A stretch of 64,000 nt of DNA from Escherichia coli (GTDB lineage Bacteria; Pseudomonadota; Gammaproteobacteria; Enterobacterales; Enterobacteriaceae): NCBI RefSeq assembly GCF_041248615.1, contig NZ_CP158426.1; one strand, given 5' to 3'. The number at the start of each line of letters is the position of its first letter. Within the stretch, counting starts at the first letter, position 1. Below the pieces are notes generated by a model, which saw nothing but the letters and a program-made list of their open reading frames with translations, made no database searches and had not been told where the DNA came from. Shown here piece by piece: positions 1-64,000 of the stretch. Both the position numbers and the translations under genes were made by a program.

Positions 1-10026: not shown

Positions 10027-10506
10027 TCAGTCGATGATGCGCATAATGGCGCTGCATTCCGGATGCTGCAGGGCATAATCCCGCAGCCGGTAATAATGAA
10101 CCGTCATGGCATAATTCTCTGTACGACAGGCGTGATGGCTGTACGCCATCAGACAGGCGGCAATGCCGGCGGCTTCCGGGCTCATTTCAGCGCGGTTACC
10201 GTTCATGACGTTAAACAGCACCCATGTTTCGTCATCATCGTCATCCGGTTCAGGTGCCATAAATGCGCCACCGTTGTTCAGGGTGTACAGATTCCAGATG
10301 CCCCCGCAGTAGTCTTCGCACAGACGGTCCATCCAGCCGAAGACACGGGGCTCCAGGGTCACCCACTGTGGAATGAGGCCAAAATGCTGCGGCCAGAAGC
10401 TGATACGTTGTTCATCAGGGACGGGAGTAGCAACCAGTTGGGGCTGGTTATTCCCTGGTGCTGTGGCTGAAGAAAGAGCAGTTGTGTTCTGAGAAACGAT
10501 TTTCAT
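10027..10506 (-). CDS. Antirestriction protein (KlcA/ArdB-like; YfjX/YafX family)
   Basis: 159 aa with DDDDDETW acidic stretch and match to YfjX; the start codon sits 1 bp from the end of IS copy A. Confidence 0.8.
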   Translation of the reverse strand: MKIVSQNTTALSSATAPGNNQPQLVATPVPDEQRISFWPQHFGLIPQWVTLEPRVFGWMDRLCEDYCGGIWNLYTLNNGGAFMAPEPDDDDDETWVLFNVMNGNRAEMSPEAAGIAACLMAYSHHACRTENYAMTVHYYRLRDYALQHPECSAIMRIID

Positions 10507-10507
10507 G

Positions 10508-12753
<2,246 letters not shown>

Positions 12754-13354
12754 CCACTATCTGGCGTTTCAAGGGGCTGGTCCAGCTACAAATATTATTG
12801 AAAGAGATTTTTATGAAAACGAAGCTTTTTACGATTTCTATCGGCATTGATGTAATATAGAAGAGTTATATAAATTATTCAAATCAAATTTTCTATTGAA
12901 GATTTTCATTCACAGAGTGAGAAAGATGTAAAATAAAAATACAGGCTCATATATTATTACTTAACCTTACATGGATATCCTGAAATGACATTAATTATTA
13001 AGATAATAACGTTTTCATCGGTAGTAGTAGAAATAAACAAAATTTTAATTTCAAAAACTGCTTGTTTCTCGTAGTGAGGTACTTGTCTTTACTGATTCGG
13101 GTAACAGGAAAACATTTAAAATCATTCTGTTGCGCTCTTTCTGAGAGGCTGATTGCAAAATGGCATCTGAATCGATCGCAGTTGTATGACTCAGCGAGTA
13201 AGGCCAGGGAGGTGTTACCCACGAAAATATGTACGGCCCAGAACGCGCTGGAACTCTTTTGATGCTCCAGCAAGAACTTAACCGAATGCCATTGGTACGC
13301 TGCCCCACAGAAAATTCCGTCACTAATGGCGGTAGCCGACAGATTCACATGGCG

Positions 13355-13693
13355 TTACCGCAGTAAACCAAGATGGATCTTGATTGCGTCCTCAACAGAC
13401 AACATATCTGCTTTGGACAACGAGCCAATATGTGTTTTGAGACAGGACTTATCCGCCGCCATAATCTGCTCTACAATCGCTTTGCTGCTCTGACACCTAC
13501 GGTCACAACAGCCTCACTTGGATACACTCGCTCTGTGTTACTGGTCAGAGGAACGACGACTACTCGAGCGAGGTTCCTGTTTGCTGCGTCATTGCTCACG
13601 ATCACTGCCGGACATGTCTTGCGGATTTCACTGTCAACAGCAGGATCAAATTCAATCCACCACGTCTCACCTGTGCCGTCACTGCTCTGTCAT
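13355..13693 (-). pseudogene. MazF/PemK-family toxin gene remnant (frameshifted)
   Basis: Minus-strand translation gives GETWWIEFDPAVDSEIRKTCPAVIVSNDAANRNLARVVVVPLTSN... (Kid/PemK-like N-terminal core), then in another frame ...IMAADKSCLKTHIGSLSKADMLSVEDAIKIHLGLLR-stop; the ATG (MTEQ) is in a third frame. No cognate antitoxin ORF is left upstream. Confidence 0.5.
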
Positions 13694-13826
13694 CTTTCTA
13701 ACACTTTACTGTCTAACACATGTAATAAAAAAGTTATTTTTCTGCAATTCGGGCATGATATTTAATCCCACGAGCATGAAACGTGTGAATTCGCTCATCA
13801 GGTACAACAAGCAAGAGAGATAAACG

Positions 13827-15143
13827 ATGAAACCGTTACATTATACAGCTTCAGCACTGGTGCTCGGACTGACGTTAATGGGGAATGCACAGGCAGTGAC
13901 GACCATTCCGTTCTGGCACTCTATGGAAGGGGAACTGGGTAAAGAGGTGAATTCTCTGGTCCAACGTTTTAACGCCGAAAACCCGGATTACAAAATTATA
14001 CCGACTTATAAAGGCAACTACGAAGAGAGTTTAAGTGCGGGGATCGCAGCATTTCGTACCGGTAACGCTCCGGCTATTTTGCAGGTTTATGAAGTTGGCA
14101 CCGCCACCATGATGGCGTCGAAAGCCATTAAACCGGTGTATGACGTGTTTAAAGAGGCGGGGATTAACTTTGATGAGTCGCAGTTTGTGCCGACGGTTTC
14201 AGGCTACTACTCCGACAGTAAAACCGGACACTTACTCTCCCAGCCGTTCAACAGCTCGACTCCTGTTCTCTATTACAACAAAGATGCTTTCAAGAAAGCA
14301 GGATTAGACCCGGAACAGCCGCCGAAAACCTGGCAGGATCTGGCGGACTATGCCGCGAAACTGAAAGCCTCCGGTATGAAGTGCGGCTACGCCAGCGGCT
14401 GGCAGGGCTGGATCCAACTGGAAAACTTTAGCGCCTGGAACGGTCTGCCGTTTGCCAGCAAAAACAACGGCTTTGACGGCACAGATGCGGTGCTGGAGTT
14501 CAACAAGCCGGAGCAGGTGAAACACATCGCCATGCTCGAAGAGATGAACAAGAAAGGCGATTTCAGCTACGTCGGGCGTAAGGATGAATCCACCGAGAAG
14601 TTCTATAACGGTGATTGCGCAATGACGACTGCCTCTTCTGGTTCTCTTGCCAGCATTCGCGAGTACGCCAAATTCAACTACGGCGTAGGCATGATGCCTT
14701 ACGACGCTGACGCGAAAGATGCACCACAAAACGCCATTATCGGCGGAGCCAGCCTGTGGGTGATGCAGGGCAAAGATAAAGAAACGTATACCGGCGTGGC
14801 GAAGTTCCTCGACTTCCTCGCGAAGCCAGAAAATGCTGCCGAGTGGCACCAGAAAACCGGTTATCTGCCAATCACCAAAGCGGCGTATGACCTGACCCGT
14901 GAGCAGGGCTTTTACGAGAAAAACCCAGGGGCGGATATCGCGACACGTCAGATGCTGAACAAACCGTCGTTACCGTTCACCAAAGGACTACGTCTGGGCA
15001 ACATGCCGCAGATCAGAGCGATTGTGGATGAAGAGCTTGAGAGCGTGTGGACCGGTAAGAAGACGCCACAGCAGGCGCTGGATACCGCCGTTGAGCGTGG
15101 GAATCAGTTACTACGCCGCTTTGAGAAATCGACGAAGTCTTAA
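13827..15143 (+). CDS. ugpB: sn-Glycerol-3-phosphate/glycerophosphodiester-binding periplasmic protein (UgpB), orphan copy
   Basis: 438 aa with signal peptide; near-identical to K-12 UgpB as recalled; no ugpA/E/C genes follow. Confidence 0.85.
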
Positions 15144-15277
15144 CCAGTGTAATGTCGGATACGTTTCGCCTATCTGAGCTAACATCGCGTGTAGGCCGAT
15201 GTGATTGACATCTTCCTCCTTACGGCATCAACGTTCCAGACTGAGATGTACCCAGTTCCCTGGTGGAGAAGTCAGTC

Positions 15278-16190
15278 ATGAATATTAATCGTATTGGTTT
15301 CGATCTTGCCGAAAAATGTTTTTCAAATCCACGGCGTTGATCACAATGAATAGTGGTACGGAGAAAAACGCTGAGCCCTCCCCACATGATGACGTTTTTC
15401 TCCGGGCTTTCTCCCTGCCTCATCAGCATCGAAGTCTGTGGCTCTTCCCATTCTGGGCACGGGAACTCATTCCGTATGGGGCCTACCGTGCGCATTATTC
15501 CGTAGAAACTTGTCAAATCTTATCTCAAAGGTAACAAAAACGACGCTAATAATGCAGCTGCCATCTGTGAGGCCGTCAGCAGGCCCGGCATGCGATTTGT
15601 TGTTTTCATATCGGAATCCCAGCAGACGTTACAGGAAGAATACCGGGTCCGGGCCAGAATCATCCGCGAGCGAACGGCGTTGCGTAATGAAATCCGGGGG
15701 CTGTTGAGTGAATTTGGTCTGCTGCTGCCTGTGGGGATAAGGCACGTGCGTAAAATCCAGCAGGGAATACTGCCCAGGGGCAGTGGAATGACCCTTCATC
15801 CGTTTGTTGTGCGAACTGTCAGAGTAAAATGAACTCATATCGTCTCATGACCACCGTCTTCATGAGGCTGCAAGGGATGATATCCGTATTAAACAGCTGA
15901 TGGAGCTAAAAGGAGTTGGTCCCACAACAGCCTGTGCGCTGGTTGCCTGTATCGGTAATGCACATGATTTTAAAAAGGGACGGCAACTGGCAGCCTGGCT
16001 GGGCTGACGCTATCACAATACAGCAGCGGCTGAATGTCGAAGCTGGGCAGGATAACAAAAGCCGGTGATTCGTATCTGCGAATGCTTCTGGTTCAGGGGG
16101 CTCGTTCAGTACTGATTGGTGCTGAGAAAAGGACTGACTCATTCAGTCGTTGGGTCTGTTCACTGGTTGAACGCAGAGAATACTGACGCG
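15278..16190 (+). pseudogene. IS110-family transposase, degenerate (multiple frameshifts)
   Basis: N-terminus MNINRIGFDLAKNVFQIHGVD, then in other frames AAAICEAVSRPGMRFVVF... and ELKGVGPTTACALVACIGNAHDFKKGRQLAAWLG...; characteristic IS110/IS116/IS902 motifs. Confidence 0.6.
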
Positions 16191-16637
16191 CTGTTGTGGC
16201 CATCGCCGCCAGAAAGGTAAGGCTGTGCTGGGCATCATGTCATTACGGTGATGATTTCAGGCTGTATTCAGCCAGCTAAAGCACGCAGCAACCGTATGAC
16301 TATCTGATCTGCAACTCGTTGATGATAAAGTGTTAGACCCTGTGAGGTATATCTGATTATTGTACAGGATATACGTATCCGCTTAACGAACAAGAGCCTC
16401 ACGCGCGTCTTTCATCTGGGCCGAATAGATGAGATTCATCATGGTTGTTTATAGTACCGTCGTCTCTCCCCTTTATTTTTACAGAAAAGCAAACAGAAAC
16501 CATAAATACCGGCGTTGACATGGCGGGGAAGCCGGCAACGGCTATCCCTACCGTAATCATAATATTTCTGTCATTTCTGCTCCCTACAATGACGTTAGTT
16601 TTACTTCTGGGCGATAACAACGAAAGGAGAGTATGAC

Positions 16638-17981
16638 ATGCACAACTCCAAAATCCGGCTGGCTATACTGGTTGGCTGCATGGCTCTGAGCGCCAACCTG
16701 TGGGCCAAAGCGCAGCCGGTGCAGGCAACGCTGGCCGGGCATGCAATTCTGCCGGCAAAATCCGCTGTTTCAACACCGAAGGATGCGCCGGGCGATTTGC
16801 AACAGAGCGGCAAATACACCAGCGGCAAACGCGTCACCGAGCTGGGCAGCGTGGCGGGCAAATCCGCAGAACGCCTGACAGGACTCAGCCTGCCGATCAA
16901 TGGTCAGCCGTTGCAGGGCCACTCAGGTATCAAACACATGCCCGACGGTACCTATTGGGTGCTGACTGACAATGGCTTCGGCAGCAAAGCCAACTCCCCG
17001 GACGCCATGCTGTACCTCAACCAATACAAGATAGATTTCAAAGACGGCTCGGTAGTACCGCTGAAGACGCTGTTCCTGCATGATCCGGATAAAAAGGTGC
17101 CGTTCCACATCATCAACGAGAGCACCGAACTACGCTATCTGACCGGCAGCGATTTTGATCCGGAAAGCTTCCAGTTTTCCGACGATGCCTTATGGATCGG
17201 TGATGAGTTCGGTCCTTACCTGATCAAGACCGACCTGAACGGCAAGGTGCTGGCGGTGTTCGACACAGAAGTGGACGGTAAGGTGGTTAAATCGCCGGAC
17301 AACCCGACGCTGACTCTACCTAGCGCTCCGGACGGTAAGCTGAACTTCCAGGTGGCGCGTTCCAAAGGCTTTGAAGGCATGGCCATCTCGCCGGACGGCA
17401 GTAAGCTGTATCCGCTGCTGGAAGGGGCATTGTGGGACGGTGAGCAGTTCGAGAACGTTGACGGAAAACGCTACCTGCGTGTGCTGGAGTTCGATGCCAA
17501 ACAGCAGGCCTGGACTGGTCGCAGCTGGCAGTACGTGCTGGAAGACAACCAGAACGCCATCGGCGACTTCAATATGATAGATGATACCCACGGACTGGTG
17601 ATCGAGCGTGATAACGGCGAAGGCACGGCGGATAAAGCCTGCGTCGCCGGCGCGCCGACCAACAACTGCTTCAGTCAAGTAGCCAGGTTCAAACGGGTGT
17701 ATAAAATTGCTTTCTCGGACACTAACGTCGGAAAACCTGTCGAAAAACTGGGCTATATTGACCTGATGAAGATTCAGGATCCGAACAAGCTGGCACGCAA
17801 GCCGCTGAACGACGGTGTGCTGACCTTCCCGTTCTTCACCATTGAGAACGTGGATGTGGTTGACACTAACCACATCATCGTAGGCAACGATAATAACTTC
17901 CCGTTTTCCTCCAGCCGCTGGCCTAATATGGCGGATGACAACGAGTTTATTCTACTGGATGTGAAGGATTTTCTGAAGTAG
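16638..17981 (+). CDS. Secreted phytase-like esterase family protein (PF13449-like)
   Basis: 447 aa with signal peptide; repeated ...SPDG..LY...EG.. beta-propeller-like motifs recalled for the esterase-like phytase family. Confidence 0.55.
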   Translation: MHNSKIRLAILVGCMALSANLWAKAQPVQATLAGHAILPAKSAVSTPKDAPGDLQQSGKYTSGKRVTELGSVAGKSAERLTGLSLPINGQPLQGHSGIKHMPDGTYWVLTDNGFGSKANSPDAMLYLNQYKIDFKDGSVVPLKTLFLHDPDKKVPFHIINESTELRYLTGSDFDPESFQFSDDALWIGDEFGPYLIKTDLNGKVLAVFDTEVDGKVVKSPDNPTLTLPSAPDGKLNFQVARSKGFEGMAISPDGSKLYPLLEGALWDGEQFENVDGKRYLRVLEFDAKQQAWTGRSWQYVLEDNQNAIGDFNMIDDTHGLVIERDNGEGTADKACVAGAPTNNCFSQVARFKRVYKIAFSDTNVGKPVEKLGYIDLMKIQDPNKLARKPLNDGVLTFPFFTIENVDVVDTNHIIVGNDNNFPFSSSRWPNMADDNEFILLDVKDFLK

Positions 17982-18137
17982 GGGGAAGAGCATCTTACGA
18001 TACTCCTCGCTAATTTAAAAACGAACGGTGCTGAGCACCGTTTTTAATCACCTCGCCAGAACCTACCAGAATATGATGTTGGTTTATTATCACTGATTCA
18101 TGGGGAGCACCCAGCGCTTCGGCGGTTTTTTATGTCT

Positions 18138-18962
18138 TTAAAGCAGTAGCGGTAGGGTCGCGCTGGCTGTTTTCTGGCTCACCTCGCTGTACTGGTCATC
18201 CAGCGCAATCAGCGATGTGGTGAGTAGCTCTACCAACAGCATCACTCCCACTTTGGCAGTCAGCGCGCCGGCACTCAAGGGTCCTTCCGGTTTGGCCGCG
18301 ACCAGTTGAATATCACTCAGCGAAGCTAACGGACTGCGCGGTGTATTACTCAGCGCCAGTACACGCACACCTTGCTTACGCGCTAGTTTTACGACATGCA
18401 GCAGATCGCGCGTGGATCCAGAACTGGAAATCGCCACCACGAACGTGTTTTTACTAAGTGTTGTGGCGTTCATGGCAGCACGATGCATATCGCTGAACAA
18501 TTGTGCGGGTTTCCCCAGACGCAGGAGTTTATAATGTAAATACTCCCCCAGAATGGCACTGGCTGCTACGCCATAAATCTGCACTGACTGAGCCTGATGC
18601 AGTGCAAGCGCGGCTGCTTCCAGCAAGGTTCTGTCGAGTAATTTTGCTGTGTCCTGTATTGCTTGCACGGATTCATTGACCACATTGTCAATCTCATCAC
18701 CGCCGTGCTCTACAAACTGTACTTGTCGGAGATCGAGTGCCAGCGCCATTTTGAATTCGTTATAGCCCTTACACCCAAGCGTTCGGCACAGACGTGTGAC
18801 GCTAGCCTCGCTGGTGCCGCTTTCACGCGCAAGTTCGGTAATCGTCAGGTAGACAACTTTTGCCGGATCGCTAAGTACAAACTCTCCCAGCTTCTGTTGT
18901 GTTCGGCTATATCCATCAACGCTCTGGCGCAATCTCAGCAGCAGGTTTTCATTTTCTGACAT
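18138..18962 (-). CDS. RpiR/MurR-family transcriptional regulator (HTH plus SIS domain)
   Basis: 274 aa; N-terminal HTH (ITELARESGTSEASVTRLCRTLG) and C-terminal SIS-like region; divergent from the PTS EIICB gene. Confidence 0.8.
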   Translation of the reverse strand: MSENENLLLRLRQSVDGYSRTQQKLGEFVLSDPAKVVYLTITELARESGTSEASVTRLCRTLGCKGYNEFKMALALDLRQVQFVEHGGDEIDNVVNESVQAIQDTAKLLDRTLLEAAALALHQAQSVQIYGVAASAILGEYLHYKLLRLGKPAQLFSDMHRAAMNATTLSKNTFVVAISSSGSTRDLLHVVKLARKQGVRVLALSNTPRSPLASLSDIQLVAAKPEGPLSAGALTAKVGVMLLVELLTTSLIALDDQYSEVSQKTASATLPLLL

Positions 18963-19127
18963 GTAAAATCCTTAATGCGTTTATCTGTTGATAGTGTGAC
19001 GGAAAGGAGGGGATTGATGCCAGACATTTTAAAAAAGTATGATCGACTTCTTAGATTTTGATGGTGATTTTTATTTATAAGAATAATTATAGTAAAAATT
19101 TTCATCAAAAATCGAGGAGATGATAAA

Positions 19128-20684
19128 ATGATGCAAATGTTTAGCGGCGCTTCATCGGGGGGATGGTTTGAAAAAGCGCAGCGGTTCGGAAAATCCTTCA
19201 TGCTGCCGATTGCGGTATTGCCCGCAGCAGGGCTGTTATTAGGGATTGGTGGCGCGTTGTCAAATCCAAACACGTTGACGGCTTATCCGTTTTTAGATGC
19301 CGACTGGTTGCAGGCAATATTCACAATCATGACCAGCGCAGGTTCTATTGTGTTTGCCAACCTGTCGGTACTCTTTGCAGTCGGCGTCGCCGTGGGGCTG
19401 GCGAAATCGGATAAAGGCACTGCCGGGCTTGCGTCATTGCTGGCGTTTCTGGTGATGAATGCCACCATCAACGCCTTATTAACGCTCAACGGAACGCTGG
19501 CGCACAAGAACCCCGCTTCAGTTGGCCAGGGGATGACGCTTGGTATTCAGACACTGGAAACTGGTGTGTTTGGTGGGGTGGTGATTGGTCTCGTCACCTG
19601 CACTTTACATAGCCGTTTCAATAAAGTCTCACTACCTCAGTTTCTCGGTTTTTTTAGTGGTTCTCGTTTTGTACCCATTATCAGCTCCCTTGCCGCGATA
19701 GTAGTGGGTGCGGTTATGACGGTGGTGTGGCCGCATTTCCAGAAACTCATTTTTGGACTGGGCGACCTGGTGGATGCGACGGGCTATCTGGGGACGCTGT
19801 TGTACGGCTTCATCCTGCGTATGCTCGGTCCACTGGGTTTACACCATATCTTTTATTTGCCGTTCTGGACGACGGCGCTGGGCGGCAGTGAAATCGTCAA
19901 CGGCCAGTTGGTTGAAGGTACGCAGCGGATTTTCTTTGCCCAACTTGCCGATCCGAATACGCAGCAGTTCTACGCGGGTACCGCTCGCTTTATGTCCGGG
20001 CGCTTTATCACCATGATGTTTGGCCTGCTTGGCGCATGTCTGGCAATGTACCATACTGCAAAGCCGGAGAATAGAAAGGTTGTCGCCGGACTACTTTTGT
20101 CGGCAGCCCTGACCTCTTTCCTGACGGGAATCACTGAGCCTGTTGAGTTCTCCTTCCTGTTTGTCGCGCCCGTATTATACGTAATTCACGCCTTCTTCGA
20201 TGGTCTGGCGTTTATGGTCGCCCATATTTTACATATCACTATTGGGCAAACCTTTTCGGGCGGGCTTATCGATTTCCTTCTCTTCGGCGTGTTGCAGGGG
20301 GAAGCTAAAACAAACTGGATGTATGTCCCCATAGTGGGAATACCGTGGTTCTTCCTTTACTACTTTACTTTCCGCTATTTGATTAACCGCTTTGGCTGGC
20401 TGACGCCGGGGCGTGAGAACGTAACCCAGGTTGAATCCGGCCAGCCTCAGAGTGAACGCGCAGCGGCAGTCATTGCCGGGCTGGGAGGCAAAGAGAATCT
20501 GGAAGAGGTGGACTGTTGCGCCACGCGCCTGCGCGTGACGGTTAAAGAGAGCAGTAAGGTAGATGAAGCTGCGCTGAAAGTGGCCGGAGCGCGTGGCGTG
20601 ATTATTCGCGGCAACGGCGTTCAGGTGATTTATGGCCCTCATGTCACCATCATTAAAAACGAAGTCGAAGAGATTTTATCGTAA
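19128..20684 (+). CDS. PTS glucose-family EIICB component
   Basis: 518 aa; N-terminal EIIC membrane domain and C-terminal EIIB with CATRLR phosphorylation-site motif. Confidence 0.85.
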
Positions 20685-21373
20685 TGAAAACTGTACTGGA
20701 TTCCCTGAAAGGTAAATTAATCGTCTCCTGTCAGGCTCTGGAAAATGAGCCTCTACATAGTCCGTTTATTATGTCACGTATGGCGCTGGCGGCAGCACAA
20801 GGTGGTGCTGCAGGTATCCGTGCCAACAGCGTGGCGGATATTAGTGCTATCAAAGAGATTGTCTCCCTTCCGATGATAGGGATTATCAAACGCGATTACC
20901 CTGGCAGTGAGGTGTTTATCACGGCCACTCTCCGGGAAGTGGATGAGCTGATGACCGTTGAGCCGGAAATTATTGCCCTGGATGCTACTGCGCGCCCGCG
21001 CCCTGGTGGTCAGACGCTGGAAGAACTGGTCACGCAGATCCGCGCTCGCTACCCGTCCATACTTCTGATGGCAGATATAGCAACAGTAGAAGAGGCAGTG
21101 ACAGCTGAACGTCTGGGTTTTGACTGTGTGGGCACTACGCTCTACGGCTATACCGCAGAAACTGCCAGGCATGTGCTGGCGGAAAATGACTGTGGATTCT
21201 TACGTGAGGTCCTGAAAGCGGTCAGCGTTCCGGTCGTGGCGGAAGGGAATGTCGACACCCCGGAGTGCGCCGCACGTTGCCTGACATTAGGCGCTCATAC
21301 CGTGGTGGTTGGGGGGGCAATCACTCGTCCGCAGCAGATAACGACACGCTTTATTGCAGCGATCGCCTCGTAA
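20684..21373 (+). CDS. N-acetylmannosamine-6-phosphate 2-epimerase (NanE family)
   Basis: 229 aa; NanE-like TIM-barrel motifs ([15 protein letters not shown]); start overlaps the EIICB stop (translational coupling). Confidence 0.8.
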
Positions 21374-21402
21374 AGCACCGATGAGGCATGATATTTTGCT
21401 GG

Positions 21403-21428
21403 GAATAAGCGATAATTATCGCTTATTC
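21403..21428. repeat. Perfect 26-bp palindrome GAATAAGCGATAATTATCGCTTATTC downstream of the nanE-like gene
   Basis: Exact dyad symmetry 30 bp after the NanE stop; could be a terminator stem or operator. Confidence 0.5.
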
Positions 21429-21480
21429 CATATTGAGAGTGCTATGCAGTTCCCGATTAGCTCGGCAGGGGCTAAATCAT

Positions 21481-21560
21481 GGTTATCCGGTCATGCTGCG
21501 CATGGATAATCGCTCGGAATTTAACACTCTCGCGCTGACACTGGCTGAATGGGCATAGAT
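21481..21560 (+). pseudogene. Transposase fragment (retroviral-integrase-type core remnant)
   Basis: Translation GYPVMLRMDNRSEFNTLALTLAEWA-stop resembles the DDE-core C-terminal region of IS3/IS481-type transposases; short fragment only. Confidence 0.35.
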
Positions 21561-21877
21561 ACTCGCAGTAAAACGAGAGCTCAGCCAGCCTGGTCGAGTT
21601 ACCCCTGATAGAGGAATACTGATCCTACCCCATGTAATGTGGACACAAGCCTAAGTGATGTTCTGGTTTTCAAATTGTTCCGTACTGAGACCACCACACC
21701 AGCTGTGCCCTAACAGGCACAGTTTCAGCACTCCTAAGCAACCGTAAAATGGCACCAGTTTCACAAGCAATTGTGCTCATTATTATTGCTATAACAAAAA
21801 CCTTTTTTTCTGATGAATGAATTATTAATATAATTCTGATCAAACACCTGTTTTTTTAACCTACAGAAGGAGTTATT

Positions 21878-22216
21878 ATGAAAAAATACTCTTCTCCCGT
21901 CCTTGCACTCATTCTTGTTAGCAACAGTATGGTATCCTCCGCTGCCACAAAAGAAATCTCAAAAACAGCTTATGTCTGTAATGGAAATAAGACAATGGAG
22001 GTGGTCTATATCAACACCACTGCTGGGAACTCATATGCAGTGATTAATCAGATGGATGAGATGATACCTATGCAGCTAATGAAAATGGCCTCCGGAGCCA
22101 ATTACGAAGCCATCAATAAAAGATACTCATATAAACTGTACACAAAAGGTAAAAAAGCCAATCTGGTGGAAGGGAATGATAATCCTGTCTTAAGCAACTG
22201 TTCATCGGCCGAATGA
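21878..22216 (+). CDS. MliC-family periplasmic protein (putative C-type lysozyme inhibitor)
   Basis: 112 aa with signal peptide; pattern Y-x-C ... SGA-x-Y ... TKG ... NC consistent with MliC (YdhA) fold motifs. Confidence 0.5.
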   Translation: MKKYSSPVLALILVSNSMVSSAATKEISKTAYVCNGNKTMEVVYINTTAGNSYAVINQMDEMIPMQLMKMASGANYEAINKRYSYKLYTKGKKANLVEGNDNPVLSNCSSAE

Positions 22217-22572
22217 CAGCCAGAGCCTGTCAGTAATTCTGTGTAAATGCCTTTTCTTTAAAGTGACCGTCAGGACGGTCACTGATTACCCATTCTGAAT
22301 TCAGTGCAGAATTAAAACATGTGTGCAAAATAATTTAATTCAGACAGCTTTTTATTTCACTATGGCTATCCCAGAACAACCAGTACAAATAATAAAAGAC
22401 ATATCACAGCAACACTCCACACTGACAGCGCAAAAATAAATGCCGCCTTTGTTATCTTCATATACAAGCAACCTGTCCTGATAATCACCAACTCATGTTT
22501 TATTCTTAACCATTCGTCACAAATACAACAAAAAATAACAGCAGCAGCACCGATATCACAATATAAGATACA

Positions 22573-23028
22573 TTATTCAACACCTGAATCCCCCGCCGCT
22601 TCTCTCCCCTTTATAAAACGCCCCTTCCGGAATCCAGACCGCTGCAGTGCACGACGAAGATGACCGTATACCGTCTTGTCATTCTGCCCCGTCTCTTCTG
22701 TAATCTCCGCAATACTTAAACCTCTGTAATACCGGTTCAGTACCGCTCTGCGCTCTTCCAGCGTCAACACACCTCCGGCCGCTCTCAGATTCAGCATCGA
22801 CTTATTCAGAATACAGCAGGCCTCTCCGGTAAAAAGAATACGAACAATATCTGTATACTCATCATCACAGAATACAAAATAATATCTGAATGACCTGCCT
22901 GACTGCACCCTTCTTCTGTCTGATATGGCATCTTCTATATATCTGATTCGACTGCTTACGGTTCCAAATATCTCTCGCAGGGCTTTTTCAAAATAAATAT
23001 CTCTCGTCGCCAGGATTATATCCAGCAT
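22573..23028 (-). CDS. Putative HTH transcriptional regulator (LuxR / sigma-70 region 4-like C-terminus)
   Basis: 151 aa; C-terminal LTLEERRAVLNRYYRGLSIAEITEETGQNDKTVYGHLRRA helix-turn-helix; directly downstream of and co-oriented with the trimeric autotransporter gene. Confidence 0.45.
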   Translation of the reverse strand: MLDIILATRDIYFEKALREIFGTVSSRIRYIEDAISDRRRVQSGRSFRYYFVFCDDEYTDIVRILFTGEACCILNKSMLNLRAAGGVLTLEERRAVLNRYYRGLSIAEITEETGQNDKTVYGHLRRALQRSGFRKGRFIKGREAAGDSGVE

Positions 23029-23089
23029 CTCTGTACCTCATTATATCCCGGGGGACTCCCCCCGGGACAGATATCTAAATCCTGACCTG

Positions 23090-24328
23090 TCAGAACTCAA
23101 AATTCACACCAGCATTCCACGATGCGGATGACCCACCTGCAGCAACTGCAACTTTTCCTGCCACATTCTCTGTGAAACGGTAGCCCACGCCCACCGCAAT
23201 GGCCTGCTCATCACGGTAACCACCAACGGCTGCTGTCGCGTTAAATTTTCCAACACTGTATGGCTGGAAAAGACCTGCCAGTGCCGCGCTCTGGGCTGCA
23301 CTCTCCCTTAACTCCTTCCGGTTCTCTTTAATCTGCTCCTGCATATTATTCATTCTCTCTGTCGCCATCTTCTGCCAGGCTTCCGTCAAATCCAGACGAT
23401 GACTGTTATTCCTTATCGCTGCTGTATTTGAGGCTATTGCTGCATCCGTCTGCGCCCTGTTCTTCACAAGCACATCGCTGAGATGTTCTGCCTGGCTTTT
23501 CGCTTCTTTACGGGCATCCCGTACACTTTTATCTGTATAAGCCCGGGAAACCTGAACTGTTTCATCCGCTTTTTCTTTTATTTCATCCTGAAGAGCAAGA
23601 GAAGATGCATCCGTATACGCCACCGCTGCCGATGTGCCTGCAATAATATCCCTGCTGAGTTCAGCATGAACTGTTGAAAGACGTTTATCTGTCTCGTCAA
23701 TTCTTTCATTCGTCTGCAACAAAAAGACCTGTGCATCATCAAATCGTTCATTCAGTTGCCCTACCGTCGCTGCATCTGTGTTATTGATACCATCAGACAC
23801 ATTTATAATCCGGCGGGTTTCCGGTGCTCCTTTGACACTCTCTCCATATCCCTCAGGCCCGGCACCAACAGATACCACGTTATTTTCTCCCGACACCTGT
23901 GAGCCATGGCCCAGAGCTACAGAACTGGTAGAATCCTGCACAGATGAAAACGCACCAATTGCCGAGCTCTGACGAGAAGAAATAAGTGACGCTTCTTTTC
24001 CTGCAACAGTCCCCCATTCAGAGTCAGCAATAAGTGCATCATGCCCCAGACTCACACTTCCCGGAGAGTTCACAACACCAGAATTATTCCCCAAAAGCAC
24101 AGTCCTGTTTGAGTCTAATAAAAAAGAATCATCACCAATCAACCATACATTTCTTACTTTATCAATCGAACGGCCAGCTACTGATTCTCCAACAAGAAAG
24201 CTATTATCTTCGCCAGGTTGAATCGGTCCGATTAAAATATCCTGAGCCTGAGCCTGAGCCGAGAGCAGCAGGGCCACACTCACTGCCAGCGCGCTTTTCT
24301 TTAAAAAAGCATCACGTCTTTTAAGCAT
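23090..24328 (-). CDS. Trimeric autotransporter adhesin (YadA-like anchor)
   Basis: Start at MLKRRDAFLKK with AGGAGA ribosome-binding site; signal peptide; Ser/Gly-rich head repeats; long coiled-coil stalk; C-terminal YadA-type membrane anchor ending ...AGVNFEF. Confidence 0.8.
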   Translation of the reverse strand: MLKRRDAFLKKSALAVSVALLLSAQAQAQDILIGPIQPGEDNSFLVGESVAGRSIDKVRNVWLIGDDSFLLDSNRTVLLGNNSGVVNSPGSVSLGHDALIADSEWGTVAGKEASLISSRQSSAIGAFSSVQDSTSSVALGHGSQVSGENNVVSVGAGPEGYGESVKGAPETRRIINVSDGINNTDAATVGQLNERFDDAQVFLLQTNERIDETDKRLSTVHAELSRDIIAGTSAAVAYTDASSLALQDEIKEKADETVQVSRAYTDKSVRDARKEAKSQAEHLSDVLVKNRAQTDAAIASNTAAIRNNSHRLDLTEAWQKMATERMNNMQEQIKENRKELRESAAQSAALAGLFQPYSVGKFNATAAVGGYRDEQAIAVGVGYRFTENVAGKVAVAAGGSSASWNAGVNFEF

Positions 24329-25079
24329 TCTGTTATTCTCCTGTATTATTACTTCACCAGCCAGAACGGTAGTGCGGAGCAAAAATACAGTGATAAGAAT
24401 CCTCTTTTATTAATTTAATAATGCCAGGAATATTATTGTGTATAATATGCGCCCTCAATTTAAGCAGCAGAAAACGACTGGCATTAAAATCATTAAATTA
24501 TAAACATATACAACTTTGTAAAGGTGGTTATAATAAACCTGATTACTTTAACGTCTGTATACCTGCACTGCTGATATCACAAAACAATAAAAATCCTGGT
24601 TAATATCTCTGATGATTGAATGAGAAATTCACGATGTCTGGTGAGAATTCTGTTCAAAACGAGGAATGCAGACGTACACGTGGCACGCACCACGTGATCC
24701 GTAGAAAAGCCTCTTGTTACGAATTTCGTAAACCGCACGTCTGTCTGGTCGTGCGGATTTTTTATCCGTCAACTTCACATGAAACCCGCCAGAGCACTGT
24801 TTCCGGATTCAGACATCAGGCATATTATTATCCACGATGTCGTGAACAAGATCACACTTTTGCAATTCCTTTATTGATCGAAAGCAGTTAATCACGGAAA
24901 TTAATTACCGGAGTGAAAGCATTTGCTATATAAACATTCCCAGAAGACATCTTCATGTTGAATATTATTCCCTTATTGACTAGCCCCTCTGACAGAATTT
25001 CAGAGGGGGTTTTTTATCAGTTTCACCATCCAACCCTGTACGCCAGAATGGTTTCACTGTCACTCAGTTCTGCTATTGC

Positions 25080-25350
25080 CTTTTTCATCTCCCTTTACCT
25101 TACGTTCTGCCAGAGTCTGAGCCATTTGAACAGGAGGTTATCATTGATATCGTGTTCCCGGGCAATACGGGCAACAGAGGCTCCTGGTTGCAAAACCAGT
25201 TTAACCATTTGAAGTTTAACTCATTTGAAAATGATCTGCGGGGTTCTGCGGATAATGTTTTTGCTCCATAACAGGCGTCCACCAGTTTGAAAAGGTGGGC
25301 ACCTACGTTACCAATACTGGCTTAATGGCTACATACGGCGGTCGGTTCTT
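25080..25350 (-). mobile_element. IS66-family element remnant (left terminal repeat plus 5' fragment of orfA)
   Basis: 25111-25200 is homologous to the orfA 5' region of the complete IS66-family element (48941-49075); 25290-25345 resembles its left terminal repeat (GGCTACATACGGCGGTC...). Confidence 0.55.
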
Positions 25351-25470
25351 ACGGTAAAACGACACAACCAAACGCTTCTTATCCTGCAATGAACTGCTTT
25401 ATTACCGAGTTTAGTGACCGCACAGACACTCACTTTTAAGAAAAACAGAATGGTAAACAAACTCCATGAA

Positions 25471-26424
25471 TTACAATAGCTCTCTGGCTGCCGCCACAAT
25501 ATCTTGCGCGGTTAACCCGTACTCTCTCTGTAAAAAGTCCTGAGTTCCAACCTGGCCATACCGCTCTTTAACCCCCACCCGACGCATGGGCACAGGACAA
25601 GTTTCTACAAGCACTTCAGCAACCGCTGAACCTAATCCATTATGAATACTATGGTTTTCACATGTTACGATCCGTCCTGTTTTTTCGGCATAATTTTTAA
25701 TTAACATCCGATCAACGGGTTTGAGCGTAAACATATCAATCACCGCTACACTTACCCCAGCCAGCTCAAGTTGACGTGCGGCCTCCAGGGCTTCCACCAC
25801 CATAATGCCATTAGCAATTAAGGTGACATCCGTACCTTCACGTAATACCTGCCCTTTGCCAATTGTAAAGGTTGTACCTGGTGCGTAAATACTCGCTGCT
25901 TGCTTCCGAATGGTACGAATCCAATAAAATCCTTCCAGTGCAACGAGTTGACGCAAGATATCGCTGAACATTACGGCATCTGTCATCTCCATCACCACCG
26001 AATGCGCCAGCCCGCGCACAATTCCCATATCTTCAAATGACATATGTGTTCCGCCATTGTGGCAAGCAGCAACACCCGCATCAGAAGCTATAACTTTGAC
26101 GTTAGCGCCCTGGTAATCAAGCGACATAAAGAGTTGATCAAAACAGCGACGACTGGCAAATGCGGTAAAGGTATGCACGAATGGCTTGCGCCCGGTTAAG
26201 GCCAGCCCTGCAGCTGTGCCGATAACATTGGCTTCCATAATGCCGCAATTAATGACGTGATCTGGATAATCCTGCGCCACGCTGTCCATTGCCATGGAAC
26301 TCATTAAATCAGCCTCAAGAGCAATGACAGAACTGACGTTTTTACTCTGTTGCGCGATAAAATCTGCATAAACTTTGCGCATTTCAATGCTGTCTTTTTG
26401 TCCTGCCGGTGCGAGATTAATCAT
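25471..26424 (-). CDS. Transketolase, C-terminal subunit (split transketolase)
   Basis: 317 aa with transketolase pyrimidine-binding and C-terminal domain motifs; overlaps the N-terminal subunit gene by 8 bp. Confidence 0.85.
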   Translation of the reverse strand: MINLAPAGQKDSIEMRKVYADFIAQQSKNVSSVIALEADLMSSMAMDSVAQDYPDHVINCGIMEANVIGTAAGLALTGRKPFVHTFTAFASRRCFDQLFMSLDYQGANVKVIASDAGVAACHNGGTHMSFEDMGIVRGLAHSVVMEMTDAVMFSDILRQLVALEGFYWIRTIRKQAASIYAPGTTFTIGKGQVLREGTDVTLIANGIMVVEALEAARQLELAGVSVAVIDMFTLKPVDRMLIKNYAEKTGRIVTCENHSIHNGLGSAVAEVLVETCPVPMRRVGVKERYGQVGTQDFLQREYGLTAQDIVAAARELL

Positions 26425-27247
26425 GCATAGCCTCCAGTTGGCGAATTGTTTCGTTTAGCGTCCCCTTCATCTCTTCTGTGAGGCGTAAGTGATGAGAATT
26501 ACTGAGTTGCTCGAGACACGGCACCCCCTGCCCTTTAATGCTATCGAGAATGACCACTCTCGGTCTGGCCTCAGCTGGCAGGACAGGTTTAACTACATTC
26601 AACAAGCCCTCAATATCATCGCCCTTCACTGTCACGACATCAAAACCGAAAGCCCGGAATTTTCCTTCCAAATCAAATGGATTAATAATTTCATCCAGTT
26701 GACCATCAAGCTGCTGTTTGTTCCAGTCCACAAACACAGTGAGGTTATTCAAACGATGATGCGCGATAAACTGGAAAGCTTCCCAACATTGGCCTTCATT
26801 AAGTTCGCCATCGCCGACAATACAAAAAACCCGATTCTTGCGCCCCGCCAGTTTATGCGACAGCGCCATCCCTCCGGCAATGGATATCCCCTGCCCCAGC
26901 GATCCTGTGGTGCTATCAACACCACACGTTTTTAGCCGATCCGGATGACTTGGTAAGCGGGTTCCGTTCTGATTTAAGGTGCTTAATTCTTCCAGTGGAA
27001 AGTAGCCTTTCAGCGCCAGAGTACTGTAGAGAGCAGGTCCGGCATGTCCTTTGGACAGGATAAAATAGTCACGCTCAGGCCAGTCGGGAGCAGCAGGATC
27101 AATTTTCATTACAGCGCCATAAAGCACTGCCAGCGTTTCCACAACCGACATGCTGCCACCATAATGACCGAAGCCGAGATGAGTTAATGATTTAAGCGTC
27201 TGGATACGTATATCCCGTGCAAATTGAGTCAATTCTTTAACATTCAT
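26417..27247 (-). CDS. Transketolase, N-terminal subunit (thiamine-diphosphate binding)
   Basis: 276 aa with GHAGPALY and GDGE...G thiamine-diphosphate motifs. Confidence 0.85.
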   Translation of the reverse strand: MNVKELTQFARDIRIQTLKSLTHLGFGHYGGSMSVVETLAVLYGAVMKIDPAAPDWPERDYFILSKGHAGPALYSTLALKGYFPLEELSTLNQNGTRLPSHPDRLKTCGVDSTTGSLGQGISIAGGMALSHKLAGRKNRVFCIVGDGELNEGQCWEAFQFIAHHRLNNLTVFVDWNKQQLDGQLDEIINPFDLEGKFRAFGFDVVTVKGDDIEGLLNVVKPVLPAEARPRVVILDSIKGQGVPCLEQLSNSHHLRLTEEMKGTLNETIRQLEAMHD

Positions 27248-28638
27248 GATTTGGCTCCACTCTTCTTCTGCGCTTTGGCAGCGATTTTGTTACTGGCGAA
27301 AATGTTCCAGGCAACCAGCAGCACAAATAGCGCTACTACAAGTCCGGTGATGGCAAAAGGTGAGAGATAACGTGCCAGGTTTCCGAGGACGATGCCGACA
27401 GCACCAAAATCTGCATCGGAAAAGGTCGTATTAGCAAAGCCTATCGCCCCAAGAACCGGCAATAACAGTACTGGCAGGAAGGTAATCAATAAGCCATTCG
27501 CAAAAGCACCAATCATTGCGCCACGACGTCCCCCCGTAGCGTTACCAAATACGCCAGCAGCCGCCCCGGTAAAAAAGTGAGGAACGACACCCGGAAGAAT
27601 CAACACCAGTTTCATCTGTCCCAACAAAAATAGCCCTACCAGACCGCCAAAAAAGCTAAACAAGAAACCAACTAACACTGCGTTTGGCGCATACGGATAC
27701 ACAACCGGGCAATCGAGGGCCGGACGGGCATTCGGCACCAGCTTTTCTGAAAACCCGGTAAATGCCGGAACTATTTCAGCAAGGATTAAACGCACGCCTT
27801 GCAGAATAATAAATACACCAGCAGCGAAGGTGATGGCCATTATGATGGCGTAGACAAGGTAGTTTTGACCACCACTGAACTGGCTTTCAACGAACTCACG
27901 ACCAGCACTGATCGCCATGATCAGATAAATCACCATCATCGTAAGAGAAATAGAGATGGAACTGTCGCGCAGGAAGCTCAGATTTTTGGGCAAATTCATC
28001 TCTTCGGTGGAGCGGGAACCTTTACCGCACACGCTGCCAATCCAGCCAGAAAGTACATATCCCAGAGTGCCAAAGTGACCAAAAGCAATGTCATCATTCC
28101 CCGTAATACGCTTCATATAGCGTTGTGCTAATGCCGGGAAAAATGCCATCACAAGTCCCAGAATAAGAGAACCGGTAAAGACCAGTGATATACCTTCAAA
28201 ACCAGCCACTGTCAGAATCACACCAATCATGCAGGCCATGTAAAATGTGTGGTGTCCGGTCAGGAAGATATATTTAAGGCGGGTAAAGCGGGCAACAATA
28301 ATATTCGCCACCATACCAAATGCCATAATAAGGGCCGTCGATGCGCCATATTTTTCCAGCGCAATAGAAACAATAGCCTCATTATTCGGAATGATGCCCT
28401 GAATATTAAAGGCATGTTCAAACATACTCCCAAGAGGATTTAACGAACCAACCAAAACAGTGGCACCACCGCCCAGTACAATAAAGCCGAGAATAGTTTT
28501 AATTGTACCTTTAACAACATCTGAAAAAGATTTTTTCTGGGCAACCAGACCAATTAAGGCAATCAAGCCGACCAGTATCGCGGGCACTTTAAGTATATCA
28601 ACAACAAAATTCAGCGTTTCAAGGATAAACATATCCAC
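27244..28638 (-). CDS. PTS ascorbate-family EIIC (UlaA/SgaT-like)
   Basis: 464-aa polytopic membrane protein with UlaA-like organisation; overlaps the transketolase N-subunit start. Confidence 0.85.
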   Translation of the reverse strand: MDMFILETLNFVVDILKVPAILVGLIALIGLVAQKKSFSDVVKGTIKTILGFIVLGGGATVLVGSLNPLGSMFEHAFNIQGIIPNNEAIVSIALEKYGASTALIMAFGMVANIIVARFTRLKYIFLTGHHTFYMACMIGVILTVAGFEGISLVFTGSLILGLVMAFFPALAQRYMKRITGNDDIAFGHFGTLGYVLSGWIGSVCGKGSRSTEEMNLPKNLSFLRDSSISISLTMMVIYLIMAISAGREFVESQFSGGQNYLVYAIIMAITFAAGVFIILQGVRLILAEIVPAFTGFSEKLVPNARPALDCPVVYPYAPNAVLVGFLFSFFGGLVGLFLLGQMKLVLILPGVVPHFFTGAAAGVFGNATGGRRGAMIGAFANGLLITFLPVLLLPVLGAIGFANTTFSDADFGAVGIVLGNLARYLSPFAITGLVVALFVLLVAWNIFASNKIAAKAQKKSGAKS

Positions 28639-28654
28639 CTCGCTTCAATTAAGG

Positions 28655-28927
28655 TTATTGTTTTGCTAACCAGTTACGCAGTTGCGTTTCGAGTTCATTA
28701 ATATCAATGATGTTGTTGATAACCACCAACTGACTTTCCGGTACGCTGGCACTGGCAGCAATATCTTTGGCCATCACAAATAAATCGGCAGCCCCTGGCG
28801 TTGCTGATGAGAGATCGGAATGTTCCACTTCCGCCTCTATATCCATTTTTTTCAGAACTTTTTTAATATTCATTTCGACCATAAAACTACTACCAAGCCC
28901 TGAGCCACAAATAGCCATAATTTTCAT
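28655..28927 (-). CDS. PTS ascorbate-family EIIB
   Basis: MKIMAICGSGLGSS active-site cysteine motif; start chosen at the internal Met (the track ORF has a longer N-terminus); start uncertain. Confidence 0.7.
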   Translation of the reverse strand: MKIMAICGSGLGSSFMVEMNIKKVLKKMDIEAEVEHSDLSSATPGAADLFVMAKDIAASASVPESQLVVINNIIDINELETQLRNWLAKQ

Positions 28928-29005
28928 TATATTCACCATTTTAAGTTGAAGAAGTCCCATCACGCAACGGCGCAATGTTGTGAAAAGACTGAATTTATAA
29001 TGTAA

Positions 29006-29455
29006 TCAGAACCGTGAAATTATCTTTTTTATTTCCTCCACATTGCGAGCCTGATGCAATTCATGTAAATCTTTTTCGCTGGAGAATAACTCAGCCAGTG
29101 CAGATATCATTTCGATATGACTGTGTTTGTCTGGTGCGGCAAGTAAAATGATAACATCTACAGGATCAAATTCCTCTGTATGAAAACTGACACCTTCTTC
29201 AAGTTTTAATAATGATAAACCTAATCCTTTTGCCCCTTCTTCTGGTCGGGCATGCGGCATGGCCAGCCCGGGTGCCAGGACATAATAAGGCCCCAGTTTT
29301 TCATGTTGTGTCTTTATCGCACTGAGATAATCCGTCGTAATTATCTCTGCATCCAGTAACGGTCTGGCACAGATATCTAATGCCTGCTGCCAGGTTGCGG
29401 CATTCTTTCGTAATGCGATTGTTGAATCAGAAAGCCAGATATTAAGCACTCCCAC
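29006..29455 (-). CDS. PTS EIIA (mannitol/fructose-type fold; ascorbate-family partner)
   Basis: 149 aa with EIIA-2-like histidine region (LAMPHARPE). Confidence 0.75.
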   Translation of the reverse strand: MGVLNIWLSDSTIALRKNAATWQQALDICARPLLDAEIITTDYLSAIKTQHEKLGPYYVLAPGLAMPHARPEEGAKGLGLSLLKLEEGVSFHTEEFDPVDVIILLAAPDKHSHIEMISALAELFSSEKDLHELHQARNVEEIKKIISRF

Positions 29456-29706
29456 CCCCTAATTTCTTATTTATATGACCAGAATGTATTCAAGTAACGA
29501 CGGTATATCTGCGATCAATATCACAAAGATAGCGCTATCAGGAGGTATTGTTCGAATTTGTGATAGCGCTATCAAAATAGATTTCACTGATTAAATCCAG
29601 ACTTATGGCAGATATTAAGAGGTATACTCTGCTACTGGCAGTGCAGGAAGCCGTTGATGATAAGTAATAAAAGATCTCCATATGTAGTCGCTGAGCAGGA
29701 TTTTGT

Positions 29707-30726
29707 ATGGCAATAACCCGAAAACGTCGTAGTACAGGTAAAGTCACTATTGCTGATGTCGCGCAACTCGCGGGAGTTGGCACAATGACTGTATCCAGAG
29801 CGTTACGCACTCCCGAACAAGTTTCAGATAAATTGAGGGAGAAGATTGAAGCCGCAGTTAATGAATTAGGGTATATGCCCAACCTCACTGCAAGCGCACT
29901 GGCATCGGCATCTTCACACACGATCGCAATGGTCGTGCCAAACCTGGCTGAAGCGGGATGCACGGAAATGTTTGCCGGGCTGCAACATGTGCTACAACCA
30001 GCGGGGTATCAAATAATCCTGGCTGAGTCACGCCATCGTCTGGAACAAGAAGAAAAACTGCTGGAAACCCTGCTGGCTTCTAATATCGCTGCAGCAATTT
30101 TGCTTAGTGTTGAGCATAATAGTACCGTGCGTCACTTGCTCAAAAATGCCTCGATTCCTGTTATAGAAATCGGTGCCATTCGTACTGATCCGATAGATAT
30201 CAACATTGGTATTGATAATGTTGCAGCAATGTTCGAGCTGACGGATATGCTGGTACAACGTGGTTATCAGAATATCGGTTTGCTATGCGCTAACCAGGAA
30301 CAGTGGATCTTTCAGCAGCATTTACAGGGATGGTATAAAGCTATGTTACGCCATCATATGTCTCCCAACCGTGTTATTAACGCTGCTCTGCCACCTGTTT
30401 TTTCCACCGGAGCATCACAACTACCGGAATTTTTGCTCGCATGGCCGGAACTGGATGCCCTGGTATGTGTGTCAGATGAGTTAGCCTGCGGTGTTCTCTA
30501 TGAATGTCAACGAAGACGGATCAAAGTTCCAGACGAGCTCGCCGTAGTAGGATTTGGTGACAGTGACGTCAGCAAAGTTTGCCAACCATCATTAACAACA
30601 ATGGCCGTTCCTCACAGGAAAATTGGTCTGGAAGCAGGAAATGTTTTGCTGGAACGAATTAAAGAAGGTAACTGGAGCAATCAGATATTCATTGAGCCCT
30701 GTTTATGTTTACGTGAAAGCTGCTGA
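29707..30726 (+). CDS. LacI-family transcriptional regulator
   Basis: 339 aa; N-terminal HTH (TIADVAQLAGVGTMTVSRAL) plus periplasmic-binding-protein-like domain; divergent from the PTS/transketolase operon. Confidence 0.85.
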   Translation: MAITRKRRSTGKVTIADVAQLAGVGTMTVSRALRTPEQVSDKLREKIEAAVNELGYMPNLTASALASASSHTIAMVVPNLAEAGCTEMFAGLQHVLQPAGYQIILAESRHRLEQEEKLLETLLASNIAAAILLSVEHNSTVRHLLKNASIPVIEIGAIRTDPIDINIGIDNVAAMFELTDMLVQRGYQNIGLLCANQEQWIFQQHLQGWYKAMLRHHMSPNRVINAALPPVFSTGASQLPEFLLAWPELDALVCVSDELACGVLYECQRRRIKVPDELAVVGFGDSDVSKVCQPSLTTMAVPHRKIGLEAGNVLLERIKEGNWSNQIFIEPCLCLRESC

Positions 30727-31847
30727 AGCTGGGGGACTGGTATCTTTCAGCTCACTGATTTTGTTGCTGAACCTGATATATCCTTCGGTTTTCCACAACC
30801 AGGGGAAGGGTGTCATCATAAGGCGTGATGACACCCTGAATTCCCATCCTGTATCTGCAGAAAATTTTTCGTAAATAAATTAATTTAATAACTAAAAAGA
30901 AAATACAATAAGCAAAATATCAATTACAGAATGTTCGTTTGTTTAAAGAACCTGCTGGTCCTGCCATTAATATTACCTGCTGATTGCTTCACATCCGGAT
31001 TCCTCGCACTGCGCGCGGGTTATTGTTTCGTTTTCGGCCACGGGGTCGCCAGGGCTCTGTTTGCAGGCCATGATGGCCTGACCTGTACTGTTTCTCAGGC
31101 ACTGAGATGTCCGTTTACGCCATTTGTTCCCGGATATCCTTAACCTCTGACGTTTGTTCCCTGCCCCTCTGTCTGATAACGAATACGCTCACAACGCACA
31201 GTACTGAACAATACCGACAACAACATGTCTTACATGAAATTCGCTGTAACATCCACCGGAAAACATTTTCAGATATCGGATGAGGTACTACTTCCATTGA
31301 CAGCGCGAGGTAACAAAATTGATGGTAACTCTGACCATTAACCGTAAACCGCAGGGTATTTTCAGTAAATCACCGGCAACGCCGCTGCAGAATAAAACGG
31401 ACACAGCATACAAAATGAAGGCCGGTGACCAGATACCACAGTTGAACGATAAACAGAAACCTGCTGATAAAACACCGTGGCGACATGACAAAACGCCAGA
31501 GCAAAAACCGTAAGCGCATTATTCGTCTTGTGGAACTCTGGCCTGAGTCATTCAACCGGGAAAAAAACAAAACCACTTAAAGTGGGGATACCTGACGACC
31601 TGATACAGGATATCGCCATCCGAGAACTGGCGTTTGGCGCTGGTACATTACATGCAGCAGTGGCGTCTTATGTGCAGTCTCCGCGCTATTACCGTGCGTT
31701 AATAGCAGGTGGCGCCCGTTACAACCTGAACGGTCAGCCGTGCGGGGAAGTGACACCACAGGAACAGAAAGAGGCAGAGACCCGTTTAATGATGCTGAAT
31801 GACCGACGAAAAGACAGAAAACCTCGTTGACTGCACAACAGCGCTGT

Positions 31848-32444
31848 TCACTGAGCTGTAATCAATGTACAGCGCTGTACCGGGCGATGGGTAATACCGG
31901 TCACAACCGGTAACCCCAGAGACAATGCAACTGTTTTTAACGCAATATACTGGCCGGATGTATCACCCCGGGCAGCCTGAAAACACCTTTCCACCCGGCA
32001 TTGTCCGTCAGCACTTATCACCCGCCATGTCTGTTGCAATAAATCCACCCGTTGCGAACATTCTTCATCAACCGTGGCACTGACCCGTGGATGGCAAATG
32101 CTCGTCTGGCTGAGCAGCAACAGGCATCGCATTGTTGCTCCTCCATGTTGTTCCCGCAACCAGCGTAATACCACCGGTGGTGCTGGACTGGCCGTGTGAT
32201 TACGTTCAGTAATACGCTCGTGCACCTGTCGGTAAAAGGAAGTACAGAATGCATGAATCTGTTGTCCGTTGATGTTTCCTTCTGCCGAATGGAGCGTGAA
32301 GTGAAATGCCAACAGATTTGGCCAGTGGTCCACCGCCTGCTGAACAAAACGCCGGATTTCCCCCGGCGCTGAAAGTAAGGCTTCGGTTATTTGCACTATT
32401 TTATCCCCGTTGAATTTTGTTAAGCCGGTGCAGACCAGACACAC
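31848..32444 (-). CDS. Hypothetical protein downstream of alpA
   Basis: 198-aa ORF, GC-rich, co-oriented with alpA; no family recognised. Confidence 0.35.
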   Translation of the reverse strand: MCLVCTGLTKFNGDKIVQITEALLSAPGEIRRFVQQAVDHWPNLLAFHFTLHSAEGNINGQQIHAFCTSFYRQVHERITERNHTASPAPPVVLRWLREQHGGATMRCLLLLSQTSICHPRVSATVDEECSQRVDLLQQTWRVISADGQCRVERCFQAARGDTSGQYIALKTVALSLGLPVVTGITHRPVQRCTLITAQ

Positions 32445-32673
32445 GGAAAGCGCACATCGACACCGGCACGGTACGATACAAACACCAGTGACTGGCGGGA
32501 CGAAGGGAATGACGAATCAGTCAGGAAATGATGACAAACAGTTGGCTGGCCAGAGGGTGCCAGCAGAAAGATGAGCGGGAGTTGTCAGCGCCAGCACCAG
32601 GGACAGGGCTGATTTCCACAATACCAGCGCCGGCATTTCGCACATTGCCAGCGTACTGGCATTACAACACGTT

Positions 32674-32907
32674 TCATGCTGCTGCTCCTCGTGATTCCTC
32701 AATTCGCTGCTGCATCCACTGCTCCACTTCACTTTTGTACCAGCGGCTGCTGCGCCCCAGTTTGATGGGTTTAGGGAAATGACCTTCACTGATCAGCTTG
32801 TAAAACCATTTATCGGTCATACCGGTGAAACTGGTGATGTAGTTCATGTCGATCAGGGGATCGTCGGCACGCAGCAATACGCTGTCGTGGCTTGTTGTGG
32901 TCAACAT
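32674..32907 (-). CDS. AlpA-family phage/island transcriptional regulator (excisionase-like HTH)
   Basis: C-terminal ...FPKPIKLGRSSRWYKSEVEQWM typical of AlpA/MerR-type island regulators. Confidence 0.7.
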   Translation of the reverse strand: MLTTTSHDSVLLRADDPLIDMNYITSFTGMTDKWFYKLISEGHFPKPIKLGRSSRWYKSEVEQWMQQRIEESRGAAA

Positions 32908-32930
32908 GGTCAGAATGTCCTTTGTGAGAT

Positions 32931-33581
32931 TTATGAAGGTTGTGCAAATGCGGGGGAATCTGCTGAACTGTGCTTTCTGAGCTGGCCTGCTACGGGATAC
33001 CAGGGATTACCGGCGAGGTAACGGGCTTCCGGATCGCGCACACCACGACGATCGCGGGCGAAATCACTGAACGCCCATATCAACTCTTTGAGGATGTCTT
33101 CGCAGTCCGGTGAACGACTGTCCAGCACCACATCCCGTGTTATCTGTTTCTGGTACGGTGCCGCTTCACCCGGTGACGCGAAGCCCAGTACGTTGCTCCA
33201 GGCATCCAGAATCAGCCGGTCCAGTTCAGGGCCATCGAAATACTCCTGTCTGACGCACAGCACCACGTGGTATTCCGGCTTTTCAGGATGACGGGTTAGG
33301 ATCCAGCAGAGATCACGTCCGGGGGTTGCATTCATCAGCGCACTGACGGTTTCGATAAAATCCATGCCTAACCAGGTCTTTCTGCAACTGAAGGCGTTGT
33401 CATGTTCCCACGGCAGACGAAGCAGGATCCGCCGTACCCGGGAGCAGGACTGTTCACGCAGCGCACGATTGAGAACGCCGACGATTTTGTTCTGATAAGA
33501 TGGCCAGAAGGGTGCCATGCTATAGTCGAAATAAGGGATAGCATTCATAAGATATGCTCCATATGGAAACACACGACGCAT
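32931..33581 (-). CDS. YfjJ/YagK-family (inovirus Gp2-like) protein, paralog 2
   Basis: 216 aa with YHVVL HUH-like motif; adjacent to alpA and to the paralog. Confidence 0.55.
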   Translation of the reverse strand: MRRVFPYGAYLMNAIPYFDYSMAPFWPSYQNKIVGVLNRALREQSCSRVRRILLRLPWEHDNAFSCRKTWLGMDFIETVSALMNATPGRDLCWILTRHPEKPEYHVVLCVRQEYFDGPELDRLILDAWSNVLGFASPGEAAPYQKQITRDVVLDSRSPDCEDILKELIWAFSDFARDRRGVRDPEARYLAGNPWYPVAGQLRKHSSADSPAFAQPS

Positions 33582-46265: not shown

Positions 46266-46609
46266 TCCCGTTACCTTCCGGGACCAAAATTTGGCTGGTT
46301 GCCGGTATCACCGATATGAGAAATGGCTTCAACGGCCTGGCTGCGAAAGTACAGACGGCGCTGAAAGACGATCCCATATCCGGCCATGTTTTCATTTTCC
46401 GGGGCCGCAGCGGCAGTCAGGTTAAACTGCTGTGGTCCACCGGTGACGGGCTGTGCCTCCTGACCAAGCGGCTGGAGCGTGGGCGCTTCGCCTGGCCGTC
46501 AGCCCGTGATGGCAAAGTGTTCCTTACGCAGGCGCAGCTGGCGATGCTGCTGGAAGGTATCGACTGGCGACAGCCTAAGCGGCTGCTGACCTCCCTGACC
46601 ATGCTGTAA
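46262..46609 (+). CDS. IS66-family OrfB (TnpB)
   Basis: 115-aa ORF, paralogous to 48328-48678; overlaps orfA by 4 bp. Confidence 0.75.
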   Translation: MIPLPSGTKIWLVAGITDMRNGFNGLAAKVQTALKDDPISGHVFIFRGRSGSQVKLLWSTGDGLCLLTKRLERGRFAWPSARDGKVFLTQAQLAMLLEGIDWRQPKRLLTSLTML

Positions 46610-46704
46610 ATCTCTTTATCCTGGTTGTCACAGAATAAGCCCGGTAAAATACGGGCTTATGAACGACATCTCTTGTAAGCGTCAACGGAGCACCGTATTG
46701 ACGC

Positions 46705-48297
46705 TTATTTATTGGTGAGTACTACGTTCCATGGCAGGAGTTCGTCAACACAGTTGGAGGGCCATTCCGGCAGTACGCTCAGAATATGGCGCAGATACGC
46801 TTCCGGATCGATACCGTTCAGACGGCAGGTGCCGATCAGCCCGTACAGCAGTGCTCCACGCTCGCCGCCGTGATCGCTACCGAAGAACACGTAATTTTTC
46901 TTTCCGAGACAGACTGCACGAAGCGCTCTTTCCGCTGTGTTATTGTCCGCTTCTGCCAAACCATCATCACTGTAATAACAGAGGGCGTCCCACTGATTCA
47001 GTACATAGCTGAACGCTTCGCCCAGTCTGGATTTTTTCGACAGCGTGCCATTCTTCTCCACCATCCATTCATGCAGCGACGTCAGTAACGCTTTGCTTCG
47101 CTGCTGCCTGGCTGCAAGACGCTCTGACTCTGGTAATCCCCGTATTTCATCCTCGATGGCGTACAGTTCACTGATTCGCTTCAGGGCTTCTTCTGCCGTC
47201 GCACTTTTGCTGCTGATGTATACATCGTGGATTTTTCGCCGGGCATGGGCCCAGCACGCAACTTCTGTCAGTGCACCACCTTCACGTTCTGCACTGAACA
47301 ACCTGTCGTAACCTGTGAACGCATCCGCCTGCAGGATACCCCGGAAGGGGCGAAGGTGTTGCTCCGGGTGTTTCCCCTGCCGGTTCGGCGAGTACGCGAA
47401 CCAGACCGCTGGAGGAGATGACGAACCCACATTGCGATCATCCCGGACATACGTCCAGATACACCCTGTTTTCGCCTTTTTCTGACCCGGTGCCAGTACC
47501 TTTACCGGTGTGTCATCAGTGTGAACCTTGCGGGTATTCATTACATAACGGTACAGGGCATCATTCACCGGTGTCATTAACTGGCAGCACGCGTCAACCC
47601 AGTTGGAGAGTAAGGCCCGGCTCAGTTCGACACCCTGGCGGGCAAAGATTTCACTCTGACGATACAGTGGCAGATGTTCGCAGTATTTTCCCGTTAACAC
47701 GCGGGCAAGTAATCCGGGGCCCGCGATACCACGCTCTATCGGGCGGGACGGCGCCGGTGCTTCAACAATACAGTCACATTTTGTACAGGCTTTTTTTACC
47801 CGTTCTGTGCGGATCACTTTCAGGGCACTGCTCACCAGTTCCAGCTGTTCAGCGCTGACTTCCCCCAGATAATCCAGCTCACCGCCACACTCCGGGCAAC
47901 AGCTTTCTTCTGGCTCCAGGCGGTGTATTTCACGGGGAAGGTGTGCCGGTAACGGACGACGATGGCGCGACTGTCGCAACTGGCGGGGAACCTGAGGATC
48001 GTCTTCCCGCCCACTGTAACGATCGCTGTCCTGTTCACGTTGTTTCAGCAGAGCCTCAGCCAGTTCAACTTCACGACGCAGTTTTTCAGAACGGGTACCG
48101 AACAGCATCCGGTGCAGTTTTTCTATCTGAGCCCGCAGATGTTCTATTTCCCGTTCATCTTCTTCGATCTTTTCTTCGGCACGTGCCAGTGCAGAGCGCA
48201 GGAAGGCCTCCGTCTCTTCAACCAGACTCAGTTGCTGGTCTTTCTGACGGAGCTGGCTTTCCAGTTCTGCAATGCGAATGAGGTATTTCTGACTCAT
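46705..48297 (-). CDS. IS66-family transposase OrfC (TnpC)
   Basis: 530 aa; N-terminal leucine zipper/coiled coil, CPECGG zinc-finger motif, DDE core. Confidence 0.85.
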   Translation of the reverse strand: MSQKYLIRIAELESQLRQKDQQLSLVEETEAFLRSALARAEEKIEEDEREIEHLRAQIEKLHRMLFGTRSEKLRREVELAEALLKQREQDSDRYSGREDDPQVPRQLRQSRHRRPLPAHLPREIHRLEPEESCCPECGGELDYLGEVSAEQLELVSSALKVIRTERVKKACTKCDCIVEAPAPSRPIERGIAGPGLLARVLTGKYCEHLPLYRQSEIFARQGVELSRALLSNWVDACCQLMTPVNDALYRYVMNTRKVHTDDTPVKVLAPGQKKAKTGCIWTYVRDDRNVGSSSPPAVWFAYSPNRQGKHPEQHLRPFRGILQADAFTGYDRLFSAEREGGALTEVACWAHARRKIHDVYISSKSATAEEALKRISELYAIEDEIRGLPESERLAARQQRSKALLTSLHEWMVEKNGTLSKKSRLGEAFSYVLNQWDALCYYSDDGLAEADNNTAERALRAVCLGKKNYVFFGSDHGGERGALLYGLIGTCRLNGIDPEAYLRHILSVLPEWPSNCVDELLPWNVVLTNK

Positions 48298-48327
48298 GGC
48301 CGTTTTTATAATGCGGCCAGGCGTTTT

Positions 48328-48678
48328 TTACAACATTGTCAGTGCGTTAAGGCGGAATGTTTTTGGCTGACGCCAGTCCAGCTTATCGAGGAGCATTGCC
48401 AGTTGCGAGCGGGTAATGGATACCTTGCCGTCACGTACCGCAGGCCAGATAAACTGGCCTTCCTCCAGGCGTTTGGTGAACAGGCACAGACCATCAGCAT
48501 CAGCCCAAAGAATTTTAACGGTGTCACCCCGTCGGCCACGGAAGATAAACAGGTGACCGGAGAAGGGATTATCATTCAGCACATGTTGTACCTGTTCTCC
48601 CAGTCCGTTGAAGGATTTACGCATATCGGTAACGCCGGCAACGAGCCAGATACGGGTACCTGATGGGAGTGAGATCAT
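48328..48678 (-). CDS. IS66-family OrfB (TnpB)
   Basis: 116 aa, typical IS66 OrfB. Confidence 0.8.
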   Translation of the reverse strand: MISLPSGTRIWLVAGVTDMRKSFNGLGEQVQHVLNDNPFSGHLFIFRGRRGDTVKILWADADGLCLFTKRLEEGQFIWPAVRDGKVSITRSQLAMLLDKLDWRQPKTFRLNALTML

Positions 48679-49100
48679 CTTCCCCTCCCGGTCAGTTCAC
48701 GGATCAACACCGTGAGCAGCTCTGGCGATGGATTTTCCAGCGTCATGTTACCGTGACGGAATTCCACCTTGCAGGAACTGGCACTGACTCTGGTCTGAGT
48801 GGAAGTGGATAAAGACGGCGCAATGGCCGCCACAGGTTCTTTCTGCTCATCCGGCGTTATTTCTACAGGTAATAATTCAACGCCAGTGTCAGAAGAGGTC
48901 GTTACCGGAAGACGCCGCGAAACACGCCCTTCGTTCTGCCAGAGCCTGAGCCATTTGAAAATAACATTATCATTGACGCCATTTTCACGTGCAATCTGTG
49001 CAACACAAGCTCCAGGTTGTGATGCCAGTTCCACCATACGAAGTTTGAATTCATTCGAATAGTTTTTACGAGGTTCTTTTCGCCAGTCCTGTAATTCCAT
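48675..49100 (-). CDS. IS66-family OrfA (TnpA)
   Basis: 141 aa, typical IS66 OrfA; overlaps orfB by 4 bp. Confidence 0.8.
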   Translation of the reverse strand: MELQDWRKEPRKNYSNEFKLRMVELASQPGACVAQIARENGVNDNVIFKWLRLWQNEGRVSRRLPVTTSSDTGVELLPVEITPDEQKEPVAAIAPSLSTSTQTRVSASSCKVEFRHGNMTLENPSPELLTVLIRELTGRGR

Positions 49101-49269
49101 ACTTAGATGTCCGTCTATATCAGATGGGCGTCTAAGTTACCAATTCTCGTCTGATGGCTACATACGGCGGTCAGTTTACGCTTACCTTTATCCCGACAGA
49201 CGACGTATATTTACCAGTAAGGCCAACCCGGTTGCGCCCTTTGAACCAGAAGTCAAACGTCAGGCTGTC

Positions 49270-50421
49270 ATGGCACTCTGTACACGACAAGTATCAGCCA
49301 GTGAAATCGCCAGGCGTATTGGTGTCAGTCGTGCGGTATTGTATAAATGGAAAGATAAAATTATCGGCAACAGTGCTTACCAGACTATGCGTAAACATAA
49401 CGAACCTTCCCTGGAGGCAGAACGCGATGCGTTGCGGGAGGAAGTCGCCCGACTGAATCAGGAAATACGCCGCCGGCAGATGGAGCTGGATATTCTGAAA
49501 AAGGCGGAGGAAATCATAAAAAAAGACCCGGGCATCAGTATCAGTCACCTGAACAACAGAGAGAAAACGAAGATCGCTGATGCCCTGAGACAAACATATC
49601 CCCTGACAGAATTACTGCATGTTCTGGGCCTTGCCCGTAGCAGTTATTTTTATCACCGGGCTGCACTGAAAGCCGGTGATAAATACGCCACGATACGTAC
49701 GATGCTGACAGATATATTTAACAGTAATTACCAGTGTTATGGCTATCGTCGCCTGCATGCGATGCTCAGGCATGAGGGGGGGCGGCTATCAGAAAAGGTT
49801 GTACGCAGACTTATGGTGGAAGAACAGCTTGTCGTCAGCCGTAACCGTCGTCGCCGCTACAGCTCATATTGCGGAGAAATCGGACCGGCTCCGGATAACC
49901 TTATCGCCAGAGATTTTAAGGCGGAGCAACCTAATCAGAAATGGCTGACAGATATCACGGAGTTCCACCTCCCTGCAGGTAAAGTCTGGCTATCATCGGT
50001 GGTGGACTGCTTCGATGGAAAAGTTGTGAGCTGGTCTCTCAGTACACGCCCCGATGCTGAACTGGTCAACACTATGCTGGATAGCGCTGTCGAAACGTTA
50101 AATGCTGGCGAACGACCGGTGATACACAGTGACAGAGGTGGGCATTATCGCTGGTCAGGCTGGCTGGAAAGAGTGAATGCAGAAGGTCTTATTCGCTCAA
50201 TGTCCCGCAAAGGATGTTCACCTGATAATGCGGCATGCGAAGGCTTTTTCGGCAGACTGAAAACGGAAATGTATCATGGGCGTAAATGGTCGGGCATCAC
50301 GCCAGAAAAGTTCATGCAGCAAGTGGATACTTACATCAGATGGTATAACGAGCGGCGTATAAAATTATCGCCGGGTGCAGTCAGCCCCAAAATGTACCGC
50401 CAACAATGCGGGCTGGAATGA
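49270..50421 (+). CDS. IS3-family transposase (fused OrfAB-type; 5' end abutted by the IS66-family element)
   Basis: HTH N-terminus, DDE core and C-terminal SPDNAACEGFFGRLKTE motif; the frame is open upstream into the IS66 terminal repeat, implying 5' truncation. Confidence 0.7.
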   Translation: MALCTRQVSASEIARRIGVSRAVLYKWKDKIIGNSAYQTMRKHNEPSLEAERDALREEVARLNQEIRRRQMELDILKKAEEIIKKDPGISISHLNNREKTKIADALRQTYPLTELLHVLGLARSSYFYHRAALKAGDKYATIRTMLTDIFNSNYQCYGYRRLHAMLRHEGGRLSEKVVRRLMVEEQLVVSRNRRRRYSSYCGEIGPAPDNLIARDFKAEQPNQKWLTDITEFHLPAGKVWLSSVVDCFDGKVVSWSLSTRPDAELVNTMLDSAVETLNAGERPVIHSDRGGHYRWSGWLERVNAEGLIRSMSRKGCSPDNAACEGFFGRLKTEMYHGRKWSGITPEKFMQQVDTYIRWYNERRIKLSPGAVSPKMYRQQCGLE

Positions 50422-51312
50422 TAAAGCAGTCCAGGAAATCGTCCGCATCCCCAGAACGGTCAAACATCGTGGCGTTGACAACGGGTTCCTGAGTCCGGTG
50501 AAGCGCCGGTTACTGGAAAATGTTGTGTACGTCATAACAGAAACGGAGAGAAAAACGGCGATGCAAATCAGGCGGAGAAGGGTGTATCAGCGGTTACTGA
50601 AGGTTGACCCGCTGAAGTGCATCCTGTGCGGAGGTCAGATGCGGTTTACGGGGCTGAAGCGGGGCTACCGTCTGGCAGAGCTGGTCATGATGCATGAGCC
50701 ACTGGCACGACAGCGGGTATACAGCTGAGAGCCGCAGAGGGGAAGTTGCGTCCATTTTTTGAGGAATGGAGCAAAAAATCATCACAGATATAAAAAATCA
50801 ATCAATGAAAGCCATTTAATTGCCGGTGCATTGTGGATGCAGTCCTCATGGTACGTAACCAGAGTTGAATAAACATCCATTTTTTTGTGTTTTTTTAACC
50901 TCCCCGGGTTTTTAATTCCTGTCGATTAAAAGTGTTAGATTATTTGGTTAAGAGTTCTCTCGTCCTATTTATTCAGGCGTTATCACGGATATGCAGATCG
51001 CTAAGTCAGTTGTAAGAAAACCAGACAGTGCACATCATTATACCTAGGTCTTCTCTGGAAAAATACTTAGGAATAATTTATGTAAAACAGGTTGTCGTCT
51101 TCATGATTTAAACGCAGTACATATATATACTCTATAATAAATACAGGGAGTATCACGAGACGTCTGGATAAGAGGAATAACCAGAATAAATTGGTAAGGA
51201 ATAAAGACACTTATTTCTATTGAGAAAAAACATTCATCCTGATGTGATTAGTATCAATGAAATAATGTGCTTGTATGGTTGATAAAAAATGCATCACTAA
51301 AGAAAAAACAGT

Positions 51313-54300
51313 ATGAATAAGAATATACGAATTTTACAATTTCTGGTCAGTATACTTTATTCTGTGCAGTCTCATTTTTCTGGTGCGCAAACAATACAAC
51401 TGAATGGTAATGGTATACCTGAAAGTATAACCAGGAGTATTACAGGTGTTGATGGAAACGCGGCGCTTAATATCAGCGTGCCGTATAAAACAAGTTATAC
51501 TCAAAATATACTATCTGTTGAAAGCAGTATTAACATCAAAGGAGGAACAAGCAATACATCAATCGGTGGTGCAGGTGTCTACGGTGAAAACTTTACGCTA
51601 AATAATAATGGTAGTGTTTGGGGAGGAGATGGATATAATGGTGGAATTGCTGTTAGTGGCAACAAAATATCTATAAACAATTACAGAAATGTATATGGGG
51701 GTAATGGTCTTGGTGGCTCAGGAAGTAGCGGAGGTGCAGGGTTAAGCGGGGATGATATTATAGTTGATAATTACAGAAGTATATACGGAGGTGATGATGT
51801 AGGTGGGACAGGTGGTTCCGGTGTAACCGGTAGCAATATTACAGTGCATAATTCCGGAGGAATATTGGGCGGTAATGGCGTAAACGGTGGTGATGGTATT
51901 AATGGTAGTAATCTTTTCATTACTAACGACAACATGATATCTGGAGGATATGGAATAAAACAAGGGGGAGATGCTATTTCTGGAAATCAAATCACTTTGA
52001 ATAATAACGGTATTGTTCAGGGGGGATATGGCCCCGACGGTGGTTGCTCTGTTTATGGAGAAGATATCCATATTAATAATCATGGTAATCTTTCAGGATT
52101 ATATAATAGCCAAAAAGATGCTTATAATACATCAATAATTTTTTCTGGCGGGTATAATTCATTAGATATTTATTCAGATTCTGTGATTAATGGTGATATT
52201 AAACTAGCTAGTATACCTGTTAATGGTACAAATGAATTAATTATTAAAAACATCAATAACGCAACAGCAATTAATGGTGGGCTAATGATTGGGAATGGCT
52301 CATCTGTTTATCTGTCAGGCAAGAACTCCATTTTTAACGGAAATATAAGTATTGATGAAGACGCATCTATGAACCTGTCTGTAGGAAATGCTAATGTTCA
52401 CGCAAATACTATTACATTAAAAAGTGATTCATGGCTTAATATAGACACATCAATTAAGAACTGGACTCAGGACTATTACACATTATTGTCGTCAGACACA
52501 GGTATCTCGATCGCTGATAATAGTCACATTGTACAATACAATGTATTACTGACAGAAGGTGCTGAAAGTTATGTTTATACGTCTTTAAATGACGACGATA
52601 ACAAACTGATATCCATGCTGAGATGGAATAATACAAAAGGGATGGGATATGGAACCTTTAATATAGAAAAAGATGCCACTCTGAACATAGGCGTTTCTCT
52701 TTCCGATAATCTTTCACCTTTATTATATGATGGCTGGGACGGCAAAAGTCTGACAAAATCAGGTAATGGTACTCTTATACTTTCTGCAACAAACAATTAT
52801 ACAGGAAATACAGAGGTTAAATCTGGCGTATTAATTCTTGCTGCACCTGATGCTCTTGGTCGGACTGAGTATTTATATTTATCCCGTGGCGCAGAACTGG
52901 ATATGAATGGGTATCCTCAGACAATAAGCAAACTACTGACGGCTGCAGGCTCTGTGCTGAACATTCATGGCGGAAGTCTGATACTGAATAATGGAGGAGA
53001 ATCTGCAGGTACTATTGCAGGGGATGGTTCTCTGAACATAAATGGGGGAATGCTTGATATAACGGGTAATAATCGTAATTTTTCCGGTGTTTTTACCGTG
53101 AATAAGGGGGCTCATTTGGCTGTATCCACGGCTGATAATCTGGGGACAGCCTTTGTTGATAACTATGGCACATTAACTCTGAACAGTACATCAGCATGGC
53201 AGCTTACCAACAATATCAGTGGTTATGGTAATGTTCGCAAGACGGGAGCAGGTGCACTGAACATTAGCGATAACGCAAAATGGACCGGGATGACAGATAT
53301 TATTCAGGGGACAGTGATACTGGGGAACGCAGATTCACCGGTGATGCTCGGCAGTAACCAGGTCATTGTTGAAGAGCAGGGCAAACTCTCCGGGTTTGGG
53401 GGCGTTGCAGGAAATCTGAGCAATAGTGGTATAGTCGATCTCACTACATATATGCCGGGTAATATACTGACTGTCGGAGGGAATTACACTGGCAGAAATG
53501 GACTTATTCTCCTCCAGACAGAAACAGGTGGTGACAATTCGAAAACAGATCGTCTGGTGATTAAAGGTAATGCCAGTGGCCGTACCCGTGTCGCTGTTAC
53601 TCAGGCCGGTGGTACTGGTGCAGAGACACTTAATGGGATTGAAGTGATTCACGTCAGTGGCAATGCTGATAATGCTGAATTCATTCAGACGGAACGTATT
53701 ACAGCCGGAGCTTATGATTACATACTGAAACGTGGTCAGGGGATTAACAGCACTAACTGGTATCTGATTAGCAGAAAAGACATTCCTGTACCACAACCTG
53801 AAGCTGTACCGGAAAGCCATGATAATAATTTGCGTCCTGAGGCAGGTAGCTATGTTGCCAGTATTGCTGCTGCAAATAATCTGTTTGTAACGAATCTGTA
53901 TGAACGACAGGGACAGGAGTTGTATATCAGCCACATGACAGGAGAAGAAAATGAAGCAGGTATCTGGATGTATAATAAAGGAAAACATAATCGCTGGCGT
54001 GACAACAGTAGTCAGCTGAGAACCCGGGGGAATAGCTACGTTGTGTTAATAGGGGGAGATATAGCTCAGTGGAGCCTGAATGGTACCGATCGCTGGCATA
54101 CAGGTATGATGGCTGGCTATGGTCATAATAATAACAGTACGAATGCCCTGAGCACCGGATACCATTCGGAAGGAAGAATGAATGGATACACAGCGGGTCT
54201 TTATGCAACATGGTATGCCAATGATGAAACACACAATGGTTCTTATCTTGATAGCTGGCTGCAATACAGCTGGTTTGATAATCATATAAATGGAGAACGG

Positions 54301-54810
54301 CTGCCTGCTGAGTCATGGAAGTCAAAAGGGTTTACGGTATCTCTGGAAGCAGGATATTCATGGAAGGCTGGAGAGTTTACCGACAATTACAAGGGAAGTC
54401 ATGAATGGTATGTTCAGCCGCAGCTTCAGGTTGTCCGGATGAATGTAAAATCAGACAAATATCATGAAAGTAACGGAACCAGTATTGAAAATACCGGTAA
54501 CGGAAATATTCTCACCCGCCTGGGAGCAAGAACATGGCTTACCAGCAAAAACGGTAAAAATACGCGGTATGCGGTTCCGTTCAGACCATTTGTGGAGGCA
54601 CACTGGTTGCACAATAGTCGTGTTTTCGGCACCAGTATGAATGGTGTAAGTATATACCAGGATGGTGCGCGTGATATCGGAGAAATAAATGGTGGTGTTG
54701 TGGGAATGATAACACCAGAAGTAGCATTCCGGGCTGATGCAGGCATTCAACTTGGAGAACATGGATACCATAATACATCTGCCATGTTGAGTGTGGAATA
54801 TCGTTTCTGA
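51313..54810 (+). CDS. Classical (type Va) autotransporter with glycine-rich beta-helical passenger domain
   Basis: 1165 aa; signal peptide; long passenger with repeated GG.G..G motifs; C-terminal beta-barrel translocator ending ...SVEYRF; low GC. Confidence 0.85.
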   Translation: MNKNIRILQFLVSILYSVQSHFSGAQTIQLNGNGIPESITRSITGVDGNAALNISVPYKTSYTQNILSVESSINIKGGTSNTSIGGAGVYGENFTLNNNGSVWGGDGYNGGIAVSGNKISINNYRNVYGGNGLGGSGSSGGAGLSGDDIIVDNYRSIYGGDDVGGTGGSGVTGSNITVHNSGGILGGNGVNGGDGINGSNLFITNDNMISGGYGIKQGGDAISGNQITLNNNGIVQGGYGPDGGCSVYGEDIHINNHGNLSGLYNSQKDAYNTSIIFSGGYNSLDIYSDSVINGDIKLASIPVNGTNELIIKNINNATAINGGLMIGNGSSVYLSGKNSIFNGNISIDEDASMNLSVGNANVHANTITLKSDSWLNIDTSIKNWTQDYYTLLSSDTGISIADNSHIVQYNVLLTEGAESYVYTSLNDDDNKLISMLRWNNTKGMGYGTFNIEKDATLNIGVSLSDNLSPLLYDGWDGKSLTKSGNGTLILSATNNYTGNTEVKSGVLILAAPDALGRTEYLYLSRGAELDMNGYPQTISKLLTAAGSVLNIHGGSLILNNGGESAGTIAGDGSLNINGGMLDITGNNRNFSGVFTVNKGAHLAVSTADNLGTAFVDNYGTLTLNSTSAWQLTNNISGYGNVRKTGAGALNISDNAKWTGMTDIIQGTVILGNADSPVMLGSNQVIVEEQGKLSGFGGVAGNLSNSGIVDLTTYMPGNILTVGGNYTGRNGLILLQTETGGDNSKTDRLVIKGNASGRTRVAVTQAGGTGAETLNGIEVIHVSGNADNAEFIQTERITAGAYDYILKRGQGINSTNWYLISRKDIPVPQPEAVPESHDNNLRPEAGSYVASIAAANNLFVTNLYERQGQELYISHMTGEENEAGIWMYNKGKHNRWRDNSSQLRTRGNSYVVLIGGDIAQWSLNGTDRWHTGMMAGYGHNNNSTNALSTGYHSEGRMNGYTAGLYATWYANDETHNGSYLDSWLQYSWFDNHINGERLPAESWKSKGFTVSLEAGYSWKAGEFTDNYKGSHEWYVQPQLQVVRMNVKSDKYHESNGTSIENTGNGNILTRLGARTWLTSKNGKNTRYAVPFRPFVEAHWLHNSRVFGTSMNGVSIYQDGARDIGEINGGVVGMITPEVAFRADAGIQLGEHGYHNTSAMLSVEYRF

Positions 54811-54831
54811 TGTGTCGGTAATGACTCCAAC

Positions 54832-55335
54832 TTATTGATAGTGTTTTATGTTCAGATAATGCCCGATGACTTTGTCATGCAGCTCCACCGATTTTGAGAA
54901 CGACAGCGACTTCCGTCCCAGCCGTGCCAGGTGCTGCCTCAGATTCAGGTTATGCCGCTCAATTCGCTGCGTATATCGCTTGCTGATTACGTGCAGCTTT
55001 CCCTTCAGGCGGGATTCATACAGCGGCCAGCCATCCGTCATCCATATCACCACGTCAAAGGGTGACAGCAGGCTCATAAGACGCCCCAGCATCGCCATAG
55101 TGCGTTCACCGAATACGTGCGCAACAACCGTCTTCCGGAGCCTGTCATACGCGTAAAACAGCCAGCGCTGGCGCGATTTAGCCCCGACATAGCCCCACTG
55201 TTCGTCCATTTCCGCGCAGACGATGACGTCACTGCCCGGCTGTATGCGCGAGGTTACCGACTGCGGCCTGAGTTTTTTAAGTGACGTAAAATCGTGTTGA
55301 GGCCAACGCCCATAATGCGGGCTGTTGCCCGGCAT
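54832..55335 (-). CDS. insB: IS1 InsB
   Basis: 167 aa matching IS1 InsB. Confidence 0.9.
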
Positions 55336-55529
55336 CCAACGCCATTCATGGCCATATCAATGATTTTCTGGTGCGTACCGGGTTGAGAAGCGGTGTAAGT
55401 GAACTGCAGTTGCCATGTTTTACGGCAGTGAGAGCAGAGATAGCGCTGATGTCCGGCGGTGCTTTTGCCGTTACGCACCACCCCGTCAGTAGCTGAACAG
55501 GAGGGACAGCTGATAGAAACAGAAGCCAC
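55254..55529 (-). CDS. insA: IS1 InsA
   Basis: 91 aa matching IS1 InsA ([23 protein letters not shown]...). Confidence 0.9.
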
Positions 55530-56002
55530 TGGAGCACCTCAAAAACACCATCATACACTAAATCAGTAAGTTGGCAGCATCACCCGTTCATTTTCTGAGC
55601 CTGTAAAACATGTGGTGATATAGTCTGAGAGCATAAAAGTTGAGATTCTGTGTATCAAGTCCTGTCTTGGCACCGAATGAATATTGCTTACGAAGCCCCT
55701 TCATGCTTTCCTTGAGAACAATAATTTTATCTTTATGTGAATCTCATTTTTTATAATGATGTCAGATGATTGAAATGCTAAATTATATCTGAATCAACTT
55801 TTCCTTTGCTAAAGGTATAGAAATAACTGCAAGGCTGTATTTTGTAATTGCCAATTTAAAAATGTCAATTTGTTTTTAATTATGTTTTTGTAATAAGTTT
55901 GAAGACACAAAAAAATAATATAATAACAAAAATCCTCCAGCCTTGTAGGCCAGAGGATAAAATACTTAATTGAGGAAAACATCAGGGAAAAGTATTTCTG
56001 AC

Positions 56003-57187
56003 TTAACTTTCCCGGCTGGAGAGTGAATCAATGTAATCAGCGTACCATTGCATCATTTCACGGCGGCCATCGAGATACAGGGCATGATTATAGGTACCCC
56101 TGATGGAATTTTTATCCACATGAGCTAACTGCATTTCAATCCAGGCGGAGTTAAAGCCTTGTTCATGCAGAATTGTACTCATGGTGTGTCTGAAACCATG
56201 CCCTGTGAGTCTTCCCTTATATCCAAGTAATTCAATTACTTGGTTAATGCTTTCCTTACTAATTGGTTTGCGGGGATCATTTCTACCGATAAAGACTAGG
56301 GGATGATGTTTTGAGATTGGTTCAAGCTGCTTAAATAGCATAATAACCTGCTCAGAGAGCGGCACAATATGAGGTCGCTTCATCTTCATTACTTCTGCCG
56401 GGATCTCCCACAATTTTGTCTCAAAATCGATATCTTCCCAGCGTGCAAAACGCAGTTCTTGTGTTCGTACGCCGGTTAACATAATGATCTGAGTAGCTGT
56501 CTTAGTGATTATACTTCCGGTATAACCCGCCAGATCGTTGAGGAAGTGGGGAAGTTCATTAGCAGTAAGAAAGGGAAAATGTACTTTTTTCGGTGTAGCT
56601 AAAGCACTGGCAAGATCGGGGGCTGGGTTATAGTCTGCCCGGCCAGTAACAATTGCATAGCGGAACACCTCACCACAGCGCTGGCGTACCTTGCGCATTT
56701 TCTCCAGAGCTCCACGTTTTTCCATTTTACGCAGTGCTTCCAGTAACTCCATTGGTTTGATTTCGGCAATAGGGCGCTTGCCAATGTAGGGAAAAATGTC
56801 TTTTTCAAAGGTATCAATGATTTCATCACGATAGCGTAATGACCACCGATCGGCTTTTGACTGGTGCCATTCGCGAGCAATAGCCTCGAACGTATTTTTC
56901 AGACTTATTTGCTGCGCGATTTTTTCTTCCTTTTTTGCCTCCCCTGGATCGCCTCCAGCAGCGAGGAGTTTCCTGGCTTCACTGCGTTTCTCGCGAGCAT
57001 CGGCTAGCGTTACATCGGGGTATACGCCAATAGAAAGCATCTTTTCTTTACCAGCAAAGCGGTACTTCATGCGCCAGTATTTAGAACCATTAGTGTTAAT
57101 CAGTAGATACATACCGCCGCCATCAGCAAGCTTATAGGGTTTGTCTTTGGGTTTTGCGGTTTTCACTTTGATATCGGTTAATGCCAT
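56003..57187 (-). CDS. P4-type tyrosine integrase (selC-associated)
   Basis: 394 aa; N-terminal MALTDIKVK...; C-terminal catalytic region with R...HGFRHT...Y; lies 300 bp from the selC 3' end. Confidence 0.9.
   Translation of the reverse strand: MALTDIKVKTAKPKDKPYKLADGGGMYLLINTNGSKYWRMKYRFAGKEKMLSIGVYPDVTLADAREKRSEARKLLAAGGDPGEAKKEEKIAQQISLKNTFEAIAREWHQSKADRWSLRYRDEIIDTFEKDIFPYIGKRPIAEIKPMELLEALRKMEKRGALEKMRKVRQRCGEVFRYAIVTGRADYNPAPDLASALATPKKVHFPFLTANELPHFLNDLAGYTGSIITKTATQIIMLTGVRTQELRFARWEDIDFETKLWEIPAEVMKMKRPHIVPLSEQVIMLFKQLEPISKHHPLVFIGRNDPRKPISKESINQVIELLGYKGRLTGHGFRHTMSTILHEQGFNSAWIEMQLAHVDKNSIRGTYNHALYLDGRREMMQWYADYIDSLSSRES

Positions 57188-64000: not shown

Follow-up and report, generated by a model that had tools for sequence, protein, structure and literature searches.

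The ugpB gene carried on the selC-associated island of this Escherichia coli strain is, as judged from nucleotide divergence, a xenolog from another Escherichia lineage, and did not arise by duplication of the chromosomal ugpB. It lies in a cargo block of 5,046 bp (positions 13038 to 18083 of the window, that is, of the whole 64,000-nucleotide stretch of DNA that was analysed), together with a MazF/PemK-family toxin remnant, a dead IS110-family element and a gene for an exported 'phytase-like' protein. These four features were found where the initial annotation had located them, and RefSeq annotates the same four in identical DNA. The block is real and fairly ordinary. On balance, we lean towards the view that it is an accidental, IS-built mosaic rather than a designed operon, carried as cargo of a selC island in ExPEC and APEC, in which the genes would be controlled by PhoB and UgpB would feed UgpAEC.

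Results

The island ugpB gene

The island ugpB gene (13827 to 15143, forward strand) is an uninterrupted ORF of 438 amino acids. Its product scores 932.6 bits with the UgpB equivalog model NF008211 (cutoff 411) and matches the solved E. coli UgpB (4AQ4) with E = 5e-282. Inactivating changes were looked for in the gene and none was found. Compared with K-12 UgpB, 12 of the 438 residues are changed (97% identity); the signal peptide is kept, with cleavage at the same site as in K-12 (between ...GNAQA and VTT), and Y42, E66, W169, W172 and R374 (mature numbering) are all identical to those of K-12 UgpB (for the roles of the ligand residues, see bioRxiv 10.1101/529602). The ugpB promoter has tandem Pho boxes (13676 to 13726, forward strand; CCGTCACTGCTCTGTCATCTTTCTAACACTTTACTGTCTAACACATGTAAT), which align base for base with the region upstream of K-12 ugpB and are slightly nearer the CTGTCAT consensus than those of K-12.

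None of ugpA, ugpE and ugpC is found beside the island gene, which is followed by the IS110 remnant; the initial description of an intact ugpB deprived of its permease genes was thus correct. The sole ugpAEC of the source genome is that of the native locus, 322 kb away. Pairing of island UgpB with this chromosomal permease is plausible, given the protein identity and the conservation of E66, W169 and R374. A solo binding protein could also have been kept as a permease-independent, bile-responsive periplasmic chaperone, the extra dosage of which would help ExPEC during gut passage. UgpB free of glycerol-3-phosphate prevents bile-induced protein aggregation, and its overexpression renders cells bile resistant (review PMC8144458); UgpAEC is not needed for this activity, which would explain the use of the binding protein alone, and the hosts of the island colonise the guts of birds and humans. 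However, no feature of the sequence separates a chaperone from a transport role, the native ugpB is already able to do the chaperone job, and the promoter that was retained is a Pho promoter. We consider this alternative very unlikely.

Origin and divergence of the ugp segment

Homology to the ugp operon covers 1,533 nt (13666 to 15198, forward strand; 93.3% identical to K-12), from 157 bp 5' of ugpB to 55 bp beyond its stop codon, and it ends abruptly on both sides. The source genome carries an intact native ugpBAECQ operon beside livF, 322 kb off. The island gene and the strain's own ugpB differ at 69 of 1317 nucleotides (94.8% CDS identity); the dS of the island gene is about 0.21 (0.215) to K-12, 0.25 to E. 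albertii and 0.25 to one further Escherichia species. Because 69 of 1317 nucleotides differ and a dS of about 0.21 is close to the E. albertii distance, we place the origin of the gene in another Escherichia lineage. The proposal that a duplication of chromosomal ugpB could be dated therefore does not hold: the copy is a foreign Escherichia one.

No E. coli genome fell in the 95-99% identity band to island ugpB. Among the matches listed in a donor scan of genome contigs, two Escherichia species carry sequences of 92-93% nucleotide identity, and a metagenome scan for the island-type ugpB allele with an uninterrupted REP did not find it. The 90% protein cluster of UgpB mixes many genera, with UgpA entries even among those listed, and hence does not resolve the donor.

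The idea that the native ugp locus was displaced here by a rearrangement or an assembly error, or that the strain recently duplicated its own ugpB, has the gene name in its favour and nothing further. It is already refuted by the intact ugpBAECQ next to livF, by the distance between the two ugpB copies and by the recurrence of the junctions in about 200 independent complete assemblies, and we give it practically no credence.

Junctions of the ugp segment

On the 5' side of ugpB lies the MazF/PemK-family toxin remnant (13355 to 13680, reverse strand), which was recognised from Pfam, NCBIfam and a reading of the frames. It contains one frameshift and reads from GETWWIEFDP to VRAAKRL and a stop codon in one frame, and from AIVEQIMAAD to HLGLLR and a stop codon in another. 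The Pfam PemK_toxin model matches a 44-aa ORF with E = 2e-4 and 21.8 bits (cutoff 23.1), and the joined remnant scores 37 bits with the MazF model NF007386, below its cutoff of 120. The start codon of the toxin and the codons next to it are missing because ugp-derived DNA begins there, the junction being at about 13666-13672. No antitoxin ORF is left; the ugpB promoter segment from 13666 replaces the upstream side of the toxin. A frameshifted toxin remnant devoid of antitoxin, as first described, is therefore what this region contains.

On the 3' side, ugpB is followed by the left half of a REP (15160 to 15198, forward strand, ending ...GTGTAGGCCG), which exactly abuts the left end of a dead chimeric IS110-family element (15199 to 16533, forward strand). 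RefSeq labels the transposase of this interval an IS110 family pseudogene. In the transposase remnant, three in-frame stops lie within codons 1-75, and the frame changes at least twice; in tblastn, amino acids 1-340 of WP_001398381 are covered across three frames, so that homology to the IS110 family is full-length, and the element is not an intact, potentially mobile one. The initial annotation was right to call this pseudogene multiply disrupted, but its end at 16190 was placed too early, as the transposase remnant extends to 16279 and the whole IS remnant to 16533. An Rfam scan of 12500-19200 returned no families at E <= 1, and no bridge-RNA family among them.

Up to about 15895, the 5' part of the element shares 85-88% identity with an element of E2348/69 that is inserted in a REP. 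For the 3' part (15896-16533), the match, at 91% identity, is a plasmid IS110 element, the own 5' part of which is only 36% identical in protein. By these identities, the remnant is chimeric, and its two parts derive from different members of the IS110 family. In E2348/69, the related IS110 was observed to lie within a REP, with the identical junction of GTAGGCCG and ATGTGAT, and the other REP half (GATAAGACG...) flanks the right end of that element. Since the ugp piece ends on either side in an illegitimate or an IS junction, the earlier suggestion that it was captured by recombination is borne out.

The phytase-like gene

The last gene of the block (16638 to 17981, forward strand) encodes an exported PF13449 'phytase-like' beta-propeller protein of 447 aa, as indicated by Pfam (E = 5e-61, 207.4 bits against a gathering score of 27.6), its signal peptide and a predicted model. 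The N-terminus is of the Sec type (MHNSKIRLAILVGCMALSANLWA). A lipoprotein reading of this N-terminus (LVGC lipobox) was rejected by judgement, the hydrophobic stretch before the Cys being five residues long. Cys335 and Cys344 are invariant, and so are many Asp, Glu and Asn residues. The predicted model is all-beta (pLDDT 76, pTM 0.81); in structure, bacterial glutaminyl cyclase and YjiK come nearest to it, Bacillus phytase being distant. Foldseek searches of the PDB returned generic propellers only, with a TM of about 0.3, and no solved enzyme close enough to assign a chemistry to the protein was found; neither its sequence nor a close structural similarity makes it a Bacillus-type beta-propeller phytase. 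A literature search for a characterised PF13449 member found none. The literature on Pseudomonas GlpQ was set aside as a guide, as it deals with GDPD-domain enzymes and not with PF13449. Some homologues are named 'glycerophosphodiester phosphodiesterase', which is a name only. Similarly, 'phytase-like esterase' is just a Pfam name, PF13449 being entitled 'Esterase-like activity of phytase': from the initial claim of a secreted phytase-like esterase we keep the PF13449 ORF and its Sec N-terminus, and not the esterase.

The nearest relatives of the gene are stand-alone Serratia genes, and the protein is about 70% conserved from Enterobacterales to Betaproteobacteria. No ugp linkage was seen for native homologues in the contexts examined. 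Because native relatives lack this linkage and shorter IS1 units drop ugpB, the adjacency of ugpB and the phytase-like gene looks accidental, rather than that of an evolved pair. In some strains the phytase-like gene has been disrupted, either by a frameshift (locus L093) or by an IS66 insertion (locus L085).

Motif comparison points to a putative Pho-type promoter upstream of the gene (16557 to 16590, forward strand; TCATAATATTTCTGTCAT, 10 nt, TACAAT), with a perfect proximal and a poor distal half-site; the latter, in the island allele, is shifted out of register and has 3/7 matches. The motif [CT]TGTCA[TC]-N9-11-TAnnnT is present 66-82 nt 5' of the start codon in six of seven homologues, from six genera, and occurs only three times on both strands of the 64-kb window. 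A CTGTCAT-N10-(-10) promoter is common to the Serratia, Pectobacterium, Providencia and Halotalea homologues and to the island gene. A generic sigma-70 and terminator scan gave numbers of matches at chance level. On the IncF plasmid pRM14721, a 93% allele of the phytase-like gene adjoins a PhoX-family phosphatase gene. From the Pho-type promoters and this phoX neighbour on one plasmid, we infer that the block may have a phosphate-scavenging role. A more specific proposal is that the PF13449 propeller is a Pho-regulon periplasmic phosphodiesterase that yields the ligand of UgpB (glycerol-3-phosphate or a related ester), the block being a portable two-gene 'release and capture' module for any UgpAEC, which would aid phosphorus acquisition in host tissues; we regard it as unlikely.

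Distribution of the cargo block and selection on ugpB

The window contains the whole selC-tRNA island and is 100% identical to E. coli NRZ14408. tRNA-Sec is at 57487-57581 and a tyrosine-type integrase at 56003-57187; this insertion at tRNA-Sec with an adjacent integrase is of the AGI-3 type, and the same arrangement is found in APEC E19035. Hosts of the selC island are O2:K1:H5 and other avian and human ExPEC and APEC strains. RpiR, PTS and NanE-like carbohydrate genes adjoin the cargo block, and a 29-kb inversion between two ISEc31 copies is present in this island.

The block is shared at 99.8-100% with other E. coli. The whole of it (about 5-5.2 kb) is present in about 200 of the 5,426 complete E. 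coli genomes, which, with the intact ugpBAECQ elsewhere in the genome, answers the initial concern that it might be the native ugp locus or a misassembly. Copies of the block differ from each other by at most 0.2%; the island ugpB loci were fetched by exact protein look-up and are thus protein-identical by construction. At three loci (L085, L089 and L091), the interval 13038-18083 lies between two inverted IS1 copies at other chromosomal sites; such IS1 bracketing is absent from the window itself. No target-site duplications were found around the IS1-bracketed units; the 9-bp repeat expected of an IS1 composite transposon is lacking, as the L089 and L091 flanks do not match. Plasmid versions are shorter and IS1-bracketed; they have lost ugpB and keep the phytase-like gene alone. 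The longest version, the one with ugpB, greatly outnumbers the others (about 200 chromosomes versus 7 plasmids).

These observations bear on whether the island ugpB has any role. It may be a young neutral passenger, since block copies diverge by so little that intactness proves little: the gene would have been dragged in by IS assembly and would be intact through the youth of the block, whatever selection there is acting on the phytase-like gene or on island genes nearby. The accidental junctions at both ends of the ugp piece, the loss of ugpB from the plasmid versions that retained the phytase-like gene, and the presence of a native ugpB in the genome are in agreement with this possibility. 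So is the distribution of changes: the island branch has about 12 nonsynonymous and 31 synonymous ones, against about 2 and 22 for the K-12 branch, which amounts to a relaxation of 4- to 5-fold. Nevertheless, dN/dS is 0.06 for island ugpB and still about 0.1 on its own branch, far under 1; promoter, signal peptide and ligand residues are intact while the toxin and IS110 flanks are thoroughly decayed; and the ugpB-bearing version prevails. We regard a passenger without a role as possible, with the evidence tilting against it.

Discussion

The anatomy of the accidental IS-built mosaic that we favour shows the following steps. A REP-targeting IS110 element entered the ugpB-ugpA REP in another Escherichia lineage, parting ugpB and its Pho-box promoter from the permease genes. 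This IS copy now runs on into the 3' part of a second, different IS110-family element, which was situated some 100 bp 5' of a phytase-like gene of the Serratia type; the two genes are thus connected by a dead, hybrid IS. On the other side, an illegitimate junction fused the ugp piece to the MazF/PemK gene, removing the toxin start and the antitoxin side. The resulting 5-kb block lies in the island, and it is also seen IS1-bracketed at other chromosomal sites and trimmed on plasmids. During phosphate starvation, PhoB would turn on both intact genes, to judge from their promoters. The extra UgpB, exported to the periplasm, would bind glycerol-3-phosphate or glycerophosphodiesters and pass the ligand to the host UgpAEC permease, for which more binding protein would then be available. 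The product of the phytase-like gene would be a periplasmic, probably metal-dependent beta-propeller hydrolase of some phosphoester.

If both genes are expressed, the mobile 5-kb unit would provide extra organic-phosphate scavenging or bile tolerance, which could add to gut or tissue fitness. Current understanding is not overturned by these findings. Their most useful by-product is a testable lead on PF13449, a widespread, highly conserved exported family, which has a conserved Pho-type promoter and is carried on mobile DNA together with ugpB or phoX. In addition, the locus illustrates cleanly how a REP-targeting IS110 severs an operon and how IS-IS recombination then fuses genes.

REP-targeting IS110-family elements of the IS621 type have reportedly been described. 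As in these elements, the left end of the island IS abuts GTAGGCCG of a REP; in contrast, the island element is dead and chimeric, and its transposase, from a reading of the N-terminus, does not appear to be close to that of IS621.

The island resembles AGI-3 of APEC BEN2908, likewise selC-associated (GenBank AY857617; Chouikha et al. 2006, J Bacteriol 188:977). As far as AGI-3 is described in citing papers, the island has in common with it, and with similar selC islands of ST95 and further ExPEC, the tRNA-Sec site, the tyrosine integrase and carbohydrate genes. The fos locus reported on AGI-3 (PMC3325963) has no counterpart among the annotated genes of the window, and, set against AGI-3 as so described, the 29-kb ISEc31 inversion is an additional feature of the island studied here. 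The tkt1 island was considered as a match and rejected; it is a different island, located between metE and ysgA. The SRL pathogenicity island of Shigella flexneri has an orf34 that, from its description, may be related; ugpB is not mentioned there.

Bacillus PhyC/TS-Phy (PDB 1POO) and the PhoX/Psip1-type phosphatases are likewise beta-propellers. According to its model, the island protein would have in common with beta-propeller phytases and phosphatases its export, invariant acidic residues and an apparent link to phosphate starvation; Psip1 illustrates that unannotated propellers can be phosphatases (PMC11098088). Finally, the island gene shares its cleavage site, ligand residues and tandem Pho boxes with native E. 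coli ugpBAECQ, the Pho-regulated ABC importer of glycerol-3-phosphate and glycerophosphodiesters. The native locus is a full operon, whereas the island carries ugpB alone, ugpA, ugpE, ugpC and ugpQ having been severed from it by IS110 in the intergenic REP.

Origin of the ugpB copy

The block at 13038-18083 is a real feature, all parts of which are of known kinds. The four features recognized in the initial annotation were all found in place, and the RefSeq annotation of identical DNA agrees on them. ugpB (13827-15143) is intact, forming a 438-codon uninterrupted ORF that scored 932.6 bits against the UgpB equivalog model (cutoff 411). The MazF/PemK remnant (13355-13680, minus strand) contains one frameshift and has lost its first codons, the start codon included. 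The remnant of the IS110 transposase gene, which extends to 16279, is interrupted by three in-frame stop codons and shifts frame at least twice. The phytase-like ORF (16638-17981, plus strand) encodes a 447-aa beta-propeller protein of family PF13449 (E = 5e-61), with a Sec-type signal peptide at its N-terminus.

An intact ugpBAECQ operon adjoins livF in the source genome, 322 kb away, which refutes displacement of the native ugp locus by misassembly. Comparison with the chromosomal gene, proposed initially as a way to date a duplication, revealed differences at 69 of 1317 nucleotides and 14 residues (dS about 0.2), which refutes a recent duplication of the strain's own ugpB. Compared with K-12, the island copy showed a dS of 0.215 and a dN/dS of 0.064; with E. 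albertii and with the representative of a further Escherichia species, dS was similar (0.254 and 0.248, respectively), and none of the 5,426 complete E. coli genomes contained a match in the 95-99% identity band. The island ugpB is therefore a xenolog from another Escherichia lineage. The initial interpretation holds in part: capture by recombination is retained, but of a foreign gene rather than of a duplicate.

Junctions within the block

Homology to the ugp operon covers 13666-15198, beginning 157 bp ahead of the ugpB start codon and reaching 55 bp beyond its stop, and breaks off abruptly on both sides. Its 3' end lies inside the REP between ugpB and ugpA, at ...GTGTAGGCCG, and is followed directly by the IS110 element, whose left end reads ATGTGATTGAC.... 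A related IS110-family element, frameshifted and 85-88% identical, is present between kgtP and an rRNA operon in a derivative of E. coli E2348/69 (NZ_LT903847.1; about 2500-3950 of locus L102), with exactly the same junction (...GCGTAGGCCG followed by ATGTGATGGAC...). That element also sits in a REP, with GTAGGCCG on its left and the other REP half, GATAAGACG..., on its right; the shared junction therefore indicates that this type of IS inserts site-specifically into REP sequences. A single such insertion in the donor parted ugpB from ugpA. In E. coli NRZ14408 (NZ_LT599825.1), of which 64001-128000 is 100% identical to the window over its full length, the native ugpB-ugpA spacer (5608-5782 of the native ugp locus L109, 175 nt) has a different palindromic repeat and no REP of the K-12 type; the island copy therefore came from a donor whose spacer, in contrast to that of today's host, resembled the one in K-12.

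The IS110 remnant is chimeric. Matches to its 5' part, to about 15895, were restricted to this block and, with 80-90% identity, to eight further genomes. Over the 3' part (15896-16533) it shares 91% identity with a common plasmid IS110 element, but the 5' part of that plasmid element is only 36% identical at the protein level. This second element ends on its right side 104 bp before the start codon of the phytase-like gene. In the simplest reading, two IS110-family copies would have recombined, bringing the phytase-like gene next to the detached ugpB. At the opposite end, the junction of ugp piece and toxin gene falls on a short CTCACC common to both, with loss of the toxin start and all sequences upstream of it. 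These junctions give good support to the view that the region is a mosaic assembled by insertion sequences rather than an evolved operon.

Mobility of the block

The segment 13000-18200 is complete in 200 of the 5,426 complete E. coli genomes; poultry predominate among the hosts sampled, the rest being humans and other animals. At other chromosomal sites (L085, L089 and L091), exactly 13038-18083 (5,046 bp) lies between two inverted IS1 copies. Shorter IS1-bracketed pieces (15722-18083 or 15910-18083), which share the right boundary of the full block, occur on E. coli and E. fergusonii plasmids with the phytase-like gene as only cargo. Because no target-site duplications were found around the two IS1-bracketed units examined, the block is considered a putative transposing unit only. 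In another island variant (L087), the DNA to the left of the block (2823-4250) contains a frameshifted EptA-like phosphoethanolamine transferase gene and an MFS transporter gene, and meets the block at window position 13403 via an IS3 element.

The constant cargo is the phytase-like gene, ugpB being present solely in the longest form. The main alternative to a functional ugpB, namely that it is a young neutral passenger, is a fair though less likely possibility. We estimated about 12 nonsynonymous and 31 synonymous changes on the island branch, and about two and 22 on the K-12 branch; 10 residue changes are specific to the island lineage. Judged from these substitutions, constraint on the island gene is several-fold relaxed, at a rate still far from neutral.

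Promoters and predicted functions

The piece upstream of ugpB holds tandem Pho boxes, each base of which aligns with its K-12 counterpart. The island UgpB retains the cleavage site of the signal peptide as well as residues Y42, E66, W169, W172 and R374; E66, W169 and an arginine are glycerol-3-phosphate contacts of E. coli UgpB by structural comparison (10.1101/529602).

Homologues of the phytase-like gene, about 70% identical, are spread across Enterobacterales and Betaproteobacteria, the closest named ones (about 85%) being from Serratia. In Serratia, Pectobacterium, Providencia and Halotalea it is a solitary gene whose neighbours are unrelated and include no ugp genes. Six of the seven homologues examined, the island gene among them, carry the motif [CT]TGTCA[TC], 9-11 nt, TAnnnT at 66-82 nt before the start codon, always with a 10-nt spacer; the seventh has one mismatch. 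This motif occurs only three times in the whole window, both strands included. At PhoB promoters, a Pho box placed 10 nt ahead of the -10 hexamer marks the Pho regulon. The distal half-site of the island allele is poor (3/7), so that regulation is less certain there. On the conjugative IncF plasmid pRM14721 (NZ_CP027106.1; L101, 6094-9691), an allele about 93.5% identical is convergent with a PhoX-family phosphatase gene. Two loci carry damaged copies: one has a frameshift caused by a 1-nt insertion (L093, 8812-10156), the other lacks the first 33 nt owing to an IS66-family insertion (L085, 11375-12685). The family alignment shows two invariant cysteines and many invariant acidic residues. A literature search returned no characterized PF13449 member; propellers of such kind can be phosphatases, as for Psip1 (PMC11098088).

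We infer a functional reading in which both intact genes would be induced by phosphate starvation, the extra UgpB would feed the host's UgpAEC, and the propeller would be a putative periplasmic phosphoesterase. Alternatively, ugpB could serve as a bile-responsive chaperone independent of the permease, a role documented for UgpB (PMC8144458), which we regard as improbable here.

Genomic island and comparison with known islands

The window holds an entire genomic island integrated at the gene for selenocysteine tRNA and flanked at one end by the core genes yicS, nlpA, yicL and setC and at the other by tRNA-Sec (57487-57581) and a tyrosine integrase gene, then yicJ, yicI, yicH and xanP. It is also present in avian and human extraintestinal pathogenic strains, such as APEC E19035 (O2:K1:H5). 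Two inverted ISEc31 copies (10508-11765 and 40982-42239; 1,258 bp each, 100% identical) border about 29 kb, ugpB block included, that is inverted compared with APEC E19035; an old DDE-transposase pseudogene is split in two (11770-12693 and 42242-42358). Adjoining yicS, 1-2331 encodes a YopB/SseC-family type III secretion translocon subunit and a SycD/LcrH-type chaperone, a stretch for which the equivalent part of APEC E19035 gave no long match. Further cargo (8316-9151, 21878-22216, 23090-24328 and 42525-45305) comprises a CbtA/YeeU toxin-antitoxin pair, a c-type lysozyme inhibitor, a YadA-like adhesin and a TonB-dependent receptor with a DUF4198 protein.

New here are that ugpB is of foreign origin, that a REP-targeted IS110 element cut it off, that the IS remnant is chimeric, that the 5-kb unit occurs bracketed by IS1, and that an uncharacterized protein family has a Pho-type promoter. 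From the descriptions in citing papers, we take the island to belong with the selC island AGI-3 of APEC BEN2908; the fos locus reported there is absent from the window. The genes directly after the block (18138-21373), encoding an RpiR/MurR regulator, a glucose/maltose-type PTS EIICB and a NanE-like ManNAc-6-P epimerase, are probably the carbohydrate-uptake genes aec-35 to aec-37 reported for AGI-3.

Follow-up and report, generated by a model that had tools for sequence, protein, structure and literature searches.

Which sugar is handled by a three-gene module found at 18138–21373 of the 64,000-nt stretch of E. coli DNA analysed here (the window), and why would an accessory island carry it? 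The initial annotation, made from the sequence alone, had described an RpiR-type regulator, a PTS permease and a NanE-like epimerase, forming a putative route for N-acetylmannosamine (ManNAc) or a related amino sugar. Sialic acid breakdown yields ManNAc as its first product, and bacterial surface polymers also contain this sugar. Judged on sequence and gene context, the module is probably (at roughly 0.6) a horizontally acquired, self-contained cassette for ManNAc catabolism.

Gene content and protein identities

The cassette comprises rpiR (18138–18962, minus strand; 274 aa), encoding an RpiR/MurR-family, NanR-like regulator (HTH_6 plus SIS domains; predicted ManNAc-6-P-responsive repressor), and on the plus strand a gene for a glucose-family PTS permease without EIIA (EIICB, 19128–20684; 518 aa; predicted to be ManNAc-specific and C6-phosphorylating), followed by nanE (20684–21373; 229 aa), encoding an N-acetylmannosamine-6-phosphate 2-epimerase that is a Gram-positive-like paralog of E. 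coli NanE. All three ORFs are present and intact where the module was first placed, their RefSeq annotation is the same as the ORF calls, and direct Pfam searches of the proteins returned HTH_6 and SIS, PTS_EIIC and PTS_EIIB, and NanE, respectively. Comparison with three diverged copies gave dN/dS of 0.04–0.22 and no internal stops; rpiR, EIICB and nanE are all under purifying selection, beyond what chance ORFs would display. EIICB and nanE do overlap at 20684, but not in the 4-nt ATGA form originally proposed: the junction (TCGTAATGAAA) contains TAATG, in which the EIICB stop (TAA, 20682–20684) and the nanE start (ATG, 20684–20686) have one base in common.

In EIICB, PTS_EIIC (residues 21–359) is followed by PTS_EIIB (447–479), with GITEPVE at 334 (GITEPxE) and CATRLR at 464 (C-x-T-R-L-R, including the phospho-Cys), and these domains and functional motifs bear out its assignment to the glucose family. 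No EIIA domain was found in the protein by Pfam or in the annotation of the window. The nearest profile is TIGR02002 (glucose-specific IIBC), with a score of 587.3, just under the cut-off of 591.8. Scores against the MalX (482; cut-offs 632–665), NagE-type (445; cut-off 553) and E. coli PtsG (421; cut-off 647) profiles are also under threshold, placing EIICB in no substrate-defined equivalog among the glucose, maltose/glucose and GlcNAc profiles. Identity is 43% to both PtsG and MalX of K-12, 35% to K-12 NagE and 73–75% to Firmicutes orthologs, and the orthogroup is 69–96% identical across Enterobacterales, Bacilli and Negativicutes.

NanE matches the Pfam NanE model at 1.4e-69 (model positions 1–191 of 192) and NF002231 at 316.1 bits (cut-off 189), a full-length match above the curated threshold. 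It is closer to S. aureus NanE (1y0e/6vva; E ~1e-78) than to the Salmonella NanE paralog 3igs (E 2e-37), and is 41% identical to K-12 NanE. The active site of the S. aureus enzyme consists of Gln11, Arg40, Lys63, Asp124, Glu180 and Arg208 (PMC8482478); the cassette protein has Q17, R46, K69, D131, E187 and R215, as well as Y156. Both signature motifs checked, xPxIGIxK[K/R] and VG[S/G]AxTR, are present (LPMIGIIKR at 62; VGGAITR at 209). A NanE lacking catalytic residues would have spoken against the original proposal, and every catalytic residue is kept; the six active-site residues and both motifs confirm the NanE-like identity.

Regulator and predicted control region

The divergently transcribed regulator is of the RpiR type, as first annotated (HTH_6, residues 6–78; SIS, 121–248; Pfam). 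By far its closest solved relative is Vibrio vulnificus NanR (4ivn, NanR/ManNAc-6P), with the same HTH_6 plus SIS architecture and 44% identity end to end (271 residues; E 1.4e-68); the next-best PDB match has an E-value of 1e-32. The 4ivn match scores 234 bits vs at most 115 for any other solved RpiR protein (RccR, ≤115; MurR, 65), and 156 vs 66 for the SIS domain alone. In profile searches the protein fell under the cut-offs of the AlsR, MurR, HexR and RpiR equivalogs. Equivalents of S135, S179, S181, T184 and R148 of pneumococcal SpNanR are present, and the phosphate-binding Ser/Thr cluster is conserved. The equivalent of Arg148, which reads the N-acetyl group, was considered as a ManNAc-specific marker and rejected, as the KDPG sensor RccR also has this Arg, so that it is not diagnostic for ManNAc-6-P. 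At the level of sequence, the regulator specifically resembles the ManNAc-6-P-sensing VvNanR. VvNanR, a repressor released by ManNAc-6-P, controls a full sialic-acid cluster, whereas the cassette regulator accompanies only EIICB and NanE.

Between rpiR and EIICB lies a predicted operator (19056–19110), an inverted repeat with 18-nt arms at 19056–19073 and 19093–19110 (consensus TGATGATAATTTTCA / TAAAAATTTTCATCA; 83% complementary; spacer 19 nt). Conservation across 56 loci is highest in the arms, which overlap a promoter-like -35 (TTGATG, 19058) and -10 (AATAAT, to 19087) identified by promoter scan and whose TGAAA/TTTCA half-sites are similar to the site of pneumococcal NanR (TCTGAAACTACTTTCAAA). 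The best match to the operator box in the whole window is 19056–19110 itself and there is no other good match within the window, hence no evidence for a wider local regulon. A further conserved non-coding box, TAGTGTGaCGGAAAG (18992–19006), adjoins the rpiR start, shows conservation of at least 80% in 56 intergenic regions from enterobacteria and may represent the rpiR promoter, the rpiR leader or a site for a second regulator. A half-conserved CRP-like TGA-N6-TC at ~19040–19050 was dropped (weak match, atypical spacing to the predicted promoter), and no structured RNA matched Rfam at E ≤ 0.1 in the 15–25 kb region of the window.

Boundaries, origin and location

By blastn, 18115–21459 of the window corresponds to 4986–8333 of Citrobacter L007 (89% identity over 3348 nt), and this fragment has a G+C content of 52–54% vs 47.5% for the window. 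It contains rpiR, the divergent EIICB-nanE pair, a spacer and the first 16 nt of queE, and its homology identifies the cassette as horizontally acquired by capture of part of the eno-queE region of enterobacteria, the site where it usually resides in Citrobacter, Enterobacter, Cronobacter and others. In E. coli it now rides in tRNA-associated islands. The queE stub, ATGCAGTTCCCGATTA (21444–21459, plus strand), encodes M-Q-F-P-I, aligning with Citrobacter queE (MQYPINEMF...), and is followed by unrelated IS-like debris, which puts the right-hand end of the captured DNA at 21459. The O104:H4 class of cassettes has the same break, whereas the 94% class retains a longer, 264-bp queE stub and AH02 a full queE.

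A perfect palindrome (GGAATAAGCGATAA/TTATCGCTTATTCC) does lie 3′ of nanE, as initially noted, but it is 28 bp long (21402–21429) rather than 26 bp (21403–21428). Its occurrence far exceeds chance expectation, as none of 100 shuffles yielded a match even with three mismatches allowed. The corresponding sequence is an imperfect palindrome in Citrobacter and in E. coli copies of the 94% class and a perfect one of 30 bp in the O104:H4 class, and a related sequence is found upstream of queE in K-12, which is without the cassette. The palindrome derives from regulatory sequence 5′ of queE and belongs to that lost neighbour, not to the operon. It overlaps a promoter-like ATGATA-17-GATAAT (promoter scan). 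A role as operon terminator was rejected: the 12-bp stem is A+T-rich and without a U tract (next bases, AUAUUGAGAG), and the terminator scan did not call it.

Strain NRZ14408 of E. coli is the source of the window, which is its chromosomal selC island. To place a second amino-sugar route 'alongside the chromosomal nan system' is therefore slightly misframed, the island being itself chromosomal. Three possible connections to characterised loci were rejected. AGI-3, the selC island of APEC BEN2908, reportedly affects carbohydrate uptake through three clustered genes, but the carbohydrate locus there is fos, the fructo-oligosaccharide operon, and not the cassette. The tkt1 island is at another locus (metE-ysgA) and carries a different glucose-type EIIBC and RpiR. 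Adjacency to a K1 capsule locus, as in strain Ecol_AZ159, does not apply, as the window belongs to NRZ14408 and is collinear with Ecol_AZ159 only at ~11.8–31.1 kb, and no capsule link is claimed. The cassette is not mentioned in the literature examined on selC and pheV islands and on EAEC 042, and a ManNAc PTS was not predicted in a comparative genomics study of mucin-sugar use.

Linkage, related systems and predicted function

Linkage of EIICB and nanE is near-obligate. Among 80 loci with an EIICB ortholog, from Enterobacterales, Bacilli and Negativicutes, nanE is present in 78 and adjacent on the same strand in 77, often with overlapping stop and start; one of the two loci without nanE is truncated. 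Such tight adjacency would be expected if the PTS product is the NanE substrate. The only families recurring across all three groups are EIICB, NanE and an RpiR protein. In some Firmicutes EIICB lies inside nagBA or nanA-nanK clusters, and related arrangements include nagB-nagA-EIICB-nanE-yhcH-ROK-rpiR in Selenomonas, nanE-nanA-SSS-yhcH-ROK-EIICB-rpiR in Mitsuokella, and a nanE-nanA-ROK cluster adjoining the cassette in Virgibacillus; a crr-like EIIA is adjacent in four Bacilli loci. Cronobacter species that are unable to use sialic acid and are without nanAKT nevertheless carry a cassette-type nanE, which sits in the cassette, making the PTS its likely source of substrate there.

We infer the transported sugar, the use of Crr, the repression and the inducer from this context. 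EIICB would import ManNAc and phosphorylate it at C6 via the general PTS proteins and free EIIA-Glc (Crr), the latter proposed because EIICB has no EIIA of its own. NanE, which would be made from the EIICB transcript given the overlap of its start codon with the EIICB stop codon, would convert ManNAc-6-P to GlcNAc-6-P, to be taken to fructose-6-P by the housekeeping NagA and NagB. The NanR-like regulator would bind both of the conserved boxes that cover the EIICB promoter until released by ManNAc-6-P.

The predicted sequence from ManNAc through ManNAc-6-P and GlcNAc-6-P to NagA/NagB is that of the E. coli core ManXYZ and nanATEK-yhcH systems, which differ in having a mannose-family permease and a GntR-type NanR, where the accessory cassette has a glucose-family permease, an RpiR-type regulator and a NanE only 41% identical. 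In Salmonella enterica, ManNAc induces the STM1127-STM1131 island, which cells require to grow normally on this sugar; the island acts independently of GntR-type NanR and nanATEK and was recently shown to influence gut competition. Like the cassette it is accessory, and it encodes a repressor of the MurR/RpiR type together with an additional NanE paralog (PMC11745405). However, it has a sodium-solute symporter, YhcH, an outer-membrane channel and the sRNA ManS in place of a PTS EIICB, and neither yhcH, an OMP gene nor an Rfam-detectable RNA was found in the cassette (annotation and Rfam search). With only regulator and NanE in common, the two would work alike but are not the same system.

S. 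pneumoniae nan operon I (nanE-nanP, SP1685-SP1684) likewise has an EIIA-less glucose-family EIIBC beside nanE, and its RpiR-type NanR binds ManNAc-6-P and has TGAAA...TTTCA operator half-sites; this pair, however, sits in a large sialic-acid regulon in which NanR is an activator. The Listeria monocytogenes lmo2795-nanE operon also combines an RpiR regulator, a PTS and NanE, but is larger (ROK, HAD, oxidoreductase, separate EIIA), and its regulator activates (PMC10667646). Listeria NanE is required for growth on ManNAc, and deletion of the PTS of that operon (a different PTS set) left growth on ManNAc unimpaired (PMC10667646). SP1684, at most a putative ortholog of the cassette EIICB, was assigned to glucosamine from a small growth-rate effect. 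Experimental evidence on nanE-linked PTS permeases is confined to this assignment and the dispensable Listeria PTS, and is weak or contrary.

The closest competing explanation, although an unlikely one, is that EIICB is a glucose, glucosamine or broad-hexose permease, linked to nanE only through a common amino-sugar/sialic-acid regulon, with NanK acting on sialic-acid-derived ManNAc to feed NanE and the cassette supplying the nanE absent from a split nanATK. The glucosamine phenotype of SP1684, TIGR02002 as nearest profile and the naming of one E. coli ortholog as ptsG by PGAP agree with this, and all three also count against a ManNAc permease. The Mitsuokella cluster, where a sialic-type symporter, nanA and ROK accompany EIICB, agrees with it as well. 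The separation of nanE from nanATK in Cronobacter sakazakii, Citrobacter freundii and Enterobacter means that the cassette nanE does serve sialic acid catabolism in these bacteria. Yet neither GlcN-6-P nor Glc-6-P is a NanE substrate, which is hard to reconcile with the observed adjacency, and the pairing persists in genomes and loci without nanA or nanK nearby. Moreover, PtsG is already present in all hosts, and there is no kinase among the three genes of the minimal unit, fitting PTS delivery of a phosphorylated sugar.

Glucose-family PTS include disaccharide permeases, and many of the bacteria with the cassette live in soil or on plants (Peribacillus, Neobacillus, Pantoea, Rahnella, Erwinia), where host sialic acid is scarce. 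Both facts would suit import of another 2-acetamido-mannose-type compound, with NanE acting on its 6-phosphate. The compound might be N-glycolylmannosamine, or a fragment containing ManNAc that comes from teichoic-acid linkage units, capsules or enterobacterial common antigen. We regard this as quite improbable: no phospho-glycosidase or deacylase is conserved beside the cassette, given that only three families recur, and the regulator is most like a ManNAc-6-P sensor. ManNAc uptake in E. coli is already provided by ManXYZ (PMC10667646), making a ManNAc cassette redundant and counting against the preferred reading, as do three mismatches to consensus in the left operator box of the window's copy. 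This degenerate box, the IS remnants and truncated queE flanking the cassette, and its carriage by only ~9% of strains (8.6–8.9% of complete E. coli genomes) could also indicate passive island cargo, unexpressed or obsolete, redundant with ManXYZ and NanE and decaying amid IS debris. That seems very improbable, as rpiR, EIICB and nanE are intact in each of the copies inspected, dN/dS is 0.08–0.22 even between E. coli cassette classes, 468 genomes keep at least 80% of the fragment, and neighbouring genes are pseudogenised but those of the cassette are not.

The interpretation as a ManNAc PTS is thus well supported by gene context, though unproven, and leaves current concepts unchallenged. The cassette also accounts for the 'split' between nanE and nanATK that is seen in Cronobacter, Citrobacter and Enterobacter. 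If the cassette is a true PTS-based equivalent of the Salmonella island, a substrate would be assigned to a widespread, generically annotated glucose-family PTS orthogroup, and the tRNA-associated islands of ExPEC/APEC and enteroaggregative/Shiga-toxigenic lineages would gain a candidate metabolic fitness determinant. More tentatively, at somewhat less than even odds, the EIICB orthogroup may be the first dedicated ManNAc-specific glucose-PTS permease and the cassette a mobile ManNAc scavenging trait, comparable to the Salmonella STM1127-31 island, that would help ExPEC/APEC and O104:H4-type E. coli to colonise.

Gene content and regulatory sequences of the cassette

ORF scanning bore out the three genes proposed at this locus in the initial annotation, and RefSeq annotates the same genes: rpiR (18138–18962, minus strand; 274 aa), EIICB (19128–20684, plus strand; 518 aa) and nanE (20684–21373, plus strand; 229 aa). 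EIICB and nanE do overlap, although not in the ATGA arrangement suggested, as the EIICB stop codon (TAA; 20682–20684) and the nanE ATG have one base in common (TAATG; junction sequence TCGTAATGAAA). All three genes are under purifying selection (dN/dS 0.04–0.22 in every comparison). A 702-aa protein (P0093) that combines PTS_EIIC, NanE and PTS_EIIB Pfam domains is assigned to a Cichorium endivia assembly but is probably a bacterial contaminant in which EIICB and nanE are merged across the 1-nt overlap.

Pfam, run directly on the protein, identified the NanE domain in NanE, which scores above the NCBIfam threshold (316 bits; cut-off 189). It matches the enzymes of S. aureus, Clostridium and Fusobacterium (E about 1e-78 to 1e-74), those of Salmonella or Vibrio being far more distant (1e-38 to 1e-31), and is only 41% identical to NanE of E. 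coli K-12. The concern that it might lack catalytic residues was not borne out: every active-site residue established for S. aureus NanE by mutagenesis and crystallography (PMC8482478) is kept in the alignment, as are both signature motifs. EIICB contains PTS_EIIC and PTS_EIIB domains, a GITEPxE motif and the phospho-Cys motif CATRLR, with no EIIA domain detected by Pfam on the protein. Its score just misses the glucose-specific IIBC threshold and lies far below the MalX, NagE and E. coli PtsG thresholds, and it is 35–43% identical to the K-12 paralogs PtsG, MalX and NagE; profiles cannot tell its substrate specificity.

In the profile search, RpiR (Pfam HTH_6 and SIS) did not reach the threshold of any named RpiR equivalog. 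The closest solved structure, 4ivn (E 1.4e-68, 44% identity over 271 residues; runner-up 1e-32), is NanR of V. vulnificus, crystallised with ManNAc-6-P. The residues of pneumococcal NanR that bind phosphate (Ser/Thr) and read the N-acetyl group (Arg) have counterparts here, but the Arg was rejected as diagnostic of ManNAc-6-P sensing because the KDPG sensor RccR has the same residue. Across 56 enterobacterial rpiR-EIICB intergenic regions, the most conserved blocks are two inverted-repeat boxes (19056–19073 and 19093–19110; consensus TGATGATAATTTTCA and TAAAAATTTTCATCA), the left of which has three mismatches to the consensus in the window copy. These are a predicted operator. As would be expected for a repressor, they overlap a promoter-like TTGATG-18-AATAAT identified by promoter scan, and their TGAAA/TTTCA half-sites are reminiscent of the NanR site in pneumococcus. 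A further 15-nt box beside the rpiR start (18992–19006; TAGTGTGGCGGAAAG/TAGTGTGaCGGAAAG) is at least 80% conserved over the 56 loci, on par with the operator-like boxes, and no regulator or promoter element could be matched to it.

Capture from the eno-queE site

The core-chromosome home of the cassette is between eno and queE, as in Citrobacter, Cronobacter, Enterobacter, Lelliottia and others, both genes flanking it in at least 37 of 58 loci. The segment at 18115–21459 is 89% identical to Citrobacter, the alignment extending 16 nt into queE (ATGCAGTTCCCGATTA) and followed by IS-like debris. The cassette is present in 468–481 of 5426 complete E. coli genomes and falls into at least four sequence classes, with 147 records at ≥99% identity, 310 at about 96% (including O104:H4 and O55:H7), 13 at about 94% and 12 at about 87%. 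A full native queE lies beside the cassette in the 87% class (strain AH02), while the 94% class, near tRNA-Phe, has a 264-bp queE stub, and in the 96% and 100% classes queE is cut at one identical point, after codon 6. The copies on islands thus arose secondarily, by capture from the eno-queE site. In AH02 (L102, 5015–8993) a CRISPR array, queD and cysJI come after native queE. On the rpiR side, AH02-type loci have a remnant of IS4 that recurs in the 94% island class (L012, 3715–3976), hinting at the mobilisation route.

The palindrome reported after the operon proved perfect but longer than the 26 bp (21403–21428) first described, being a 28-mer (21402–21429) inside the nanE-queE spacer. Shuffles of the window gave no palindrome match, even with three mismatches allowed. 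It overlaps a promoter-like -10, and K-12, which has no cassette, has a related sequence at equal distance upstream of queE. A role as operon terminator was rejected given this counterpart and the absence of a U tract 3′ of the palindrome on sequence and fold inspection; the palindrome is a relic of the queE 5′ region. Only a 12-bp core is kept in Citrobacter, and the quasi-palindrome is imperfect there (L007) and in the 94% class (L012; GGGGATCTGCGATAATTATCGTTTATCCCC). In both truncated-queE classes it is perfect (30 bp in the O104:H4 class, L011 about 8280–8310; 28 bp in the window) through paired changes in both arms, which suggests selection for a hairpin after loss of queE, or quasi-palindrome ‘correction’ by template switching.

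Identity to E. coli NRZ14408 (NZ_LT599825.1, 64001–128000) is 100% over the window, which spans a selC island of that strain, roughly 51 kb between setC and tRNA-Sec and with its own integrase. One edge (1–2331) carries eip-type T3SS translocon/chaperone genes and setC/yicL/nlpA backbone, the other (56003–57581) a tyrosine integrase and tRNA-Sec (selC), then yicJ/yicI/yicH. Two identical 1258-bp copies of ISEc31 in inverted orientation (10508–11765 and 40982–42239) bracket a 29-kb segment holding the cassette. Their inner edges (11766, 42239) are exact rearrangement breakpoints relative to strain Ecol_AZ159, where the flanks are contiguous, indicating IS-mediated inversion.

Directly upstream of the cassette, ugpB stands as an orphan (glycerol-3-phosphate binding protein; ugpAEC absent) near a gene for an ‘esterase-like activity of phytase’ protein with a signal peptide (13827–15143 and 16638–17981), with a dead IS110 between them; the two may be left over from a module for scavenging organophosphates. 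Directly downstream (21878–24382) are genes for a c-type lysozyme inhibitor, a sigma-factor-like HTH protein and a YadA-type trimeric autotransporter adhesin. A second sugar module, about 4 kb away (25471–30726), consists of a transketolase split over two genes, an ascorbate-family PTS (IIC/IIB/IIA) and a LacI-type regulator in divergent orientation. In O104:H4-class islands (L011, L013), too, a LacI plus PTS-Asc IIA/IIB/IIC set is near the cassette; this module and the cassette therefore tend to co-travel.

A putative PTS route for N-acetylmannosamine

Beyond many Enterobacterales, EIICB orthologs (69–96% identity) are found in Bacilli and Negativicutes. In 80 loci, one per species, nanE was found in 78 and is adjacent on the same strand in 77; the two loci without a nanE match are one truncated right after EIICB (L079) and that of Yersinia pekkanenii (L062). 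RpiR is divergent in 55 of 58 Enterobacterales loci, two of the three exceptions being truncated. Clustering of all flanking ORFs left only EIICB, NanE and an RpiR common to all three clades. Gene order is nagB-nagA-EIICB-nanE-yhcH-ROK-rpiR in Selenomonas and nanE-nanA-SSS symporter-yhcH-ROK-EIICB-rpiR in Mitsuokella, and in Virgibacillus the cassette adjoins a nanE-nanA-ROK cluster. In four Bacilli loci it adjoins a crr-like EIIA, the partner that EIICB itself lacks. Bacilli loci (L004, L068–L093) have RpiR downstream rather than divergent and only 27–35% identical to enterobacterial RpiR, in contrast to about 70–75% for EIICB; apparently, permease and epimerase crossed between phyla as a pair and gained another regulator lineage.

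The most economical reading of the cassette is a predicted ManNAc PTS route, judged probable (about 0.6), and a minimal unit without a kinase fits it. EIICB with Crr would import and phosphorylate ManNAc, NanE would convert ManNAc-6-P to GlcNAc-6-P, NagA and NagB would complete the pathway, and the NanR-like regulator would derepress upon ManNAc-6-P. Several points count against this: the profile neighbourhood of EIICB is ‘glucose’, GlcN has been assigned to the pneumococcal nanE-linked PTS SP1684 (from a small effect), the PTS of the Listeria nanE operon is dispensable for growth on ManNAc, and ManNAc already enters E. coli via ManXYZ (PMC10667646).

Functionally, the nearest analogue is the ManNAc island STM1127-31 of Salmonella, which is ManNAc-induced and likewise has an RpiR/MurR-type regulator, there a repressor, and a NanE paralog, but differs in its symporter, YhcH, OMP and sRNA (PMC11745405). 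The Listeria lmo2795-nanE operon (PMC10667646) and the nanE-nanP pair of pneumococcus follow the same RpiR, PTS and NanE logic. A literature search found no description of the E. coli or enterobacterial cassette as such, and work on nanE in cassette-bearing groups notes only that it is ‘split’ from nanATK; the cassette is new and uncharacterised, of a kind already known. Every Cronobacter species has nanE (229 aa), even those without nanAKT and unable to use sialic acid, and this nanE belongs to the cassette. The cassette therefore works independently of sialic acid catabolism, a PTS being the likely source of ManNAc-6-P in the species without nanAKT.

Follow-up and report, generated by a model that had tools for sequence, protein, structure and literature searches.

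A recurrent family of small helix-turn-helix proteins encoded behind Eib/Cla-type adhesin genes, traced from a selC island of Escherichia coli

Is the small helix-turn-helix (HTH) gene that directly follows a trimeric autotransporter adhesin gene in Escherichia coli a dedicated regulator of that adhesin or an incidental neighbor, and does an adjacent lysozyme inhibitor gene belong with the pair? We addressed this question in a 64,000-nt stretch of contig NZ_CP158426.1 (the window). Eib and Cla adhesins mediate chain-like adherence and autoaggregation in Shiga-toxin-producing and other E. coli, Eib also binds immunoglobulin, and expression of both responds to growth conditions. The accessible literature names no regulator for these adhesins, and we found in it no description of their pairing with the HTH family reported here. 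A conserved HTH gene directly behind Eib/Cla adhesin genes is a specific and readily testable candidate for such a regulator, and defining its family would improve how many prophages and islands of E. coli are annotated.

A short-stalk autotransporter in the selC island

The selC tRNA gene is the site of a ~50-kb island that holds the adhesin, HTH and pliC genes of the window. All three open reading frames (ORFs) coincided at 100% identity with the RefSeq annotation of NZ_LT599825.1, at the coordinates originally predicted; these are real genes that were previously annotated in E. coli, but the HTH protein belongs to an unstudied family recurring behind Eib/Cla-type adhesin genes. A transposase remnant (25107..25282, minus strand) separates the cassette from the upstream transketolase operon. 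On the other side, 3′ of the HTH gene and within the conserved cassette, lie two putative small hydrophobic ORFs of 17 aa (22506-22559) and 31 aa (22366-22461), together spanning 22366..22559 on the minus strand. Where the HTH and pliC genes converge, a terminator-like hairpin (22256..22283) separates them; it was recognized by reading of the sequence and not called by the consensus scan. An Rfam search returned zero RNA family matches throughout the adhesin/HTH/pliC region. The same adhesin and HTH cassette fills the prophage tail-fiber slot of strain TUM1886; the cassette is prophage cargo elsewhere, whereas in the window it resides in the selC genomic island.

The adhesin gene (23090..24328, minus strand; WP_192459640.1) codes for a 412-aa product predicted to be a YadA-type trimeric autotransporter, and this identification was borne out by Pfam, PDB and allele alignment. 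The YadA-like membrane anchor at residues 354-412 (23093..23269, minus strand) matched YadA_anchor (Pfam PF03895) with E 2.6e-16 and PDB 2LME with E 1.3e-17; residues 173-194 matched YadA_stalk (E 2.2e-5), and a weak match to YadA_head was also obtained (E 0.23). The layout consists of a signal peptide at ~1-29 (MLKRRDAFLKKSALAVSVALLLSAQAQA, as read from the translation), a beta-roll head, the neck RRIINVSDGINNTDAATVGQL at ~172-192, a coiled-coil stalk and the anchor. Compared to a 548-aa allele, the 412-aa adhesin lacks a 136-aa stalk segment in which a 33-aa repeat, present three times, makes up most of the length, and the lone remaining copy of the ELSRDIIAGTSAAVAYTD repeat marks the junction at which this segment is missing in the allele alignment (23607..23662, minus strand). 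The adhesin is thus an intact type Vc autotransporter whose head and stalk length vary and whose anchor is invariant. The gene is a mosaic related to Eib/Cla genes, and the window carries a short-stalk allele of it.

The window adhesin resembles EibG and EibD in being small and YadA-type with the near-identical anchor motif AAQSAALAGLFQPYSVGKFNATAA, and in all of these the adhesin gene is followed by an HTH-family gene. Its passenger, however, is 38% identical to that of EibG, and its match to the EibD structure 2XQH was confined to the head (E 2.9e-6, compared to 7e-88 and 6e-76 for canonical prophage Eibs), showing no close passenger similarity to EibA-H. The signal peptide begins with MLKRRDAF... 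instead of the MSKKF... of Eib, and the window gene belongs to the selC island and not to a prophage. Alignment of the EibG D391 region with RAQTDAAIAS of the window adhesin was ambiguous. ClaA, ClaB and the ‘Yal’ group are related to Eib but fall outside its canonical clusters (bioRxiv 10.64898/2025.12.25.695649). ClaB, at 40% identity, is like EibG a distant relative of the window adhesin, and claB is also followed by a same-strand HTH-family gene, but the claA/claB loci contain an extra 68-aa ORF between adhesin and regulator that the window cassette lacks. Identity of the window gene with claA or claB themselves was rejected: the published primers were absent from the 35 compared loci including its own (L001), and its start (MLKRR) and end (GVNFEF) differ from these primers at the DNA level. 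The eYadA protein of avian pathogenic strain XM (PMC12955052) was also set aside as a different adhesin, located at cueR-ybbJ and followed by a lipoprotein.

The HTH protein and its family

The HTH gene (22573..23028, minus strand; WP_000884153.1) lies on the adhesin’s strand as predicted, begins after a 61-nt gap, and carries a GAGG Shine-Dalgarno sequence 7 nt 5′ of its ATG. Its 151-aa product consists of a receiver-like alpha/beta N-domain (~1-79) and a C-terminal helical HTH of the LuxR/GerE or sigma-region-4 type (87-130); the latter matched Pfam Sigma70_r4_2 with E 4e-7, in agreement with the LuxR/sigma-70 region-4-like motif noticed at the outset. Single-sequence searches against 5.8 billion and 1.84 billion proteins returned solely generic HTH matches and copies from E. 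coli that were nearly identical, and the view of the protein as an orphan was dropped when synteny with eibG revealed its family. In hhalign, 128 columns of a 21-member family profile aligned with the window protein (E 1.4e-7, 94% probability), and pairwise E values to the ORFs that follow eibG and claB were 6e-5 and 2e-6, respectively. It is ~23% identical to the other members and the most divergent of them, and shares their start codon and N-terminal motif in the alignment.

Without an alignment, AlphaFold gave an unusable model (pLDDT 37), whereas the family alignment raised the pLDDT to 77 and produced a beta-alpha N-domain followed by an HTH of three helices. The top fold matches of this model were FixJ, RcsB, NarL, EvgA and GerE, and GerE was also the best PDB match of the family profile. 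Together, the Pfam, profile and structural comparisons identify the protein as a divergent member of an uncharacterized enterobacterial family, predicted to combine a truncated receiver-like domain with a LuxR/GerE-type HTH. The order of the two domains is that of the NarL/FixJ regulators (FixJ, RcsB, NarL, EvgA) found by the fold search; the protein differs from them in an N-domain truncated in the model to ~80 residues and four strands, and in the T-R that replaces the acidic pair after beta-1. The Asp ending beta-3 is invariant in the family, and it was the sole part of a complete receiver domain (acidic pocket, phospho-acceptor Asp, Thr/Lys) conserved in the HTH protein. Neither the protein nor the family matched Pfam Response_reg or GerE, and no cognate kinase gene was present in the annotated neighborhood. 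Most family members are labeled ‘hypothetical protein’ and are covered by no Pfam or NCBIfam model; one claB-linked member is annotated as LuxR family. PsrA/PsrB (AraC-type) and RgdR (DUF4222) do not belong to the family, and HyxR/HyxA (= AutR/AutA) were rejected as homologues at an hhalign probability below 1%.

The original prediction regarded the HTH protein as an unusual partner of the adhesin, a view contradicted by the conservation of the pairing. Behind eibG, canonical Eib genes and further small adhesin genes with a YadA anchor, a family gene is found at a distance of 60-90 nt, in most cases after a hairpin, and the window protein shares with these family members both homology to the family profile and the position just 3′ of a YadA-anchor adhesin. 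At claB, the 68-aa ORF separates the adhesin from the same-strand family gene (gap of ~400 nt); the claA remnant locus likewise contains this ORF and a family gene, and further family genes adjoin adhesins at prophage and plasmid-like loci. Among viral contigs, which were counted with the family alignment because the window protein alone is too divergent, the family gene followed an adhesin after 82-90 nt, compared to 61 nt in the window, at 22 of the 47 assessable loci, including those of EibD-like adhesins; the remaining 25 had no adhesin upstream. Within the window’s lineage, the 3′ half of the adhesin gene had 326 occurrences and the HTH gene 290, each spread over 183 of 5426 genomes. The recurrence of the family behind Eib/Cla adhesin genes thus strengthened the idea of a dedicated regulator.

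Expression and candidate role of the HTH gene

Two stable hairpins lie within and around the adhesin-HTH gap (23044..23102, minus strand; fold −36 kcal/mol, z −4.27). The hairpin at 23074-23102 overlaps the adhesin stop codon, the one at 23044-23069 is GC-rich, and a U-tract is absent after either. Because the scan called no sigma-70-like promoter in the gap, we infer that read-through of these hairpins from the adhesin into the HTH gene is plausible. The corresponding hairpin at eibG and at a related prophage locus (L023) carries a T-run and forms a canonical terminator, which is evidence against a simple shared transcript of adhesin and family gene at these two loci.

The AT-rich region upstream of the adhesin (24329..24763, minus strand; 35.6% GC) yielded no consensus sigma-70 promoter on the minus strand in the scan. 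The inverted repeat CACGTGG-N6-CCACGTG predicted there (24677-24696) is present, but does not exceed chance: by our own estimate (1142 x 40 x 4^-7), 1.1 kb of this sequence should contain ~3 perfect inverted repeats of 7 nt within 40 nt. It reads as a 7-nt periodic CGTG run bordering an 84-bp indel of other strains, and was rejected as an operator on account of this indel and the lack of statistical support. The upstream hairpin (24727-24763) also exists, but not in the orientation of the terminator proposed for it, as its T-run is on the plus strand, antisense to the adhesin.

We propose that the selC island contains an Eib/Cla-type ‘adhesin plus small regulator’ cassette together with an independent pliC gene, an explanation that, taken whole with its mechanism, we consider somewhat probable. 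The HTH gene would lack a promoter of its own and would be expressed at a low level through read-through of the intergenic hairpin, so that the amount of HTH protein would track adhesin transcription. The protein may bind DNA in the unphosphorylated state, and could either feed back on the AT-rich adhesin promoter or tune surface programs such as motility and capsule. Its action is modeled on TosE/TosF and AutA/AutR, which are likewise small LuxR/GerE-type HTH proteins adjoining a non-fimbrial adhesin gene. TosE/TosF suppress motility, according to a title cited in PMC4844996; AutA/AutR bind the promoter of upaB and influence acid resistance and capsule as well, and the genes of the upaB cluster are separate transcription units (PMC4844996). 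More tentatively, the unnamed family as a whole might be the missing dedicated Eib/Cla regulator, with hairpin read-through, an on/off setting and coupling to motility or capsule expression. If true, such a regulator could explain the difference in EibG expression between static and agitated culture.

The family is not exclusive to adhesins, since it includes members with no adhesin upstream. Such members were found upstream of kpsF, after hpaC and beside PapB-like and Hha genes, a prophage member adjoins a type III effector-like gene, and tblastn detected no remnants of adhesin genes upstream of the members next to hpa and kps. This distribution, the canonical terminators at eibG and L023, and the distant targets of other island-borne regulators of E. 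coli (PMC10877973) would all fit a general mobile-element regulator that forms its own transcription unit and acts on distant targets, with its adhesin adjacency derived from a shared cargo slot. That slot would lie 3′ of prophage tail-fiber genes, and the regulator and adhesin genes in it would be inherited together. We find this alternative doubtful, as the gap and hairpin position are kept even where the adhesins differ greatly and whether the locus is a prophage, plasmid-like or an island, the window’s gap contains no promoter-like site, and adhesin and HTH gene co-occur tightly within the window’s lineage.

The HTH ORF of this lineage could instead be a decaying remnant with no present function. 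All three allele differences seen in the gene were non-synonymous, truncated and frameshifted variants occur, and the window protein is the most diverged of its family. Insertions in or beside the HTH gene are tolerated: IS421-type elements fall in the adhesin-HTH gap in other genomes (IS junction 23051-23062), and in some copies IS insertions detach or remove the HTH gene without destroying the adhesin gene. Decay is nevertheless unlikely given that the ORF keeps its full length and an identity of 99% or more at 290 places in 183 genomes, retains its Shine-Dalgarno sequence and the start codon and N-terminal motif of the family, still scores in Pfam, and folds confidently with the family alignment.

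It is very improbable that the protein, in keeping with its RefSeq name, acts as a sigma factor or as a sigma-factor fragment engaging RNA polymerase and not as a classical DNA-binding regulator. In favor of this reading, sigma-70 region 4 and ECF sigma factors head its Pfam and NCBIfam matches, and sigma region 4 domains account for many of its fold matches in AFDB and PDB. Against it, sigma region 2 went undetected, the scores of the NCBIfam sigma models (16-21 bits) fell short of their cutoffs (43-222), and the 151-aa protein is shorter than the ECF models (162-194 positions), of which it matched the C-terminal region alone. Moreover, the full-length fold matches are FixJ, RcsB and NarL-type response regulators, GerE is the best solved match of the family profile, and a claB-linked member carries a LuxR family annotation.

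A lysozyme inhibitor independent of the cassette

The pliC gene (21878..22216, plus strand; WP_000760915.1), convergent with the HTH gene, codes for a predicted periplasmic c-type lysozyme inhibitor of 112 aa, as supported by Pfam, NCBIfam and alignment to 3OE3. It had been described as a candidate secreted MliC-like inhibitor lying near the adhesin and HTH genes; the family assignment was retained, whereas the protein proved to be of the periplasmic PliC type. The MliC domain matched Pfam PF09864 (E 4.9e-12) and NCBIfam NF010363 (155.7 bits, equivalog cutoff 127). The conserved cysteine pair was recovered on alignment, Cys34 and Cys108 corresponding to the cysteines of PliC 3OE3, and the mature product is 72% identical to this periplasmic Salmonella protein (PDB 3OE3). 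The Sec-type signal peptide MKKYSSPVLALILVSNSMVSSA contains no Cys and hence no lipobox, indicating the periplasmic PliC form and not the lipoprotein MliC.

The pliC gene lies outside the adhesin-HTH cassette, and its linkage to the pair is confined to the selC island. It is accessory in E. coli, being present in 147 of 5426 complete genomes. An earlier report mentioned pliC in E. coli in passing, in two genomes, and raised in 2012 the possibility of an extra c-type lysozyme inhibitor in some avian pathogenic E. coli (PMC3458809). Exported to the periplasm, PliC would block c-type lysozyme, which would suit a bias of the carriers toward poultry. The strains that carry both the cassette and pliC are largely from poultry, and the rare pliC gene beside the cassette in these strains fits the 2012 suggestion.

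The HTH protein and its adhesin partners

The original prediction treated a helix-turn-helix (HTH) protein as an unusual partner of the neighboring adhesin. The 151-aa ORF (22573–23028, minus strand, as the adhesin gene) was present and RefSeq-annotated, and its product matched Sigma70_r4_2 at residues 87–130 (E 4e-7), with every score against sigma-factor models far under the cutoff. Single-sequence searches with it, across 5.8 billion and 1.84 billion proteins, brought up only ≥88%-identical copies and generic HTH matches. Synteny gave the first lead to a family: in strain JNEC-KY208, prophage tail-fibre genes are followed by eibG and then by a same-strand gene for a 157-aa hypothetical protein, which could be aligned end to end with the window HTH protein (23% identity, E 6e-5); the HTH and an N-terminal motif, ILATR-x-x-Y-x-E, were common to both. 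A profile search started from these two sequences collected 57 proteins, mostly "hypothetical proteins" of 155–190 aa, and those with a named source were all from E. coli save one partial Salmonella record. Alignment of the window protein with 21 family members by hhalign gave 94% probability (E 1.4e-7, 128 columns), and no model of the family was found in Pfam or NCBIfam. These comparisons indicate that the HTH protein, an apparent orphan, is nevertheless a real family member.

The AlphaFold model built with the family alignment (pLDDT 77) showed a beta-alpha-beta-alpha-beta-alpha-beta domain (approximately residues 1–79) and a three-helix HTH (residues 90–130); its AFDB neighbors came from E. 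coli, Salmonella and Enterobacter and were uncharacterised. Because the receiver-like domain is truncated and T-R replaces the acidic pair after beta-1, the protein would probably act independently of phosphorylation; the Asp closing beta-3 is invariant. Just 3′ of the HTH gene, two short, very hydrophobic ORFs on the minus strand (17 aa, 22506–22559; 31 aa, MKITKAAFIFALSVWSVAVICLLLFVLVVLG, 22366–22461) were carried along with the conserved cassette of adhesin and HTH genes, and a frameshifted version of the HTH protein runs on into them.

Far from being unusual, the pairing recurred at many loci. A family gene lay directly downstream of a small YadA-anchor adhesin gene in the window (61-nt gap), at eibG, in a prophage (349-aa adhesin), on a plasmid-like contig (367-aa adhesin), on a contig next to hya, at the claB locus, where it was annotated as a "LuxR family transcriptional regulator" and matched the family at 100% probability, and at the degraded claA locus. 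Within IMG/VR, a same-strand adhesin anchor ended 82–90 nt upstream in 22 of the 47 assessable family loci, and the adhesins so paired included EibD-like proteins. In the window lineage, 326 places carried the 3′ half of the adhesin gene and 290 carried the HTH gene (≥99% identical), each of the two occurring in 183 genomes. The earlier observation is confirmed and its interpretation borne out in part, with one refinement: the HTH partner is conserved at Eib/Cla-type adhesin loci. An extra conserved 68-aa ORF separated the two genes at the claB and claA loci (5831–6037 and 5568–5774 of the respective comparison loci) and was absent from the window and eibG.

The family is not exclusive to adhesins. 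The other 25 assessable viral loci had no adhesin gene, and none lay upstream of the members preceding kpsF in group 2 capsule region 1 (L026–L028, L032–L033), following hpaC (L017–L019) or near PapB-like and Hha genes (L034–L035). The same was true of a prophage member (L061, 3001–3543) between tail-fibre genes and a putative effector gene, whose product looks NleA-like. Adhesin remnants were sought at the hpaC- and kpsF-adjacent loci and none were found. PerC-like genes were also among the neighbors of adhesin-free members.

The adhesin as a separate lineage of the Eib/Cla group

The predicted 412-aa YadA-type trimeric autotransporter was confirmed as a RefSeq-annotated ORF (23090–24328, minus strand) with an AGGAG Shine-Dalgarno sequence ahead of its ATG at 24328, a stalk/neck motif at residues 173–194 and a YadA anchor at residues 354–412 (E 2.6e-16; E 1.3e-17 against the YadA anchor structure 2LME). 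Where the flanks were shared, allele lengths were 412, 421 and 548 aa, and one strain had a pseudogene; alleles of 480 and 513 aa occurred at other places. Their alignment showed four zones: the signal peptide and the neck are conserved, the head varies, and the C-terminal 190 residues are invariant. The stalk insert has one to three copies of the 33-aa repeat VRDELKAEGDSLRGEIGGVYRDARAHTDSQVTA, and the gene is thus mosaic and length-variable. Compared with the 548-aa allele, the window allele lacks only a 136-aa segment, in which all three 33-aa copies lie; since this segment is flanked by direct repeats encoding ELSRDIIAGTSAAV.YTD, the window adhesin represents an in-frame short-stalk allele.

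Eib-like adhesins have been divided into Eib, Cla and "Yal" groups in a December 2025 preprint (bioRxiv 10.64898/2025.12.25.695649). Identity with ClaA or ClaB was ruled out, as the claA and claB primers of that preprint do not match the gene. The window adhesin was 38% identical to EibG and 40% to ClaB, and it matched the EibD crystal fragment weakly (E 2.9e-6), whereas canonical prophage Eib proteins scored 1e-76 to 1e-88. Taken with the primer mismatch, these values argue that the adhesin forms a lineage of its own, as yet uncharacterised, within the Eib/Cla group. The recently studied eYadA of an avian strain was also rejected, being a different protein at a different locus. In avian strain XM (NZ_CP025328.1), the eYadA gene is followed by a gene for a 140-aa lipoprotein (5375–5797 of comparison locus L015). 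The published eyadA deletion increased motility, with partial complementation (PMC12955052), an effect to which polarity on downstream genes may have contributed.

Transcription of the cassette and a proposed role of the candidate regulator

The 61-nt gap between the adhesin and HTH genes contained two hairpins (−36 kcal/mol, z −4.27) without a U-tract. Their counterpart at eibG and at one related locus has a T-run and is a canonical terminator. Promoter prediction on this strand gave no sigma-70-like site in the gap or 5′ of the adhesin gene. A GAGG Shine-Dalgarno sequence precedes the HTH gene. Reduced-level read-through from the adhesin gene would be the most economical reading. In some genomes IS421-type elements were inserted in the window-type hairpin, and in others the HTH gene was lost.

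GC content in the 400 nt preceding the adhesin gene was 35.6%. The predicted inverted repeat CACGTGG-N6-CCACGTG was present there. It belongs to a CGTG run with a 7-nt period and borders an 84-bp segment found in other strains and missing from the window; about three 7-nt inverted repeats are expected by chance in the upstream interval. The predicted terminator-like hairpin (24727–24763) was also present. Its T-run lies on the plus strand, opposite to the adhesin gene, and it may close off the neighboring unit rather than control the adhesin.

The locus thus comprises an intact type Vc adhesin gene, a conserved downstream gene for a predicted DNA-binding protein of the LuxR/GerE type, a hairpin between them and a separate PliC gene. 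In such an arrangement, the amount of regulator would be proportional to adhesin transcription, and the regulator might feed back on the AT-rich adhesin promoter or else adjust competing surface programmes. An adhesin with a neighboring LuxR-type regulator is a known theme. AutA/AutR (HyxA/HyxR), encoded beside upaB, bind the upaB promoter and influence capsule and acid resistance as well (PMC4844996), and TosE/TosF, whose genes close the tos adhesin operon, suppress motility according to a title cited there. HyxR and HyxA showed no homology to the HTH family, so that AutA/AutR are functional analogues only, and TosE/TosF were counted likewise. EibG expression is known to shift between static and shaken culture, and the literature found named no regulator of it. 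The adhesin and PliC are already annotated and add new members to known kinds. The adhesin-linked HTH family is itself uncharacterised, and the available literature yielded no description of a link between it and Eib/Cla-type adhesins.

pliC, the selC island and spread of the cassette

The predicted MliC-like gene (21878–22216, plus strand) was present and RefSeq-annotated, encoding a 112-aa MliC-domain protein. It exceeded the cutoff of the NCBIfam equivalog model (155.7 against 127 bits), and the mature protein was 72% identical (64/89) to PDB 3OE3, with both conserved cysteines aligned; 3OE3 is the periplasmic inhibitor PliC of Salmonella Typhimurium. Since its signal peptide lacks a lipobox cysteine, the protein is of the soluble PliC rather than the lipoprotein MliC type. 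We found pliC in 147 of 5426 complete E. coli genomes, nearly always once per genome. A study of lysozyme inhibitors in avian pathogenic E. coli, published in 2012, mentioned pliC homologues from just two E. coli genomes and speculated that some avian strains carry one (PMC3458809). pliC and the HTH gene are convergent, with a terminator-like hairpin between them (22256–22283). Where the adhesin-HTH pair lies in other genomic surroundings, the homology with the window ends at about 22223, just beyond the pliC stop codon (22214–22216), and pliC is absent, which makes it a neighbor of the cassette and not a member.

The cassette was rare (3.4% of complete E. coli genomes) and could be multi-copy, at up to eight places per genome, possibly with different head alleles. 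In an evenly spaced sample of 40 carriers, and of carriers only, 20 had chickens, turkeys or poultry products as their source and eight were of human origin. Strain TUM1886 had the same cassette in a prophage tail-fibre slot, as eibG does, which points to phage cargo that here resides in the selC island. In one multi-copy genome (NZ_CP128970.1, 3004634–3015217) and others, at least one copy lay in a lambdoid prophage after tail-fibre genes.

The 4-kb region around the cassette was 100% identical to Escherichia coli NRZ14408 (NZ_LT599825.1), the window corresponding to positions 64001–128000 of that record. By flank annotation, the island (~50 kb) has a tyrosine recombinase gene and tRNA-Sec (selC, 57491–57581) at one end and reaches to the setC/yicL side at the other; IS elements are dense in it, as are toxin-antitoxin genes and genes of the usual island backbone. 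Two full-length, identical Rfam matches to the isrC sRNA (150 bits; 11575–11697, minus; 41050–41172, plus) both lie inside the two copies of ISEc31 (IS3 family) and so appear to be part of the IS element. Just beyond the island, adjoining yicS/nlpA, positions 1–2331 carry type III secretion translocon and chaperone genes (YopB/SseC and SycD/LcrH families), which resemble the eip cluster adjoining selC in enteroaggregative E. coli 042. The island also holds a TonB-dependent receptor gene with a DUF4198 partner (42525–45305, plus) and a gene for a 1165-aa classical autotransporter (51313–54810, plus). Two sugar-utilisation modules flank the cassette: one with a PTS IIC, a ManNAc-6-P epimerase and an RpiR regulator (18138–21373), the other with an ascorbate-type PTS, a split transketolase and a LacI-type regulator (25471–30050, minus; 30308–31327, plus), the latter cut down in other genomes to a 178-nt transketolase remnant.

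Follow-up and report, generated by a model that had tools for sequence, protein, structure and literature searches.

Positions 25471-30726 of the Escherichia coli window (the whole stretch of DNA that was analysed, 64,000 nucleotides) probably carry a working copy, acquired horizontally, of the tktC-PTS-pagR module of enterobacteria (Salmonella STM2340-STM2345), in which the PTS would feed the transketolase. Five co-oriented genes on the minus strand encode EIIA, EIIB, EIIC and the N and C subunits of a split transketolase, and a LacI-family gene is divergent from them. All six ORFs were found where the first-pass annotation had placed this set, and their RefSeq annotation is identical in genomes that are 100% identical across 25471-30726. 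The features are as follows.

25107-25282, minus strand: insertion-sequence gene fragment outside the module, with IS66 TnpA similarity within 25122-25247
25471-26424, minus strand: TK-C, transketolase C-terminal subunit (Pyr + C domain), 317 aa; ORF and profile match
26417-27247, minus strand: TK-N, transketolase N-terminal subunit (PP domain), 276 aa; ORF and profile match
27244-28632, minus strand: PTS EIIC, ascorbate (UlaA/SgaT, EIIC-GAT) family, 462 aa; NF009549
28655-28927, minus strand: PTS EIIB, 90 aa; predicted phospho-cysteine Cys7
29006-29449, minus strand: PTS EIIA, mannitol/fructose/ascorbate class, 147 aa; predicted phospho-histidine His66 in GLAMPHARPEEG
29483-29488, minus strand: -10-like hexamer TACATT (operon strand), TAnAnT in four genera
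29510-29525, minus strand: CRP-like site TGTGATATTGATCGCA, both half-sites kept in four genera
29527-29540: predicted operator O1, invariant palindrome GATAGCGCTATC with flanking bases and a LacI-family-type central CG
29561-29574: predicted operator O2, TGATAGCGCTATCA, invariant palindrome, 34 bp centre to centre from O1
29707-30726, plus strand: LacI/GalR-family regulator, 339 aa, counterpart of Salmonella STM2345 (PagR)
30727-30752, plus strand: terminator-like hairpin directly 3' of the regulator gene; the cross-genus homology block stops at 30730

The operon logic read earlier, a PTS with a split transketolase and a divergent LacI-type regulator, holds, and several details needed correction. 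The genes had been called overlapping, which is true of two of the four junctions (8 nt for TK-N/TK-C and 4 nt for EIIC/TK-N), whereas at the remaining two the genes are 22 and 78 nt apart. The EIIC and EIIA genes, given as 27244-28638 and 29006-29455, are present, but each had been started two codons too far upstream; the GTG at 28638 is an alternative start to that used by RefSeq and the orthologues. EIIB, first listed without coordinates, could be placed at 28655-28927 on the minus strand, and the transketolase subunits assigned to 25471-27247 are indeed there, with E values of about 1e-68 for each half that, like the EIIC profile score given below, are far beyond chance.

The Salmonella enterica locus STM2340-STM2345 (tktC, an ascorbate-family PTS and pagR) has an identical six-gene architecture and orientation, the same two predicted operators, the CRP-like site and the Asp/Asn transketolase signature described below, and by genes, order, identity and regulatory sites the two loci belong to one orthologous group. 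From gene order, TktC would correspond to STM2340/2341. Amino acid identity to the Salmonella genes is 73-94% (92% for EIIC, 88% for the regulator and 86% for TK-C, the last being 91% against E. albertii), and nucleotide identity across 25470-30730 is 85.7% with E. albertii and 75.9% with Salmonella. None of the six reading frames is interrupted, and their lengths match those in Salmonella, excepting only the upstream EIIC start proposed at first; dN/dS values of 0.03-0.09 against E. albertii show that all six genes are under purifying selection.

In E. albertii, Salmonella, Serratia, Rahnella and others, the module occupies the interval between yfcC and yfcD next to pta-ackA, where it separates the NUDIX gene yfcD from the pta/yfcC side. 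About 15 further Enterobacterales genomes have these six genes in the same arrangement; the module is ancestral in Enterobacterales. While it is core-chromosomal in Salmonella, E. albertii, Serratia and Rahnella, here it is located on a selC-associated island, and it is not present at the core locus of E. coli K-12. The block homologous to other genera, 25470-30730, comprises exactly the six genes. The term cargo used in the first-pass annotation is therefore apt, with the module absent from the K-12 core locus, placed on a selC-linked island and bounded by homology that stops at the gene boundaries, and the E. coli copy is horizontally acquired. It had already been noted in the APEC island PAI I5155 (PMC4232414). 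The tkt1 island of APEC O1 likewise has an accessory transketolase beside a PTS gene on an ExPEC island, but there a single-chain transketolase stands beside a glucose-type IIBC on a different 16-kb island that is unrelated to the module. An IS66 remnant had been described directly downstream: an insertion-sequence fragment does lie there, 189 bp past the module end, while its attribution to IS66 is soft, depending on 42 codons at 25122-25247 (minus strand) that match an IS66 TnpA accessory protein at 55% identity (E 9e-10), and RefSeq labels it only as "transposase, frameshifted, incomplete".

Of 5426 complete E. coli genomes, 132 (2.4%) carry an intact copy, and 234 others retain only a 179-bp stump beside IS1. 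This IS1-associated deletion indicates that the module is dispensable, which counts against our preferred explanation. The rarity, the stumps and the flanking IS fragment could also be read as signs of inert hitch-hiking cargo heading for decay in E. coli. We regard this as very improbable, since the six frames are intact at their Salmonella lengths, the 132 copies share at least 99% identity, and the predicted operators and active-site residues are preserved.

The 257-bp spacer between EIIA and the regulator (29450-29706) contains two exact copies of GATAGCGCTATC against 0.07 expected, and both palindromes are invariant in E. coli, Salmonella, Serratia and Rahnella, where the rest of the spacer has diverged. 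O2 overlaps a sigma-70-like match at 29575-29547 (minus strand). The CRP-like site is the sole TGTGA-N6-TCRCA match in the 64-kb window, for which 0.25 would be expected by chance, and the hexamer at 29483-29488, about 30 bp downstream of the centre of this site, is a putative promoter element judged from its sequence. Both predicted operators are upstream of the CRP-like site, and this promoter model would put them near -57 and -91, a position that is unusual for simple steric repression and speaks against the preferred explanation. The regulator itself has an N-terminal HTH and a sugar-binding core, gives full-length matches to 17 LacI-family models, and has orthologues recorded with PF00356 and PF13377; together with the central-CG palindromes, which are operators predicted from sequence, this assigns it to the LacI/GalR family. 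It is not equivalent to a named member such as GntR, IdnR, CytR or RbsR, all scores being below the curated cut-offs (the best are 270, 225 and 202, for cut-offs of 400, 500 and 433, respectively); its best partial matches are GntR and IdnR.

The LacI-family regulator PagR (STM2345) of Salmonella has been described as activating virulence genes, which also counts against the preferred explanation. An action of PagR on SPI-2 genes has been reported, and tktC expression in Salmonella is said to follow that of RpoS-dependent tktB. From these reports the transketolase may be suspected to be a third, stress- or stationary-phase isoenzyme of the pentose phosphate pathway, metabolically uncoupled from the PTS, with a regulator that is mainly global or virulence-related. 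We consider this quite unlikely: the PTS and transketolase genes have remained neighbours in an unchanged order, with overlapping stop and start codons, across three phyla even though the regulator has been exchanged, and the predicted operators are conserved in the local spacer. Bacillaceae, Paenibacillus, Listeria newyorkensis and Fusobacterium share the order IIA-IIB-IIC-TKN-TKC but have a different regulator, which speaks for a coupling of PTS and transketolase, and in these loci EIIC is 57-69% and the transketolase subunits are 50-60% identical to those of the window. In some Bacillales loci a transaldolase/FSA-like gene is added downstream.

On the PTS side, EIIC scores 989 bits against NF009549, the NCBI model "PTS ascorbate transporter subunit IIC" (cut-off 890), has the UlaA/EIIC-GAT fold as judged from its matches to the UlaA structures 4RP8 and 5ZOV (E 5e-51), and has orthologues recorded with PF03611. 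The PTS belongs to the same family as that of the E. coli L-ascorbate regulon ulaG/ulaABCDEF, and the phosphorylatable residues are conserved, EIIB Cys7 aligning with the N-terminal Cys of UlaB and EIIA His66 with the UlaC site. Identities are nevertheless low, 27.6% for EIIC with UlaA, 24% for EIIB with UlaB and 40% for EIIA with UlaC, compared with 44% for EIIA with CmtB. The gene order is A-B-C, in contrast to C-B-A in E. coli ula; the lactonase, decarboxylase and epimerases of ula are replaced by the transketolase; and the regulator is of LacI type, in place of the DeoR-type transcriptional repressor UlaR. In every genus examined the module has no lactonase, decarboxylase or epimerase gene. 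With EIIC at such a distance from UlaA and no linkage of the ulaG/ulaDEF type, ascorbate specificity could not be assigned, and the earlier judgement that the sequence does not reveal the substrate stands. The module encodes no catabolic enzyme besides the transketolase, so that the PTS product would have to suit this enzyme as it is or depend on housekeeping enzymes, a point that weighs against the preferred explanation.

A similar organisation is known in the ula2 operon of Streptococcus pneumoniae (ulaR2-ulaB2-ulaA2-tktN-tktC; SP_2127-2131), in which ascorbate-family EIIB and EIIC genes are followed by a split transketolase on one transcript, with a PRD-type activator carrying an EIIA domain instead of a LacI-type regulator and a free EIIA. 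This likeness is one of operon organisation; the sequences compared for this layout are those of the retrieved Firmicutes and Fusobacterium loci. Ascorbic acid induced the pneumococcal ula2 operon, which did not respond to any of 15 other carbon sources (PMC4324149), and a ketopentose has been proposed as the ula2 substrate (PMC3302838); both points favour the preferred explanation. The shared layout, this induction, the transketolase gene that closes the pneumococcal ula operon (PMC3302838), the ascorbate model passed by EIIC and the presence of ulaG and ulaA-F elsewhere in E. coli would also fit an auxiliary uptake system, "Ula2", for L-ascorbate (or isoascorbate/dehydroascorbate), whose ascorbate-6-phosphate is converted by chromosomal UlaG, UlaD, UlaE and UlaF to D-xylulose-5-phosphate, a pool that the extra transketolase drains. 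We think this unlikely, in view of the distance to UlaA, the different gene order, a regulator closer to the gluconate/idonate repressors than to UlaR, and a pneumococcal induction that was only 2-3 fold at 10 mM and that a breakdown product could explain (PMC4324149).

The active-site residues of the transketolase are largely intact. The first-pass annotation would have given up its reading if catalytic residues were missing; no cofactor-binding or catalytic residue is missing, and two substrate-channel residues differ. TK-N has the ThDP/Mg2+ motif G145-D146-G147 ... N176, which aligns with Asp155/Asn185 of E. coli TktA, and keeps His28, His68, His101 and His252 (E. coli His26, His66, His100 and His261); TK-C keeps Glu64 and His127 (E. 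coli Glu411 and His473) as well as Phe86 and Phe89. The cofactor-activating Glu and the catalytic His cluster are kept in four genera. Within the canonical sugar-phosphate channel (Arg358, Ser385, His461, Asp469, Arg520), phosphate-binding Arg16, Ser43 and Arg173 correspond to Arg358, Ser385 and Arg520, but Asp115 replaces His461 and Asn123 replaces Asp469, beside a further divergent residue, His122. Since His461 and Asp469 are conserved among the canonical transketolases compared, a standard role on xylulose-5-P or ribose-5-P is not guaranteed, a further point against the preferred explanation. The substrate pocket is unusual in a module that is otherwise largely ordinary. The closest solved relative of both subunits is the active split transketolase of Carboxydothermus hydrogenoformans (PDB 6YAK/6YAJ; E 3e-64 for N and 1e-70 for C with the 6YAK chains), which has the same two-chain organisation, with subunits encoded here too by adjacent separate genes, but carries the canonical His...Gly-Glu-Asp-Gly where the window enzyme has Asp...Cys-His-Asn-Gly.

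The Asp/Asn pair is shared by 54 of the 150 nearest 50%-identity cluster representatives, which places the enzyme, on alignment grounds, in a large divergent transketolase subfamily, and the PTS-linked members have His122 as a private residue. Members without a PTS are found in clostridial inositol clusters, at about 50% identity; the gene order there is malic enzyme, type-II-GAPDH-like, PGK-like, TK-N, TK-C, IolB, IolD, IolE, IolG and Ni-malate racemase. No IolC or IolJ equivalent was present among the annotated genes of these clusters (a few genes are unannotated), and the logical donor there would be 5-dehydro-2-deoxy-D-gluconate, a carboxylate analogue of xylulose-5-P. With both replacements invariant in the whole clade, and with nearest named relatives of the regulator that sense sugar acids, the enzyme might be specialised for a non-standard ketol donor (candidates are a ketose derived from ascorbate or from an acid sugar, a tetrulose phosphate, and a ketose whose C4 chemistry is unusual), and the module might be a two-step pathway for an unrecognised nutrient. 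This reading is also doubtful: the phosphate-binding residues are kept, the transaldolase-like gene of some Bacillales loci fits ordinary pentose-phosphate chemistry, and the Salmonella orthologue reportedly contributes to the pentose phosphate pathway, according to the title of Shaw et al. 2018.

In the preferred reading, a functional tktC-PTS-pagR module, phosphate would pass from PEP through EI and HPr to His66 of EIIA and Cys7 of EIIB, and then to the carbohydrate during its import by the UlaA-type EIIC. The phosphorylated product, or a close derivative, would be the ketol donor, from which the two-subunit ThDP transketolase would transfer the C2 unit to an aldose phosphate, with carbon entering the pentose-phosphate and glycolytic pools. 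The LacI-type regulator, bound to both GATAGCGCTATC palindromes, would repress the operon in the absence of an effector, for which the substrate or its phosphate is the probable candidate, and cAMP-CRP would probably act as co-activator. Our best guess is that the substrate belongs to the ketopentoses or is related to ascorbate, with xylulose-5-phosphate or a close analogue as its end product.

The PTS-linked split transketolases appear as a distinct cross-phylum clade within the subfamily with the remodelled pocket, and we suggest, tentatively and as more doubtful than probable, that instead of being spare pentose-phosphate enzymes they may split a phosphorylated ketose of a non-standard kind that the PTS brings in, such as one derived from ascorbate or a sugar acid. 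If this is true, a PTS plus a transketolase would constitute a two-step catabolic route not yet described, and the clostridial sister enzymes would point to a transketolase-dependent, ATP-yielding branch of inositol fermentation via D-malate semialdehyde, D-malate and malate racemase.

The six genes at 25471-30726 are an island-borne addition to a known, partly studied enterobacterial locus. In the ORF list, five genes share the minus strand and a LacI gene diverges from them on the plus strand, and NCBIfam and RefSeq agree with this operon arrangement, as the first-pass annotation had observed.

Genes of the module
25471-26424, minus strand: transketolase C-terminal half (TK-C; NCBIfam, E 3e-68)
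26417-27247, minus strand: transketolase N-terminal half (TK-N; NCBIfam, E 2e-68)
RefSeq start 28632, minus strand: ascorbate-family PTS EIIC (NCBIfam NF009549, 989 bits, cut-off 890)
Minus strand: PTS EIIB (NCBIfam)
RefSeq start 29449, minus strand: PTS EIIA, mannitol/ascorbate class (NCBIfam)
29707-30726, plus strand: LacI-family regulator (NCBIfam)

The same six genes stand in the RefSeq annotation of E. coli genomes that are 100% identical across this stretch; there the EIIC and EIIA genes start slightly later than first proposed, and alignments of orthologues agree with RefSeq. TK-N and TK-C overlap by 8 nt and EIIC and TK-N by 4 nt, and the remaining two junctions are short gaps. The adjacency of EIIC and TK-N in Salmonella is independently confirmed by two proteins of 737 aa (P0002 and P0003), in which the two frames are fused, presumably through frameshifts at the 4-nt gene overlap. 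An Rfam scan of the module gave no riboswitch or leader RNA. As for the IS66 remnant reported directly downstream, an IS fragment does exist there, as a 42-codon stretch (25122-25247, minus strand); its IS66 identity is less firm, consisting of 55% identity over the 42 codons to the IS66 TnpA accessory protein (E 9e-10), and RefSeq gives no IS66 label, naming it just an incomplete, frameshifted transposase.

All six proteins have the lengths of their Salmonella counterparts, barring two extra N-terminal residues that come with the upstream EIIC start first proposed, and each of the genes has a dN/dS of 0.03-0.09 in comparison with E. albertii. The phospho-site histidine of EIIA, in GLAMPH(66)ARPEEG, and Cys7 of EIIB are kept. 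An alignment of the transketolase with human TKT, E. coli TktA and the solved C. hydrogenoformans split enzyme shows that GDG(145-147)...N176, His28/68/101/252, Glu64, Phe86/89, His127, Arg16, Ser43 and Arg173 are kept. The possibility had been raised that catalytic residues were missing; the cofactor-binding and catalytic residues are aligned and present. The original interpretation of a PTS operon with a split transketolase is supported.

Among 5426 complete E. coli genomes, 132 carry the module intact, all at least 99% identical, including APEC IMT5155, APEC O2-211 and human, dog and pig isolates. A further 234 complete genomes have only the last 179 bp of TK-C left, abutting an IS1 copy, with the rest deleted. 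The deletion extends through the regulator gene. One of these genomes, E. coli CRE1540 (locus L002, 8001-8928), has a region of resistance genes (sul2, aph, tetA, floR) within a few kb of the TK-C stump.

Outside E. coli, EIIC shares 92% identity with a cluster of Salmonella proteins that has 3426 members, and 83-88% with proteins from Serratia, Rahnella, Gibbsiella and others. The six genes adjoin pta-ackA with their order kept in Salmonella, Serratia and Rahnella, and the Salmonella copy is flanked by a yfcC-type transporter on one side and a NUDIX gene on the other. Scanning a single genome of each species also revealed the module in E. albertii (identity 91% for TK-C, 97% for EIIC) and in Enterobacter, Pluralibacter, Cedecea, Pseudocitrobacter, Superficieibacter, Hafnia, Mixta and Mangrovibacter. 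The flanks in E. albertii are collinear with those in Salmonella; nucleotide homology of the window to E. albertii (85.7%) and Salmonella (75.9%) spans 25470-30730 and stops there; and E. coli K-12 lacks the module between yfcC and yfcD, which are separated by 32 bp. The module is thus ancestral at the core locus in Enterobacterales and absent from it in K-12, and some E. coli carry it solely as island cargo, the species having re-acquired it. The LT2 tags STM2340-STM2345 fit the set of six that separates yfcC from the NUDIX gene in Salmonella, and we take STM2340/2341 to be the split transketolase TktC (Shaw et al. 2018); the title of that paper names three transketolases as contributors to the pentose phosphate pathway.

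The island itself is linked to selC. This conclusion is drawn from the tRNA-Sec (selC) gene at 57487-57581 (minus strand) and from long ORFs near the left end of the window, which stand at the expected places of setC, yicL and nlpA (selC neighbours annotated in AR_0085) and were matched by position alone. In IMT5155 the island is PAI I5155. A 394-aa ORF beside selC (56003-57187, minus strand) probably encodes the integrase of the island. The Hfq-binding sRNA isrC is present in two full-length copies, at 11575-11697 (minus strand) and 41050-41172 (plus strand), which score 150.2 bits each; they lie inverted about 29 kb apart and bracket the module-bearing part of the island. A YadA-like trimeric autotransporter adhesin is encoded at 23090-24382 (minus strand), and its gene length differs by strain (1359 nt in one RefSeq genome, 1647 nt in another). 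The next gene codes for a small sigma-factor-like HTH protein (22573-23028, minus strand). At 45909-49082, IS66-family genes on both strands (tnpA, tnpB and homologues of the transposase) point to two IS66-type copies or fragments that face opposite ways. Another accessory sugar module occupies 18138-21373, its genes being named by correspondence in position and size with IMT5155 and AR_0085.

Second accessory sugar module
18138-18962, minus strand: MurR/RpiR regulator
19128-20684, plus strand: maltose/glucose-type PTS IIC
20684-21373, plus strand: ManNAc-6-P 2-epimerase-like gene

This set may be a cluster of the kind known as c3405-c3410 in CFT073. Identity of the PTS-transketolase module with c3405-c3410 of PAI-metV was considered and rejected, c3405-c3410 being a maltose/glucose-type PTS. 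The APEC tkt1 island was likewise rejected as the same system, tkt1 being a different, single-chain transketolase, and so were the Listeria F2365 virulence genes tkt, eiic and bglG, which belong to three separate loci.

The 257-bp spacer between the divergent genes differs strongly between genera, barring two palindromes, a CRP-like site and a hexamer. The palindrome GATAGCGCTATC occurs in two exact copies (29528-29539 and 29562-29573; 0.07 expected by chance), both invariant in four genera. Adjacent to them at 29510-29525 is the CRP-like site, TGTGA-N6-TC(A/G)CA, the only such match in the window, and the conserved hexamer TAnAnT follows about 30 bp downstream of its centre. Because a generic promoter and terminator scan did no better than on shuffled sequence (13 promoter-like sites vs 11.3 expected), the promoter model was built on cross-genus conservation; it fits a predicted class-II CRP-dependent promoter, with a LacI-type protein acting through two operators 34 bp apart. 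A weak site in the generic scan overlaps the distal operator and would give an alternative promoter model. At 50080-50091, far from the module, the operator palindrome recurs with one mismatch (GATAGCGCTGTC), probably by chance. The best named relatives of the regulator are gluconate and idonate repressors, all scoring below the cut-offs, and the protein is therefore regarded as a family member of its own; its ligand may be a sugar acid.

Two channel residues of the transketolase are replaced in TK-C, E. coli His461 by Asp115 and Asp469 by Asn123, the local motif being S-D-A-G-V-A-A-C-H-N-G-G-T-H vs the canonical T-H-x-G-x-x-x-G-E-D-G-x-x-H. In the E. coli enzyme His461 is a phosphate ligand and Asp469 bonds the acceptor C2 hydroxyl. 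Among the best 150 representatives of 50%-identity clusters, the Asp/Asn pair is found in 54 and the canonical His/Asp combination in 52, and the closest matches are almost all of the Asp/Asn type; judging from these alignments, the window transketolase is a member of a divergent subfamily. Its loci were searched with a 10-sequence alignment, a 36-sequence alignment being too diverse, and three kinds of context were distinguished across 80 genomes. The PTS type has the LacI regulator in Enterobacterales, and in Bacillaceae, Paenibacillus, Listeria newyorkensis and a Fusobacterium it has a PRD regulator with an EIIA domain and then IIB-IIC-TKN-TKC. In a neighbour-joining tree, all TK-C proteins linked to a PTS group into a single clade, and they have His122 in common; Tyr, Phe or Leu stands at this position in the others. 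An FSA/TalC (fructose-6-phosphate aldolase/transaldolase-like) gene lies directly downstream of TK-C in three Firmicutes loci, after the PTS-transketolase cassette in two Bacillales (L039, L044) and on a short contig of a Carnobacterium MAG (L081), where no PTS gene was found. A further group has polyol, glycyl-radical-enzyme or RpiB contexts. The remaining group comprises inositol clusters of Clostridia and relatives.

L042, L045, L049, L053, L054, L056, L066, around position 10001: Asp/Asn-type split transketolase

These operons read [malic enzyme]-type-II-GAPDH-like-PGK-like-TKN-TKC-IolB-IolD-IolE-IolG-Ni-dependent malate racemase(-PFK), and no equivalent of the IolC kinase or the IolJ aldolase was found among their annotated genes, a few genes of these clusters being without annotation. 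This content suggests a transketolase-dependent branch of inositol fermentation via D-malate semialdehyde and D-malate. The transketolase would take 5-dehydro-2-deoxy-D-gluconate, which may be seen as a stereochemical carboxylate analogue of xylulose-5-P, to D-malate semialdehyde; this would be oxidised with ATP gain to D-malate, which would then be racemised and decarboxylated. A limited literature search combining inositol, transketolase and iolD found nothing relevant, nor did one combining apulose and transketolase.

As to the substrate in E. coli, the module holds no gene beyond the transketolase that indicates a pathway. EIIC is 27.6% identical to UlaA, whose ascorbate ligands we take to be Gln139, His194 and Asp314, and it has Tyr, His and Asp at the aligned positions. 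The E. coli ula operon differs from the module in gene order. The pneumococcal PTS-transketolase operon ula2 resembles the module in its architecture. Ascorbic acid at 10 mM raises ula2 expression 2-3 fold, an effect that none of the 15 other carbon sources tested had (PMC4324149), and ketopentoses had been proposed earlier as its substrate (PMC3302838). We rank first a substrate of ketose type, or one related to ascorbate, that would supply the transketolase with a ketol donor, second an auxiliary uptake of ascorbate, and third a truly non-standard ketol donor.

At face value the module is a further example of an accessory carbohydrate operon carried by an ExPEC/APEC island, already annotated and mentioned in the literature. 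What is new here is that the E. coli genes are tied to the Salmonella locus of tktC and pagR (the LacI-family regulator gene), that the module is ancestral in Enterobacterales and was re-acquired by E. coli, and that predicted operator and CRP sites are given. Its interest rests on the substrate of a cassette conserved across three phyla, whose carriers include several pathogens or gut bacteria, and on the remodelled transketolase pocket. If the pocket serves a new substrate, its identification would give a function to a PTS-transketolase cassette kept from enterobacteria to Bacillales and Fusobacterium, and the recruitment of the metabolic regulator PagR into Salmonella virulence control would also be explained.

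Follow-up and report, generated by a model that had tools for sequence, protein, structure and literature searches.

An aatA allele joined through IS1 to the integrase module of a selC island in Escherichia coli

AatA and its described genomic contexts

AatA is a well-studied surface adhesin of E. coli strains that cause disease in poultry. Dai et al. described the 3,498-bp gene aatA together with its homologues in BL21 and REL606, and reported adhesion and antibody data for the protein (PMC2944236). The alleles of IMT5155 and APEC O1, which are nearly identical to the one studied here, confer adhesion to chicken DF-1 fibroblasts and contribute to virulence (PMC2944236; PMC5481319). In these near-identical alleles the aatA promoter is activated by FNR, whose binding site was located and examined in a gel-shift experiment (PMC5481319). 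AatA has been placed in "Group 8" together with IcsA, EhaA, MisL, ShdA and YfaL, and no host receptor is known for it (PMC9289746).

The surroundings of the gene are variable. PAI I5155 of IMT5155 adjoins a tRNA-Phe gene (PMC4232414). Insertion sequences including IS1 were reported in the 3' flank of aatA as early as 2010, and more than 50% of the aatA-positive strains of Dai et al. (2010) could not be typed for a flanking variant (PMC2944236).

Here, we explored a 64,000-nucleotide stretch of contig NZ_CP158426.1 (assembly GCF_041248615.1), referred to below as the window; it is an exact match to the record of strain NRZ14408. A first-pass annotation, made from the sequence alone, had noted in it a large AT-rich autotransporter gene with IS1 immediately downstream. 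The features of the locus are collected in Table 1.

Table 1. Features of the aatA locus, the IS1 element and the selC side of the window; aa, residues of AatA.
Feature	Position	Strand	Residues	Remarks
Truncated IS3-family element	49186-50421	+		Annotation transferred from related contexts
IS91 transposase remnant	50483-50728	+		Annotation transferred from related contexts
aatA upstream region, APEC promoter type	51067-51312	+		Alignment
FNR site TTGAGAAAAAACAT	51220-51233			79 nt 5' of ATG; motif match to reported site
aatA CDS (APEC autotransporter adhesin A)	51313-54810	+	1165 aa	ATG start
Signal peptide			~aa 1-25	By inspection
Gly-rich imperfect repeats	51535-52092		~aa 75-260	
IcsA-like VID/PATR region	52438-52959		aa 376-549	
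VID domain			aa 377-434	Pfam
PATR repeat			aa 480-508	Pfam, E 9e-8
Autochaperone AC_1	53461-53727		aa 717-805	Pfam, E 6e-24
Beta-barrel	53962-54807		aa 884-1165	
Spacer TGTGTC, 6 bp	54811-54816	.		Between TGA stop and IS1; last native sequence before the break
IS1, IS1A type	54817-55584	-		768 bp, complete; IRR toward aatA, IRL toward int
insB' frame	55335-54832	-		Intact
insA	55529-55254	-		Intact
int-TPR intergenic remnant, selC island	55585-56002	-		Alignment to E. coli B
TPR-protein gene, first 7 nt (ATGAACG)	55585-55591	-		TPR gene start = L006 27122
Terminator-like hairpin for int	55932-55958	-		Terminator scan
Tyrosine recombinase (integrase) of selC island	56003-57187	-	394 aa	Intact
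tRNA-Sec (selC)	57487-57581	-		Island attachment site

The gene and its product

We compared the open reading frame with the AatA gene of pAPEC-O1-ColBM (NC_009837.1 81930-85427). Both encode 1165 residues, and they are 98.1% identical in nucleotides and 97.3% identical in amino acids, with 65 and 31 differences, respectively. The AatA protein of E. coli B/BL21 differed from ours at three residues, and those of LD67-1 and A23 were identical to it. Judged by its sequence, the open reading frame is an intact and expressible allele of aatA, a gene already known. The first-pass annotation did not recognise it as this characterised adhesin. The correct annotation is AatA and not a generic "autotransporter" or "EhaA"; beyond that, the identification carries little importance.

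The 3,498-bp gene encodes a 124-kDa product with all the parts of a classical (type Va) autotransporter. By inspection, the N-terminus (MNKNIRILQFLVSILYSVQSHFSGA|Q) has the basic residues, the hydrophobic core and the small-x-small cleavage motif of a Sec signal peptide, and a signal peptide was predicted by Dai et al. for the near-identical protein (PMC2944236). The passenger contains glycine-rich repeats with an autocorrelation peak at a lag of 25 residues, a pertactin domain match (Pfam, E 8e-7), a TIGR02601 match (36 bits; NCBIfam cut-off 19.85), beta-helix repeats and an autochaperone. The autotransporter beta-domain PF03797 covers aa 884-1143 and model positions 1-254 of 255 (Pfam, E 9.6e-35), TIGR01414 scores 322.8 bits against an NCBIfam cut-off of 16, and the barrel closes with an aromatic last residue (...SVEYRF). 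The best PDB matches are the AIDA-I translocator 4MEE (E 1.4e-73) and IcsA 5KE1 (E 2.5e-56). The earlier description of a 1165-residue classical autotransporter with glycine repeats and an intact barrel was confirmed. The glycine-rich N-terminal part of the passenger may also adopt a beta-helix fold; a single-sequence AlphaFold2 model of the passenger was all-beta, at a low confidence (mean pLDDT 48). From what is known of the family, AatA would be exported by Sec, its C-terminal 12-stranded barrel would insert into the outer membrane, and the passenger would thread out and fold from the autochaperone into a surface-anchored beta-helical adhesin.

An alternative is that the protein is an undescribed autotransporter, or a member of the AIDA-I, EhaA, YfaL or MisL families. 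One database source does label it "EhaA", and the family comparison showed an AIDA-I-like barrel: the barrel and linker of AIDA-I are homologous to those of AatA in 4MEE. However, membership in AIDA-I itself did not hold, since the window protein scored 275 against the curated NCBIfam cut-off of 1200. The scores for MisL (357 against 1297), YfaL(EhaC) (153 against 1459) and ECSE_1600 (493 against 2335) were likewise far below their cut-offs, and the matches to these four models were restricted to the C-terminal half of the protein. In IcsA/VirG, the passenger and autochaperone are homologous to aa 376-549 and 666-824 of AatA (5KE1, 3ML3), and the glycine-rich N-terminal region matches neither AIDA-I nor IcsA. 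Together with the identity to type AatA, the NCBIfam scores rule this alternative out, and we consider it extremely improbable.

The GC content of aatA is 41.4% (39.2% in its first 2.1 kb) with a GC3 of 32.6%. The flanking core has 52% and the rest of the island 48%, and GC3 of yicJ is 56%. The gene is therefore markedly more AT-rich than the backbone, as the first reading had stated; the lowest-GC 3.5-kb stretch of the window (39.5%) lies elsewhere, near 33751. The separate acquisition suggested earlier is consistent with the locations of aatA: plasmids, the PAI I5155-like island of LD67-1 and two distinct arrangements at selC.

The IS1 joint and its origin

The element downstream of aatA is a complete IS1 with ends GGTAATGACTCCAACTTATTGAT and ATCAGTAAGTTGGCAGCATCACC, terminal inverted repeats of about 23 bp and both insA and insB' frames. 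The source record assigns it to the IS1A family, and the whole window has no other IS1 copy. It differs from other IS1A copies by 1-3 nucleotides and from K-12 IS1F by 73. That it starts 6 bp past the stop codon, with no flanking direct repeat, held up when the flanks were compared: the 9-bp sequences TGATGTGTC and CGTTCATTT on its two sides show no target-site duplication. Simple IS1 insertions at related loci do show duplications, namely CGGTCACTG in pPKF8 and GGTACCCCT in VTB96816v. Because no such duplication is present, the IS1 of the window is a recombinant joint.

We then looked at aatA copies without IS1. In these, TGATGTGTC is followed by TTTACATTATAAATATCC, and this native junction was found in 382 genomes. 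The native downstream sequence is unrelated to the far side of the IS1 in the window. Of the two parts of the refutation proposed in the first-pass annotation, a known allele was confirmed, whereas the flanks in IS1-free strains proved to be different. Neither the native sequence downstream of aatA nor the short stretch from the stop codon to IS1 contains a predicted intrinsic terminator. Any native 3' end of the aatA transcript is displaced by IS1. In the promoter and terminator scans, predictions were no more numerous than in shuffled sequence, and only the int hairpin was used from them.

The far side of IS1 belongs to a selC island. Positions 55585-57600 of the window are 99.2% identical to 27128-25114 of the E. 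coli B island (L006), and they open 7 nt (codon 3) into the TPR gene, which comes after int in that island. The genes of that island at L006 27129-35788 are missing from the window. On the other side, aatA stands at the end of a cargo of about 45 kb, a close match to the PAI I5155-like island of LD67-1, that is docked at selC. The IS1A at +6 joins this cargo to the selC integrase module. Its junction with aatA is an older one, common to the fecI-linked variant, and its other side cuts the TPR gene beside int at nucleotide 7. We hold this combined explanation, an aatA allele with IS1 as the joint between cargo and integrase, with high confidence.

A plain IS1 insertion downstream of aatA, whose duplication has mutated away with nothing rearranged, would be simpler. 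IS1 favours AT-rich DNA, and other strains carry independent IS1 insertions at three positions a short way downstream of aatA. However, in E. coli B the loci to which the two flanks correspond are separated by 10 kb and oppositely oriented, and IS1-free copies run into unrelated sequence. These findings refute the plain insertion, which we regard as very unlikely indeed. The IS1-mediated deletion or rearrangement beside the integrase that had been proposed is instead supported by the native junction, the cut in the TPR gene and the inversion of aatA relative to E. coli B.

We surveyed plasmids and 5,426 complete genomes of E. coli for this arrangement and its parts. aatA was present in 687 of the genomes and in 232 plasmids. 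The exact order aatA-IS1-int-selC occurred in 140 genomes. The right junction, from IS1 to the truncated TPR gene and int, was found in 153 genomes, 140 of them with aatA, and the aatA+6 junction with IS1 in at most 238, an upper bound that also takes in nearby IS1 insertions. The locus is a known gene in a routine IS-mediated mosaic, and the arrangement is an ordinary one, common to about 140 sequenced genomes.

Two routes may have led to this joint, and either would have cost the E. coli B-type island its TPR-LacI-MFS-GH31 genes. The first would be a transposition-coupled event of the aatA-linked IS1 (adjacent deletion, inversion, or cointegration followed by deletion), and the second would be recombination between two IS1 copies. 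We searched for intermediates with two chimeric queries. One joined the IS1 end, TGATGTGTC and the native downstream sequence; the other joined the body of the TPR gene, CGTTCATTT and the IS1 start. In no complete genome or plasmid did an IS1 at aatA+6 have the native sequence duplicated on its far side, and a simple IS1 insertion at the TPR site was found in 0 of the 5,426 genomes. The 12 + 3 high-coverage matches in complete genomes and two in plasmids were artefacts of joined pieces, where the true IS1 positions were +132, about +200, or inside int. The reciprocal junction and the native aatA downstream sequence were not found in the window.

In the transposition route, the aatA-linked IS1A would have transposed replicatively into codon 3 of the TPR gene, and this one event would have made the junction of IS1 with truncated TPR and int. 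Within the island it could have been an adjacent deletion or an inversion; otherwise, a plasmid-chromosome cointegrate would have formed and been trimmed later. We give this route an even chance. It agrees with the one IS1 copy, the lack of a duplication and the loss of the intervening B-type genes, with the absence of a pre-existing simple insertion at the TPR site, with the nearly constant pairing of the right junction with aatA, and with the presence of the identical aatA module on plasmids. However, an inversion or a cointegrate should have left a second IS1 copy or a reciprocal junction, and neither was found; the IS1 sequence alone does not separate a transposition event from recombination.

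In the recombination route, the aatA-linked IS1A would have recombined homologously with a second IS1A already in the TPR gene of a selC island, the same kind of event as that behind the fecI-linked variant. The IS1A/IS1F hybrid of LD67-1, described below, shows this route operating at this very IS1, and E. coli genomes are rich in IS1 (a median of about 10 matching places each). However, the IS1 of the window has no hybrid signature, and the proposed parental TPR::IS1 insertion was missing from the 5,426 genomes; we propose this route only tentatively. The IS1 of the window is uniformly IS1A, and it holds no internal marker that would separate a transposition-coupled deletion from recombination between two IS1A copies.

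Comparison with APEC, E. coli B and LD67-1

The AatA of pAPEC-O1-ColBM and IMT5155 (Li et al. 2010; Dai et al. 2010, PMC2944236) is the same 3,498-bp, 1165-residue gene as that of the window. Relative to the APEC O1 protein, the 31 substitutions in the window lie mostly in the barrel. The promoter region is shared, including the FNR site at -79. The APEC gene is located on a ColBM plasmid or in PAI I5155, whereas the copy of the window is chromosomal at selC. The 3' partner of the aatA-linked IS1 also differs, being the selC integrase in the window and fecI in the PAI I5155-type variant.

The IS3-family and IS91 remnants (Table 1) form the upstream part of a mobile aatA module, and plasmid-borne and LD67-1 copies of aatA have the same upstream context. 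Over positions 49186-54816, the window and the IS3-IS91 remnant-aatA module of plasmid pPK8275-145kb share 99.84% identity. Position 51067 is the start of homology in every aatA context examined.

The AatA of E. coli B (ECB_03531 / ECBD_0123) represents aatA flanking variant 2 of Dai et al. There, aatA is also in a selC island with the same integrase (99.2% identical). However, it stands at the setC end of the island without IS1, keeps its native downstream sequence and has the opposite orientation relative to int. The promoters differ too. That of the window aligns with the APEC and plasmid type; in the E. coli B type, the FNR motif has been lost through indels. A weakly expressed promoter of the E. 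coli B type in the window was rejected by this alignment. The weak expression reported for BL21 could be due to the missing FNR motif of the E. coli B allele.

Flanking variant 1 (aatA-IS1-fecI, PAI I5155-type) is represented by LD67-1. Positions 45313-55584 of the window are 99.8% identical to LD67-1, and the rest of the window island is largely collinear with its PAI I5155-like island. The identical stretch starts no less than 6 kb before aatA, takes in the +6 junction and reaches IS1 position 613. The IS1 of LD67-1 is a hybrid, whose positions 1-613 match the IS1A of the window and 642-768 match K-12 IS1F, and it has a K-12 fec flank. Because the same aatA+6 joint is found at fecI with a hybrid IS1, partners have been swapped by recombination inside IS1, and the IS1A/IS1F hybrid is direct evidence of it. 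It is a clean sequence-level example of how one IS copy lets a virulence-associated adhesin module swap its chromosomal neighbours.

On balance, we favour the view that the IS1A at aatA+6 is a portable patch of homology, by which PAI I5155-like cargo is re-docked among the fec context, the selC integrase and plasmids, and that the selC form is an undescribed fourth "aatA flanking variant". If so, it could account for part of the strains left untyped by Dai et al. Variant 1 has IS1F sequence in the final 127 bp of its IS1 and then runs into ykiE-fecI, as in K-12, whereas the window keeps to IS1A over the whole element and then runs into the truncated TPR gene, int and selC.

Identity and domain organization of the autotransporter

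The open reading frame located 5' of the IS1 encodes a 1165-aa product and was identified by sequence as aatA, the gene for 'APEC autotransporter adhesin A'. Over 6.8 kb around the gene and the IS1, the sequence is an exact match to the chromosome of E. coli NRZ14408 (NZ_LT599825.1), in which the window spans 64001-128000. The identical protein is recorded on at least 1,000 contigs. Among 5,426 complete E. coli genomes, aatA was present in 687 (485 chromosomal and 250 plasmid places), and it was found on 232 PLSDB plasmids, some of them from Salmonella and Shigella. Dai et al. described an aatA ORF of 3,498 bp for a 124-kDa adhesin, 98% identical to the pAPEC-O1-ColBM gene and 99% identical to ECBD_0123 (BL21) and ECB_03531 (REL606), and flanked on both sides by mobile elements, with IS1 among those in the 3' flank (PMC2944236). 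AatA of strains LD67-1 and A23 is identical to the window protein, that of E. coli B differs by 3 aa, and the APEC O1 type gene on pAPEC-O1-ColBM (NC_009837.1 81930-85427) is 31 aa and 65 nt apart from the window copy. One database source labels the protein 'EhaA'; the window protein scored below the curated cut-off of each NCBIfam family compared (AIDA-I, MisL, YfaL/EhaC and ECSE_1600), so this label is unsupported.

The product has all the defining features of a type Va (classical) autotransporter. It contains a full-length beta-domain and an autochaperone, scores far over the TIGR01414 cut-off (NCBIfam), strongly matches the AIDA-I translocator structure 4MEE and the IcsA passenger structures (PDB sequences), and ends in phenylalanine. 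The intact barrel proposed by the first-pass annotation was thus confirmed, as was the higher AT content relative to the backbone: GC content is 41.4% in aatA (GC3 32.6%), against 52% in the adjoining core and 48% in the remaining island. The central passenger, VID insertion domain included, is clearly homologous to that of Shigella IcsA/VirG (5KE1, E 2.5e-56), and the glycine-rich N-terminal 260 aa match no solved structure; because of this, the passenger looks modular. Type Va secretion proceeds through Sec, the barrel and autochaperone-led folding of the passenger. By this route AatA would be exported by Sec, insert its barrel, and export a passenger folding from the autochaperone, to become a surface adhesin.

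Features of the aatA region and the island (window coordinates unless another record is named)
Feature	Position	Strand	Remark
aatA	51313-54810	+
FNR site	51220-51233
Glycine-rich imperfect repeats	about aa 75-260
PATR repeats and VID domain	AatA passenger		Pfam
IcsA/VirG-homologous segments	52438-52959; 53308-53784		aa 376-549; aa 666-824
AC_1 autochaperone	aa 717-805		Pfam
Autotransporter beta-domain	aa 884-1143		Pfam
IS1	54817-55584	-	768 bp
int	56003-57187	-	394-aa integrase
selC	57487-57581	-
ISEc31 copies	10508-11765; 40982-42239		1258 bp each
YadA C-terminal domain gene	23090-24328	-	trimeric autotransporter
nepI-yicS interval	1-2331		continues upstream in record L014, 18189-36332
IS1, LD67-1	L003 9505-10272
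IS1, F467	L008 5137-5904
IS1, plasmid pPKF8	L010 5207-5974
IS1 copies, A23	L012 13368-14135; 23505-24272

The island has a second adhesin-type gene, encoding a YadA C-terminal domain protein and adjoining a sigma-factor-like regulator gene. The nepI-yicS interval carries type III secretion translocator and chaperone genes (SycD/LcrH-like, YopB/SseC-like, IpaD/SipD-like), eilA, and iatC, a very large inverse autotransporter gene of 11.1 kb. This gene set may resemble the ETT2-associated eip/eilA/air locus described in EAEC 042.

The IS1 junction and its origin

The IS1 is the only copy in the 64-kb window; its ends and reading frames are intact, and it starts 6 bp past the aatA stop codon, as first annotated. 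Its 9-bp flanks, TGATGTGTC and CGTTCATTT, are unrelated, which agrees with the reported lack of a direct repeat. In IS1-free aatA copies, TGATGTGTC runs on into TTTACATTATAAATATCC..., and a search for such IS1-less variants found this native junction in 382 genomes. At 99.2% identity, the int-side flank matches the selC island of E. coli B, starting 7 nt within the gene for a TPR protein and extending across the integrase and selC as far as yicJ. The E. coli B island genes past that point (TPR, LacI, MFS, GH31, ssb) are missing from the window, and aatA is inverted relative to int compared with E. coli B. Taken together, the mismatched flanks, the missing genes and the inversion indicate that the IS1 joins two sequences not adjacent elsewhere, and the earlier proposal of an IS1-mediated deletion or rearrangement next to the integrase was correct.

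The element is uniformly IS1A, so the origin of the selC-side junction cannot be read from it. IS1 at aatA+6 with duplicated native sequence was not found in the complete E. coli genomes or plasmids, and none of the 5,426 complete genomes had IS1 simply inserted at the TPR site. The junction of IS1 with the truncated TPR gene and int occurs in 153 genomes, 140 of which have aatA, an almost constant pairing. Because parental insertions were not found and this pairing exists, an event coupled to transposition of the aatA-linked IS1 is slightly preferred, and we give it about an even chance; it could have been an adjacent deletion, an inversion or a cointegrate. Recombination between two IS1A copies is a possible but less probable origin.

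Recombination within IS1 and other IS activity

Region 49186-54816 is 99.84% identical to an IS3-IS91 remnant-aatA module on a plasmid, and 45313-55584 shares 99.8% identity with LD67-1, whose PAI I5155-like island matches most of the window island (about 9.2-55.6 kb). LD67-1 shares the aatA+6 IS1 junction, followed by ykiE-fecIRABCDE and pgt. This arrangement agrees with flanking variant 1, typed by a fecI primer (PMC2944236), and with the PAI I5155 gene content of IMT5155 (PMC4232414). In LD67-1 the IS1 has a mosaic structure, matching the window copy exactly over positions 1-613 and K-12 IS1F exactly over positions 642-768; its flank is the K-12 IS1F/ykiE-fecI junction, and the crossover falls between 613 and 642. 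This mosaic is direct sequence-level evidence of recombination inside IS1: the aatA-linked IS1A recombined with the fec-linked IS1F, so the aatA+6 junction is the older of the two.

Other IS1 copies were observed near aatA. In F467, one lies at aatA+132 bp and truncates int; in pPKF8, one lies at about +200 bp with a CGGTCACTG duplication. These insertions are independent, so the AT-rich DNA 3' of aatA is a recurrent IS1 target. Two inverted IS1 copies bracket the aatA module in F467 and A23, one of them truncating int (F467) or setC (A23). Several genomes with the selC arrangement (H2, H16/H31, H17, H51) have an extra IS1, IS1414 or IS3-family element in aatA or the aatA-to-selC interval; IS elements are still reshaping the locus. 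Elsewhere in the island, two 100% identical, inverted ISEc31 copies surround a 29-kb segment that is inverted compared with the LD67-1 island. Where LD67-1 is uninterrupted, its sequence is ...GCCGTTATTACATT..., and the 3-bp TTA of that site is shared out between both window copies, as is characteristic of inversion mediated by an IS.

Comparison with known aatA loci

Near-identical aatA alleles mediate adhesion to DF-1 chicken fibroblasts, inhibited by antibody (PMC2944236), and have a role in virulence; FNR binds the promoter and activates it directly (PMC5481319). AatA was placed in autotransporter 'Group 8' with IcsA, EhaA, MisL and ShdA, and no host receptor is known (PMC9289746). The region upstream of the window aatA is of the APEC type, with one substitution and one A-run indel compared with the APEC O1 promoter. 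By motif match, the published FNR site TTGAGAAAAAACAT (PMC5481319) is intact 79 nt 5' of the ATG. In contrast, the alignment showed that the E. coli B motif is destroyed by a 4-nt deletion and substitutions, with indels spanning the site. This loss may explain why aatA transcription is low and the protein undetectable in BL21 (PMC2944236).

Publications already cover aatA, its function and mobility, and the abundance of IS elements on either side of it. Our literature search found no published description of the selC-IS1 flank, which is common, being carried by 140 complete genomes whose sources include chickens, humans and wastewater. The aatA-IS1-selC arrangement is real and correctly described, and it is ordinary. 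Dai et al. typed three flanking variants, to which over 50% of the strains with aatA could not be assigned (PMC2944236); the selC-IS1 arrangement adds, at most, a fourth. In variant 1, represented by LD67-1, an IS1A/IS1F hybrid leads into the fec genes, whereas in the window an IS1A element leads into the truncated TPR gene, int and selC.
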